This document shows positions 1-50,038 of a stretch of DNA of 50,038 bases, in pieces. The notes beneath the pieces were generated by a model. That model did not search any database. It saw nothing but the letters and a program-made list of their open reading frames with translations, and was not told the origin of the DNA. The first letter of the stretch is position 1. The number at the start of each line of letters is the position of its first letter. This DNA comes from Thermoplasmata archaeon (GTDB lineage Archaea; Thermoplasmatota; Thermoplasmata; RBG-16-68-12): the NCBI GenBank assembly GCA_041483635.1, contig JBGPGA010000003.1, forward strand, positions 1-50,038, given 5' to 3'. The position numbers and the translations under genes are program-made.

Positions 1-966
1 CACAACGCGCTGCCCGAGATCGACCTCGACGACATCGACCTCCAGGTCCGGTTCTTCGGCCGGAAGCTCGAGGCGCCCCTCCTCATCTCCTCGATGACGG
101 GCGGGTTCGGCATGGGCGGGGAGATCAACGCGAACCTTGCGAAAGCCGCGGCCGAGGTCGGCATCGCGATGGGTGTCGGCTCCCAGCGCGCAGCGATCGA
201 GAAGCCCGAACTCGAAGCCACGTACGCGGTCGTCAAGGACCACGACGTGCCCCTCCTCTTCGCGAACCTTGGGGCGCCCCAGCTCATCGCCCAGGCCGCG
301 AAGCGCGCGTACGGCGTCGCGGACGCGAAGAAGGCGGTGGACATGATCGGCGCGGACGCGCTCATCGTCCACCTCAATTTCCTCCAGGAGGTCGTGCAAC
401 CCGAAGGCGACCGCCGGGCGAAAGGCTGCCTGGCCGCGATCAAGAGCCTCGCCGCCCGTTTTCCCGTCATGGCAAAGGAGACGGGCGCGGGCATCTCCCG
501 GGACGTGGCAACGGCCCTCAAGAAGGCCGGCGTCAAGGCGATCGACGTCGGCGGCCTCGGCGGGACCTCCTTCTCCGCCGTGGAGCACTACCGCGCACGG
601 AAGGAAGCCTCCTCCCTCAAGGAGCGTCTCGGTGCGACGTTCTGGGACTGGGGCATCCCGACCCCTGCGTCGATCGTCCTGGCCAACGTCGGCCTCCCGC
701 TCGTCGCGACGGGAGGGGTGCGGAGCGGGCTCGATGCGGCGAAAGGGATCGCCCTCGGCGCGACCGCCGCCGGCATGGCGAAGCCCATGCTCGAGGCGGC
801 GAAGGTCTCCGCGGAGGCCGTGGTCCTGGAGCTCCGGGCGGTCATCGAGGAGCTGAAGGCGGCGATGTTCCTGACCGGTGCCTCCTCGATTGCGGAACTC
901 CAGGAGCAACATGCGATCATCAACGCCCCGACCGCCACCTGGATCGAGCTTGCGAGCGGGTCGTGA
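1..966 (+). CDS. fni: Type 2 isopentenyl-diphosphate delta-isomerase (FMN-dependent), 5'-truncated by the window edge
   Basis: Frame is open from base 1 (HNALPEIDLDDIDL...APLLISSMTGG); motifs MGVGSQR, HLNFLQEVVQPEGD, KETGAG, GGTSF and ATGGVRSG. Confidence 0.95.
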   Translation, partial: HNALPEIDLDDIDLQVRFFGRKLEAPLLISSMTGGFGMGGEINANLAKAAAEVGIAMGVGSQRAAIEKPELEATYAVVKDHDVPLLFANLGAPQLIAQAAKRAYGVADAKKAVDMIGADALIVHLNFLQEVVQPEGDRRAKGCLAAIKSLAARFPVMAKETGAGISRDVATALKKAGVKAIDVGGLGGTSFSAVEHYRARKEASSLKERLGATFWDWGIPTPASIVLANVGLPLVATGGVRSGLDAAKGIALGATAAGMAKPMLEAAKVSAEAVVLELRAVIEELKAAMFLTGASSIAELQEQHAIINAPTATWIELASGS

Positions 967-970
967 TCCG

Positions 971-2089
971 ATGAGCGACATGACGTCCTGGGAGGTCGAG
1001 CGGCTGGAACGACTCCTCGCGCCGTACCGGGAGGCATCGAATGCGAACATGCAGACGATGTGGGAGGAATATCTCGCGGGCCACCCGGCCGGCGCGTACC
1101 CGTCGACGAAGACGATGGCCCGCAACGCCCGGCTGTTCCTCGCGGGCAAGAGATACCGCTATGCGATCGCCCTCGCCGGGTACCGCCTCCTCACCGGAAA
1201 GGCTCCCCACGTCGCCCTCGAGCGCGCGGCGTGCTGGCTCGAGTGGTACCACCTGTACACCCTCTTCCTCGACGACATCATGGACGAGGACGAGCGGAGG
1301 CGGACCCTCCCGAGCGCGTGGGCCACGAACGCCTCGCTCTACCGCCGCGCGGACGCGACGCGCCCCGCGGTCGTCTTCCGCACCCGCCGCCACCGATACG
1401 GTGTTTCCCAGGCGATCCTCGATGCCCTCCGGATCCGATCTCTCGCCGAGAGGGCGATCGAGACCGCGAAGGATCTCGACGCCAACGTGCGCCTCGGACT
1501 CCTGACCGAGCTCACGGAGGTTGACCTCGTGCTCAGCGAGGGCCAGGGCCTCGACATCGACTTCGAAGGGTTGCGAACGATCCCTGAGGAGGACTACGTC
1601 CGCATGAGCGAGGCGAAGACCGCACGCCTGTACCTCGGCGCGGCCGCGACGGGAGCGATCAGCGCGGGGGCGCCCGTCGAAGTGCGCGAGACGTTCCAGG
1701 AGTACGCACTCCTGTTCGCGGTCGCCTTCCAGGATCGCGACGACCTCCTCGGCGCCGGCGTCGTTCGTTCGGAAATCGGCGGGTCGTCGGAGGGGGACAT
1801 CCGCCAGGGGAAGCGCACGCGAATCTATGCCCTGGCCACCGAGGCGCTGAAGGGGAAGGACCGGGCGGCGTTCCTCCGGGCCTACGGTCGCGGCTCGAGG
1901 ACGACGAAGAAGGACCTCGAGACCATTCGCGGTCTGCTGGCGCGTCACGTCCTGCCGCCCATGGAGGCCCGGATCGAGAAGAACCTCGACGTGGCCCGCA
2001 AAGCGCTCGACCGTCTGCCGAACCAGGATCCGGAGGCGCGAAAACTCCTCGACGCCCTCCTTGACGCGCAGCGATTCCGCGTCCGCTAA
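971..2089 (+). CDS. Polyprenyl (likely geranylgeranyl) diphosphate synthase
   Basis: GKRYR, first Asp-rich motif DDIMD..RR, GQGLDI, KTA and a QxxDD second motif; adjacent to fni; ATG at 971. Confidence 0.85.
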   Translation: MSDMTSWEVERLERLLAPYREASNANMQTMWEEYLAGHPAGAYPSTKTMARNARLFLAGKRYRYAIALAGYRLLTGKAPHVALERAACWLEWYHLYTLFLDDIMDEDERRRTLPSAWATNASLYRRADATRPAVVFRTRRHRYGVSQAILDALRIRSLAERAIETAKDLDANVRLGLLTELTEVDLVLSEGQGLDIDFEGLRTIPEEDYVRMSEAKTARLYLGAAATGAISAGAPVEVRETFQEYALLFAVAFQDRDDLLGAGVVRSEIGGSSEGDIRQGKRTRIYALATEALKGKDRAAFLRAYGRGSRTTKKDLETIRGLLARHVLPPMEARIEKNLDVARKALDRLPNQDPEARKLLDALLDAQRFRVR

Positions 2090-2754
2090 TCCTCGAGCCC
2101 GTGGGCCGTGATTCGGAACGTGGCCCGGCTGCCTTCCTCCCGGTGGCGGTGCTTGTCGAGGACCGCGGCGCGCTGGCTCGGTCCGACCTTTTCGAAGCGG
2201 ATGATCGTCTTCGCGTTGTGGCTGAGCATGTGCCCGCCGAGGGGCATGTACCGCCCCGTGTCGAAGTCCGTGTACACCTGGGACGTGACGACGACCGGGA
2301 TGCCTCGGGTCCGGGAGACCTTGAGCAGGCGGGCGATCTGCCGCGTCAGGGAGTACCGCTCGTCCCGCCGCGTCTCGTCCTTCATCGTCAGCCGGTAATG
2401 CATCGTGATGCTGTCGATGACGATGAGGCCGACCTCCGCGTTGTTCTCCGCGATCTTGACCGCCTTCTCGATGAGGGACTCCTGCTCCTCGAAGTTGTAC
2501 GGCTCCGAGAAGAGGATGTTCTTCGCGACGAGCTCGAAGTCGTCCCCGCAGATCTGCTGCAGCCGCTCCATCGACACGCCCTCCGTGTCGATGTAGATCA
2601 CCTTGCGACCCGACCGCACCACATTGCGCGCGAGCTGGAGGCAGAAGTTCGTCTTGCCACTTCCCGCCTCCCCGTGGAGGAGCGTGATGCACCCGTCCTC
2701 GACGCCGCCGCCCAGGAGGTCGTCCAGGGCGCGGCAGCCCAGGGACACCTTCAT
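2086..2754 (-). CDS. radB: DNA repair and recombination protein RadB
   Basis: LDDLLGGG, Walker A GEAGSGKT, YIDTEG and the C-terminal KHR motif; 222 aa with no RadA N-domain. Confidence 0.93.
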   Translation of the reverse strand: MKVSLGCRALDDLLGGGVEDGCITLLHGEAGSGKTNFCLQLARNVVRSGRKVIYIDTEGVSMERLQQICGDDFELVAKNILFSEPYNFEEQESLIEKAVKIAENNAEVGLIVIDSITMHYRLTMKDETRRDERYSLTRQIARLLKVSRTRGIPVVVTSQVYTDFDTGRYMPLGGHMLSHNAKTIIRFEKVGPSQRAAVLDKHRHREEGSRATFRITAHGLED

Positions 2755-2779
2755 CGCTCGGGCAAGGGCGGGGCCGCCT

Positions 2780-3805
2780 TTAAGGCTTCGAGGAGTCGTC
2801 CGTCACTGCAGATAGGAAAGCCTCGTCCGCGGTCCACACGACCCGGTGGCGACCCGCGTTCGTTCCGTGCGTCCGGACGGCGCGTTTCGCCCCGGATTCG
2901 GGGTGGGCTGCCACGAGGTGCCCTGCCTCGTCCGGGCGGACGTCGGCCTCGAACCGCTCCGCGTCCACGCGCCGGAGGCCACGCAGGTCCTTCGGTTTGT
3001 ACCGGCGCTTCTCGCCCGTGATCAAGTCGCGGAGCTCCACGAACGGACGGAGGGCGAGGACCTCCATCAGACCCTCCTTCCGCCGGACCACGTCGCCGAT
3101 CCGGAACGCGGGGAGGCGGACGAGGGAGGTGACGCGGTACACCTCTTTGCCGTCGCGCTGGCCGTAGAGCTTGGGCGAGGCGGCCACCGTGCCGCCGAAC
3201 GTCTCCGCGATCTCCTTCGCGAGCCGCATCCCGAGGCCGTTCGTGCTCACGTAGAAATCGAGGCCGCCATGGATCTCCTCCGTGCGGGAGATGAAGTCTC
3301 CGCCCTCCTCGCGCCTTCGGTCGATGCGGGCCAGGACGAGCGTCCGGACGTCCCGCAACTCCCGCGGCGTCAGGTCTCGGTCCTCGGCGCGCACCTGGAG
3401 GATGCCTTCGAAGTAGCGGCCTCCCTGCTTCTGGCACGTGTCGCACGCGGAGGGCTTGACCCGCAACCGGACATGGAAGTCCTGCACCTGCTGGAGGTCC
3501 TCGAAGCGGCCGCTCGCCTTGACCGTGACGAAGTAGTTGTTTGCGTCCTCCTCGCGGGCGACGTGGGTGAAGGCGACGTGTTCGAACGGCGGGAGGGGGC
3601 GCACCCGCTCCCGCAGGAGCTGGGGGATCGCGAGGTCGAGATCGACCCGCGACCACCCGGAGCGGAAGTGAAACGCCCCGCATTGGGCGCACCGCGGGAC
3701 ATCGAGGTTCGTGGGCGGCTCGACGAGGGGGTGCTTCTTCGCGAAGCAGGAAGCGCAGACGCCCCGAAAGACCGGGCCCTCGGCCCCGCACTCGACGCAG
3801 AACAT
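2780..3805 (-). CDS. NMD3-family ribosome maturation protein
   Basis: Four CxxC pairs (FCVECG, CASC, CAQCG, CDTC), GRYFEGILQVR, GGLDFY and KLYGQRDGKEVYRVT. Confidence 0.9.
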   Translation of the reverse strand: MFCVECGAEGPVFRGVCASCFAKKHPLVEPPTNLDVPRCAQCGAFHFRSGWSRVDLDLAIPQLLRERVRPLPPFEHVAFTHVAREEDANNYFVTVKASGRFEDLQQVQDFHVRLRVKPSACDTCQKQGGRYFEGILQVRAEDRDLTPRELRDVRTLVLARIDRRREEGGDFISRTEEIHGGLDFYVSTNGLGMRLAKEIAETFGGTVAASPKLYGQRDGKEVYRVTSLVRLPAFRIGDVVRRKEGLMEVLALRPFVELRDLITGEKRRYKPKDLRGLRRVDAERFEADVRPDEAGHLVAAHPESGAKRAVRTHGTNAGRHRVVWTADEAFLSAVTDDSSKP

Positions 3806-3918
3806 ACGGCTGCCATTCGAACGGGGCGGGCGTACTTAAGGGCTAGGTCCGCCCATGCTCCGGAGCGATAGTCGAGTCGAAGTGCCTAAGTAGCCGAGCG
3901 GGTGTCGCACGGCAACCC

Positions 3919-4476
3919 ATGCCTCAAGTGCGCTCGTGGTGGCGTCTCAAGAAAGTCCGGCACCGGGATGCCGTCATCCTCTCCATCGCTTCGTCCTCGT
4001 GCCTGCTCGCCGGCGAACTCGCGAGCCAGACGGGGATTCCCTACCTCTACAACCAGTACCTCGCGGGAGTCCGGGACCAGCCTCTTCTCTTCACCGTCAA
4101 CAGCGTTCTGGTCGTCCTCGCCTACACGACCTACTTCGGCGGGATCTTCGTGCTGCTCGGCGGGCTGCACTTTTCCTGGGGACGGGTCGACCGGGGACGG
4201 TTCCTCATGTCCCTGGGAGTGGGACTCAGCTTCCTGGGACTCATGAAGCAGTTCGCACTCGCGATTCTGAACACCGGGACGCCCCTAACCTTCTTCCTCG
4301 GGTTCTCTGGCCTGATCGGGATCGGACTGCTCTTGGGCTTCGTGAGTCACGTCCTCATGGGCGAGTACGCCCTCATGCTGAAGAAGCACGCGAAGAGCGC
4401 CTGGCGGCAGTGGCGCCGGAGCCGGCGCCCCCGGCCCGGGCGACGCCGGGCGAGGAATTCGGCGAACGGCCGCTGA
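3919..4476 (+). CDS. Hypothetical membrane protein (~4 TM)
   Basis: About four hydrophobic segments and an Arg-rich C-tail. Confidence 0.7.
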   Translation: MPQVRSWWRLKKVRHRDAVILSIASSSCLLAGELASQTGIPYLYNQYLAGVRDQPLLFTVNSVLVVLAYTTYFGGIFVLLGGLHFSWGRVDRGRFLMSLGVGLSFLGLMKQFALAILNTGTPLTFFLGFSGLIGIGLLLGFVSHVLMGEYALMLKKHAKSAWRQWRRSRRPRPGRRRARNSANGR

Positions 4477-4499
4477 GGGCGACCGCCTCACGCTCGGGT

Positions 4500-4655
4500 T
4501 TAGAGCATCATGATCGTCCAAGTGATCCAGCCCACCAGGGAGAGGGCCCCGAATACGAAGACGATTCCTATGGCCCATTCCCCCGCGGTCGGACGGACTG
4601 CGACCGGCGGCGGAGATTCGGCATGCGCGGGTTCCGGGGCGGGCTCGGCGTGCAT
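4500..4655 (-). CDS. 51-aa single-TM microprotein (not in the ORF track)
   Basis: Manual translation MHAEPAPEPAHAESPPPVAVRPTAGEWAIGIVFVFGALSLVGWITWTIMML*; fills the gap downstream of DUF424 on the same strand. Confidence 0.6.
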   Translation of the reverse strand: MHAEPAPEPAHAESPPPVAVRPTAGEWAIGIVFVFGALSLVGWITWTIMML

Positions 4656-4701
4656 CGCGACGACGAAGGAGGGAGGCCGGAAAAACTTTCGCAGGCCGTC
4701 T

Positions 4702-5001
4702 TCACCCCATCATCATCACGTACTGCGCGTGCGGGACGCCCCCGATCCAGAGGATTCCTTCGTCGCTCACGTAGCCTCCCTGCTTCGCTGCCTCGATCGT
4801 CTCGCGCCCGACGAAGTTGCCAATCGTCGCGAGCTTGAGGTGGTTGAGCAGGCCCTCCGGCGTCACGCGGTCGCCCTCGTAGAACTTGCCCACCTCGATC
4901 TTGAACTTCCCTTCGCGGAACGTCTTCCCGAGGAGGTCCTCGTCCGCCGCGGCGAGGAGCGTCTCCTTCCCCTGGGTGTAGACCTTCATCCGGATCGGCA
5001 T
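4702..5001 (-). CDS. DUF424 family protein
   Basis: LLAAADEDLLGKTF, FYEG, ATIGNFVG and IGGVPHAQ are typical of archaeal DUF424. Confidence 0.88.
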   Translation of the reverse strand: MPIRMKVYTQGKETLLAAADEDLLGKTFREGKFKIEVGKFYEGDRVTPEGLLNHLKLATIGNFVGRETIEAAKQGGYVSDEGILWIGGVPHAQYVMMMG

Positions 5002-5044
5002 GGGCGGACCACGGTCACGGCCCGGGAGAGATAATAGGCCTTCG

Positions 5045-8000
5045 CTACAACCGTTCGACGAGCTTGTACTTGTTCTTGGCGGGGCTGTAGATCTCCCCTT
5101 CCTGGGACCAGCGCTTGAGCCACGAGTCGACCTTGGCCGGCGGAATCCCGCGTTCCTGGGCGATCCGCACGATGTCCTCGTAGTCCGCGACGCCGTCCGG
5201 ACCCGCGAGCTCGTTGATGATGTCCCGCAGGGAGATGATCTGCTCGCGCTGGGACTGGCTGATCCCGGTCTGGATGATGTCGATGTCGAACTTGCCCTCC
5301 TCCCCGGCGACCTTGCCCATCCAGTACTCGACGATGCGCACGGCGCGGTCCGCGTCGTCGATCGTGACCTCGCTGCTCAGACGCAGACGGGCGCTGGCCT
5401 CCGAGAGGCGGATGATCGCTTCGAGCTGACGCGGGGTGATCGGGACACTCGACCCGGCGGCTTCGCCGGTCTTCCGGATCTCGAGATACTTCTTCTCGAT
5501 GGCTCCCATCGCCTCGTCGGTCATGATCGGGTAGATGCGTTTCGCGTACGCGACGTACTTCCGGAGGAACTCGGGGTTGAAGTGCGGTGTGTAGGGTTCC
5601 TCGAGCATGTGAGTCTCGGGCGTCGCAAGGCCCGACTCGCGGCGCCGCAGCATCTCTCCGACCTGGTGTCCTTTGAGGACATGCTCCGCCAGCTCCCGGT
5701 CCCTGTCGGCCTGCGGACGGTCGATCATGGAGAAGATGATGTCGAAGCGGCTGAGGAGCGCGGGGGGGAGGTCGATTTGCTCGGAGATGTACTTGTGTTC
5801 GTCGAACCGCCCGAACTTCGGGTTGGCCGCGGCGAGGACCGCGCAGCGGGACTGAAGGACGGCGGTGATCCCCGCCTTCGCCACGCTGATCCGTTGCTGC
5901 TCCATCGCCTCGTGGATGGCCGAACGATCCTGCGGGTTCATCTTCTCGATTTCGTCGATGCAGTTGTGGACGACGACGCCGTCGCACACGAAGTTGCTCG
6001 GGCCCGGCACCCGGAGATCATACACGAACCCATCGTACTCCTCCGACCGGACCTCCGCGATTCGGTCGAGCGCGTAGTCGCGTCCGCTTAGGGACTGGAG
6101 GCGAGCATGGTCTTCTGGACGGAGCCAGGGCTTCACGGCCTCAGCGAGCTTCGCAAGGGTCGGCTTGTAAGGCCGACGCCGACCGTGAGAGAGATCGTAG
6201 AGCTGGCTCCAGTACCTCTTGTCCAGCAGTCGCCATGGTTTCGGTCTCGCCCTGGCGAGAATTTCCGCCACGGGCTCGGACGGTGCCTCCTCATGGTCGG
6301 CAGGTTGGAGGGCATCCGCCTCTGGGATGTGCTTCGTCTTGACGGAGAACCGGGCCATCGCCTCGAGGAGCCGCCTCGCATCCTCGCGAGAACTGATCTG
6401 GACGAAGAGCACGTTGTGTCCTTGGCGGACCCGACCAAAGACGTCGAACCGCCGTAAGGCGTACAGGAGGCGCAGGTTCGCTTGGCGCTGAGGCGAGAAC
6501 ATGAACTGAAGGTCCACGCTCTCATAGGCGGCTGTTCCAACCGCCGATTTCTTCACGGACACGCAACCGTCCGCGTCCATGAGGCCGGCGAGGAAACCCC
6601 GGAGCGCGCCATCATCGAGCCGCAGGAGGTTTGCCAAGTCGTCCTCCGTGACCCAGCGGTACAGGAAGGCCAGGAGATTCGATCCGCGATGCATGTGGTA
6701 CATCCGACTCTCCGTCGGCTGGCCGCGGATCCGGGAACGCATGATTCGTGAGTGCATCCCCCACCCCTTCGGGGTGACGGCCTTCGTCATCTCAAGGAGT
6801 CGTTGGATTTGCGGCATGTGGACTGTGGACTGGAAGATGCTGACGTTTGAGCGACGGTCATTCACCTTGACGTGTCCGTCCCCGCAGAGGAAGCCGAGCA
6901 AGTATCCGAGTTCCGGCGTGAGCGCCGCGATCCTCAACCGCTCCGTGGACCTCCGGCGTCCGTACGCGAACGGACGTATCTTCCAGGCGTCGTAGAGGCC
7001 CATATCCCGGAGGAGGGCTCGGAAGGTCCCCACCTCCATGGCGCTCCTTCCATTCAGCACATCCCTTGCGAGGCCGTACGCACGATTCGCCGCGGCCAAC
7101 GTCGGGAAGCGCCGCAGCAGGAGACCGCGCAGCTCTTCCTTCTCCGATCGAGTGGGCTGAATGATCCAGTCGTCTGGCAGCAGATCGAGCAGCCACAGAG
7201 GCGCTCGCCTCGCCGGGAGCTTCTGGCACGCGACGAGACGCGCGTTGGGCCGAAGCGTCTGGAGCGGCTTCCAGGAATACGATTCCCCATCGAGTACGAG
7301 GTGGTCCGGCGTCAGACGAACCTCGAACCCGGACGAGAGCGTGATGCGGTAGATGGGGCCGCGATAGCGTTTTCGGACCACGAACGCCGCCTCGGCGGAG
7401 CCTGTCCGCGCGGTCATCGGGTCGAAGGAAACCGTCGGCTGGGCCAGGGGTGACAGCTGGACGGATCGCCCACCCGCCGTTGCATCTACCGCGCGCGAGG
7501 CGTCGAACAGTTTATCGACGCGGACCGGAGCTCCGTCAATCAGGACTTCGGACTCAGGATGGAGGCAGGCCAATCCGAGATCTGCGAGGACGAGCGCGCC
7601 CGCCTCGAGGGTCCACCGTCCCTCACCAAACTCATCGCGCACTGCCGCAGCCGTAAGCCCAGCGGCGGTCGCGGCCTTGCCTGTGGCATAGATTCCGCGC
7701 GGAGAGAGGCGGCTCATGTACGAGAGTAACTCGGACTTCCCCACTCCTGGGTCGCCGACCATGAGCACATGGATGTCCCCGCGGATGCGGCGGCCGTCCG
7801 GCAGCACCTTCGGCACGCCGCTGAACAGCTGCAGGGCGAGTGCTTCCTTCTCCACGTACATCCCGTAAAGGGACGGGGCGATGGATGCGGTGATCAGGCG
7901 GTAGATGTCCGGTGTGGAGCCCGCCTCCCGGATGAGCCGCGCATCCTCCTCGGTGACCTCGATCTCCTCGAACTCGACCTGCTCCCGTTCGATCGAGTTG

Positions 8001-8821
8001 ACGTCGATGAAGATGTCAAACAGGGTGGACTTGGCACCCGGGCGTCCCTTCTGGACGCTCCGGAGGACACCGTTCATGACGACCCGGTTGCCCGGGGTGA
8101 TCAGGCCGGTCAGATCGTCCTCCACATACGTCGTGAGGCGCTGCGGTTCCTCCCCGCCTCGCAGCCCTTCGGGCGCCTCCTGGACCTCGAGCTTTTGCGT
8201 GTCCAGGAACAAGGACGTCTCGGTGAGGAGCTTGAACTTCGTCGCGCTCGCGGAACGCTTGCAGCCTCCTTGCTCCTCGTAACATTCAAGGGGTTCTCGG
8301 AAGTTCTGGCCGTCCTGCTCCTCCTTGATGATCGTCCCGCAACGAAGGCATTGGAAGAGCGCGCCGACCACCCGCGGCCGGACCTCCGTCGACTTGCGTA
8401 CGAGCCCTTCCACGGAGATGAACCGGCCGAGGTGCTTCGCCCGCAGGTCTCGGATCTGGACCCGGCCATCCCGCGGCAATCCCTTGACGCGGAGATGGAT
8501 CTGGGTGAGCTCCTCGCCCGGCGGGACGAGCCGGCGCATCGCCTCCTCCCCCGCCGTCAGCACGTTCAGAGGGTGGCCCATGAGGAAGATGGCCATGTCC
8601 GTGTCGAACCGGTTCAGCTCCAGGAAGGAGACCTCGAGGGTCCGGTCCTCCGGGTACCGGTCCGCGACGGCGATGATCTTGGAGAGGTACCCGGCTTCTT
8701 CGAAGAACTCCTCCCACTTCGCAATGAGCTCTTCTTGCGGAAACTCGACGAGCGTACGATCCTCCCCGTGCCCCCGGGCCCTCGCCCCTTCGGGCGCCGG
8801 CGGCACGTCCACACCCTCCAT
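5045..8821 (-). CDS. mcm: Replicative helicase MCM (intein-containing)
   Basis: Zn finger CLRC..C, Walker A GDPGVGKS, Walker B CIDEIEKM, IHEAMEQQ, Arg finger SRFD and C-terminal wHTH; start placed at ATG 8821 behind a GGAGGT Shine-Dalgarno sequence. Confidence 0.96.
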   Translation of the reverse strand: MEGVDVPPAPEGARARGHGEDRTLVEFPQEELIAKWEEFFEEAGYLSKIIAVADRYPEDRTLEVSFLELNRFDTDMAIFLMGHPLNVLTAGEEAMRRLVPPGEELTQIHLRVKGLPRDGRVQIRDLRAKHLGRFISVEGLVRKSTEVRPRVVGALFQCLRCGTIIKEEQDGQNFREPLECYEEQGGCKRSASATKFKLLTETSLFLDTQKLEVQEAPEGLRGGEEPQRLTTYVEDDLTGLITPGNRVVMNGVLRSVQKGRPGAKSTLFDIFIDVNSIEREQVEFEEIEVTEEDARLIREAGSTPDIYRLITASIAPSLYGMYVEKEALALQLFSGVPKVLPDGRRIRGDIHVLMVGDPGVGKSELLSYMSRLSPRGIYATGKAATAAGLTAAAVRDEFGEGRWTLEAGALVLADLGLACLHPESEVLIDGAPVRVDKLFDASRAVDATAGGRSVQLSPLAQPTVSFDPMTARTGSAEAAFVVRKRYRGPIYRITLSSGFEVRLTPDHLVLDGESYSWKPLQTLRPNARLVACQKLPARRAPLWLLDLLPDDWIIQPTRSEKEELRGLLLRRFPTLAAANRAYGLARDVLNGRSAMEVGTFRALLRDMGLYDAWKIRPFAYGRRRSTERLRIAALTPELGYLLGFLCGDGHVKVNDRRSNVSIFQSTVHMPQIQRLLEMTKAVTPKGWGMHSRIMRSRIRGQPTESRMYHMHRGSNLLAFLYRWVTEDDLANLLRLDDGALRGFLAGLMDADGCVSVKKSAVGTAAYESVDLQFMFSPQRQANLRLLYALRRFDVFGRVRQGHNVLFVQISSREDARRLLEAMARFSVKTKHIPEADALQPADHEEAPSEPVAEILARARPKPWRLLDKRYWSQLYDLSHGRRRPYKPTLAKLAEAVKPWLRPEDHARLQSLSGRDYALDRIAEVRSEEYDGFVYDLRVPGPSNFVCDGVVVHNCIDEIEKMNPQDRSAIHEAMEQQRISVAKAGITAVLQSRCAVLAAANPKFGRFDEHKYISEQIDLPPALLSRFDIIFSMIDRPQADRDRELAEHVLKGHQVGEMLRRRESGLATPETHMLEEPYTPHFNPEFLRKYVAYAKRIYPIMTDEAMGAIEKKYLEIRKTGEAAGSSVPITPRQLEAIIRLSEASARLRLSSEVTIDDADRAVRIVEYWMGKVAGEEGKFDIDIIQTGISQSQREQIISLRDIINELAGPDGVADYEDIVRIAQERGIPPAKVDSWLKRWSQEGEIYSPAKNKYKLVERL
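5963..7567 (-). mobile_element. Intein (535 aa) with LAGLIDADG homing endonuclease in MCM
   Basis: Junctions ADLGLA|CLHPESEV ... VYDL..NFVCDGVVVHN|CIDE; block B TPDH; LAGLIDADG-like motifs LLGFLCGDG and FLAGLMDADG; inserted just before Walker B. Confidence 0.95.
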
Positions 8822-8941
8822 GTTCCTACTTAACCTCCCGCCCCGCCGTTTCCTGTCGAGTGGAGATCCACCGGATCCCATGGAGGGAGACCGGCCCGCA
8901 TGGATTTCCATTGGAACCCGCGGGGTCCGTTTCGGCGATCC

Positions 8942-9085
8942 TCAATCGCAGGGGGAGTATCCGCACTGGCCACACAGGACGCATCCGTTCATGTGAAGGA
9001 GGGCCGCCCCGCACTCGGGACATTCCGCCTTGGACGCCGCGGGGCTCCCATCCGTGGGGATGGTGGTCGCGGAGGAGTCTTCCAT
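8942..9085 (-). CDS. 47-aa stand-alone Zn-ribbon protein (not in the ORF track)
   Basis: Manual translation MEDSSATTIPTDGSPAASKAECPECGAALLHMNGCVLCGQCGYSPCD*; the CPECG..GCxxCxxCGYSxC pattern resembles the C-terminal Zn ribbon of class II ribonucleotide reductases. Confidence 0.75.
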   Translation of the reverse strand: MEDSSATTIPTDGSPAASKAECPECGAALLHMNGCVLCGQCGYSPCD

Positions 9086-9213
9086 GATCTGTCTGCACCA
9101 TCGGAACACAAAGGTGGCGCGGGCCTAAAAGGAGCCTCGGGGGGATAGGCGAAAGTGGTACTCGCGAACGGCAGAGGCGAACCTTCTTCCCCTGCCGTTC
9201 CTTCGTCGCGCTG

Positions 9214-9618
9214 ATGGAACTCCCCGAAGAACTCCAGGCGCTCCAGCGCTTCCACGGGCACCTCGGCATCTACGTGACCCTGGGCCTGCGGATGGGGACC
9301 ATCGGGAAGCGGACCCTAGGGGCGTACAAGGGGCTCCGCGCGACCGTCCGGACCGTCCCCAAGCCGCCCATGATGTGCGTCGTCGACGGGGTGCAGTTCG
9401 CGAGCGCGTGCACGATGGGGAAGGGCAACATCTCGATCGAACCGGCCAGCGAACCCGGGGTGACGTTCGACAAGGAGGGCCGGCGGATCACGATCTCCCT
9501 GAAACCCGGGCTGCGGGAGACGATCGACAGGGAGATGTCCCACGAGACGGAGCTCGAACGCTCCATCCATTACTATCAGGTCCCCGAGGACGACCTCTTC
9601 GACGTGCGCTCCGAGTGA
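9214..9618 (+). CDS. FmdE-family protein (formylmethanofuran dehydrogenase subunit E-like)
   Basis: FHGHLG...GLRMG and CVVDGVQFASACTMGKGN. Confidence 0.88.
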   Translation: MELPEELQALQRFHGHLGIYVTLGLRMGTIGKRTLGAYKGLRATVRTVPKPPMMCVVDGVQFASACTMGKGNISIEPASEPGVTFDKEGRRITISLKPGLRETIDREMSHETELERSIHYYQVPEDDLFDVRSE

Positions 9619-9623
9619 GGCGC

Positions 9624-12600
9624 CTACCAGCCCGCCACGATCCAAGATGTCGCCGTGGCGACTCGCACCCAGTAGCCGACTCCCGCCACGATCGGCGTCG
9701 CGTTGCCGAGGACCTTCGTGTGGTACGCGTCGTTCGGATCGAAGCCCACGACGAGGTCCGCCCCCGTCGCGGCCTTCAGAGACCCGACCGTCACGTTCCC
9801 CAGGAACCCGGGAAGAGCGACGAGGTTCCATCCGGCACAGAGCCGGACCTGCACTTGGGCCCGTGCGATGCCGAGGACCAAGAGGTTCCCCGCCGCGGTC
9901 GCGTTGAACCAGAATCCGCGGCCGGCGGGCAGATCGACGGTCGAGGCGCTCCCACTGCTCGTGTTCGACCACCCGTACGTCCCGGAGCAGGCGTCGTACG
10001 TCCAGGCCTCGGCCCAGGGCAGGCTGCCGGCCGTCGAGGCCAGAGAACGTGTCCCGGGATCGACCGACATGCCCATGAGGTTCTGGCCTGGGACGACCAC
10101 GAGCCAGGTCTTCGCGGCGATCGCGGGGCTCATCAGCGAGTGGTTCGCCGCGTCGATCGTCTCGATCCGATAGAACCCGTTGCCGGGATCGCCCGCGCCG
10201 CGTCCCGGGTCCACGAACGAATAGGTGAGCGAGCCCGTGGCGGTCAAGTTGCCGCTCACCAGGGCGTAGGACCCCGCCGCGCTCGAGGCCCGCCAGACGC
10301 GGTAGCGCGCGGTGCCCCCGTACAGGCTGTCGTCCCATGCCTTCCCCCATGTCAGCTGGAGGTCTGCGTTTGCGTTCGTCAGGGTGAGGAAGGACAGTAC
10401 GGCGGGCGCCGGTGGGACGACATCGGGCCCGGTGAAGAGGACGGCGAAGCATGTCGTGTTGAAGGGCCCCCAGTTGCCCGCCGCGTCCTCTGCGTGGACC
10501 CAGGCGCACGTGTTGCCAGGGGCGACGGCGAATCCGCCCGAGAAGGTGAGGTTCTCCACGGCGCGATCGAACCTCCCGTCCGTTGCATCGAGGGGCACCC
10601 CCGTCCCGTTCGCGGCCGTGGGCGGCCCCGCAGACCAGAACAGCTCGGCTGCGGCGATCGGGCTGTCTCCCGACCTCGTGTCGTCCGCGGTCGCGTTCAT
10701 CCGGGTGAGGGCGCCGGCCCCGGGCGGGGATGGACTGAAGCGCACGCCCCCCGCGCGGACGACGGGCCCGAGCGTGTCCCCTCCCGTCCGGTTGATCGCG
10801 AAGGTCCGGTTGCTGATCGATTCGCCGGTGAGGCTCGGCGTCCCGTTGTCGGCCGCCCGGATGCGGATCCGGTACGCGTCCCCGTTCTGAATCCCCGCGA
10901 GGTTCCAGACGATCGCCCGCGTGGTGCCCGCGACGGTCGCGAGCGGGACCCATGTCTGCCCGTCGTCGGGGCTGAACGAGAGCGCAAAGGGAGCGAGGCC
11001 GATGGACGGACCGTAGGCCGCCGCGGTCCAGTTGATCGTGACGGACGAGCCGGAGAACACGCCTCCCGAGGGCAGGACGAGGGCGACCGCGGGATGGTCG
11101 CGGTCGAGCGCGCCCGTCGAGATGCCCACGAGCCACCGGAGGGCGTTGTCGAGGATCGCCCCGCGCGTGGCGCTCCCGGGCCGCAGGTCCGTCGCGTTCG
11201 TGTCGACGCTCGTGATCTCGAAGGCGAAGTACGCGAGCCGGGACGGCGTACCGCCCCAGGTCCCGACGCCAGCGGTCCCGTTTCTCCCGGAGGACACCCA
11301 CCAAAGGCCGATCGGCGCGTTCCCCGCGCACCCGCTCGCGCCGCCGTCCCGCCACCCCGTGCTCACATTGCCGCCGACCCCGTACGTCGCGAGTTCGTCG
11401 TCCGCGCCCCCCGTCCGGTGGGGCGTGTAGCCGACGCCGGTCGTGTACGCGCCGCTGACCGGGTCGCCCGAGACCCCGACGACCTGGGTGATCGCAAAGG
11501 GATCGCAGGCGAAGCCGGCCTTCAGGACTCCCCGGAGCCAGGCGGCGTTCGTTGCGTTGTACCAGGGCGAGGTGACGCTCCCGAGGGACCACGTCGTGTC
11601 GTGGGAGACGACGAGGAGACGGCCGCCCCCGTCCAGGTACGCTTTGACGAGGGCTTGGGCGCTCGTGTTGAAGGTCGGATACTCCTCGAGACCCACCTGC
11701 CAGACGACCTCGCTCCGACCCTGGAGCACGGAGAGCGGCGGGAGGCCGAGGTCCGCGATGTGCCACGTCGACCACGTCCATCCCGCCTGGCCGAGCGCGG
11801 CCGCGTAGGAGGCCTCCCGCTCGACGGGGAACGTGTCGTCCCCGATGACGAGCAGGACGTCTCCCCACGGCGGCGTGCGGAAGGCATAGTGTCGACCCCC
11901 GTTCGTATCCCAGGTCACGTGCCCGAGCTGGTCCTTCGACAGGACGTCGTATTCGTAGAGCGTGTCCGCCTGGAGCCCCTTCAGGACGAGCGCGTGGGAG
12001 GTCCGCACGAGCGTCTCGTTGGCCATGCGGGTCAGGCTGCCGGGCGAGGGCCCGAAGACGACCTTGGAGTCGGCGGGGAGGTCCGTGGCCCACTGGATCT
12101 CCGCGGAGGTCGAGTCGATCTGGTCCGCGGTGACGCCCGAGATGGCGGGGGACGTGCTCCGCACGGTCGCCGTGGCGATCGCATTGTGCGCCGGCGACGG
12201 ATCCGCGTAGGTCACCGTGATCGTGTCCCCGTTCCGGACCTCGAGGACGCCATCCGCCGCAGGCTGTCCGAAGGCGGTCGGGATCGAGCCGGTCCACGGG
12301 CTTCCCGCCGCGGCCTGCGTCAGCGTGACGCTCTCGCCGGCGGGCTCGAGGCCCGAGGTGACGAGCGCGGAGACCGCGGTCGCGTTCGCGTCCTCGACGC
12401 GGATGTGGACCGTGTCCGCCTCCGAGTAGCTCGCCCTGTCGAGGGTGACCCGCCCGTAGCCCGGATCGAGGCCGCCCGTGGCGACGAGGGCGAAGGGCTG
12501 GGGCCCGACGGGCACGTTCGCGCCGATCACGGTGACGGTCCAGTCCCCTGACGCGGGAGACTTCAGGAGGACCGCCTCCTGCGTGTTCGCCGTGTCGAAG

Positions 12601-14903
12601 GCGCCGCCGGGGAGGGACTGGCCCCGCGCGAACGGGCCGAAGTTGTTCCCGCGGTACACAGTCCCGTTCGGCGCCGTGACCTGGAGGTCCAGGTCGTTCA
12701 CGAGGGCCTTCGACGCGCCGAGGGTGCCCGGGTAGTCCGTCCAGGTGAGGACGAACCGGGCCGTGGGAGCCCCCGGGACCACGTGGAACCGGTACGTCAT
12801 CGCCTGCCCCGTAACGAGGCCCGCGCTGTTGTCGACGACCTCGGTGTCGAACGCGTCTCCGGGGAGCGGGAGGATCTTGGAGAGGAGGATGCGGCCGAAT
12901 CCCTGCTGGTTGTTCGGCCACGTCGCGGCCGACGCGCCCACGCCGGTGAGCTGCTGTCCCGAGGCGAGGAGCATCGCCCGCATCAGGGCCGCACTCGGGT
13001 CGAAGGCATCCGAGGGGAGAGGGGCTCGAGACGGGTACCAGCCTTGGCTGAAGTATTGCCGCACGATCGCCGCGGCGGCGGCCGCGGCCGGTGTTGAGTA
13101 GCTCGTGCCTGCCCACGCATGGTCAGAAGGCTGGGCAGACAAGGGACACGTCGAGATGTTCGGGCAGTCGTAGGGGCTGCCGCTCGACGTCGCGGAGAAG
13201 CCGTCGGCCGTGGCGACGAGGTCGGGCTTCAGCCGACCGTCCTGCGTAGGACCGCGGCTGCTGAACGAGGCCACGTCATTCTGGTTCCCTGCGTTCGTGG
13301 GGCTCGCGCATTGGGCGTACGCCCCGTCCGGGTTGCACGCGCCACCCACGGTAACGATATCCTTCGCGATCCCCGGCGTGTCGATGCCGGCCGCGGCGGT
13401 TCCCGCGTTCCCGGCGGCGAAGAAGATCGTGAAGTCCGGGTGGGCCCAGACGAACGCGTCGACCATCCGGGCTTGAACGTCGTACGCCGTCCCGGTAGAG
13501 CCCCAGCTGTTGCTTTGGATGCGGACAGGCGCGAGGGGATCGTTGTAGCCGAGGCCCGCGGGCCCGAAGAGGTCCGCGTAGTCCTGCGGCACGTAGAGGA
13601 GGCTCTCGCCGCCGTTCGAGCACGTCTTCCCCGCGGCGACTCCTCCGATGTCCTCGAAGTAGATCGCCGCGTTCAGGGCGTTCCCGTTGTTCAGGTCGCT
13701 CGTAATCCCGTAGGCGTTCCCCGCCAGGGTGGAGGCCACGGCCGAGCCGTGTCCGTCGGCCGCCCCGTCGTACAAACAGTCCATCGCGGAATATGGATCC
13801 CAGGGTCCGCCCCCGCCCGGCCAGGTGAGCTGTCCGGTCAGGACGCCCATGTCCAGGTACCGCACGACCTTCCGGCGCGCGGGGTCCGTCACGTTGTAGA
13901 GGTCGCCCCCCGCCCGGACGATCTGGGAGACGCTCTGCCGGAACTGGGCGTTGTCGTAGTCGACCCCGGTGTCCGCGATCCCGATGACCTGGCCCGTGCC
14001 GTTCAGGTTCGCGTTCCAATACCGGTAGCTCCCGGAGACGTTTGTCTGGAGCACCCAATCCGTCGCGAGGTTCTGCGTGTGGATTGGCAGGACCGGGTCG
14101 ACATACTGGACCTCGGACAGGGACGCGATCCCGGGGATCAGGGAGGCGGGCACCCGGGCGCGGACCCACTGGAAGTCTCCCCGTCCGAAGGCGCCCGTGA
14201 TCCCCGCTGCCGCGGGATCAGCGGCGCGGGCCGGGACGCCCTGCCGTGCGAGCCACGCGATGACCGCGTTCGGGGGCTCTCCAGGCAGCGTCACGATCCG
14301 CACGTCCTGCACCCCGGTGGCCGAGGCGAGCGACACCGGCATCTTCCAGGCCGGCTCGTAGGATCCCGTCCAGTCCACATACGGGAGGGATTCGAGATCC
14401 GAGAATGCGGTCGGCGGCCCGCGGACGACGAGGGCGTCGTTCGGCACGTAGAGGAGGATATTCAGGCCCCGCTCCTCGAGCGTGGTCTGCCAGGATTCCT
14501 TGATCGGCGCGTAGAAGTGAACGAGTCCGACGGCCTCCCCGCTCCCGTCCGTCGGCCATAAGCCCGCACCGGGGTCCGCGAGGGTCCGCACGTCGACGTC
14601 CCCGTTCACGAGATGGAGGAAAGGGGCCGCCGGCATCGCATATGCGTACCGACCCCACGAGGCAAGGAGGTCGAGCGCCGAGGACGGTCCGCGAGCCACG
14701 GAGAACGCGCCGTAGCCTTCGAGGAGCTGACCCCCCGCGGCCTTGATTTCCTGGGCCGACGCATCCGTGCGGAGGGTGACCATGTCCCCCGAACCCGGCG
14801 CCGACCTGGGCGCCCCCGGACTCGGGATGGACGGCGGGACCTGCAGGACAAGGAGGAATGCGAGGAGGAGGACCGCCGCGATGCGCCACCAGCGAAGGGC
14901 CGT
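9624..14903 (-). CDS. Large secreted S8 (subtilisin-like) serine protease with Ig/FN3-like and C-terminal beta repeat domains
   Basis: Catalytic motifs IADTG, HGSAVA, FAAGN and GTSYSTP; FSSRGPTQDGRLKPD; LVNDLDL pre-peptidase C-domain; an in-frame signal peptide lies upstream of ATG 14783, so the start is uncertain (ACG 14903 or ATG 14783). Confidence 0.9.
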   Translation of the reverse strand, partial: TALRWWRIAAVLLLAFLLVLQVPPSIPSPGAPRSAPGSGDMVTLRTDASAQEIKAAGGQLLEGYGAFSVARGPSSALDLLASWGRYAYAMPAAPFLHLVNGDVDVRTLADPGAGLWPTDGSGEAVGLVHFYAPIKESWQTTLEERGLNILLYVPNDALVVRGPPTAFSDLESLPYVDWTGSYEPAWKMPVSLASATGVQDVRIVTLPGEPPNAVIAWLARQGVPARAADPAAAGITGAFGRGDFQWVRARVPASLIPGIASLSEVQYVDPVLPIHTQNLATDWVLQTNVSGSYRYWNANLNGTGQVIGIADTGVDYDNAQFRQSVSQIVRAGGDLYNVTDPARRKVVRYLDMGVLTGQLTWPGGGGPWDPYSAMDCLYDGAADGHGSAVASTLAGNAYGITSDLNNGNALNAAIYFEDIGGVAAGKTCSNGGESLLYVPQDYADLFGPAGLGYNDPLAPVRIQSNSWGSTGTAYDVQARMVDAFVWAHPDFTIFFAAGNAGTAAAGIDTPGIAKDIVTVGGACNPDGAYAQCASPTNAGNQNDVASFSSRGPTQDGRLKPDLVATADGFSATSSGSPYDCPNISTCPLSAQPSDHAWAGTSYSTPAAAAAAAIVRQYFSQGWYPSRAPLPSDAFDPSAALMRAMLLASGQQLTGVGASAATWPNNQQGFGRILLSKILPLPGDAFDTEVVDNSAGLVTGQAMTYRFHVVPGAPTARFVLTWTDYPGTLGASKALVNDLDLQVTAPNGTVYRGNNFGPFARGQSLPGGAFDTANTQEAVLLKSPASGDWTVTVIGANVPVGPQPFALVATGGLDPGYGRVTLDRASYSEADTVHIRVEDANATAVSALVTSGLEPAGESVTLTQAAAGSPWTGSIPTAFGQPAADGVLEVRNGDTITVTYADPSPAHNAIATATVRSTSPAISGVTADQIDSTSAEIQWATDLPADSKVVFGPSPGSLTRMANETLVRTSHALVLKGLQADTLYEYDVLSKDQLGHVTWDTNGGRHYAFRTPPWGDVLLVIGDDTFPVEREASYAAALGQAGWTWSTWHIADLGLPPLSVLQGRSEVVWQVGLEEYPTFNTSAQALVKAYLDGGGRLLVVSHDTTWSLGSVTSPWYNATNAAWLRGVLKAGFACDPFAITQVVGVSGDPVSGAYTTGVGYTPHRTGGADDELATYGVGGNVSTGWRDGGASGCAGNAPIGLWWVSSGRNGTAGVGTWGGTPSRLAYFAFEITSVDTNATDLRPGSATRGAILDNALRWLVGISTGALDRDHPAVALVLPSGGVFSGSSVTINWTAAAYGPSIGLAPFALSFSPDDGQTWVPLATVAGTTRAIVWNLAGIQNGDAYRIRIRAADNGTPSLTGESISNRTFAINRTGGDTLGPVVRAGGVRFSPSPPGAGALTRMNATADDTRSGDSPIAAAELFWSAGPPTAANGTGVPLDATDGRFDRAVENLTFSGGFAVAPGNTCAWVHAEDAAGNWGPFNTTCFAVLFTGPDVVPPAPAVLSFLTLTNANADLQLTWGKAWDDSLYGGTARYRVWRASSAAGSYALVSGNLTATGSLTYSFVDPGRGAGDPGNGFYRIETIDAANHSLMSPAIAAKTWLVVVPGQNLMGMSVDPGTRSLASTAGSLPWAEAWTYDACSGTYGWSNTSSGSASTVDLPAGRGFWFNATAAGNLLVLGIARAQVQVRLCAGWNLVALPGFLGNVTVGSLKAATGADLVVGFDPNDAYHTKVLGNATPIVAGVGYWVRVATATSWIVAGW

Positions 14904-15030
14904 GCTGCCGTTCCTCCTCGGAGGACCGCAGGCCGGATGGAAGCCTCGGTTCCGGGGAGGTAAGATGCGGGGCTCGCCACATTAGGCTTTTGGCCCGAAT
15001 CAGGGCACGCCCCACGGCCGGGCGAAGCGG

Positions 15031-15756
15031 CTATTCTGCGATGATGCGCGTGGCCTGCAGGATTCCGTTCTGGAAGATGAGCGTGTAGTAGTTCGGCGAG
15101 TGGTTCGTGCCACGCATCTTCACGCACCGGATGCGGCGCTGGATGTTCGCGTCATCGACGCGTTCCATCTTGAGATGGATGATCGCGTCGCTCAGGAACT
15201 CCTCGCCGTTCTTCCCGAAGTCCTCGCTTCCTGGTTTCATCTCCGAGATCAGGATCGTCGTGGCCTTGAGGTCTCTCAGCCACTCGAAGAGCTGGAACAG
15301 GTCTTCCCGCGGGTTCTCGAACCGCGCCATGACCTCGAGGACGGGCAGGGAGTCGACGACGAGGAGGTCGTAGTTCAGGGATCGCTTGAGGTTCGAGGCG
15401 TACATCTTGAAGATGTCGATCCAGGTCCGCTGCGCCATGCCATCCAGGTTCCTCCGGATCATCCCGAGGTCGACGATGCTCACCTTGTTCTCGACGTCCA
15501 GCGGGCTGAGGGCCATGCTGTTCAGGTGCCGGGTGAGGCTGTCCCTCCCTTGTTCCAGGGAGATGTAGGTCCCCGTGCGGCCTTCGCGCAGCGCGTTCTG
15601 GTAGAGGATGTTGAAGGCGATCGTGGACTTCATCGTCCCCGGTTCTCCCGCCAGGAGGACGACGCTTCCGGGAGGAATCCCTCCGCTGAGCTTCTCATCA
15701 AAACCGTGGATGAAGGTGCGGATGCGATCCTCTTGGCCCATCGTGGGGCGTTCCAT
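15031..15756 (-). CDS. KaiC/RAD55-family RecA-like ATPase
   Basis: GGIPPGSVVLLAGEPGTMKST, YISLEQ, VVDSL and RRIRCVKMRGTNH; the start may be 15741. Confidence 0.9.
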   Translation of the reverse strand: MERPTMGQEDRIRTFIHGFDEKLSGGIPPGSVVLLAGEPGTMKSTIAFNILYQNALREGRTGTYISLEQGRDSLTRHLNSMALSPLDVENKVSIVDLGMIRRNLDGMAQRTWIDIFKMYASNLKRSLNYDLLVVDSLPVLEVMARFENPREDLFQLFEWLRDLKATTILISEMKPGSEDFGKNGEEFLSDAIIHLKMERVDDANIQRRIRCVKMRGTNHSPNYYTLIFQNGILQATRIIAE

Positions 15757-15995
15757 CTGAAGGACGGACTATAGCCGTTCCGAGACGGTTATCAGGGGCG
15801 ATAGCCGCGCATGACCCATCCCTTCGAAAAATAAGGGGGAGTGATTGGGAAGGTGACGGGTGCAGCACGAGCCCTGACCATATGAGACTTCTTGAACTCG
15901 GTCTGTTAGCAGCCCTTCCTCTGGAAACGGGGGTGAAACGTTTATTTGTTATCCGGTCTGTTACCAGGGCCGCGGGGGAACCCTTCTTCTTGTTC

Positions 15996-16574
15996 GTGCC
16001 TGAGAAGAACCTCAAGGACCTCATCATCTCGTACATCCGCGACCAGGAGCGGTCCATCAGCGCGCTCACGAAGCAGCTCGAGACGGACGGCTACAGCTTC
16101 CACCGTCTCTTTGTGACCGGATATCTGAAGGCCCTCGCGGACGTGGGCATGCTTAGGGAGAAGGAGATCCCTCCCGCCAAGGTGTACACCGCGTCCGCGC
16201 ACCGGGAGTCGAATCTGTATGAGCTCGTGGGCGAGCGCTGCCGGGAGGCGGTCTCGGACGAGCCCGCCCGGAGCCGGCTGGCCGTCGCGACCCTCCAGCG
16301 TCTCTTCCGCCGCCCCGTCTTCCTGCGGGAGCTGCGCGAGTGCGGCTTCTCCGGGGCCGTGGACGCTCCCGCCGTCGGCAAGGAGGAGAGGGAGGAGGCG
16401 CGGCGCGCTCTCGCGAAGCTCGGCCTCCAGATCCCGACGAACGAGCCCGCCTACCGCGTCGAGGAGAGGCGGAACGACGTGCGGGACGCGATCCTGTGCG
16501 ACATCATCGTCGAGCGGTTCGGCCTCACGCCCCTCGTGCTCGACACCAAGCAGATGAAGCTCATGGAACGCTGA
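15996..16574 (+). CDS. Conserved hypothetical protein with an N-terminal winged-helix-like domain
   Basis: GTG start; SISALTKQLE..GYSFHRLFVTGYLKALADVGMLREKEIPPAKVY has a wHTH pattern. Confidence 0.7.
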   Translation: MPEKNLKDLIISYIRDQERSISALTKQLETDGYSFHRLFVTGYLKALADVGMLREKEIPPAKVYTASAHRESNLYELVGERCREAVSDEPARSRLAVATLQRLFRRPVFLRELRECGFSGAVDAPAVGKEEREEARRALAKLGLQIPTNEPAYRVEERRNDVRDAILCDIIVERFGLTPLVLDTKQMKLMER

Positions 16575-16581
16575 GAGAGGA

Positions 16582-16892
16582 GCTAGGCCATCGAGGTGGA
16601 CGCTCAGCTCTGACGCTGGTGGATCCGGATACCTCCTCGGCCCTGCGACCCCACGAGCGTTGGTAGTCCGCGGTTAGGCTGCTCACTTCCGTGCCTGACC
16701 CGTTCCCCACGGTCAGGATAAGGGACGCAACTCTCCAGCTGCGTTCCCTACCGCCTCCAGCCCCGCGGGACAGAGCCTCAACGTCGGTACCCGGACCAGC
16801 GCCAGACTGGGAGCGCCGCCCCCGACTGTCACCGCCCCATGAGGACGATTTGGGTCTAAAAGGAGACGCCCGGCCTCCCGGTCAAGCCTAGC
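16582..16892 (-). ncRNA. ffs: Archaeal signal recognition particle (7S) RNA
   Basis: Minus strand contains the helix 8 motif GGTCAGGCACGGAAGTGAGCAGCC (16677-16700); 5' GCTAGGC pairs with 3' GCCTAGC; ~310 nt; TTAAATA box about 22 nt upstream. Confidence 0.93.
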
Positions 16893-16913
16893 AGGAATCC
16901 CAACCGGGCCATC

Positions 16914-17225
16914 CTATTTAACGATTCTCGGACGCTCCTCGGTCGGCCCCGGCGGGGCCGCTGGAGCGGGGGTCGTTGTCGCCGTTTCGAGCGCAGCAGC
17001 GCGTGCCTTCTGGAATCGGCCGAACGTCGAGAGGAGCATGAGCCCGCCGAGGAAGAAGACGCCCGCGGAACACACGAGGCGCCACGATTCGAGATTCTGG
17101 CCGAACACACCTGTCGCACTCAGGTCCGCGGTGAAGTAGAAGACGACCGCGGTCACGATGATCCACAGGCCGATGACCATGGGCATCCAGACGCCGAGGA
17201 TGCTACGGACCCGTTCGCGGTTCAT
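16914..17225 (-). CDS. Hypothetical 2-TM membrane protein
   Basis: MNRERVRSILGVW...; two hydrophobic helices; overlaps the nac stop (ATGA). Confidence 0.7.
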   Translation of the reverse strand: MNRERVRSILGVWMPMVIGLWIIVTAVVFYFTADLSATGVFGQNLESWRLVCSAGVFFLGGLMLLSTFGRFQKARAAALETATTTPAPAAPPGPTEERPRIVK

Positions 17226-17596
17226 CGGCTCATCAGTCGGATGATCGCTTCCGCGGGCTCGCCGCCGCACTCCTCGAGGGCCTTGCGCGCTTCCTCCGCG
17301 GAGACGCCTGCCTTCTCGGCGACGAGTGTGACGTCCTCGTCCGGGATCGCCGAGGGTTGGCTCGGCTCCGCCTTCTTCACGTCGGCACGGTCGCGGACGA
17401 GCGGCTCGCCGATCACCTGCCAGATCTTCTGGCCTTGTGCCGTAATCGCGGTTACCGCGGCGTTGCGGATCACGTACTCCTTGTCCGACGTGCGGATAAT
17501 GACCTCTTCGACCCCGTCGAGCTCCTCCTGCTCGATGCCCATGCGTTTCATCGCCTGACGCATCTGCTTGGGGTTCACGCGCCCGCCCGGAATCAT
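17222..17596 (-). CDS. nac: Nascent polypeptide-associated complex protein
   Basis: MIPGGRVNPKQMRQAMKRMGI..VEEVIIR and a C-terminal UBA-like EDVTLVAEKAGVSAEEARKALEECGGEPAEAI. Confidence 0.93.
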   Translation of the reverse strand: MIPGGRVNPKQMRQAMKRMGIEQEELDGVEEVIIRTSDKEYVIRNAAVTAITAQGQKIWQVIGEPLVRDRADVKKAEPSQPSAIPDEDVTLVAEKAGVSAEEARKALEECGGEPAEAIIRLMSR

Positions 17597-17689
17597 GAGG
17601 TCACCACCGTTGGCATGGTCGGGTTCCGGATAAAGGTTCTCCGGTCGCGATCCGAATTTCGGGTGCCATCCGAGCTCTCGTTTCGCACG

Positions 17690-17697
17690 TTTAAATA
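17690..17697 (+). promoter_or_regulatory. TATA box for a probably leaderless ABCE1 transcript
   Basis: TTTAAATA about 24 nt upstream of TTG 17721. Confidence 0.6.
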
Positions 17698-17720
17698 CGC
17701 CGGCCCGCATCGACTTCTCG

Positions 17721-19517
17721 TTGCGAATCGCGGTTGTCTTCAAGGACCGGTGCCAGCCGAAGCGCTGCCATCTCGAATGCATCGCCTTCTGCCCCCCGCA
17801 GCGAACCGGAACGGAGGTAATCTGGATCGACCCGTAGACGGCGAAGGCCACGATCAGCGAAGAGACATGCATCGCATGCGGGATCTGCGTGCGCAAATGT
17901 CCGTTCGACGCGATCCGGATCATCGGCCTCCCCGAGGAACTCAAGGAGGACTTGGTCCACCAGTACGGCAAGAACGCCTTCCGCCTGTTCCGACTCCCCG
18001 TCCCGAAGAAGGGTTCCGTGATCGGTCTGCTCGGCCCGAACGGGATCGGGAAGACGACCACGGTCGGCATCCTGAGTGGGGAGACCGCGCCCAACCTGGG
18101 TCACTACCGACGGAAGAAGCCGCACTGGGACGAGGTGCTCGACTACTTCAAGGGCACCGAGCTCCACGACTACCTGGAGAAGATTTCCGCTGGAGAGCTG
18201 AAGACGGCAATCAAGCCTCAATACGTGGACCGCCTCAACAAGGTCTACAGTGGCCGGGTGCGGAACCTCCTCGCCAAGATCGACAAGGGCGGTCGTCTCG
18301 ATTCCCTGATGGATCCGCTCGGCCTCCCGAGCTTCATCGATCGGGACATCGGCCAGCTCTCAGGTGGCGAGTTGCAGCGTGTGGCGATCGCAGCGACGAT
18401 GCTCAAGGATGCGGACGTCTACTTCTTCGACGAGCCGTCCTCCTACCTGGACATCTACCAGCGCCTCCAGGTCGCGAAGGTCATCCAAGGCCTGGCGAAG
18501 GAGAAGTACGTCGTCGTGGTCGAGCACGACCTCGCCGTCCTCGATTTCCTCGCGGAGACGGTGTATCTGATGTACGGGTCCGAGGGAGCGTACGGGATCA
18601 TCGCCGAGCCGCGGCCCGTCCGCACCGCGATCAACGTCTACCTGGGCGGCTATATGAAGGAGGAAAACATCCGCTTCCGGGATCGCGAGATCCGGTTCGA
18701 GTCTCGGCCGCCCCGCGGGGCCTGGAAGGCCGAGACGCTCGTCACCTTCGACGCGCTCACCAAGCGCTACGAGAACTTCGAGCTGACCGTGCAGCCCGGC
18801 AAGCTGCGGAAGGGCGAGGTCGTCGGTGTCGTCGGCCCTAACGCGACGGGCAAGACGACCTTCGTCAAGATGCTCGCGGGCGAGGAGACGCCGACCTCGG
18901 GGACCGTCCAGGGAAAGTGGCAGGTGTCCTACAAACCGCAGTATCTCGAGTCCGCGTACGAAGGGACCGTGCGCGACCTCTTCCAGACCGCAATCGGGAA
19001 GAAAACGGAATCGGGCTACTTCGACACGGAGATCCTCGAGCCGCTCAAGGTGAAGGGGATGCTCGAACGGGACGTGTCCACCCTCTCTGGAGGCGAGCTC
19101 CAGCGCGTCGCGATCGCGCTCTGCCTCGGCCGGGACGCGGACATCTACCTGATCGACGAGCCGTCCGCCTACCTCGATTCCAACCAACGCATGGAGGCCG
19201 CGCGGACCATCCGCCGGATCATGGAGCGCGAGGCCCGCACGGGGCTCATCGTCGACCACGACGTCTACTTCATCGACATGGTCTCGGACAGTATCATGGT
19301 CTTCTCGGGCGACCCGGGTCACACGGGCCTCGGCGAGGGACCGTTCCCGATGCGGGAAGGGATGAACCGCTTCCTCAAGATGGTCGGCATCACGTTCCGC
19401 CGCGACGCGGACACGAACCGCCCGCGGATCAACAAGCTCGACTCCCGCCTCGACCGCGAACAGAAGTCCTCCGGCGAGTACTACTACGCCGTCGAGGAAG
19501 CGGCGAATGCTCAGTGA
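17721..19517 (+). CDS. rli: Ribosome recycling ATPase ABCE1/Rli1, interrupted by an in-frame TAG at 17835-17837
   Basis: TTG 17721 gives MRIAVVFKDRCQPKRCHLECIAFCP..IWIDP*TAKATISEETCIACGICVRKCPFDAI, then two ABC domains (GPNGIGKTT, LSGGELQR twice) and TFRRD..RPRINK. Confidence 0.92.
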
Positions 19518-20785
19518 TCCTGATCGTCCGGTTCCCGCTCGATCTGGGCGACCGGGCGACCCAGGCCTTCGGAGATCGGTTCGCCGTCCTCGACGATTCG
19601 TTCCCCACGGAGATACACGGTCCGCGGGAAGATCCCCTCCGTGCCCTCGAACGGCGTCCACTCGCATTTGTAGCGCACGCGCCGGGGTGTGATTTTCACG
19701 ACGGCCCTCGCATCGACCACCACGAGGTCCGCGTCCCTGCCAACCTCGATGCGTCCCTTCGGGATTCCGATGATCTCGGCGGGTCGTGCCGCCATGGAAT
19801 GGACAAGCCGCTCTAGGGTGAGGCTTTCCGAGCGAACCTGCCGGAGGAGCAGCGGGAAGGCAGTCGCGACGCCCGGAAGTCCGGACGGCGCCTCCTCGAA
19901 GCGTTCCTCCTTTTCCTCCCTTGTGTGCGGCGCGTGGTCCGACGCCACGATGTCGACGCGGCCGGCCGCGAAGGCGGCCCAGAGGGCCTTTCGCTCCTCC
20001 GGAGGTCGCAAGGGCGGGTTCACTTTGCCGAACGCCTTGAGCGGTCGCGCGGTGTCCAAGAGGAGGTGGTGGGGCGTGGCCTCCGTCGTCACGCCTACGG
20101 GGACCGCGTCGAGGGCGTCCACGCACGTGACGTGCGCGACATGGATCGCCGCCTCCCCCCGTAATTCAGCGAGCGTCTGGATCGCGCTGACCTCCGATTC
20201 TTTCGGGCGGGCCTGCGAATGACCCGCCAAGGTCGCGGGTTCTCCCTGTCGGAAGTACGCGGCGTCCTCCGCGTGGGCGACGACCAGCTTGCCGCTTTCC
20301 GCGGAGACGCGGAGGACCTCGCCCAGCGTCGCTTCGTCGATCTGCAACCCTCCTGTGCTCTCGGCCATGTAGACCTTGAACGCCGTCGCACCGGAGAGAT
20401 GAGAGACGGCGTCCTCGGATCGCGGAGCGGCGAAGAGTCCGTAGTCGACCGTCGCCCGAGTCCGGAGGCGGCTCCATTTCGACCTAAGGGCCCCCGCGGT
20501 GGTCACGGCCGGACGCGTGTTCGGCATGTCGACGACGGTCGTCACGCCCCCCAGGGCCGCGGAGCGCGTCCCGCTCGGGAAGTCCTCCTTCTCCGTGAGT
20601 CCGGGATCCCGCATGTGGACGTGCATGTCCACGCATCCCGGAAGGATTAGCGCGTCACCATGGTCCTCGACATCCCCGGATCCGAGAACACGCTTGATCG
20701 CCGCGATCTTCCCTTCCTCGTCGACACCAATTTCCAAAGGCTCGATCCGGCCGCGGTAGTACACTCGTCCCCGGATCACGCGCAT
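19511..20785 (-). CDS. pyrC: Dihydroorotase-family cyclic amidohydrolase
   Basis: PGCVDMHVHMRDPG, GGVTTVVDMPNT, EATPHH, KVNPPLR and SDHAPH. Confidence 0.82.
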   Translation of the reverse strand: MRVIRGRVYYRGRIEPLEIGVDEEGKIAAIKRVLGSGDVEDHGDALILPGCVDMHVHMRDPGLTEKEDFPSGTRSAALGGVTTVVDMPNTRPAVTTAGALRSKWSRLRTRATVDYGLFAAPRSEDAVSHLSGATAFKVYMAESTGGLQIDEATLGEVLRVSAESGKLVVAHAEDAAYFRQGEPATLAGHSQARPKESEVSAIQTLAELRGEAAIHVAHVTCVDALDAVPVGVTTEATPHHLLLDTARPLKAFGKVNPPLRPPEERKALWAAFAAGRVDIVASDHAPHTREEKEERFEEAPSGLPGVATAFPLLLRQVRSESLTLERLVHSMAARPAEIIGIPKGRIEVGRDADLVVVDARAVVKITPRRVRYKCEWTPFEGTEGIFPRTVYLRGERIVEDGEPISEGLGRPVAQIEREPDDQDH

Positions 20786-20789
20786 GGTC

Positions 20790-21401
20790 TCAGGCCAGCT
20801 TCCGTCGCACGATCGCGCCGCGGGGTTCGACTTCCTCGAAGATCTCCGTCTGGAACTTCTTCACGCGTGTCGAGTCCTCGAGCCACGCGTCCGGCATGAG
20901 GCCCGCCTTCATGCAGCATTCGGAGAGGAACGTCTCGGCGTCCATGTGATGCTCCGTCGCCACCTGGGGAAGGAACAGTCCGCGGTACGCTCCTTGCGCG
21001 ACGACGATGCCGTCCTCCCCGAGGCGAATCTGCTTGGGAAGGTCCCGTTGCTTCTTCACCTCGATGGGCTGCGGCGGGGTGAGCAGGCTGACCTCGACCA
21101 CAATGTGCGGGAGCTCTTCAGCCGTAAGGGGCGGGAACCGCGGGTCTTCCGCGGCTCCCTCCGCGCTCTTCACGACGGCCTTCAGGAGCGGGAAGAACGG
21201 CTCCGGGTAGCCGATGCAACCCCGTAGCTTCTCGAAGGTATCCTCGATCCCGTGCTTGCTCAGGGTGACGAAGGCGCCCGCTTTCTCCTCGAAGGTCTTC
21301 GGCACGACGAAAGAGCGCATCGCCCGGTCCTCGACGAATGCCTCGAGCGCCTCCCGGGCGATCTGCACCGCCAGGATTCCTTCCTGATCCGCGTAGCGCA
21401 T
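20790..21401 (-). CDS. AMMECR1-domain protein (TIGR00296 family)
   Basis: GAFVTL..LRGCIG, EDPRFPPL, VEVSLLT, GLFLPQVA and CMKAGL. Confidence 0.92.
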   Translation of the reverse strand: MRYADQEGILAVQIAREALEAFVEDRAMRSFVVPKTFEEKAGAFVTLSKHGIEDTFEKLRGCIGYPEPFFPLLKAVVKSAEGAAEDPRFPPLTAEELPHIVVEVSLLTPPQPIEVKKQRDLPKQIRLGEDGIVVAQGAYRGLFLPQVATEHHMDAETFLSECCMKAGLMPDAWLEDSTRVKKFQTEIFEEVEPRGAIVRRKLA

Positions 21402-21635
21402 CTTATCGGGGATGGGGTGTGCGTCAGTTAACGTTGTCGTACTGCGGCGACCGGCCACGTCGTCGGGGCCCGTCGCAAACCTTTTTACGACCCTGAAAAC
21501 GCAGCCGTCAGACCTTCTTGGCGGAGCGTCACCCACCCCGCTCGCCTGTCCCCACCATGCCCGCCCTCCGCGGCGGGCACTTTCCCAATTTTCTCGGGCG
21601 TGGTCATTATCTATCGATCGGGCCATCTTCGCAGT

Positions 21636-21818
21636 ATGGACATTCGGAAGGAATTCGAAGACATAGACTTGGCACGACTTGTCACACTGATCCGCAATCT
21701 CGAAGCGCTGACGGAATCCAACGTGGTTCGCAGGAACCCCAAATTATCAGACGCCGTCCAGCTCCTTTACAACCGCGCCGTGGAGGAGCTCGCTAGGAGG
21801 GCTAGGACCTTCGAGTGA
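21636..21818 (+). CDS. Small helical hypothetical protein (60 aa)
   Basis: MDIRKEFEDIDLARLVTLIRNLEAL...; protein-like amphipathic pattern; TTATCTAT about 28 nt upstream. Confidence 0.55.
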   Translation: MDIRKEFEDIDLARLVTLIRNLEALTESNVVRRNPKLSDAVQLLYNRAVEELARRARTFE

Positions 21819-22079
21819 CGCTCGTTTCGCGGCGGAGGACAGCCTCGAGAACCCTGCGTCCGCCCTCCGGGGCCGGCACCTTAGGTTTGCCTCCCGGGGC
21901 GATAGCAGTCCTTAGGGAAACCCCCGTCGGGAAGATCGGAACGATGGAGTTCGCTAGCCGGATGGAAATCGTCCGCGTCCATGAGTTGCGCAGCTTACGT
22001 GTGTAGTGGTTTGGCGACTTCGATTTCGCCGTAGTAAACCTTTTATCGACCCCGGTTGCTAGGTCGCTTTGGTAGAGGC

Positions 22080-22613
22080 ATGAGAGCGCGCGTCCCCATC
22101 GAGGAGATCATGAGCGGGAGTCCGATCACGATCCCGGCGGACGCCACCGTGGCGGAGGCCGCGGTGATTATGCGCGACAAGGAGATCGGCAGCTTGGTCG
22201 TGATCGAGAGAGGTCGACCCGCCGGGATCATCACGGAACGCGACATCGTCACGAAGGTCGCGGCTGGGATGAAATCCTCGGACCAGACGAGCGTCCGCGA
22301 GGTCATGTCCTCGCCCCTCGTGGCGGTCCATCCGCACCAGGAGGTCGCGGAGGCCGCGAAGGTCATGGCGGCCCGGAAGATCCGCCGGCTACCCGTGATC
22401 AAGGAAGGCAAGCTCGTCGGCATCCTCACGGAGAACGACATCATCCGCGTGTGGCCCCAGCTCATCGAGGTCACCCGGGAATGGGACCGCGCCGGGCTCG
22501 AGTCGCAGTTCGCGAAAGGCGTCGAAGGCCACTGCGAGGCGTGCGGCGTCTATTCGACCCATCTGGTCTGGGACCGGAACCTCCTCCTCTGCCCGGAATG
22601 CAGGAGCGGATAA
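22080..22613 (+). CDS. CBS-pair protein with a C-terminal Zn ribbon
   Basis: Two CBS repeats (GIITERDI, GILTENDI) and GHCEACG...LLCPEC. Confidence 0.9.
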   Translation: MRARVPIEEIMSGSPITIPADATVAEAAVIMRDKEIGSLVVIERGRPAGIITERDIVTKVAAGMKSSDQTSVREVMSSPLVAVHPHQEVAEAAKVMAARKIRRLPVIKEGKLVGILTENDIIRVWPQLIEVTREWDRAGLESQFAKGVEGHCEACGVYSTHLVWDRNLLLCPECRSG

Positions 22614-22657
22614 TCGCTAAGGAAAGTTTATAGGCCGTCTTCCGGCTTTCCGCCGCA

Positions 22658-23065
22658 GTGGCCCGCCTTGTCAAGATTTCTCAAGAGGAACTCGACTCCG
22701 TGCGCAAGCTCTACGAGAGCGTCATGTCGTACGCGTGCCACGGCCTCTTCTTCCGCGAAGGGATGGTCCTCGCGGATGAGATGGTCAAGACCCTGGCCTC
22801 GAGCCAGGACCCCCTCGCCGCGGGACGCCAGATGCTCCTCGACCGCGGCTGGGCCGAGGACGTACTCTTCACGGACTCGGGCGCCCGCGTCCACGGATCG
22901 ATCGAGGTCTCCCCGGGATCCGAGATGGAAACGTGCCACCGGATCCGCGGCATCCTCTCCAAGGTCCTCGAGGCGAAGACGAAGCAGCGCGTCCGGCTGA
23001 ACGAGGTCGAGTGCGTGAGCACGGGGGCCAAGGAGTGCGTCTTCGAGCGGGAGGCGGGCACGTGA
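22658..23065 (+). CDS. V4R-like domain protein
   Basis: GLFFREG, RGWA, CHRIRGILS and EVECVSTGAKECVF. Confidence 0.75.
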   Translation: MARLVKISQEELDSVRKLYESVMSYACHGLFFREGMVLADEMVKTLASSQDPLAAGRQMLLDRGWAEDVLFTDSGARVHGSIEVSPGSEMETCHRIRGILSKVLEAKTKQRVRLNEVECVSTGAKECVFEREAGT

Positions 23066-23418
23066 CGACAATAGAAGAAATGGTCCGAGCCCTGCGCGAT
23101 GTGACCCAGGCCGAGGCCGTCGCGGTCATCAATCGGGATGGAGGCATCGTCGCGGCCGCCCTCCCCCCATCCGTCTCCCCGGAGACCTTCTCTATCATGT
23201 GCGCCGCGATCCTGGGCGCCGGCATGACGGCGGCCACCGAGCTCCGACACGCCGCCCCGCACCGCGTCGTCCTGGAGTCCAAGGACGCGACGATCATGAT
23301 CGACGAAATCGGGCGACGTGCGATGCTCGTGCTCGTCGTAGCGCCCGAGCGGCCGACGGAGAACCTCGCCACCGCGATCGCGCGCTTCCGCCAAGCGGTG
23401 GAGAAGGACCTCAGCTGA
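23062..23418 (+). CDS. Roadblock/LC7-domain protein
   Basis: GTG 23062 overlaps the upstream stop; AVAVINRDGGIVAAALP..ETFSIMCAAILGAG. Confidence 0.85.
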   Translation: MTTIEEMVRALRDVTQAEAVAVINRDGGIVAAALPPSVSPETFSIMCAAILGAGMTAATELRHAAPHRVVLESKDATIMIDEIGRRAMLVLVVAPERPTENLATAIARFRQAVEKDLS

Positions 23419-23465
23419 CCGCTCCGTGGCAAGGATTAAGGCCGCGGTTCCGATGGGCGTGCCGC

Positions 23466-23538
23466 GGGCCCGTGGTCTAGTGGCTATGACGCGACTCTTA
23501 CAAAGTCGAGATCGTCGGTTCGATTCCGGCCGGGCCCA
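23466..23538 (+). tRNA. tRNA-Val (anticodon UAC)
   Basis: Acceptor stem GGGCCCG/CGGGCCC, anticodon arm CGACT-CTTACAA-AGTCG, T-loop GGTTCGATTCC; no encoded CCA. Confidence 0.95.
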
Positions 23539-23639
23539 CTCGACGGACCCCGCCTTCGAGAGTATCGCCCAAGTCCGTTCATATTGTTCGGGCGGCAACT
23601 TTAACGCCGAGCTGTCCGCTCGCTGAGGCGGGACATGCC

Positions 23640-23864
23640 ATGTGTCTGGGGATTCCTGCCCGGGTCGTATCCGTCGACGGCACGCATGCCGTGCTCGATT
23701 TGAGGGGTAGGAAAGTCATCGCCGATGCCAGCGCAGTCTCCGTTTCTCCGGGGGACTATGTCGTGACCTACGCCGGGCTGATCGTCCAGCTGCTCTCCCC
23801 GACGGAGGCCGAGGAGACCCTGGCCCTCCTGGATCAGGTCGAGAGAAGCGCACCCAACCCGTGA
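23640..23864 (+). CDS. hypC: [NiFe]-hydrogenase maturation chaperone HypC
   Basis: N-terminal MCLGIPARVV, GDYVV..AG and EAEETL. Confidence 0.92.
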   Translation: MCLGIPARVVSVDGTHAVLDLRGRKVIADASAVSVSPGDYVVTYAGLIVQLLSPTEAEETLALLDQVERSAPNP

Positions 23865-23908
23865 TGCGGCAAGGACGCTCGGGGCGAGTCCCGCATAAGA
23901 ACAGGGTC

Positions 23909-24139
23909 TCACATGGGCGCTTCGATCATCGTGATCGTCTGAAGCGTCCCCGGTGCCTTCCGGATTCGATTCCTGATGACCCTCGCCATGGTGACCGTGT
24001 CCGGCGCCTGTAGGGTTAGGATGTAGTCGTAGTCGCCGAAGAGGAAGTTGATCTCTTCGAGGCCCGTGATGTCATGAAACGCGTCGAGCGCCTCCCTCTC
24101 CTTACCCGTGGCGACTTTCACAAGCACAAACGCGCGCAT
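23909..24139 (-). CDS. Stand-alone Lrp/AsnC ligand-binding domain protein
   Basis: MRAFVLVKVATGKE..LFGDYDYI..IRKAPGTLQTITMI; no HTH. Confidence 0.85.
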   Translation of the reverse strand: MRAFVLVKVATGKEREALDAFHDITGLEEINFLFGDYDYILTLQAPDTVTMARVIRNRIRKAPGTLQTITMIEAPM

Positions 24140-24331
24140 CCACGGCCCCGGCCCGGGACCGTCGAAGGGCTACAAAGAGGTGACGTTGCGTCAGAACGTA
24201 CATGTCGTCAGTCGCCGTCCTCGCCGGATGGACGATGGCTTCGATTTCTCTCCTCAAGGCCGGACAGATCCGATCACGGCCCGCTTCGCTCGGTCAGATT
24301 GAACAAGGCTAGAGCGGCTTCCCCGACCTGG

Positions 24332-24619
24332 TCACCAGAGAGGCGCTTCCTCTTCGAGCGCCGCAGGGCGCACCACCGGCGACTCCGCCCCGTTGTTTCC
24401 CTCGATGAACGTAGCGGTGCGCTCCACGCCGGGGAGATGGCGGATGTGATTAGTCATCACCCTGGCCATTTCCTGGGGCGTCTCCGCCTCGACTTCGACG
24501 AGGTACTCGTACTCGTTGAAGAGGTAGAACACGTGACGCACTTGCTGGATGGAGCCCAGATTGCTGAAAAACTCGGGTTCCTTGCCCGCAGACACGTTGA
24601 GGAGAACGATGCCCCACAT
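24332..24619 (-). CDS. Stand-alone Lrp/AsnC ligand-binding domain protein (paralog)
   Basis: MWGIVLLNVSAGKE..LFNEYEYLV..IRHLPGVERTATFI; no HTH. Confidence 0.82.
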   Translation of the reverse strand: MWGIVLLNVSAGKEPEFFSNLGSIQQVRHVFYLFNEYEYLVEVEAETPQEMARVMTNHIRHLPGVERTATFIEGNNGAESPVVRPAALEEEAPLW

Positions 24620-25333
24620 GGAAATCGCCTTTGACTGTGCTCGGCTGTGCCTTCCTCGGTGGTAGGGATGTTATGGCGCTCCGTAGGGAAGGATATTTCC
24701 AATATATTCCTGTACAAAAGCCGCTCGAAAAAAATACTGAATGTACTTTGTCCCTCGAGACCTGGCCGCTCCGCCTTGTAGTGCGTCCCGTTTGGAGGTT
24801 TGGCGCGGACACAACCTGGGTGCTGCGCCCATTCCCCTCCATGCAGAGCCGGGATCATGGAGTCGATGCGCCGTTGTAGTGCTGTTTTGACCGTGTATGC
24901 TTCTTCAAGGACCCGCATGGGCAGAAGTGGACCCCTGGCCGATTGTCGGTGGGCTCTCTGTATATTCTCTGTTGACGGATTGCTATGGTATATCTTTCCA
25001 TCGATAATGTATAGAGAACGATGAAAGCGCCTGTGGGTTGTCAGCATTTGACATGCCCGAGCGGACGGAGAGTCCGCGGGTCCGCCGCGGAAACTCGGGA
25101 TTGCAGGGCTTGCACGGCGCCCTCTCAGGGTCTCATCGAATCCGAGTCGCGGGGAAGGTCGTCGTTCGCGGGCCTGGGACGCCGTGTACCGCCGCGCGTC
25201 GCCCAAGGCGGCTCGAGCGCGGAGGCCGGCATGTCCCTCGTCCTGTTGTCGGGCGCTTCGTGGCACCGCGCGCCCGTTGGGCGCGGACGCCGTCCAAATC
25301 TTGTCTTCACATGTACCTGGAGAGTGATGAATC

Positions 25334-26581
25334 GTGTCTGCGGAAACGTTGCTTGTGAACGTCGAAGAGCGAGGGACGGCGGGCGACGCCACCGACGAAT
25401 TCATGCGCCGCATGCTCAAGCTCCCGATGGGGGACAAGCTCTTGAGCTGCATCCAGTGCGGGATGTGCAGCGGGTCCTGTCCCCTCGGCTATGCCATGGA
25501 TTACACCCCTCGGAAGATGATTGCAGCCTTGCGGGCGGGTCGGGTGGACGACCTGTACCGAAGCGAAGCCATCTGGCTCTGTGTTTCCTGCTTCAACTGC
25601 TCGTACCGGTGCCCGGTCGGCGTGCCCATCACGGACCGCCTGATCGCCGGCCTGCGGGAGGAGCTGCTCGGTCGGGGCGTCGGAGTGCCGCCGGAGCTCC
25701 AGGCAGCCTTCGAGAGGACATCGCGGTATGGCAATCCTTTCGGGGAGTCCGCCAAGAAGCGGGACGCGTGGACCAAAGACGCCGGGGTCGAGGTGCCGGT
25801 GCTCCAGGACGGGGACTCGGCGGAGGTCCTGTGGTGGGTGGGATGCTTCGGCTCCTACAACAAGAGGAATCAGAAGGACACGATCGCCCTCGCACGGATT
25901 CTCCACGCCCTCGATATCGACTTCGGCATCCTGGGGACGGATGAACGCTGCAGCGGCGACCTCCGCTGCACGAGCCAGGGAGAGGAGGGTCTGTTCGACG
26001 TCCTGTATCATCACAACACTGAGCAACTGGGGAAGAGGAAGTTCAAAGAGATCCTCGTGGGAGACCCTCACGCGTTCAACGCGTTCAACAAGGAATACCG
26101 CCGCCTGGGCACGCCGCTTGACGTCAGTCACTACACGCAGTTCCTGGCGGAGCGGGCGCCCGAGCTGAAACGGCGCGCCAAGAAGGAGATTACCGCCAAG
26201 GTCGCCTACCACGACTCGTGTTGCCTCGGCCGACGGAACGGGGAGTATGAGGCACCCAGGGTCCTCCTCGAGACCATCCCTGGCGTAAGGCTTGTCGAGA
26301 TGCCTCGGAACCGGGAGAACGCTCTCTGTTGCGGCGGCGGGGGAGGCGCGAACTGGCTGGACAGCTATGTCTGGCAGCGCACTCGCGTGCCCCTCGCGAT
26401 GCAACGTGTGCAGGAGGCTGCGAAGACGGGCGCGGAGATTCTCGCGATCTCCTGCCCCCTCGAGGTCCCGCGCTTCGAGGACGCCATCAAGACCTCAGGG
26501 CTCGAGGGACGTCTCCAGGTCCGAGAGATCTCCCACATGCTGGCCGAGGCCGTAGGGCTCAACGGAGGGGTCCGGCCGTGA
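25334..26581 (+). CDS. HdrD-like Fe-S oxidoreductase (HdrC-like 2[4Fe-4S] domain plus CCG domains)
   Basis: CIQCGMCSGSCP, CVSCFNCSYRCP, YHDSC.LGR and CCGGGGG. Confidence 0.88.
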   Translation: MSAETLLVNVEERGTAGDATDEFMRRMLKLPMGDKLLSCIQCGMCSGSCPLGYAMDYTPRKMIAALRAGRVDDLYRSEAIWLCVSCFNCSYRCPVGVPITDRLIAGLREELLGRGVGVPPELQAAFERTSRYGNPFGESAKKRDAWTKDAGVEVPVLQDGDSAEVLWWVGCFGSYNKRNQKDTIALARILHALDIDFGILGTDERCSGDLRCTSQGEEGLFDVLYHHNTEQLGKRKFKEILVGDPHAFNAFNKEYRRLGTPLDVSHYTQFLAERAPELKRRAKKEITAKVAYHDSCCLGRRNGEYEAPRVLLETIPGVRLVEMPRNRENALCCGGGGGANWLDSYVWQRTRVPLAMQRVQEAAKTGAEILAISCPLEVPRFEDAIKTSGLEGRLQVREISHMLAEAVGLNGGVRP

Positions 26582-27345
26582 AGATCGCGGTGGTCCTCCG
26601 GCAGGTCCCCGACGTCGTCGAGGAACTCGTGATCGCCGACGACGGACGCAGTCTGGCCGAAGACGAAGTTGTGTGCATCACGAACGAAGCCGACGAGCAC
26701 GCGTTGGAGGAGGCGCTCATCCTGAAATCCCGCCAGGGGGCAAGGGTGACCGCGGTGGCCGCAGGCGGGGACGAGGCGAAGGATGCCTTGGCGACCGCCG
26801 TCGCGAAGGGGGCAGACGAGGCGGTCTTGGTCGCCGTCCCCTTCGAGCATCGAGGAGACAACGTGCGACTGGCCTCGGTCCTCGGCCCGGCGATGAAGTC
26901 GGCGGGATACGACCTGATCCTCACGGGAGTGTGGGCGGCAGATCAGATGGACGCCGGCCTGGCCGGTCTCCTCGCGATGCATCTCTCTCTTCCGTATGTG
27001 GGCGGCGTGATGTCCGTATCCTTGGAGCCGAGCGGCGCGAAAGGGCTCGTCCGCAAGGAATTCCCCGGCGGTCGTCTTGGAGTGATGGAGGTCTCCCTTC
27101 CCGCGGTCCTCGGAATCCAGTCGGCCGAACAGCCTCCCCGCTATGTTCCGGTGAGCAAGGTCATGCAGGCCAAGCGCACCTTGCAGGTGAAAGAGCAGGG
27201 CGAGCCTTCTTTGGTGGTTCAGGGGATCCGAGCCTCGAAGCTGATCAAGTCGGGCTCGGCCGCGAGGGCGGAGATGCTTCCCGGGGACACGAAGCAGGTT
27301 GCGGAGCAGATCGTCCGCATCCTCCGGGAGCGTGGTATCGCATGA
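26578..27345 (+). CDS. etfB: Electron transfer flavoprotein beta subunit
   Basis: MKIAVVLRQVPD, NEADEHALEEAL, DLILTG and PRY. Confidence 0.92.
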   Translation: MKIAVVLRQVPDVVEELVIADDGRSLAEDEVVCITNEADEHALEEALILKSRQGARVTAVAAGGDEAKDALATAVAKGADEAVLVAVPFEHRGDNVRLASVLGPAMKSAGYDLILTGVWAADQMDAGLAGLLAMHLSLPYVGGVMSVSLEPSGAKGLVRKEFPGGRLGVMEVSLPAVLGIQSAEQPPRYVPVSKVMQAKRTLQVKEQGEPSLVVQGIRASKLIKSGSAARAEMLPGDTKQVAEQIVRILRERGIA

Positions 27346-28328
27346 TTCCGCGCGAGGTCGTGGTCGTGGCGGAACACATGGCGGGTGAACTCACCGACGT
27401 AACCCTCGAAATGCTCGCTTGTGCATACGAGCTCGCCCGCTCCGTTGGATGGCACGTCACGTGCCTCATCCTCGCGAGCGATCCAAAGCCCTTCCAGGCG
27501 CTGGCGCTCGCCGCGGACAAGGTCGTCGTTGTGACGGACCCCGGCCTCGGGTCGCCCAACCCCGCGGCCTACGCTCGGGTCCTCCCGCACGTCCTGAAGG
27601 ACCTGTCGGCACGGCTCGTGATCCTGGGGAACACGAGCATGGGCATCGACCTCGCCGGTCCCCTGTCCCACGACCTCGAGGCTCCTGCCATCAGCGGATG
27701 CGTCGGCCTCCGCGCAGAAGGAGATCGGATCATCGCAACAAGCCGGCTCTGCGGAGGCAAGCTCGTCGCGCATATCGAGCCGCAGGGTGGGTTGGCCATT
27801 GTGCTGCTAATGCCGGGGAGCTTCCACAGGGAGCTAGGCATGCGGGATGAAGTCCCGCCCATGGAGGTCCGCCCCTCGCCCGAGGCTCTCGATCTCCTTC
27901 CTGTCCGCTTCGTGGAGCTCATCGAGCCGAAGATGGAAGACGTCGATGTGAGGAAAGTCGAGGTCCTCATCGCCGCGGGCCGGGGGGTACAGTCCAAGGA
28001 CAACCTCGCACTCTTGGAGGCATTGGCGAGGGAGCTCGGGGGGGCCGTTTGCGCCACGAGGCCCGTGGTGGACCAAGGCTGGCTCCCGAGGACCCGTCAG
28101 GTGGGCCGGTCGGGGATGACCGTCAAGCCCCGGCTGTACCTGGCTCTCGGAGTCAGCGGCGCCCCGGAGCACACGGAAGGGATGAGAGGGTCGGGCCTCA
28201 TCGTCGCGGTGAACAAGGATCCGGAGGCGCCCATCTTCGACCTCGCCCACTACGGCGCGACGGTGGACCTGCTCGAGCTCGTCCCGATTCTGACGGAGAA
28301 GATTAAGGAAGCGAAGGGCGGACAATGA
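27342..28328 (+). CDS. etfA: Electron transfer flavoprotein alpha subunit
   Basis: AAGRGV, ATRPVVDQGW, QVGRSGMTVKP.LY.ALGVSGAPEH and AVNKDPEAPIF. Confidence 0.94.
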   Translation: MIPREVVVVAEHMAGELTDVTLEMLACAYELARSVGWHVTCLILASDPKPFQALALAADKVVVVTDPGLGSPNPAAYARVLPHVLKDLSARLVILGNTSMGIDLAGPLSHDLEAPAISGCVGLRAEGDRIIATSRLCGGKLVAHIEPQGGLAIVLLMPGSFHRELGMRDEVPPMEVRPSPEALDLLPVRFVELIEPKMEDVDVRKVEVLIAAGRGVQSKDNLALLEALARELGGAVCATRPVVDQGWLPRTRQVGRSGMTVKPRLYLALGVSGAPEHTEGMRGSGLIVAVNKDPEAPIFDLAHYGATVDLLELVPILTEKIKEAKGGQ

Positions 28329-30313
28329 ACCTCGATCAGATCGTCCTCACGGGAATCCTGGGCGTTTCCGCCTTCTTCTTCCTCGTGAGGGTCCTCACGA
28401 TCGTCCGAGGCGTCCGCAAGGGGATGCCGGAAACGTGGTGGGATCATTTGGGAGTCCGCATCAAGAACGTCGTGCTGGATGGCATCTTCCAGAGGAAGTT
28501 GTACCGCGAACGCCCCGCCGGGATTCTCCACGGCTTCATCTTCTGGGCCTTCGTGTTCCTCTTCTTCAGCGTCATCGAAATCGTCGTGGCAGGGTACATC
28601 CCCGGCTACACGCTTCCTCTCGGACCGCTGGACGGGCCCCTCTACCTCGGGCAGGATCTCGTGGCCGCACTCGGCATCGTGGGCGTGTTCATGGCGATTT
28701 ATCGCCGGACCGTCTCGAAACCCAGACGCCTCATGCACGAGGGGAACCGCGCGGCCATCGGCATGCTCCTCTTCATCTTGGCTATCTTGGTCTCGTTCCT
28801 CCTGTACAACGCGGCTCGGATCGTACAAGATTCGGCGGCGGCGATGGCGACTTGGAGGCCCGTCAGCGGGTTCCTGGCGGCGGTGTTGTCCGCCGTCGGA
28901 TGGGCCGGGCTCGCTCCTGGTCTGGAGTCCGCCATGTGGTGGGTCCACGTCCTCGTCCTGTTCACGTTCCTGGCCTGGTTCCCGTACACGAAGCACTCGC
29001 ACATCATCTTCGCGGTGTTCAACGTCTTCTTCCGGAAGCCGGAGCCCGCGGGGGCCATGCGTCCGGTGCCTGCGGAGCGGGCCAGTTCACCCGGGGCGAG
29101 CACGGTCCGCGACTTGACGTGGGTCTCCCTCCTGAACGCGTTCGCGTGCACGGAGTGCGGCCGCTGTACGGACAACTGCCCGGCCCACGAGAGCGGCACC
29201 GCGTTGGATCCAATGCACATGATGATGGGTCTACGAGATGCGGTCCTCTCCAAGGGGGTGACCACCTCACACTCAGCGGGTGTCGCCGCGGATGGAGGCG
29301 TCCTGTCGGGGGAAGACCTGTTCCTGGCAGTCCAGAGCCCGGAAGCCGTCTGGTCCTGCATGACATGCTACGCCTGCGTGGACGGCTGCCCCGTGTTCAA
29401 CAACCATCTGTCCAAGATCCTGGAGATGCGGCGTCAGCTCACGGCTCGGGGCGAGCTACGCCCTGGCCTGCAGGGTGTGCTCGAGAGCCTCTCTCGGTAT
29501 GGCAACTCCTTCAAGACCACGCCCAAGGCCCGGACGAGATGGGCGCGGTCCAGCTCCCTCGAGATCAAGGACGCTCGCAAGGAGCCCGTGGACGTCCTCT
29601 GGTTCGTGGGCGACTACGCTTCCTACGATGCTCGGTGCCAAGCCCTCACGGCCCGCACCGCGCGGGTCTTTGGCCGTGCGGGCATCAATCTCGGCCTTCT
29701 TCATGAAGGTGAATGGAACGCCGGAAACGACGTCCGGAGGATCGGGGAGGAAGGGCTGTTCGAGACTCTGCGGGATCACAACGCCGAAGCCATGCGCGCC
29801 TGCTCGTTCCACGACATTGTCACCACGGATCCGCACACCTACAACACTCTGAAGAACGAATATCCCCACGCCAACGGGGGACGGGTGCTCCACTACACCG
29901 AGATGCTCGACGAACTCATCGAGTCGGGTCAACTCCAGTTCTCGAAGCGGCTGCCATACCGGGTCACCTACCATGACCCGTGCTACCTGGGCCGCTACAA
30001 CGGGGTGTACGACGCGCCGCGCAGGGTCCTCGCGGCCCTTGGCGTGGAACTCGTCGAAATGCCCCGGAACCGATGGAAGAGCTTCTGTTGCGGAGCGGGC
30101 GGCGGGAGAATCTGGATGGAGGAGATCCCCGGCGAAACGCAGCGGCCCGCGGACATGCGGGTGAAGGAAGCCGCTGCCCTGGAGGGAGTGACGGTGCTCG
30201 CGGTCGCGTGTCCCAAGGACTACGTCATGTTCACGGACGCCGTGAAGGCCGCGGGGCTCGAAGGATCGCTTCAGATTCGCGACATCATCGAACTCGTGGA
30301 GGAAGCTCTATGA
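28325..30313 (+). CDS. Membrane-bound FadF/HdrF-type Fe-S oxidoreductase (NarI-like membrane domain, 4Fe-4S, CCG); putative ETF:quinone oxidoreductase
   Basis: About 5-6 N-terminal TM helices with His residues (GILHG, WWVHV, KHSH), CTECGRCTDNCP, CMTCYACVDGCP, YHDPCYLGRYN and CCGAGGG. Confidence 0.88.
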   Translation: MNLDQIVLTGILGVSAFFFLVRVLTIVRGVRKGMPETWWDHLGVRIKNVVLDGIFQRKLYRERPAGILHGFIFWAFVFLFFSVIEIVVAGYIPGYTLPLGPLDGPLYLGQDLVAALGIVGVFMAIYRRTVSKPRRLMHEGNRAAIGMLLFILAILVSFLLYNAARIVQDSAAAMATWRPVSGFLAAVLSAVGWAGLAPGLESAMWWVHVLVLFTFLAWFPYTKHSHIIFAVFNVFFRKPEPAGAMRPVPAERASSPGASTVRDLTWVSLLNAFACTECGRCTDNCPAHESGTALDPMHMMMGLRDAVLSKGVTTSHSAGVAADGGVLSGEDLFLAVQSPEAVWSCMTCYACVDGCPVFNNHLSKILEMRRQLTARGELRPGLQGVLESLSRYGNSFKTTPKARTRWARSSSLEIKDARKEPVDVLWFVGDYASYDARCQALTARTARVFGRAGINLGLLHEGEWNAGNDVRRIGEEGLFETLRDHNAEAMRACSFHDIVTTDPHTYNTLKNEYPHANGGRVLHYTEMLDELIESGQLQFSKRLPYRVTYHDPCYLGRYNGVYDAPRRVLAALGVELVEMPRNRWKSFCCGAGGGRIWMEEIPGETQRPADMRVKEAAALEGVTVLAVACPKDYVMFTDAVKAAGLEGSLQIRDIIELVEEAL

Positions 30314-32292
30314 CCGAGGAGCCGAGGATCGGCGTGTACATCTGCGACTGCGGGTTCAACATCGCCAGCGTCGTGAACGTGCCGGAGGTGGTGGACTATG
30401 CGAAGGGACTCAGGGGCGTGGCGGTCGCCCGCGAGTACAAGTACATGTGTTCCAGCCCCGGCCAGGAGATGATCCAGAAGGACATCCGGGAGATGGGGCT
30501 GAACCGCGTCGTCGTGGCCTCGTGCTCCCCCCATCTCCATGAGGCGACGTTCCGCCGCGCTGCAGAAGCCGGTGGAGCGAACCCGTTTCTCGTTCATATG
30601 GTGAATATCCGCGAGCAGGTGTCGTGGGTGACGAAGGATCATCGCATGGCCACCGAGAAGGCGAAAGCCCTCGTGGCCGCAGGCGTGGCTCGCGTCGCGT
30701 TTCACTCTCCCCTCGAGCGCCGATCCGTTCCGGTCCGGAGCGAGGTGCTCATCGTTGGAGGCGGGATCGCGGGGATTCAGGCGGCCCTCACCGCAGCGGA
30801 GGCGGGCCGCCACGTGTACCTCGTCGAGCGGGAGCCTTCCATCGGGGGGCACATGGCGAAGTTCGACAAGACCTTCCCGACTCTTGACTGTGCAGCCTGC
30901 ATCCTGACTCCGAAGATGACGGCGGTGAAGAACCACCCGAACATCACGCTCCTCTCTTACTCCGACGTGGTCGCCGTGGACGGCTTCGTGGGCAACTTCA
31001 AAGTGAAAGTCCGGCGCAAACCCCGGTACGTGGACGAGGTGAAGTGCGTGGGTTGCCTCGAGTGCATCGAGCGATGCGTCTACAAGACGGCGAAGTTCCC
31101 GAGCGAGTTCGACCTCGGGCTGGGGAAAAGGAAACCGATTTACGTCCCGTTCCCGCAGGCCATCCCCCTCGTGGCAGTCATTGACCCGGACACATGCATT
31201 GAGTTCAAGACAGGTCATTGCAAACAGACCTGCGTGGAGGCATGCGGGGACCGAGATGCGATCGACTTCAGCCAGAAGGAGCAGATCCTTGAACTCGACG
31301 TCGGAACGATCATCGTTGCGACAGGATTCCATGTCTTCGATGCCTCGCGGATGACGAATTACGGCTACGGGAAGTTGCCCGGAGTATACAATGCGTTGGA
31401 GGTGGAGCGTCTCGCAGCATCGAACGGCCCGACTGGCGGCGAGATCCTGCTCCGTGATGGCAAGCCGCCGAAAACTGTGGCGATCGTCCACTGCGTGGGC
31501 TCAAGGGACGAACACTACAACACATACTGCTCCAAGGTGTGCTGCATGTACTCCCTGAAGCTCGCTCACCTCGTGAAGGAGAGGACGGGAGCGGAGGTCT
31601 ACGACTTCTACATCGACATGCGCACGCCAGGCAAGGGCTACGAGGAGTTCTACCATCGTCTCATCGCGGAGAACATGCACCTCGTGAGGGGGAAGGTGGC
31701 ACTCGTCACGGATATCGCGGAGGCGCCGGCCGAGGAGGGCAAGCTCGTTGTCGTCGCGGAAGACACCCTCTTGGGCGTCATCCGCCGCGTGCCCGTGGAC
31801 ATGGTGGTTCTCAGCGTGGCCATCGAGCCTCAGCCCGATCGGGAAGAGGTGCGTCGGATGCTCAACCTGTCCTGCAGCACGGAGGGTTTCTTCTTGGAGA
31901 AGCATCCGAAACTGGCCCCTGTATCCACGATGAGCGATGGGGTGTTCATCGCGGGAACATGCCAAGGCCCCAAGGACATCCCCGAGACCGTGGCGCAGGC
32001 CGAGGCGGCCGCCGCGGAAGCCATCGCGCTCACCTCGAAGGGCTCCATCTTGCTCGATCCCAATCTCGCCTCCATCGAAGAAGATCTCTGCTCAGGCTGC
32101 CAGATCTGCCTCCCGCTGTGTCCCTATAATGCGATTGAGCTCGAGCGGGAGAAGATGGTCGCCCGGATCAGTGACGTCCTGTGCAAGGGATGCGGAGTGT
32201 GCGTCGCTGCCTGTCCGAGTGGGGCTATTTCTCAGAAGATGTTCGAGGACGATCAACTCATCCAGGAACTGGAGGGGGTGCTCTCCCGATGA
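30310..32292 (+). CDS. hdrA: Heterodisulfide reductase subunit A-like flavoprotein
   Basis: RIGVYICDCG.NI, VVVASCSP, GGGIAG, DKTFPTLDCAACILTPKM, CVGSRD, YCSKVCCMYSLK, GPKDIPETV and a C-terminal ferredoxin domain. Confidence 0.95.
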   Translation: MTEEPRIGVYICDCGFNIASVVNVPEVVDYAKGLRGVAVAREYKYMCSSPGQEMIQKDIREMGLNRVVVASCSPHLHEATFRRAAEAGGANPFLVHMVNIREQVSWVTKDHRMATEKAKALVAAGVARVAFHSPLERRSVPVRSEVLIVGGGIAGIQAALTAAEAGRHVYLVEREPSIGGHMAKFDKTFPTLDCAACILTPKMTAVKNHPNITLLSYSDVVAVDGFVGNFKVKVRRKPRYVDEVKCVGCLECIERCVYKTAKFPSEFDLGLGKRKPIYVPFPQAIPLVAVIDPDTCIEFKTGHCKQTCVEACGDRDAIDFSQKEQILELDVGTIIVATGFHVFDASRMTNYGYGKLPGVYNALEVERLAASNGPTGGEILLRDGKPPKTVAIVHCVGSRDEHYNTYCSKVCCMYSLKLAHLVKERTGAEVYDFYIDMRTPGKGYEEFYHRLIAENMHLVRGKVALVTDIAEAPAEEGKLVVVAEDTLLGVIRRVPVDMVVLSVAIEPQPDREEVRRMLNLSCSTEGFFLEKHPKLAPVSTMSDGVFIAGTCQGPKDIPETVAQAEAAAAEAIALTSKGSILLDPNLASIEEDLCSGCQICLPLCPYNAIELEREKMVARISDVLCKGCGVCVAACPSGAISQKMFEDDQLIQELEGVLSR

Positions 32293-32720
32293 TGCAGATG
32301 CAGAAGCAGGAATTCGAACCGAGGATCGTCGCCTTCGTGTGTAACTGGTGCACCTACATCGCAGCCGATGCGGCCGGGGTCGCTCGCGCTCGATACGCCC
32401 CGAACGTGCGGCTGATCCGCACGATGTGCTCGGGTCGCGTGGACCCCCAGTTCGTCCTCACCGCCTTCCAGAAGGGTGCGGACGGGGTGCTGCTCTGCGG
32501 TTGCCATCCACGGGATTGCCACTACAGCTCTGGGAACTACAAGACCCTCCGGAGGTACACGTTGCTGAGGAAGATGCTCTCCCAGATGGGCTTCGAGGAC
32601 GACCGTCTCCGTCTCGAGTGGATCTCCGCGTCGGAGTCCGAGAAGTTCCGCAGGGTCGTCGAGGACATGACCGAGCGAGTGCGCAAGCTCGGTCCTCTTG
32701 ACCTAGATGGAGGTGCGTGA
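32289..32720 (+). CDS. mvhD: Hydrogenase [2Fe-2S] subunit MvhD
   Basis: IVAFVCNWCTY.AAD, MCSGRVDP, GCHPRDCHY and EWISASE. Confidence 0.95.
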   Translation: MMQMQKQEFEPRIVAFVCNWCTYIAADAAGVARARYAPNVRLIRTMCSGRVDPQFVLTAFQKGADGVLLCGCHPRDCHYSSGNYKTLRRYTLLRKMLSQMGFEDDRLRLEWISASESEKFRRVVEDMTERVRKLGPLDLDGGA

Positions 32721-33701
32721 ATGGCGGCCAAGCCGAAGGTGGCCTTCTACTGGCTGGCTTCGTGCGGCGGATGTGAAGAAGCGGTGGTGGATCTCGCCGA
32801 GGGAATCCTGGACGTCGTGGGCGCGGTCGACATCGTGTTCTGGCCCGTCGCGCTCGATTTCAAGGTCTCCGATGTCGAGGCTTTGCCAGATGGGAGCATC
32901 GCGGCGAGTTTCATCAACGGGGCGGTCCGCCTTTCCGAGCAGGAAGAGATGGCTCGCCTTCTACGCCGGAAATCGAAGTACGTGATTGCATTTGGAAGTT
33001 GCTCCCATCTGGGAGGTATCCCTGGACTCGCGAACCTTTGGGACCGGCAATCGATCTTCGATTGGTACTACCACAGGGCTCCCAGCCTGGAGGACGGAAG
33101 CTCTCAGGAACCACGGGAGAGGGTCGAGGTCCCCGAAGGGATCCTCGAGCTCCCCACCTTCTGGGACACCGTGAAGGCGCTGGACCAGGTGATCGACGTG
33201 GACTACTATCTCCCGGGCTGTCCTCCCACGCCGAAGCTCATCGGAAACGCGGTGAACGCGCTCCTCCATGGCGAGTTGCCCCCGAAAGGCTCCGTCTTGG
33301 CGGGCCCCCGGGCCCTGTGCCACGAGTGCCCCTTGAACGAGAGCAAGCCGGAGAAGCTCCTGATCAAGGAGGTGAAGCGAATCCATCTCACGAAGGTGGA
33401 CCCCGAGAAGTGTCTCCTTGCACAGGGAATCCTGTGCCTCGGCCCTGTGACTCGCGGAGGATGCGAGGCTCTCTGCGTGAGGGGGGTCATGCCTTGCACT
33501 GGATGTTTCGGCCCAGCGGACGAGGTGCGGGACCAGGGCGCGAAAGGTATTTCCTTTCTATCCTCCATCCTCGATTTCGACGAAGAGGCGGACATCCAGC
33601 GGGTCATGGAGAGCATCCCGGATCCGGTGGGGACGTTTTACCGGTACGCCCTGCCACGGTCCATCCTGATGCGGTCCCGGGGGGTGAAGCCGCATGGCTA
33701 G
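32721..33701 (+). CDS. mvhG: Group 3c [NiFe]-hydrogenase small subunit
   Basis: ASCGGC, AFGSC..GGIPGLAN, PGCPP and CL..QG.LCLGPVTRGGC...CTGCFG. Confidence 0.93.
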   Translation: MAAKPKVAFYWLASCGGCEEAVVDLAEGILDVVGAVDIVFWPVALDFKVSDVEALPDGSIAASFINGAVRLSEQEEMARLLRRKSKYVIAFGSCSHLGGIPGLANLWDRQSIFDWYYHRAPSLEDGSSQEPRERVEVPEGILELPTFWDTVKALDQVIDVDYYLPGCPPTPKLIGNAVNALLHGELPPKGSVLAGPRALCHECPLNESKPEKLLIKEVKRIHLTKVDPEKCLLAQGILCLGPVTRGGCEALCVRGVMPCTGCFGPADEVRDQGAKGISFLSSILDFDEEADIQRVMESIPDPVGTFYRYALPRSILMRSRGVKPHG

Positions 33702-35160
33702 CCAGGTCACGATCAACCCCATCACGCGCTTGGAGGGCCATGGGAAGATCACGATTTTCCTCGATGGGAAGGGAGAGGTTTCGCGGGCGTACTTCCAGGT
33801 CCCGGAACTTCGCGGTTTCGAGAATTTCCTCGTGGGCCGGCAGGCCGAGGACACGCCCCAGATCACGTCTCGCATTTGCGGAGTCTGTCCGACGGCCCAT
33901 CACACTGCTGCGACGAAAGCCTTGGACGATCTGTTCAAGGTGGATCCGCCGCCGGCCGCGAAGATGATCCGGGAGATGCTGTACAGCGTCTTCATGATGG
34001 AGGATCACGCCCTCCACCTGTTCTTCCTGGGCGGCCCGGACTTTGTGGTGGGACCCACCGCGCCCAAGGCGGAGCGCAACGTTCTGGGCGTGATTCAGAA
34101 GGCGGGCTTGGAGATTGGCAAGCGGGTCATCGCCATGCGGAAGGAGCTGCGCGGGATTCTCACGGAGCTCGGTGGGAAGACGATCCATCCCGTGTTCGGC
34201 CTCCCGGGGGGCGTCGCGAAGGCCGTCACGCCGGATATGCAGACGCGCTTCAAAGAGACCGCGACTCGCGCCCTGGAGTTCGCCCAGTTCTGCGAGCAGC
34301 TGTTCAAGGATGTGGTCCTCGAGAACCCCGCCTACGTGAAGATGATTACTTCGGATGCCTACACGCACCGCACGCATTACATGGGCCTTGTGGACTCGAA
34401 GCTGCATGAGAACTTCTACGATGGGCAGCTACGGGTGGTGAGTCCGTCGGGCAACGAGATCGCGCGATTCCCGGCACGGCAGTACATGGATTACATCGCG
34501 GAACACACGGAACCCTGGACCTACGTGAAGTTCCCCTTCCTGAAGAAGATCGGCTGGAAGGGATTCGTGGACGGCGAGGACAGCGGGGTCTACAGCGTGG
34601 CGCCGCTGGCCCGGCTCAACGCCTGCACCGGCATGGCGACGCCGCGGGCGGCGTGGCTCTACGACAAGTACTTCGAGACCCTGGGAGGGAGACCCGTCCA
34701 CCACACGCTCGCGAACCACTGGGCGCGAGTGATTGAGATTGTGTACGCGGCCGAGAGATTCCAGGAGCTTGTCCACGATCCGGAGATCCTCGATCCTAAC
34801 GTCCGGACTTTACCCACCGAGACCCCGAAGGAAGGCGTCGGTGTCGTCGAGGCTCCCCGGGGAGTCTTGATTCATCACTACACGAGCGACGACCGCGGCA
34901 TCCTGACCTCCGCGAACCTGATTGTGGCGACCCAGCACAACGCAGCGCGAATCGCCATGTCGGTGGACAAGGCGGCTCGGGGCGTGATTCACAAGGGCGT
35001 CGTGGACGACGGCATCCTGAACCAGGTGGAGATGGCGTTCCGCGCCTACGATCCGTGCCATGCGTGTGCGACCCACTCGTTGCCGGGCCACATGCCCCTT
35101 TCCGTTCAGGTGTTTGACGCGGACGGCCGCATGATCCAAGAGATTCGGCGGGATGGCTAG
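33694..35160 (+). CDS. mvhA: Group 3c [NiFe]-hydrogenase large subunit
   Basis: PITRLEGHGKI, L1 RICGVCPTAH, EAPRG and L2 RAYDPCHACATH followed by a cleavable C-terminal extension. Confidence 0.95.
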   Translation: MASQVTINPITRLEGHGKITIFLDGKGEVSRAYFQVPELRGFENFLVGRQAEDTPQITSRICGVCPTAHHTAATKALDDLFKVDPPPAAKMIREMLYSVFMMEDHALHLFFLGGPDFVVGPTAPKAERNVLGVIQKAGLEIGKRVIAMRKELRGILTELGGKTIHPVFGLPGGVAKAVTPDMQTRFKETATRALEFAQFCEQLFKDVVLENPAYVKMITSDAYTHRTHYMGLVDSKLHENFYDGQLRVVSPSGNEIARFPARQYMDYIAEHTEPWTYVKFPFLKKIGWKGFVDGEDSGVYSVAPLARLNACTGMATPRAAWLYDKYFETLGGRPVHHTLANHWARVIEIVYAAERFQELVHDPEILDPNVRTLPTETPKEGVGVVEAPRGVLIHHYTSDDRGILTSANLIVATQHNAARIAMSVDKAARGVIHKGVVDDGILNQVEMAFRAYDPCHACATHSLPGHMPLSVQVFDADGRMIQEIRRDG

Positions 35161-35162
35161 CC

Positions 35163-35657
35163 ATGGGCCTCGTCATCCTCGGCCTGGGCAATGACCTGCT
35201 CGGCGACGATGGCATCGGCCTGCTCGCGGCGGAGGCGCTCCGCGAGTGTGAGGGTCCCCAGGTGTCGGTCCGAACTACCGCCCAGTCCGGGCTGTATCTC
35301 ATCGAATACCTGCAGGGCTTCGAGGATGCGATCGTGGTGGATTCCGTCGCGGGCGACCATCCGGGTGTCATCCGCGAGTTGCACGGTGGGGACGTGCGAG
35401 CGGTCTCCGTTCCGTCCGCGCACTACGTCGGCCTGCCCGAGGCGCTCGCCCTCGCACGTGCGTCCGGGCTCAGCGTCCCTCGCCGCCTGCGCATCTTTGG
35501 GGTTGAAATTGACATCGCCCAGCAGATCGGATCCGCGCCGAGTGCGCCGATTGTTGCGTCCCTTCCCCGCCTCGTGGCCGAGGTCGTCGGCGCCGCGCGG
35601 GAGTGGGGCTACACCGTCCATGTCCCCTCTCTCTCGGAGGCTGCCTCCGATGCATGA
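35163..35657 (+). CDS. Hydrogenase maturation endopeptidase
   Basis: LGLGNDLLGDDGIG, IVVDS and SAH. Confidence 0.9.
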   Translation: MGLVILGLGNDLLGDDGIGLLAAEALRECEGPQVSVRTTAQSGLYLIEYLQGFEDAIVVDSVAGDHPGVIRELHGGDVRAVSVPSAHYVGLPEALALARASGLSVPRRLRIFGVEIDIAQQIGSAPSAPIVASLPRLVAEVVGAAREWGYTVHVPSLSEAASDA

Positions 35658-36060
35658 GTATGGTCTCATGCAGGATGTCGTGAAGCTCGCGGTCGAGACC
35701 TGTCGCAGGGACGGCGATCGGGAGGTCGTGCGGGTGCGAATCGAGGTCGGGGAGTTCGCCGTCGCCTCGCGGGAATCCCTCCAGACCGCGTACGAAATCC
35801 TGACGCGGGGGACACCCCTGGAGGGTTCGTCGCTCGAAATCGCGGAGGTGCCGGGGCATGCGGTGTGCGAGGCCTGCGGATTCGCGGGCTCCGCCGCGGA
35901 CCTGGGAGACGAGGTCAGCGAGCCCCCTGCGCTGATACTCTGTCCTCACTGTGGTTCTCCCCTCCTTGTCACTGCGGGCGCGGGCATCGCGCTCGTTGAC
36001 GTGCAACTTGAGGATCGCGGGCACCTGGAGGCAGGCACACCGGTTCGCGGAGGGCGATAA
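35650..36060 (+). CDS. hypA: Ni metallochaperone HypA
   Basis: N-terminal MHE, CEACG and CPHCGS. Confidence 0.92.
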   Translation: MHEYGLMQDVVKLAVETCRRDGDREVVRVRIEVGEFAVASRESLQTAYEILTRGTPLEGSSLEIAEVPGHAVCEACGFAGSAADLGDEVSEPPALILCPHCGSPLLVTAGAGIALVDVQLEDRGHLEAGTPVRGGR

Positions 36061-36189
36061 TGGCCTCATCACCCGCTCCCGCGCCCGGTTCCGCCCTTCT
36101 GGGCTCCGCGATCCTAATCCCGCTGGACCAGGGACATGCTGCTTGCGCTCCTCTGCCCGTTTCCATGCAGGCATACGGAGGATGACGTT

Positions 36190-37158
36190 GTGTGCGCGTT
36201 CAAGTCGGCGGCAGTTACTCGGACTGTGGGTCCTGGAATCGTGCTGGTGCTCCTGACGGTTCTCGTCAGCGGCGTCTCGAACTTTGTGAACTTCAAGGCC
36301 GTCCAGGGAACCAACGTGGATGCCTGGATCGCGGTGCGGAACGCCTTCGTGGCCCTCCCGCTCGTCCCCATGGCGCTGCTCTTGGGTCGCGGCATCCGGA
36401 GGCGACTGACCGGCGCGGACTGGACCCGCCTCGTGGCGATCGGCCTTCTCGGCGGGGCCATCCCATTCCTCCTGTACTTCCACGGGTTCCAGATGGCGCT
36501 GGGTCAGGGCGGAGCTGCGGCCGCGAGCCTTGGCTACCGAAGCCTCTTCCTCATGGCCACCGTCCTCGGTGTCCTGTTCCTGAGAGAACGGGTTCCCCGG
36601 AGGTTCGCGATCGGGGCGGGGCTTGTGATGGCGGGGAACCTCCTGCTACTCACCCTTTCGGGGCCTGTTTGGACGGACGGGACCGCCTATGTTCTATTCG
36701 CCACGGCGATGTGGGCCGCGGAGTACACGATCTCCAAGCGCCTGCTTCGCACCCTGCCCTCGGGCACCGTTGCGGCAGGACGTATGGGCTTCGGTGCCTT
36801 GTTCCTCCTCGTCTATCTCGGGTTCACGGGCCAAGCTTCCTCCGTCGCCGGATTCGGCGGGACGGACTGGATGACACTGTTCTTCAGTGCGCTCCTCCTG
36901 TTCGCGTTCGTCTCGACGTGGTACGCGGGTCTCAAAACGGTGGACCTCTCCGTTGCAAGCTCCTTACTCGTGCTCGCGTTCCCCGTCACCTGGGTCCTGG
37001 GCGTTCTCGCGGGTGGGCGAGGTTTCACGGTTTCGCAGGTGATTGGGGCCGCTGCGATCGTCGCCGGGATCGGGCTCGGACTGGGAATCGTCTCCCAGCG
37101 CCGCTCGTGGGCAACGCTCGTGCTCTGGGTTCGATCCCGGATCGCCCGTACGGAGTGA
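36190..37158 (+). CDS. EamA/DMT-family transporter
   Basis: About 10 TM helices, GGAIPFLLYF.G and LGVLFLRER; GTG 36190 follows GGAGG. Confidence 0.85.
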   Translation: MCAFKSAAVTRTVGPGIVLVLLTVLVSGVSNFVNFKAVQGTNVDAWIAVRNAFVALPLVPMALLLGRGIRRRLTGADWTRLVAIGLLGGAIPFLLYFHGFQMALGQGGAAAASLGYRSLFLMATVLGVLFLRERVPRRFAIGAGLVMAGNLLLLTLSGPVWTDGTAYVLFATAMWAAEYTISKRLLRTLPSGTVAAGRMGFGALFLLVYLGFTGQASSVAGFGGTDWMTLFFSALLLFAFVSTWYAGLKTVDLSVASSLLVLAFPVTWVLGVLAGGRGFTVSQVIGAAAIVAGIGLGLGIVSQRRSWATLVLWVRSRIARTE

Positions 37159-37406
37159 ACGATGTCTCGCGGTCGGGAAGCTGCTGACACTGGTTGCGCC
37201 AACGAGCTCTTCAGTGTGATTCATCGTTCTTCGTGCGGCAAGATTCACCAAGCGACTTCGGCGGTGGAGGTAACGGAACGAAAGGAACCGCGATAGCGCG
37301 GTCTACGGGCGATGCATTCGCGAATTCACATCCCGAATGGGCGTCAAGGAGGCAGAATCACGCTGGGTCCTCCTCGCCCCGCGGCGAGCGCCGGCTGGAG
37401 GCGCTG

Positions 37407-37907
37407 ATGCTCGTGGCCTCGGAGCTCCGCGTCTTGGTGTTGGGCCTTGGAGATCCCACACAAGGCAACGAAAGCATCGGTGTGCGTCTGGCCCGCTCCC
37501 TCGTCACGGCCTTCGAGGACGCGGACGTCCGTCCCGCGTCTGAGTTCGCGGGCTTCTCCGAGATCCTCCACGACTACGACCTCGTCATCGTCTTGACGTC
37601 CTTGTCGTACTGCGGCAACGTGGGCCTCGTGGCCCTCGGGAGTCCCGATGCGCTCGGGGACGGATGGGGGGTTCGCCCGGCCCATACCGACGCCTTTGCG
37701 AGCGCGCTCTCCTATGCCCGCCTCATGGGGCACACGCTCCCCCGGATCGAGGTTGTCAACGTATGTGTGGGCGCGGAGGAGTGGCCGGAGGGGGGCCTGA
37801 GTCCAACGGTCGCCTCGATGTACCCGGGGATTCTTGGCCGCGTCCGTGCCCTGGTGAAGCAGGTTATCCGCGAGGCGGGCCATCCAATCCAGCCCTTCGG
37901 CAGATGA
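37407..37907 (+). CDS. Divergent hydrogenase maturation protease-like protein
   Basis: VLVLGLGDPTQGNESIG resembles LGLGNxLxGDDGxG; YDLVIVL; GLSPTV near the C-terminus. Confidence 0.6.
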   Translation: MLVASELRVLVLGLGDPTQGNESIGVRLARSLVTAFEDADVRPASEFAGFSEILHDYDLVIVLTSLSYCGNVGLVALGSPDALGDGWGVRPAHTDAFASALSYARLMGHTLPRIEVVNVCVGAEEWPEGGLSPTVASMYPGILGRVRALVKQVIREAGHPIQPFGR

Positions 37908-37910
37908 CCC

Positions 37911-38897
37911 CTAGCTCAACCCTTTCCACAGGAGCGGGAGGGAGACGTCATAGCGATACGGGATGCTCATGTGCCCGTCCTCGAACTCCTGGTACACGTG
38001 CCGGATTCCCATTCCCGTGAGCTTGCGGTGGAGCGTCCGTGCGCCCCAGATCAGGTTGAACTCGTCCTTCGTGCCGCAGTCGATGTACACGAGCCGCATC
38101 CGCCGCAACGCGGCCCGGTGGCCCTCCACGAGGTTCACGGGATCCCATGCCCGCCATCGTTCCCAGACCTCCGGACGCCACTCGCCCGTCTCGAGGTCGA
38201 CCGGGAAATCGATTCCCAGCTCGGGGCTTCGCGGGTTGGGGGAGTAGAAGGCCGCCATCCCGATCGTGTTGAGCACGGGATGGTCCTCCCCATGGTGGCG
38301 GTTCGGTTGCCTCCAGAACGCGTTGAGCCAGCGCTTCGGTCCGCCCGCCTTGCGGAACGCCGTCAGGGCGGGTCCGAAGTCCTGGATGTAGCAGAGCTCG
38401 AAGAGCGCGTCCCCGCTGTGGTCCGCGAAGGCGCTGAAGACCTCGGGATGCCGCAGGCCCTGGATGATCGAGCCGTACCCTCCGGAGGACTTGCCCCAGA
38501 TCCCGCGGCGTCCCGCCCGGTATCGCGTCTCGACGAACGGGATGACTTCCTTCAGGAGGTAGTCCTCGTACCGGCCCACGGCGGACGAGTTGATGTACTG
38601 GCTCCCTCCGACACGGCTGAAGCAGTCCGGGGCGGCGATGATCATGGGCCCGCACTTCCCCCCCGCGATGAGGCGGTCCATCCGCGCGGCGAGGTCCTCG
38701 GAGAGGGGGTCGATGTTGAACAGGCTGCGGCCCGTGCCCGTGTACCCGACGATCCCGTAGACGACGGGGTAGCGCTTCTTCGGATCGTAACCGGGCGGGA
38801 GGTAGATCGCGACGTCCCGGGTCGCGGGGTCGTGCAGCGGGTTGTCCTTCAGGATTCGGCTCGTGAGTCGTTCCACAACGACAGTTCCGTGGGGCAT
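37911..38897 (-). CDS. Alpha/beta-hydrolase (Fes-like putative esterase)
   Basis: AIYLPPGYD, nucleophile elbow GKSSGG, YIDCG..DEF and FEDGH. Confidence 0.88.
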   Translation of the reverse strand: MPHGTVVVERLTSRILKDNPLHDPATRDVAIYLPPGYDPKKRYPVVYGIVGYTGTGRSLFNIDPLSEDLAARMDRLIAGGKCGPMIIAAPDCFSRVGGSQYINSSAVGRYEDYLLKEVIPFVETRYRAGRRGIWGKSSGGYGSIIQGLRHPEVFSAFADHSGDALFELCYIQDFGPALTAFRKAGGPKRWLNAFWRQPNRHHGEDHPVLNTIGMAAFYSPNPRSPELGIDFPVDLETGEWRPEVWERWRAWDPVNLVEGHRAALRRMRLVYIDCGTKDEFNLIWGARTLHRKLTGMGIRHVYQEFEDGHMSIPYRYDVSLPLLWKGLS

Positions 38898-38944
38898 GCA
38901 ATCCACTCGGGGTGGGAATGCACGGCGGGAGAAAAAGACCGCGA

Positions 38945-39715
38945 CTACTGCCGGTAGTCCTCGGGCCAAAAACCCAGATCCACCTTCACGTCGGCGAGCC
39001 GACCCAGGTTCGTCCCGTCCAGGAGATGGAGGGTCGCCTGGTCTACGCCGAGGAGGCCCTCCCGGAACAAGGGTCCGAGGAACCGCGCTCGGATGTCGTT
39101 CACGGGCATGCCGCCGCAGAGTTCGTTGAACGCCGGCACGATGATGGCCTCCTTCGGCATCTTCGCGTACCGCTTCGTCTTGCGGACGAAGGGGACCCGC
39201 ATCCAGCACGGAACGATCTCGCGCCGGCCCAGCTCGTCCCGGAAACCCACCGAGGGGTGGTTGTGCCCCATCACGAGGGTCTGGCTCTCCATGACCTTCT
39301 TGTACGGCCAAGCGTGGCCGTGGCAGTAGCCGACCCCCTCCGAGCGGAAGCCGTAGGGCGAGCGGAAGCGAACGTTGCGGGGGAGGATGTTCTTGAGGAT
39401 CCCGTCATGGTTTCCCTGGGCGATCGTGATCTGGTCGAACGTCTCGGAGAGATCGCGAAACAGGACGTACACGTCGCGCCGCTCCCGGGACGCCATCTTG
39501 GGCACGAGGTGCTTCACGTCGCCCAGGACAATGAGCTCGGTCGCCCCCGTGCGGGAGGCGAGGTCCACAAGCCGCCGGCCCATGACCTCGGCCCGGCTCG
39601 GGATGTGAATCCCCTTCTCGCGGAGTTCCTCCTCAAGCCCGACATGGAGGTCCGCGACGATGAGCGTGTCCCCGACCCGGAGGGCGGGCGCGTCCGGGAC
39701 AGGCTCGAGGTCCAC
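38945..39715 (-). CDS. Calcineurin-like metallophosphoesterase
   Basis: ADLHVG, LGDVKH, GNHD, HGH, GHNHP and PAFN. Confidence 0.9.
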   Translation of the reverse strand: MDLEPVPDAPALRVGDTLIVADLHVGLEEELREKGIHIPSRAEVMGRRLVDLASRTGATELIVLGDVKHLVPKMASRERRDVYVLFRDLSETFDQITIAQGNHDGILKNILPRNVRFRSPYGFRSEGVGYCHGHAWPYKKVMESQTLVMGHNHPSVGFRDELGRREIVPCWMRVPFVRKTKRYAKMPKEAIIVPAFNELCGGMPVNDIRARFLGPLFREGLLGVDQATLHLLDGTNLGRLADVKVDLGFWPEDYRQ

Positions 39716-39821
39716 GCGAGCCGCAAGGGACGGGCGCCCTTAACCCTTGCGCGGTCCGTTCGAGGTCCGGGCCGGTTCCGTTTGGCGAAAGGGTTGTGCG
39801 TCGGCCTAGTAAGGGGTCGCC

Positions 39822-40970
39822 ATGGCGATTCTCGCGCCGCCTCCCCTCCCGATCGCCGACCGGACCTCGCATCCGTTCCACACGCACGACATGATCCACG
39901 AGATTCCTGCATCGTCACGGGAAACCCTCCAGAGGCTCGCCGCGCCGGCGAGGCGCGTGGCGGAGGGCCTGGCCGATCGCGCCTTCCTCGCCTTCACGGG
40001 CTGCGGGACGGCCTTCTACGCCGCGAGGCTGTCGCAGCGCTTCGCGGCCGCCGGGCCGAGCGACCGGATCCGGTCGGCCGCCATCGGTGCGTTCGAGATC
40101 TCGAGGTATGACCCGCGGATCGATCGCGCGACGGGCGTGGTCGGCATCTCGCACAGCGGGATCACGAAGACCACGGTCGATGCGTTGAGGGACGCGAAGT
40201 CCCGCGGCTCGCGGACCGTGGGGATTACGCACTTCGTCGACCGACCGATCGGCGCCGTCGCGGATGTGACCTTGATTGCTGGGAACGGCCCCGACCTCTC
40301 TCGTTGCCACACGAAGTGCTTCGTGAGTGGCGCCCTGGCCGCCGCCCAGATCGCCTTGGAGTGGCGAGCCTCCGCCGGCGGAGAGTCCCGCACGAGTATC
40401 GAACGCACGCTGGACGCCTTCGATACTCTCCCCTCCCTCCAGGAGGACGTCCTGCGTTCGATGGAGAAACCCTGCGAGGAGCTCGCCGCCTCCCACCTCG
40501 AGCGGCCCTCCGTCTCGTTCTTTGGGGCGGGTCCGAACCTCTCGACTGCCTTCGAGGCGGCCCTCAAGGTCCGGGAGACGAGCTTCCTCCCCGCGCTCGG
40601 CATGGAGATCGAGGACTTCCTCCACGGATCCTGGCAGGTGCTCAACCCGGAGAGCGTGATCTTCGTGGTCGCCACGGAGGGAGCCTCCCGGCCCCGCGCT
40701 CTCGATCTCGTGAGGCCGGCGCGGATCGTCGGGGCGAACGTGGTCGCCCTCGCGACGGAAGGGGACCGGGAGATCGAGAAAGAGGCCACGACGGTCCTGC
40801 GTCTCCCGCGCGTGGACGAACTTCTATCTCCATTCGTGAATATTATTCCGCTCTACCTGTATGCCTACCACTCCAGCGTGAAGCGCGGACACAATCCGGA
40901 TCTCCTCCGGTACCTCAATCCGACCTACTGGGGCGCCCGGCAGATCATCTTCCCGCCCGGGACCCACTGA
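39822..40970 (+). CDS. SIS-domain sugar-phosphate isomerase/deaminase (GlmS C-domain-like)
   Basis: GCGTA, ISHSG.T, HTKCF, EAALKVRE, E.F.HG and G.NPD. Confidence 0.85.
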   Translation: MAILAPPPLPIADRTSHPFHTHDMIHEIPASSRETLQRLAAPARRVAEGLADRAFLAFTGCGTAFYAARLSQRFAAAGPSDRIRSAAIGAFEISRYDPRIDRATGVVGISHSGITKTTVDALRDAKSRGSRTVGITHFVDRPIGAVADVTLIAGNGPDLSRCHTKCFVSGALAAAQIALEWRASAGGESRTSIERTLDAFDTLPSLQEDVLRSMEKPCEELAASHLERPSVSFFGAGPNLSTAFEAALKVRETSFLPALGMEIEDFLHGSWQVLNPESVIFVVATEGASRPRALDLVRPARIVGANVVALATEGDREIEKEATTVLRLPRVDELLSPFVNIIPLYLYAYHSSVKRGHNPDLLRYLNPTYWGARQIIFPPGTH

Positions 40971-40980
40971 CGGTCGCGGT

Positions 40981-42420
40981 TCAGGGGACGAACTCGGCCA
41001 AGACGCGGCCCAGATTGTCCGCCACGTCCGTGGCCGTGAGGCCATAGCTCTTGACCTTGAAGGCCAGGTCTCCCGCGTAGCCGTTCGAGAAGGCCGCGAG
41101 CCGGGCTGCGTCGAAGGGCTTGAGCCCCTTGGAGAGGAGTCCGCCCACTGCGCCGCAGAGCACGTCCCCGGTCCCCCCCACCGTCATCCCGGCGTTCCCT
41201 GTGTAGTTCAACTTCGTCCGCGCCCCATCGCTCACGATGTCGATGTGGCCCTTGAGCAGGATCGTGATCCCCAAGAGCCTCGCGGCGTCCTGGACCATTC
41301 TGGCCCGATCCTCAAGGGAGTCGGGGAGGGTCTTCCCGGTCAAGGCCGTGAACTCCCGCGAGTGCGGTGTGGCCACGACTCGTTTCTTCGCGAGGATGGC
41401 CGGCTCCTGGCCCACCGCGCGGATCGCGTCCGCATCGAACACGAGGGGCTTGTCGAGTCTCTTGATGATCGCCCGCACCGTGTCGAGCGTCCCCGGGGCA
41501 TCTCCGAGTCCGGGGCCGACGGCGACCGCGTCCGCCCTCGACGCAAGCTCGGCGATGATCTCGAGGTCCTCATGGAGGAGCCGGTGGCCGACGAGAGGGT
41601 GCACGATGAAGTTCGGCGAGTACGACGCGACGACCTCGGCTGCCAGCGCAGGCGTTGCGATGTGGACGAGATCCGCTCCCATCCCGAGCGCCCCCATCGC
41701 CACGAGGGCGGGGGCACCCGTGAACGGCCCACCCGCGATGATCAGGAGGCTGCCGTTCTGGCCTTTGTGGCTCTCCGATTTCGGCGTCGGGTAGAGGACG
41801 AACTCCCCGGGGCCGATCGTCCGAGCGATCTGCGCGGGGATGCCGATGTCCGCAATCCGGATCGTGCCCGAGTTCTCCGGGGTCATCCCTTCCTTCGCGT
41901 CGTACAGGGAGACCGTGACCGCGGGCTTGACCACGGCGTCCGTGCCCAGGCCACTCGGGACATCCACGCTGAGGATCGGTTTCCCGGAGGCGTTCATCTC
42001 CCGGATGAGCGTCGCATAGGGTTCCCGAAGCGGCCCCTCCGCTCCGATCCCGAGCAGGGCGTCGATGATCAGGTCCGCGTCGGCCATCGCGCCCTCGCTC
42101 CGGTCGAGACCCTCGAGGATCTGCGCGCCCTTGAGCCGCGAGAAGTTCGTACGGGCCTCTTCGGTCGCGAGCTGGTCGGGAGGCCGGGCGAGGAGGACCG
42201 TCACGTTCGCCTCGTCCGCGAGGAGGCGCGCGGCGACAAACCCGTCGCCCCCGTTGTTGCCGGTGCCGCAGACGACGAGGACCTTCTTGCCCGCGACCCC
42301 GAAGTCCCGGCGCGCGGCGTCCGCCACGGCCCTCCCCGCGTTCTCCATGAGATCGAGGATCGACACGCCGAAGTGTTGCGCGTTCCGGTCGAGGACGCGC
42401 ATCTCAGTCGCGGAGATCAT
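40981..42420 (-). CDS. nnr: Bifunctional NAD(P)H-hydrate epimerase/dehydratase
   Basis: LMENAG, GNNGGDG, DALLGIG, SVDVPSG, HKGQNG, TPHSREF and GGTGDVL. Confidence 0.94.
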   Translation of the reverse strand: MISATEMRVLDRNAQHFGVSILDLMENAGRAVADAARRDFGVAGKKVLVVCGTGNNGGDGFVAARLLADEANVTVLLARPPDQLATEEARTNFSRLKGAQILEGLDRSEGAMADADLIIDALLGIGAEGPLREPYATLIREMNASGKPILSVDVPSGLGTDAVVKPAVTVSLYDAKEGMTPENSGTIRIADIGIPAQIARTIGPGEFVLYPTPKSESHKGQNGSLLIIAGGPFTGAPALVAMGALGMGADLVHIATPALAAEVVASYSPNFIVHPLVGHRLLHEDLEIIAELASRADAVAVGPGLGDAPGTLDTVRAIIKRLDKPLVFDADAIRAVGQEPAILAKKRVVATPHSREFTALTGKTLPDSLEDRARMVQDAARLLGITILLKGHIDIVSDGARTKLNYTGNAGMTVGGTGDVLCGAVGGLLSKGLKPFDAARLAAFSNGYAGDLAFKVKSYGLTATDVADNLGRVLAEFVP

Positions 42421-42493
42421 CGGCCGCGCATCCGACCGTATCTAGTTAAACCTTGGGCGATGGCTTAACATTGCCCGGGGCGTTTCCGCGGCC

Positions 42494-43573
42494 GTGAATC
42501 TGCGCACCCTCCGCCCCTTTGCGTGGGCGCTCGTACTCCTCCTCTTCATCCCGGTGAGCCTGGTCCTGGACCTCGTCTCGGGTCCGGGTGTCCCCGTGTT
42601 CGCGGCGGCGGGGCTCGGAATCGTGCCCCTCGCCTGGTTCATGGGCCTCGCCACAGAGGAAATCGGGAAGCACGCGGGACCCGGGATCGGGGGTCTCCTC
42701 AACGCGACGTTCGGGAACGCGACGGAGCTAATCATCGCGCTCTTCGCGCTCGCCGGAGGCCTCCAAGACGTGGTCAAGGCGTCTCTCTCCGGCTCGATCA
42801 TCGGGAACCTCCTCCTCGTGCTCGGGCTCAGCATGCTGGCCGGAGGGCTTCGCCACAAGACCCAGTCCTTCTCCCGCGAGGCCTCGGGCATCCATACGAC
42901 GATGCTGCTCGTCGCGGTCATCGGCCTCGTGATGCCCGCCCTCTACGTGTTCTCCGCCCGCGCGACCGGGGCCGTGAACCCAGCCATCCTGGACGAGATG
43001 AGCCTGGGCATCGCGGCGATCCTGGTCGCCGCGTACGTCTTCGGCCTCCTGTTCTCCCTCCGGACGCACCGGGACATCTTCAATCCCGTCTCGGAGAAGG
43101 AGGAGAAGCCACGCTGGTCCCTCCGGTTCTCGATCCTCGTCCTGCTCGCCGCGACGGCCCTCGTCGCGGGGGAGAGCGAACTCCTCGTCGGTTCCCTGGA
43201 GGCGGCCCGTTCGTCCCTGGGACTCACGAACCTCTTCCTGGGCGTGATCGTCGTGGCGATCGTCGGCAACGCGGCGGAACACGGGAGCGCGGTCCTCATG
43301 GCGATCCGGAACAAGATGGACCTCAGCATCGCCGTCGCGATGACCTCCACGACGCAGATCGCCCTCTTCGTCGCGCCCATCCTCGTCTTCGCCTCTCTCC
43401 TGTTGGGCCAAGTCCTGACCCTCGACTTCGAGGTCTTCGAGCTCGTGTCGATCGCCCTGTCGACCGCCGTGCTGGCCTCCGTCGTCTCGGATGGCCGCAG
43501 CAACTGGTACGAAGGCGTCCTCCTCGTGATGGTCTACGCGGTCGTCGCCGTCGCGTTCTACTTCCATCCCTGA
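42494..43573 (+). CDS. cax: Ca2+/H+ exchanger (CAX family)
   Basis: Alpha repeats GLLNATFGNATE and GNAAEH; DGRSNWYEG. Confidence 0.93.
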   Translation: MNLRTLRPFAWALVLLLFIPVSLVLDLVSGPGVPVFAAAGLGIVPLAWFMGLATEEIGKHAGPGIGGLLNATFGNATELIIALFALAGGLQDVVKASLSGSIIGNLLLVLGLSMLAGGLRHKTQSFSREASGIHTTMLLVAVIGLVMPALYVFSARATGAVNPAILDEMSLGIAAILVAAYVFGLLFSLRTHRDIFNPVSEKEEKPRWSLRFSILVLLAATALVAGESELLVGSLEAARSSLGLTNLFLGVIVVAIVGNAAEHGSAVLMAIRNKMDLSIAVAMTSTTQIALFVAPILVFASLLLGQVLTLDFEVFELVSIALSTAVLASVVSDGRSNWYEGVLLVMVYAVVAVAFYFHP

Positions 43574-43585
43574 GCGCGAGGCACT

Positions 43586-43894
43586 TCAGGTCCTGAGCCT
43601 TCGGCCCACGAGCTTCTCGACCTTCCGGACCTTCTCCTCGATTTGGTTCGAGGCGCCCTTCCGGTCGTCGATCTTGATGATCGTCGAGACGCGTTCGCAA
43701 TCGGTCGCGACGGTCTTGTGGCATCGGCTGATGAGGGCCATCACCTCGTCGAAGGGGCCTTCCACGACGGTCCCCATGGGATTGAGCTTGTAGGCGAGCC
43801 CGCTCCGATCGACGAGGTCCAGGCACCGCGCGACGTACTCGGACACGCTCGTCCCTGCACCGGCCGGAGAGATGCTGAACTCCGCGATCGTCAT
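43586..43894 (-). CDS. MTH1187/YkoF thiamine-binding family protein
   Basis: AEFSISP.G.GTSVSEYV, LNPMGTVVEG and RVSTIIKIDDR. Confidence 0.9.
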   Translation of the reverse strand: MTIAEFSISPAGAGTSVSEYVARCLDLVDRSGLAYKLNPMGTVVEGPFDEVMALISRCHKTVATDCERVSTIIKIDDRKGASNQIEEKVRKVEKLVGRRLRT

Positions 43895-43940
43895 GGGCAG
43901 CCTCGACACCCTGATATCCCGCCCCGTTCTTGCGCGTTTC

Positions 43941-44672
43941 GTGCCCGTCGACTACGCGAAGCTCGCTCCGGACTACGATGCGGTCCGCGGGAGCGAGGCG
44001 CTCGACCGGGAGTACTGGTTCGCCGCCCTCTCCGAGGTCGGCCGTCTCCGTGACGGCGATCGGGTCCTCGATCTCGGAGCGGGGACGGGTCGTTTCTCCC
44101 GCTTCGCGGCGGAGGCGGGCCGCGTCGTGGCGGCGGACCTCTCCCTGGACATGCTCGCTCGTGCCCGCGGCAAGGGGCCGTTCACCCTCGTGCGCGCAGA
44201 CGCCCAGGCGCTGCCGTTCCGGAGCAATGCGTTCGACCTAACCCTCCTCGTCATGGTCGTGCACCAGCTGGTGGACCTTCCGCGGGCCCTGCACGAGGTG
44301 GCCCGCGTGTCCCGTCGCGTGGCAATTGCCACCTCAGACATGCGCACCCGGACGATGGGGATTCTCGACGAGGCGTTTCCCAGCCTCCTTGCGATTGACG
44401 GCGCCCGCTTCCCGCGGATCGAGGGCATCGCGGATGCCCTCCAGGCCTCGGGCTTCACCCAGGTCCGCGTAGCGGAGCGTCCCTATCATCGGACGCTGAG
44501 CGTGACCGAGGAACTCGATCGCGTGCGACGGAAGTACATTTCCACGTTCGACCTCCTCCCTCCCGGGGAGTTCGAGCGCGGCGTCGCGTTCCTCGAGAAG
44601 GAGCTGCCCAAGCGCTATGGGGACCGGTTCGAGACGTCCGCCGCCTTCACGTTCCTAGGTGCTTCAAGGTAA
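43941..44672 (+). CDS. Class I SAM-dependent methyltransferase
   Basis: VLDLGAGTG, ADLS..ML and ADAQALPF..FD. Confidence 0.88.
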   Translation: MPVDYAKLAPDYDAVRGSEALDREYWFAALSEVGRLRDGDRVLDLGAGTGRFSRFAAEAGRVVAADLSLDMLARARGKGPFTLVRADAQALPFRSNAFDLTLLVMVVHQLVDLPRALHEVARVSRRVAIATSDMRTRTMGILDEAFPSLLAIDGARFPRIEGIADALQASGFTQVRVAERPYHRTLSVTEELDRVRRKYISTFDLLPPGEFERGVAFLEKELPKRYGDRFETSAAFTFLGASR

Positions 44673-45210
44673 GGTCAGCCTGGCGGGCGCACTCCGTGCA
44701 GAACTCCGGGCCTTTGCGGTCCGTGTCGGAGAGTCTCTCCGAGTAGTGCATCACACATGCCGGATCTCGCGTATCGTGGGCCAGCCCGAGGGTGTGACCG
44801 AGTTCGTGGACCGCCTCCTTCACGCAGCGGTCGAGGAACCGCTGTCGCCTCGCCGCCGCGCGGCGCCGGAGGATCGTCGGCTTGGCGCGGTGGCCCCGAG
44901 GCTTGATCTCGAGGCGTGCGAGAGAGATGATCGCGACCCGGCCGCCGATCTGCGCGTACCCGAAGACGGACTTGAGTTCTCCCTCGTACAGGTCCGCCTC
45001 CGTCACGCCGAGGACCCGGTCGCCCGGCTCCGCGAGACAGGCCTCGAAGAGGTCCGTGGCCCGGTACTGCCCCTTCCCCCTGTCGAACCGAGCCGCGGGC
45101 AAGGGGGCCGGATCCGCCACGGTGACGTCCCCAAAGCCGGACAGGTTCCTCCGAAGATGTTCGAGGACCCGAGCGTCCACCGGCCCAACGGGCTTCAGGG
45201 TGACCTTCAT
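44647..45210 (-). CDS. Archaemetzincin-like Zn metalloprotease
   Basis: KEAVHELGHTLGLAH, CVM and DTDRK..FCTEC. Confidence 0.9.
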   Translation of the reverse strand: MKVTLKPVGPVDARVLEHLRRNLSGFGDVTVADPAPLPAARFDRGKGQYRATDLFEACLAEPGDRVLGVTEADLYEGELKSVFGYAQIGGRVAIISLARLEIKPRGHRAKPTILRRRAAARRQRFLDRCVKEAVHELGHTLGLAHDTRDPACVMHYSERLSDTDRKGPEFCTECARQADLTLKHLGT

Positions 45211-46667
45211 CCCTTGACGACCCCGAGGGGGACCATCCGCGCCACGATCTTGGTGAGGCCTGCGCCTTCCGCGACGCGGACCACGTCCTCGACGTTCTTG
45301 TACGCGCCCGGTGCCTCCTCGACGATGCCCGCCTTGGTCGCCGCGTGGAGGTAGATGCCACGGTCCCCGAGGCTCTTCACGACCTCATTCGCGCGATACA
45401 GGCGCGTCGCGGCGGCTCGCGACATGACCCGCCCGGCGCCGTGGCAGCTCGAGCCGAAGGAACGCTTCATCGCGGAGGGCAGGCCCACGAGCACGAAGGA
45501 ACAGGTCCCCATGTCCCCGGGGATCAGGACGGGCTGGCCAACGCTCTGGTACTCGTGCGGCGTCTCCGGGTGGCCGGCGGGGAACGCCCGCGTGGCGCCC
45601 TTGCGGTGGACGACCACCTTGCGCCTCCGCCCGTCGACCTCGTGGTCTTCGACCTTGCCGATGTTGTGGCAGACGTCATAGACGATCTCGATGCCGAGGT
45701 CCTCCGCCGAGCGGCCGAAGGTCTTGGCGAAGGCGTTGCGGACGCCGAACGTGATCGCCTGGCGGTTGGTCCAGGCGAAGTTCGCCCCGCAGCACATCGC
45801 GGCCCAGTAGTCCTGGCCCTCTTTGGAGTGCACGGGTGCGCAGGCGAGCTGGCGGTCCGGAAGATCGATCTTCTCCCGCTTGACGACGCCTTCGCACGTC
45901 GCGATGTAGTCCGACGCGATCTGGTGGCCGAAGCCGCGAGAGCCCGTGTGGATCATGACGCAGACCTGCCCCGGCTGGTCGATACCGAGGGCCTTCGCCG
46001 CGGCCTCATCGTAGATGCGGTCGACCTTCTGGACTTCGAGGAAGTGGTTGCCGGAGCCGAGGCTCCCGACCTGGTCTTTGCCTCGGGTGATCGCCCGCTC
46101 GCTGACCTTCTCGAACGCCGCGTCCGCGAGATGTCCTTCCGCTTCGATGTGCTTCGGGTCGTCGGGCCACGCATAGCCCTTCTCGACCGCCCATGCGGCG
46201 CCCTCTGTGGTGAGACGTGCCAGTTCCTGGCGGGAGACCTTGGCGAGGCCGCCTTGCCCGACGCCGCTGGGAACGTTGTGGAACATCGTGTCCACGAGCT
46301 CGCGGATCCGCGGCCGGACGTCCGTCTCCATGAGACGGGTGCGCAGTAACCGGACGCCGCAGTTGATGTCGAAACCGATGCCGCCCGGTGAGATCACGCC
46401 CTCGTCATGGTCGAACGCCGCCACACCGCCGATCGGGAAGCCGTAGCCCCAGTGGATGTCGGGCATCGCCATGGAGCGGCCGACGATCCCGGGCATCGTC
46501 GCGACGTTCACGACCTGCTCCGCCGCTTGGTCTTGGCGGAGCTGGGCGATCATCGGCTCGTCGATGAAGATGAGGCCGCTCGTCCGCATCTGGGGCTTGT
46601 ACGACTGCGGGATCTCGTACGCGAACGGATCAAGCCGGTTGAGCGGTCCCCGCCATCCCTCGCCCAT
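45207..46667 (-). CDS. rtcB: tRNA-splicing ligase RtcB
   Basis: MPDIHWGYGFPIGGV, GFDINCG, GSGNHFLE, HTGSRG, HRKGAT, HGAGR and EEAPGAYK. Confidence 0.96.
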   Translation of the reverse strand: MGEGWRGPLNRLDPFAYEIPQSYKPQMRTSGLIFIDEPMIAQLRQDQAAEQVVNVATMPGIVGRSMAMPDIHWGYGFPIGGVAAFDHDEGVISPGGIGFDINCGVRLLRTRLMETDVRPRIRELVDTMFHNVPSGVGQGGLAKVSRQELARLTTEGAAWAVEKGYAWPDDPKHIEAEGHLADAAFEKVSERAITRGKDQVGSLGSGNHFLEVQKVDRIYDEAAAKALGIDQPGQVCVMIHTGSRGFGHQIASDYIATCEGVVKREKIDLPDRQLACAPVHSKEGQDYWAAMCCGANFAWTNRQAITFGVRNAFAKTFGRSAEDLGIEIVYDVCHNIGKVEDHEVDGRRRKVVVHRKGATRAFPAGHPETPHEYQSVGQPVLIPGDMGTCSFVLVGLPSAMKRSFGSSCHGAGRVMSRAAATRLYRANEVVKSLGDRGIYLHAATKAGIVEEAPGAYKNVEDVVRVAEGAGLTKIVARMVPLGVVKG

Positions 46668-46995
46668 CGTGCGCCTCGACGCCAACGATGGGACGAATCC
46701 ACATAAACGTTCGTGCGTGGGCAGGTCTCGGCCCGCGTCGGACGAAAGGTATATCGCCTCTGCAACGACTTTATCACATGGGTTGGGACGAGCCCCAAAA
46801 GAAGGCTGCCCAGCTGCGCGCCGCCGCGGGTGCGGAAGGATGCGCGGGCCCGAGGGCCGGACCGGCGCCATGGACAAGGTGGGGAGGTCGTCAAGGAGCG
46901 CGGCGCGTGGGAGGTGGCGGGGCTCGTCACGCCTTTTTCCCCTTCCGCCGGGGTTGGGCGAAGCTTCTTATCGGAACCTCCCGTTGCCGCGCGCG

Positions 46996-47613
46996 ATGCC
47001 CCGGAGGGAGCGTCGCGATTCGGGCTCGGTCGAGGCCCTGCAGAGGGAGCTCGCCGCGGTCCGCCGCCAGCTGCAACGCCTTGAGCGGGCGGTCCTCGAC
47101 CAGGACACGCGGCTGCGGACGCTCGCACGAGCTTCCGAGGCTGGGTCCCGGCGCCAAACCGTCGTGTACGAGGCCCTCCAGCTCGGCGAGAAGGCGAAGA
47201 AGGGCGAGCGCGGTGTGATCCGGGAACTCCAGGATTCCGTGGAGCGGCTCGAGGATTACCTCCTGAAAACCGCGGACCGGATTGAGACGATCCTGTCCGC
47301 GTTGAAGCAGCATCGGGAGCTCCTCGTCGGCGTGAACAAGCGGGTCCTCGACCTCGGCACGAAGGACCGGATCCGCCTTGAGCTCGACGTGATGAAGAAC
47401 ACCCTCTCCATCCTCTCCCTGAACGGCGTGGAGTTCGACGCGGGCTTGGTCAAAGACATCGACTCGTTGCGCGCCCGCGTACGGCAGTCGGAGGACCTCG
47501 CCCAGCTCGAGCAGGCGAAGATCGAGCTCGATAAGAAGTTCGACGGCGAGCTGAAGAAGTTCGACCTCGACGCGATCTGGTCCAGGAAGAAGGAGATCGC
47601 GGGGTATCGCTAG
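46996..47613 (+). CDS. Coiled-coil hypothetical protein
   Basis: Heptad-rich helical sequence with typical codon usage. Confidence 0.75.
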   Translation: MPRRERRDSGSVEALQRELAAVRRQLQRLERAVLDQDTRLRTLARASEAGSRRQTVVYEALQLGEKAKKGERGVIRELQDSVERLEDYLLKTADRIETILSALKQHRELLVGVNKRVLDLGTKDRIRLELDVMKNTLSILSLNGVEFDAGLVKDIDSLRARVRQSEDLAQLEQAKIELDKKFDGELKKFDLDAIWSRKKEIAGYR

Positions 47614-48473
47614 AGCCAGGACCGGGCCTCGGCGATCGACATGATCGCCTCACGGACGAGGCGCGCCGCGAGGAGGGACGTCTGGCCGAAATCCCAAGCC
47701 GGGCTCACCTCGTTCAGGTCCATTCCGACGAGGTGCGGAGCCAGGATGGAGAGGACGCGCTTGACCTGGAGCGGGGCGAGGCCGAACGGCTCCGGGTTGC
47801 CGACGCCCGGCGCGTACGCCGGATCGACGCCGTCCATGTCGATCGTCAGGTAGACCTTGTCGCGGTCCACCGTCTTGAGCGCGCGCTCCACGGCACGGGC
47901 GATGCCCTCCTCATGGATGTCGTAGACGCTCACGAAGGTGAGGCCAAGGCGCGCGAGGTCCTCCCGCTCCTCCTCGCTGAACGAGCGGACGCCCATGTAC
48001 ACCACGTGTTCGACGCCGACGTGGTCGGCGCACCGCCGTGCCGAGCAGCCGTGGGACCATTTGTCGTCCAGGTAGGAGTTGCGGAAGTCGAGGTGCGCGT
48101 CGATGCCGAGGACCGCGACGTCCTTCGGGAACGCTCTCACGACCGCGGGGGCAAGGCTGTGCTCGCCTCCCAAGACGATCGGAACGCGGCCGTGCTTGAT
48201 CACGTCCGCCGCCATCTTGGTCACCCCCTCGACCATCTCCGTGGACGGGCCGAACGACGCGGTGTCGCCCACATCCGCGATCGGGATCTCGGAGAGGCTG
48301 TGGCCGTGGTCCATCATGTACGTCTCGAAGTTGTACGAGGCCTGCCGGATCGCCCGGGGTGCGTACCGGCTGCCCCCGCGGAAGGAGCACGTCCGGTCGT
48401 ACGGCACGCCGAACAGGGCGATCTTCGCGTCCTCCAGCTTCGCGTGCGCGTCGGCGAAGCGCGTCGCGGCCAT
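47610..48473 (-). CDS. speB: Agmatinase
   Basis: GGEHS, DAHLD, SHG and DMDGVDPAYAPGVGNPEPFG; follows eIF5A. Confidence 0.92.
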   Translation of the reverse strand: MAATRFADAHAKLEDAKIALFGVPYDRTCSFRGGSRYAPRAIRQASYNFETYMMDHGHSLSEIPIADVGDTASFGPSTEMVEGVTKMAADVIKHGRVPIVLGGEHSLAPAVVRAFPKDVAVLGIDAHLDFRNSYLDDKWSHGCSARRCADHVGVEHVVYMGVRSFSEEEREDLARLGLTFVSVYDIHEEGIARAVERALKTVDRDKVYLTIDMDGVDPAYAPGVGNPEPFGLAPLQVKRVLSILAPHLVGMDLNEVSPAWDFGQTSLLAARLVREAIMSIAEARSWL

Positions 48474-48518
48474 GCGGTTCGAGAACTCCCTGCGATTATA
48501 AGAGGCCGGCGGGGGCGC

Positions 48519-48905
48519 TCACTGCGTCGAGAGCTTGCGGCGCCCGAGGGTCTCGATGTACATCTGTTCCTGGCCCGCCTGGAGGGACCCCCGGAGCTCC
48601 TCCGGGACCTCGATCTCGAAGGTCTCGTAGTTCTCCAGGTCCATCATCTGAGCCCGGTTCTCGTGGATGGAGAGGACCTGCCCCTTCCGCTTGTCTATCA
48701 TCGGGACGCGGACCTTGTGGGTCACCGGGTGGACGACCGACCGCTTCTGGCCGTCGAAGATGCCGACCGCCTCGAGCCTCGCCTTGGCCTCGCCGTGTTT
48801 CCCGGGTTTCGACATCTGGATGCTGATAATCTTGCACGGTTCGTCGTCGATGACGACGTACCGGTTCACCTTCAGCTCCCGCATTTCGGCCTGTTCCCAC
48901 GACAT
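48519..48905 (-). CDS. eif5a: Translation factor aIF5A
   Basis: Hypusine loop SKPGKHG.AK and AQMMDLENYETF. Confidence 0.96.
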   Translation of the reverse strand: MSWEQAEMRELKVNRYVVIDDEPCKIISIQMSKPGKHGEAKARLEAVGIFDGQKRSVVHPVTHKVRVPMIDKRKGQVLSIHENRAQMMDLENYETFEIEVPEELRGSLQAGQEQMYIETLGRRKLSTQ

Positions 48906-48951
48906 GACGATTCCGCCTCGGCCGATACGGACGGTCCATTAAAGCCTTTCC

Positions 48952-50013
48952 TCACTGCCGACGCCGGGCCCGTGCGTGGGTGATGGCTCTCGTCGGTCGG
49001 CGGACCGGCTTCTTCTCCTTGCGCCTCCGGATCTCCGCGACCGCGTGGTCCAGGCTCGCCTGGAGCTCGGGTGCGATCCGACGGTGGGTGTACGCGTCCG
49101 CTCGAGCCGCCATCGCGATCCGCCCCGCGAACACCCGGGCGAGAGCGCCTCGCTGCCACGGCGGCGCGCGGTGGATCAGGGGGTGCTGGAACAGGACGCC
49201 GTGCTTGGGCGGGCGCGAGCCCGTCTTCAGGTGGCGGAAGAGGGCCCTCTCCGCCCCGAGGAGTTGGATGGTCCCCGCCGGGTAGCGGGCGAGACCCTCG
49301 ACGCTCCCGGCCTGGGTCACGAGCCGGGCCGCGATCATGGGACCCGCGAGCTCGGATACGTTCGGTGCGAGCGCCCGCGCGGTCCGCTCGACGTAGCCCT
49401 CGAGGTCCCGACGCTGGAGTGCGAGGCTCTGTGCGAGTTGCGCCATGCCTCGGATCTCGCGTTCCTCTGCCTCGCCGAGTTCCGCGCCGATGCTCTCCCG
49501 CGAGTCCAGGGGCATGTTCTCTCGGCGGCCGTGCTTCGCGAGGAGCTCGAGGTACTGCGCCTCATCCACCATCCTAGCGAGCTCCGGGAAGTGGAGCCCG
49601 TACCATTCCCGGATTCGCTCGACGAGGCTGTTCTCCTGTTCCTGAAGGTCGTCGACCGCGCCGACGGCCTGCCGCAGATGGTCTTCCGCGCGGATCGCCT
49701 TCCGCATACGCCGCTTCGCCAGCTCGACCATCGCGGCGTGGAGGAGGGTGCGGTCGAACCCGTACCGCGCGGGATCCAGGAACGGCGGCTTCTCCGTGGA
49801 GAAGCGGCCGCCGGCTCGCTCGAGTCGCGGCTCCGTGACGAAGACCTCGTCCACGAGGCCCATCAGCTCCCGTTCCTCGTCGAGGACCTTCCAGTCTTCG
49901 ACCTTGGCGAGCCGCTCGGCGAGCGCCTTCGGATCCTTCGCGAACAACCGTTCGTGGACCACCGCTCCCTCGTCGAGGGGGAACGTCCCAAACCAGGTGG
50001 TCTGGAGGAGCAT
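48952..50013 (-). CDS. nop5: C/D box sRNP protein Nop5
   Basis: ERIREWYGLHFPEL, PAGTIQLLGAERALF.HL, PPKHGVLFQHP and RGALAR. Confidence 0.93.
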   Translation of the reverse strand: MLLQTTWFGTFPLDEGAVVHERLFAKDPKALAERLAKVEDWKVLDEERELMGLVDEVFVTEPRLERAGGRFSTEKPPFLDPARYGFDRTLLHAAMVELAKRRMRKAIRAEDHLRQAVGAVDDLQEQENSLVERIREWYGLHFPELARMVDEAQYLELLAKHGRRENMPLDSRESIGAELGEAEEREIRGMAQLAQSLALQRRDLEGYVERTARALAPNVSELAGPMIAARLVTQAGSVEGLARYPAGTIQLLGAERALFRHLKTGSRPPKHGVLFQHPLIHRAPPWQRGALARVFAGRIAMAARADAYTHRRIAPELQASLDHAVAEIRRRKEKKPVRRPTRAITHARARRRQ

Positions 50014-50038
50014 CAGCCCGCGATGCGACGCTACGATA

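Follow-up and report, generated by a model that had tools for sequence, protein, structure and literature searches.

The ten genes at 25334-36060 on the + strand of the window, the 50,038-nt stretch of archaeal DNA analysed here, are read as one electron-bifurcating hydrogenase system in which the high-potential outlet would be an ETF-to-membrane route and not a heterodisulfide; the chance that this reading is right is put at about even. The components are all of known kinds and what is new is their combination, which is widespread in nature and apparently undescribed in the literature, a literature search having found no description of a hydrogenase-HdrA-ETF-EMO combination. If the reading is true, a non-methanogen would gain reduced ferredoxin from H2, tied to a respiratory acceptor.

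The gene content and tight coupling claimed by the sequence-only reading were borne out, and the family assignments of all ten genes were confirmed with Pfam and NCBIfam. Neighbouring genes overlap or abut (coordinates include the stop codon): the five successive junctions from g1/g2 through g5/g6 are 4-nt start/stop overlaps, g6 and g7 abut, g7/g8 and g9/g10 share 8 nt each, and 2 nt separate g8 from g9. The features are:

24960..25333, + strand: upstream untranslated region; 24960-25020 is AT-rich and TATA-like, and a GGAG stands 11 nt ahead of the GTG start codon
25334..26581, + strand: g1, soluble HdrD-like / sHdrB3-like protein (Pfam CCG 6e-20 plus Fer4_17/Fer4_8)
26578..27345, + strand: g2, etfB, ETF small subunit (Pfam ETF 4e-21)
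27342..28328, + strand: g3, etfA, ETF large subunit with FAD domain, 328 aa (Pfam ETF_alpha 9e-31, ETF 2e-24)
28325..30313, + strand: g4, membrane EMO/EtfD/HdrF/FadF-type ETF:quinone oxidoreductase-like FeS protein (Pfam CCG plus Fer4 dicluster)
30310..32292, + strand: g5, full-length HdrA, FAD and FeS (NCBIfam HdrA2 814.8 bits over residues 6-657, under the equivalog cut-off of 1100; HdrA 595 bits; Pfam FAD/Rossmann and Fer4 domains)
32289..32720, + strand: g6, MvhD, [2Fe-2S] adaptor (Pfam FlpD 7.6e-54 over the whole profile; FlpD/MvhD 181 bits)
32721..33701, + strand: g7, MvhG, [NiFe] hydrogenase small subunit (NCBIfam VhuG 1e-57, 195.6 bits; Pfam Oxidored_q6)
33694..35160, + strand: g8, MvhA, [NiFe] hydrogenase large subunit of the F420-non-reducing type (NCBIfam VhuA 2e-115, 385.7 bits, under the cut-off of 800)
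35163..35657, + strand: g9, hydrogenase maturation endopeptidase (HycI/maturation protease; TIGR00072 1.8e-24, above the cut-off)
35650..36060, + strand: g10, HypA nickel metallochaperone (Pfam HypA 3.8e-23)

Judged by its sequence, the region 24960..25333 is a putative promoter; no Rfam match was found in 23800-25500. Short contigs from RNA libraries hint at co-transcription of the operon. The 4-nt overlaps cross the etf/hdr boundary and the ten genes are translationally coupled, which argues for one electronically joined system.

The host is a Thermoplasmata MAG of 227 contigs, 89% complete and with 3% contamination, and in a genome so fragmented the juxtaposition of the genes might be a chimera of assembly or binning. 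This is very improbable. The operon order is shared by 10 other species genomes from the host order and by many independent metagenome contigs, and the operon is tiled for the most part by contigs from the DNA of a second sample (run X2), apart from gaps at 28486-28970 and 31875-32554. These X2 contigs show a single difference among the pieces listed and span most junctions between genes, g4/hdrA included. Recurrence and tiling show that the genes were not brought together by faulty assembly.

Conservation of the gene order, proposed earlier as a check, is found both within the host order and in metagenome loci. Of the 79 genomes of the order, 11 from three families have a g4-like gene immediately before hdrA; tblastn confirmed the full order in nine fetched relatives (six including hypA), and the G050 contig stops inside hdrA. 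Of the 61 metagenome loci that could be judged, 27 have hdrA downstream of the g4-like gene (GC 0.37 to 0.70); the loci were picked with a sequence pattern from g4 and are not mutually independent. In G075, G022, G015 and G033, four other genomes of the host order, hdrC-hdrB occupies the same slot before hdrA, in agreement with the claim that an HdrD-like fusion and ETF take the position of HdrBC. Orthologous mvhDGA-protease-hypA follows downstream in three of these, the G033 contig stopping within hdrA. MvhA tracks taxonomy and HdrA divides by partner type at 99/99 support.

Neither hdrB nor hdrC lies inside the operon. In the 89%-complete genome neither a stand-alone hdrC nor an ortholog of the congeners' hdrB was found, and the sole HdrB-like gene is on another contig beside a second hdrA (49% identical); the canonical hdrBC elsewhere that would count against a replacement was thus not encountered. 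The host was also correctly taken for a non-methanogen, as none of the 79 genomes of its order has mcrA. The phrase "without hdrBC" holds for this lineage and fails in general, as some metagenome loci are bacterial-type clusters that retain hdrCB beside the ETF module, so that g1 may not be what HdrA pairs with in every case.

The g1 protein has an N-terminal HdrC-like part with two [4Fe-4S] clusters, followed by an EtfD/EMO-like non-cubane-cluster (CCG) domain, and its CCG part resembles the ETF-docking soluble domain of EtfD/EMO far more closely than it does HdrB or HdrC. The PDB sequence search gave EtfD 9ojn_A at 1.6e-55 (residues 77-385) versus HdrC at 2.5e-17 (residues 12-137). With the AF2 model (pLDDT 85.8) as query, the best Foldseek match was 9ojn (E 4.5e-21, TMq 0.77), followed by HdrB at 2.7e-9. 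Twelve cysteines are invariant in 33 sequences (C39, C42, C45, C49, C83, C86, C89, C93, C296, C332, C333 and C374), and the cysteines of the first CCG repeat are variable. A preprint on EMO has ETF docking at the non-cubane-cluster domain, and describes the EtfD/EMO clusters as shielded electron-transfer sites (bioRxiv 10.64898/2026.08.18.745454).

The HdrC-like N-terminus, 34% identical to HdrC of the congeners, would also suit two functions on one transcript, co-regulated and electronically uncoupled: EtfAB and g4 as an ordinary ETF:quinone route for acyl-CoA oxidation, and HdrA-MvhADG with g1 as a genuine disulfide reductase acting on a thiol/disulfide carrier, a role suggested for Hdr/Mvh of other non-methanogens too. 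The hdrCB retained by the bacterial-type clusters agrees with this, as does an unknown heterodisulfide proposed for Hdr/Mvh of related Thermoplasmata (10.1101/2020.03.09.984617). Such a separation is nevertheless considered unlikely, given the EtfD/EMO affinity of the g1 CCG part, the lack of a detected DsrC in the genome and the fact that the etf genes separate g1 from hdrA, joined to their neighbours by 4-nt overlaps in an order kept in three families. In addition, the g1-etfBA-g4 module moves as a unit into other Hdr-like contexts. In four metagenome loci (L065, L066, L082 and L086), clusters with DsrE, GcvH and lipoate-ligase genes, it comes after a short HdrA-like gene, and the protein in the corresponding ("B3") slot of sulfur-oxidation-type Hdr-like clusters shares 40% identity with g1. 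The surroundings of L066, the one locus searched with Pfam, comprise two DsrE genes, GcvH, HdrC-like, HdrB-like, lipoate ligases and radical-SAM genes.

The closest solved chain to g2 is the ETF beta of Methylophilus W3A1 (1o94_C, 5.8e-26), with the bifurcating C. difficile chain 5ol2_B at 1e-19; by sequence EtfB is probably of the non-bifurcating type, which would leave HdrA, the presumed bifurcating flavoprotein, as the sole bifurcating flavin. EtfA has no N-terminal ferredoxin domain. The g4 protein, with a NarI-like TM domain, two cubane-cluster motifs and a CCG domain, matches M. smegmatis EtfD (9ojn_A) over the full length at E 8.5e-76 (TM part 9-311, soluble part 335-657). The heme ligands His78 and His241 of EtfD correspond in the alignment to His69 and His226 of g4, both unchanged across 14 sequences, and the cubane cysteines C275/278/281/285 and C345/348/351/355 are invariant as well. 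The first CCG repeat of g4 contains no cysteine and the second has ACPKD where CxxC is expected. Because g1 and g4 each keep about four to five cysteines in one CCG repeat, the cluster content of both is uncertain. The g8 translation contains RICGVCPTAHH and DPCHACATH, which we take as motifs supporting MvhA, and a 27-aa C-terminal tail after them.

In the proposed path, H2 would be oxidised by MvhAG and the electrons passed through MvhD to the FAD of HdrA, where bifurcation would occur. The low-potential electron would reach ferredoxin through the ferredoxin domains of HdrA; the high-potential electron would leave by g1, a soluble HdrC-plus-EtfD-like stand-in for HdrBC, which would reduce the FAD of the dedicated non-bifurcating EtfAB. 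EtfAB would in turn be re-oxidised by the EMO/EtfD-like g4 in the membrane, with heme b carrying the electrons on to a quinone. Overall, the balance would be 2 H2 + Fd(ox) + Q -> Fd(red) + QH2 + 2 H+, and the machine may be reversible. The physical complex, the electron path, its direction and the nature of the quinone are all putative; futalosine-pathway MqnA/D was not found in the 89%-complete genome. A single system is favoured by the conserved order, the hdrCB slot swap, the likeness of g1 and g4 to EtfD/EMO and the precedent of class II benzoyl-CoA reductase, and also by Mvh being the only [NiFe] hydrogenase of group 1-3 type found in the genome together with the apparently non-bifurcating EtfB.

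Hdr/Mvh-type enzymes are reversible in principle. If the same machine ran in reverse by confurcation, acyl-CoA dehydrogenase electrons would arrive via ETF and g1, combine at HdrA with those of reduced ferredoxin and be released as H2, an outlet for beta-oxidation electrons in an organism fermenting fatty acids or amino acids. The single soluble-type hydrogenase, the six acyl-CoA dehydrogenase genes of the genome, the sediment, soil and wetland samples that hold DNA of the stretch and the L070 variant, whose cluster includes an acyl-CoA dehydrogenase gene and one more etfA-like gene, are in line with this direction, which is still regarded as doubtful. No acyl-CoA dehydrogenase was found in or beside the operon in the window. 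The quinone-side outlet at g4 fits uptake better, as does the second etfBA and EMO-like pair on another contig (C1), which would serve beta-oxidation and makes ETF/EMO function as such not dependent on the operon. By our own estimate, ETF at about +16 mV and ferredoxin at about -450 mV have a mean of about -220 mV, so that H2 formation would require H2 well below 1 Pa and disposal of beta-oxidation electrons as H2 is thermodynamically marginal.

The preferred system, with H2 uptake, resembles four known ones. With MvhADG-HdrABC of hydrogenotrophic methanogens (H2:CoM-S-S-CoB/ferredoxin oxidoreductase; PDB 5ODC) it shares MvhA, MvhG, MvhD and full-length HdrA in the same order, and the maturation protease and HypA in the operon; congeners of the host carry the canonical hdrC-hdrB-hdrA-mvhDGA. 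It differs in having g1, EtfBA and a membrane protein as the high-potential arm instead of HdrB/HdrC, and neither mcr nor any sign of a CoM/CoB system was found in the host genome.

The EMO/EtfD/HdrF/FadF family includes S. aciditrophicus EMO, M. smegmatis EtfD (PDB 9OJN), HdrF3-etfBA of D. autotrophicum and FadF of D. multivorans (naming and etf linkage: PMC2702500, PMC5109826), EMO being a membrane ETF:(methyl)menaquinone oxidoreductase (PMC8805022). The g4 protein agrees in its full-length match, heme b ligands, both cubane motifs and place directly after etfBA. It differs in its altered CCG repeats, in translational coupling to hdrA-mvhDGA and in the presence of g1 as a soluble second copy of the FeS part.

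The wiring proposed for the operon is that of class II benzoyl-CoA reductase, Bam[(BC)2DEFGHI]2 with ETF (BamOP) and EMO: there, alongside an MvhD-type adaptor, the high-potential electron of the HdrA-type bifurcating BamE passes to the HdrBC-fusion BamD with non-cubane clusters, then to ETF, EMO and menaquinone (bioRxiv 10.64898/2026.04.10.717634). Here the input is a [NiFe] hydrogenase where Bam has the NADH/ferredoxin-confurcating BamGHI, free ferredoxin presumably takes the place of a tungsten benzoyl-CoA reductase as low-potential outlet, and HdrA is a normal single unit and not a fused double one.

The four DsrE/GcvH/lipoate-ligase loci are presumably of the type II sulfur-oxidising Hdr-like system, shdrC1B1AHB3-etfAB-emo, in which a g1-like protein, etfBA and an EMO-like protein likewise follow an HdrA-like gene. 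The operon has MvhDGA, the genes scanned in the window include none for DsrE, GcvH/LbpA or lipoate assembly, and the HdrA of the operon is of 660 aa versus about 355 aa for the short form; the electron source would be H2 and not sulfane sulfur.

The operon at 25334-36060 consists of ten genes on the + strand, running from the HdrD-like g1 to hypA in a window with 65% G+C. The gene content and coordinates of the sequence-only reading proved correct by gene calls, Pfam and NCBIfam, and each family assignment of the ten genes is borne out by the two databases. The genes are:

25334-26581 (+), g1, soluble HdrD-like protein with a Fer4 dicluster and a CCG domain
3' of g1 (+), etfB and then etfA
28325-30313 (+), g4, membrane protein of the EMO/EtfD kind, 662 aa: membrane domain (N-terminal), Fer4 dicluster, CCG domain
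30310-32292 (+), hdrA, 660 aa
3' of hdrA to 36060 (+), mvhD, mvhG, mvhA, a maturation protease gene and hypA

From g1 to mvhD, start and stop codons overlap by 4 nt at each of the five junctions, including that of the g4 start with the etfA end, and g4 is encoded beside etfAB; elsewhere in the operon neighbouring genes abut, share 8 nt or are 2 nt apart. Contiguous with hdrA are the VhuA-like (385.7 bits), VhuG-like (195.6 bits) and FlpD (181 bits) matches, the NCBIfam scores for MvhA and MvhG falling under the equivalog cut-offs. An AT-rich, TATA-like stretch is found about 320 nt 5' of g1, and no Rfam family was matched in 23800-25500. A hypC gene (23640-23864, +) lies 1.5 kb 5' of the operon, and between the two are two small genes (23909-24139 and 24332-24619, -) that encode the Lrp/AsnC ligand-binding domain alone. 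On the other side is a 237-aa ORF (37194-37907, +) with no Pfam match. Its weak resemblance to the operon protease (26% identity across 160 aa, pairwise E 0.004) makes it a possible second, divergent gene of the protease kind.

The MAG that contains the window has 227 contigs, 2.36 Mb in total, and a completeness of 89%. Archaeal genes flank the operon (MCM with an intein, NMD3, NAC, aIF5A, Nop56/58, RtcB), and among named records the closest are MAGs with the titles 'uncultured Methanomassiliicoccales archaeon' and 'Thermoplasmata archaeon'. An intein, itself with a LAGLIDADG endonuclease domain, splits the MCM helicase gene (5045-8911, -; 1288 aa; Pfam MCM, Intein_splicing, LAGLIDADG_3). Further on are a 1719-aa subtilase-family protein with fibronectin-III-like repeats (9624-14783, -) and, adjoining it, a small FmdE-domain gene (9214-9618, +). 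Of the 79 species genomes of the order, among them the window's own, none gave a match to MCR_alpha (methyl-CoM reductase alpha) in a search that was positive in two control methanogens; the earlier view of the host as a non-methanogen holds. A search for acyl-CoA dehydrogenases, which had been proposed earlier, found six in the window's genome. A second etfBA is located beside a g4 paralog (33-36% identity) on contig C1. No group 1-3 type [NiFe] hydrogenase besides Mvh was found in the genome, the further large subunits being two of the complex-I 49-kDa/group-4-like type. DsrC and MqnA/D were not found either, which at 89% completeness does not imply absence, and the seven UbiA family matches are non-specific.

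The operon itself holds neither hdrB nor hdrC. No stand-alone HdrC was found in the 89%-complete genome, all six TIGR03290 matches being inside HdrD-like fusion ORFs, and the sole HdrB-like gene, which scores 198 bits where the cut-off is 345, is on contig C46 by a second hdrA. This C46 locus (L001, 8695-12957) comprises, in this order, the HdrB-like gene, the second hdrA (49% identity), mvhD and an HdrD-like gene running off the contig. It adjoins LarA-like, Ldh_2 and DAO genes, and this Hdr system may therefore be linked to lactate or a hydroxyacid.

The gene order is conserved in part of the order. hdrA is immediately 3' of g4 in 11 of the 79 genomes, spread over three families.

Genomes of the order with hdrA immediately 3' of g4
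Window's genus: G000 (the window's own), G012, G076, G005, G017, G024
Second genus of the family: G062
Second family: G027
Third family: G048, G049, G050

A tblastn search with the ten window proteins recovered the order g1-etfB-etfA-g4-hdrA-mvhD-mvhG-mvhA-protease in all nine relatives fetched in full, with hypA next in six of them; the contig of G050 stops inside hdrA. The synteny proposed for hdrA-mvhDGA and etfBA-g4 is thus kept in these genomes as far as their contigs reach, and also in metagenome loci. That the operon is an assembly artefact is contradicted by this conservation and by independent contigs, and is so improbable as to be negligible. In one of the relatives (G027, locus L019 on its contig C5, 18040-19900) an extra etfB-etfA and the first 175 aa of g4, followed by a TAG stop, lie 5' of its own operon. 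With the window's genes this extra copy shares 81-84% identity, against 59-70% for the copies in G027's own operon; it may have come by recent transfer, be left over from a duplication or reflect a mis-assembly.

In four other genomes hdrA is instead preceded by hdrC-hdrB, namely in three congeners of the window's species (G075, G022, G015) and in G033 of the second family. The pair encodes a 224-aa HdrC-like protein and a 292-aa HdrB (TIGR03288 185.5 bits in G075), with identities among the four of 64-89% for HdrC and 67-85% for HdrB. hdrA is then followed by mvhDGA, protease and hypA, except that the contig of G033 stops in hdrA. In the window's genome the HdrC and HdrB of the congeners match only the g1 N-terminus (34%), an HdrD-like ORF on contig C10 and the HdrB-like protein of C46 (36% identity to HdrB). 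From the upstream neighbours and from these matches, the g1-etfBA-g4 block occupies the exact slot of hdrCB, and the earlier proposal that an HdrD-like fusion and ETF stand in for the HdrBC arm is supported as to position. The MvhA tree follows taxonomy, the hdrCB-type and ETF-type rows of the family clustering at 99/98, and in the HdrA tree the hdrCB type forms a clade of its own (99/99, branch 0.49); both trees contain rows with >70% coverage and have midpoint roots only, and are therefore silent on which form came first. Since MvhA tracks taxonomy and HdrA splits by type, the hydrogenase looks vertically inherited while the Hdr arm is not the same.

The N-terminus of g1 is HdrC-like (PDB HdrC 2.5e-17 over residues 12-137), and for residues 77-385 the best solved relative is EtfD (1.6e-55). 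An AlphaFold2 model of g1 built from 33 sequences (mean pLDDT 85.8) gave EtfD as the top Foldseek match (E 4.5e-21, TMq 0.77, 28% identity) with HdrB behind (2.7e-9, 19%). By these sequence and model matches g1 is a soluble protein akin to the ETF-docking portion of EMO/EtfD and has an HdrC-like entry domain. In 33 members of the g1 family all eight Cys of the cubane motifs are invariant, as are C296, C332, C333 and C374; the Cys of the first CCG repeat vary. The nearest solved relative of EtfB is the non-bifurcating protein of Methylophilus W3A1 (5.8e-26), compared with 1e-19 for the bifurcating 5ol2_B. Bifurcating (group 2) EtfB binds a second FAD, and NADH in place of AMP. At the aligned site 5ol2_B has GRQAIDGDTAQ and the operon EtfB GVWAADQMDAG, a difference that we take to bear on the distinction between bifurcating and non-bifurcating EtfB.

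For the membrane protein g4 the match to M. smegmatis EtfD (PDB 9OJN) is full-length (E 8.5e-76): residues 9-311 of the membrane part align with EtfD 17-337, and the soluble part, 335-657, is matched as well. The heme b ligands of EtfD are His78 and His241 (PMC13083937); they align with His69 and His226 of g4, both invariant in 14 sequences. g4 thus shares with EMO/EtfD the NarI-like membrane domain with its heme ligands, the adjacency to etfAB and both cubane motifs (C275/278/281/285 and C345/348/351/355, invariant in the same alignment). The non-cubane-cluster domain of EMO/EtfD has two cluster sites, a conserved proximal and a variable distal one. Unlike EtfD and the paralogs of the same genomes, the operon-type g4 has a first CCG repeat free of Cys and a second one ending in 'ACPKD', and C553, C588, C589 and C629 alone are kept in the CCG domain. 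Comparison of G017, G062, G048 and G049 with G000, G012, G005, G024 and G027 revealed a near-identical soluble domain of g4 together with two dissimilar types of membrane domain, one with an insertion of about 13 residues; the alignment suggests that the membrane domain has been exchanged in the past.

In the favoured reading H2 would be oxidised by MvhAG and the electrons passed through MvhD to the FAD of HdrA, where they would be split, the low-potential electron going to ferredoxin and the high-potential electron through g1, EtfAB and g4 to quinone. This analysis gives the reading about even standing. In class II benzoyl-CoA reductase the HdrA-type BamE delivers its high-potential electron to BamD, an HdrBC fusion with non-cubane clusters, on which ETF docks and is reduced, and re-oxidation of ETF by EMO is proposed by the authors (bioRxiv 10.64898/2026.04.10.717634). 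In the EMO-ETF complex the ETF flavin sits at the non-cubane clusters (bioRxiv 10.64898/2026.08.18.745454); Mvh is absent from that preprint, and HdrA is named in it only inside 'HdrABC'. The same chain might run in reverse, as a confurcating system in which beta-oxidation electrons leave as H2. Such a direction is plausible for the habitat and thermodynamically marginal by our own estimate (ETF about +16 mV, ferredoxin about -450 mV), and is considered unlikely. Two soil metatranscriptome runs from one study contain short contigs, 90-99% alike, over the operon, some of which bridge g1/etfB, etfB/etfA and g4/hdrA; coverage extends into the flanks and such libraries can contain DNA, and the contigs give a weak hint of expression or co-transcription.

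In a class-wide sample of 401 genomes no g4 relative with >45% identity was found outside the window's order, and the wider spread is therefore known solely from metagenome contigs. These were scanned with the patterns [VI]TTDPHTY and NTLKNEYP from an alignment of nine operon-type g4; >598 stretches matched and the best 80 loci were kept. Of these best 80, 61 loci extend far enough 3' of g4 to be judged, and hdrA is 3' of g4 in 27 of the 61, as counts from loci selected by the g4 pattern, which are not independent and do not equal frequencies in nature. It follows directly (<250 nt) in 18, with a g1-like gene between in six and after about 5 kb in three. The HdrA tree (33 rows with >90% HdrA coverage, nine loci with partial hdrA having been excluded beforehand) places three of the 27 (L037, L038, L039) in the window's order and the rest in separate groups, and the G+C of the loci ranges from 0.37 to 0.70. 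The g4 type with a Cys-free first CCG repeat, or 'DPHT' type, is common and accounts for 64 of the 80 pattern-selected loci, the best of >598 stretches. The Cys-free first CCG repeat was considered as a hallmark of hdrA-linked g4 and dropped, as the type occurs without hdrA in 24 of 50 judgeable loci and also in loci ordered g4-etfBA. Look-alikes of g1 in the Atlas belong to Thermoproteota, Chloroflexota and Thermodesulfobacteriota and serve as leads only.

Long loci have bacterial-type flanks according to Pfam (Cache histidine kinase, hybrid kinase, response regulator, FtsH, Ser/Thr kinases, 23S-rRNA intervening-sequence protein), and the bacterial-type loci also contain hdrC and hdrB.

Gene order in loci with hdrC and hdrB
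L043, L094: RR-hdrC-hdrB-etfB-etfA-g4-g1like-hdrA-mvhDGA-protease
L041, L063: g1-etfBA-g4-HK-HK/RR-RR-hdrC-hdrB-hdrA-mvhDGA
L101: hdrC/B-g1-etfBA-g4-hdrA-mvhD

The description 'without hdrBC' consequently stands for the window's operon and fails for the bacterial-type metagenome versions; the association of an ETF/EMO module with HdrA-Mvh is widespread, and the lack of hdrBC is a feature of some lineages only. The retention of hdrCB favours another explanation, that two functions are co-transcribed and uncoupled and that g1 is a true disulfide reductase, which we consider improbable on the whole. One bacterial-type cluster with a GC of 0.37 (L054, 20387-21572) carries a tandem-domain DsrC-like gene and hypA just 3' of mvhA, which hints that some versions of the cluster may still use a DsrC-type disulfide carrier. 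In another locus (L070, 8726-14668) mvhA does not come after the mvhG-like gene; its place is taken by a second etfA-like gene, a methylase-like ORF and the gene of an acyl-CoA dehydrogenase of 583 aa.

The g1-etfBA-g4 module also follows a short HdrA-like gene in four loci (L065, L066, L082, L086). In L066 the surroundings include DsrE, GcvH, lipoate-ligase and radical-SAM genes (Pfam), and the protein in the slot of g1 is 40% identical to g1 over the full length (E 8e-95). This arrangement is presumably the type II sHdr cluster (shdrC1B1AHB3-etfAB-emo). Because of the benzoyl-CoA reductase precedent and of the module in these other HdrA-like loci, the proposed splitting of H2 electrons between ferredoxin and the g1-EtfAB-g4 branch is more than a guess from adjacency.

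The main texts of the literature searched yielded no account of an etfAB-EMO block linked to hdrA-mvhDGA. In a preprint on related non-methanogenic Thermoplasmata, hdr/mvh and bcd/etf appear as separate entries, and a heterodisulfide of unspecified identity is proposed (10.1101/2020.03.09.984617). Same-genus species with hdrCB or with the ETF module share an orthologous hydrogenase and are natural controls, which makes the comparison straightforward. The role of Hdr/Mvh in non-methanogens is, to our knowledge, a long-standing question, since these organisms have no known heterodisulfide substrate. The operon offers a concrete, testable answer for one widespread form: the high-potential electron would pass to ETF and on to the quinone pool, and not to a disulfide. 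Tentatively, it may stand for one more class of bifurcating Mvh-HdrA hydrogenase, present in uncultured archaea and bacteria, an H2:ferredoxin/quinone oxidoreductase that would reach ETF and then the quinone pool via a soluble EtfD-like adaptor. Operated backwards, such an enzyme would allow beta-oxidation electrons to leave as H2 with no need of a reverse loop driven by proton-motive force. If so, non-methanogens could make low-potential ferredoxin from trace H2 by coupling to respiration, and models of H2 metabolism in abundant sediment and wetland Thermoplasmata and in similar bacteria would change.

With MvhADG-HdrABC the operon shares MvhA/MvhG and the MvhD adaptor beside hdrA. The separate HdrB (two CCG repeats) and HdrC that form the disulfide-reducing arm of that complex are not present in the operon, and a methanogenic (mcr) background for a CoM-S-S-CoB substrate is without support in the 79 genomes of the order. 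With type II sHdr it shares a B3-type HdrCB fusion followed by etfAB and emo (g1-etfB-etfA-g4), whereas HdrA is full-length (660 aa) and followed by mvhDGA in the operon and short in sHdr. None of shdrC1B1, LbpA (GcvH-like), DsrE/TusA or lipoate-assembly genes is among the window genes scanned with Pfam. etfAB and emo are not mentioned in Cao 2018 (eLife). As all its parts come from known families and an analogue of the proposed wiring has been published, the operon is made of known parts in a new combination, and if the favoured reading is true, H2 would join the donors that use the outlet from HdrA through an HdrBC fusion and ETF to EMO, so far shown only for benzoyl-CoA reductase.
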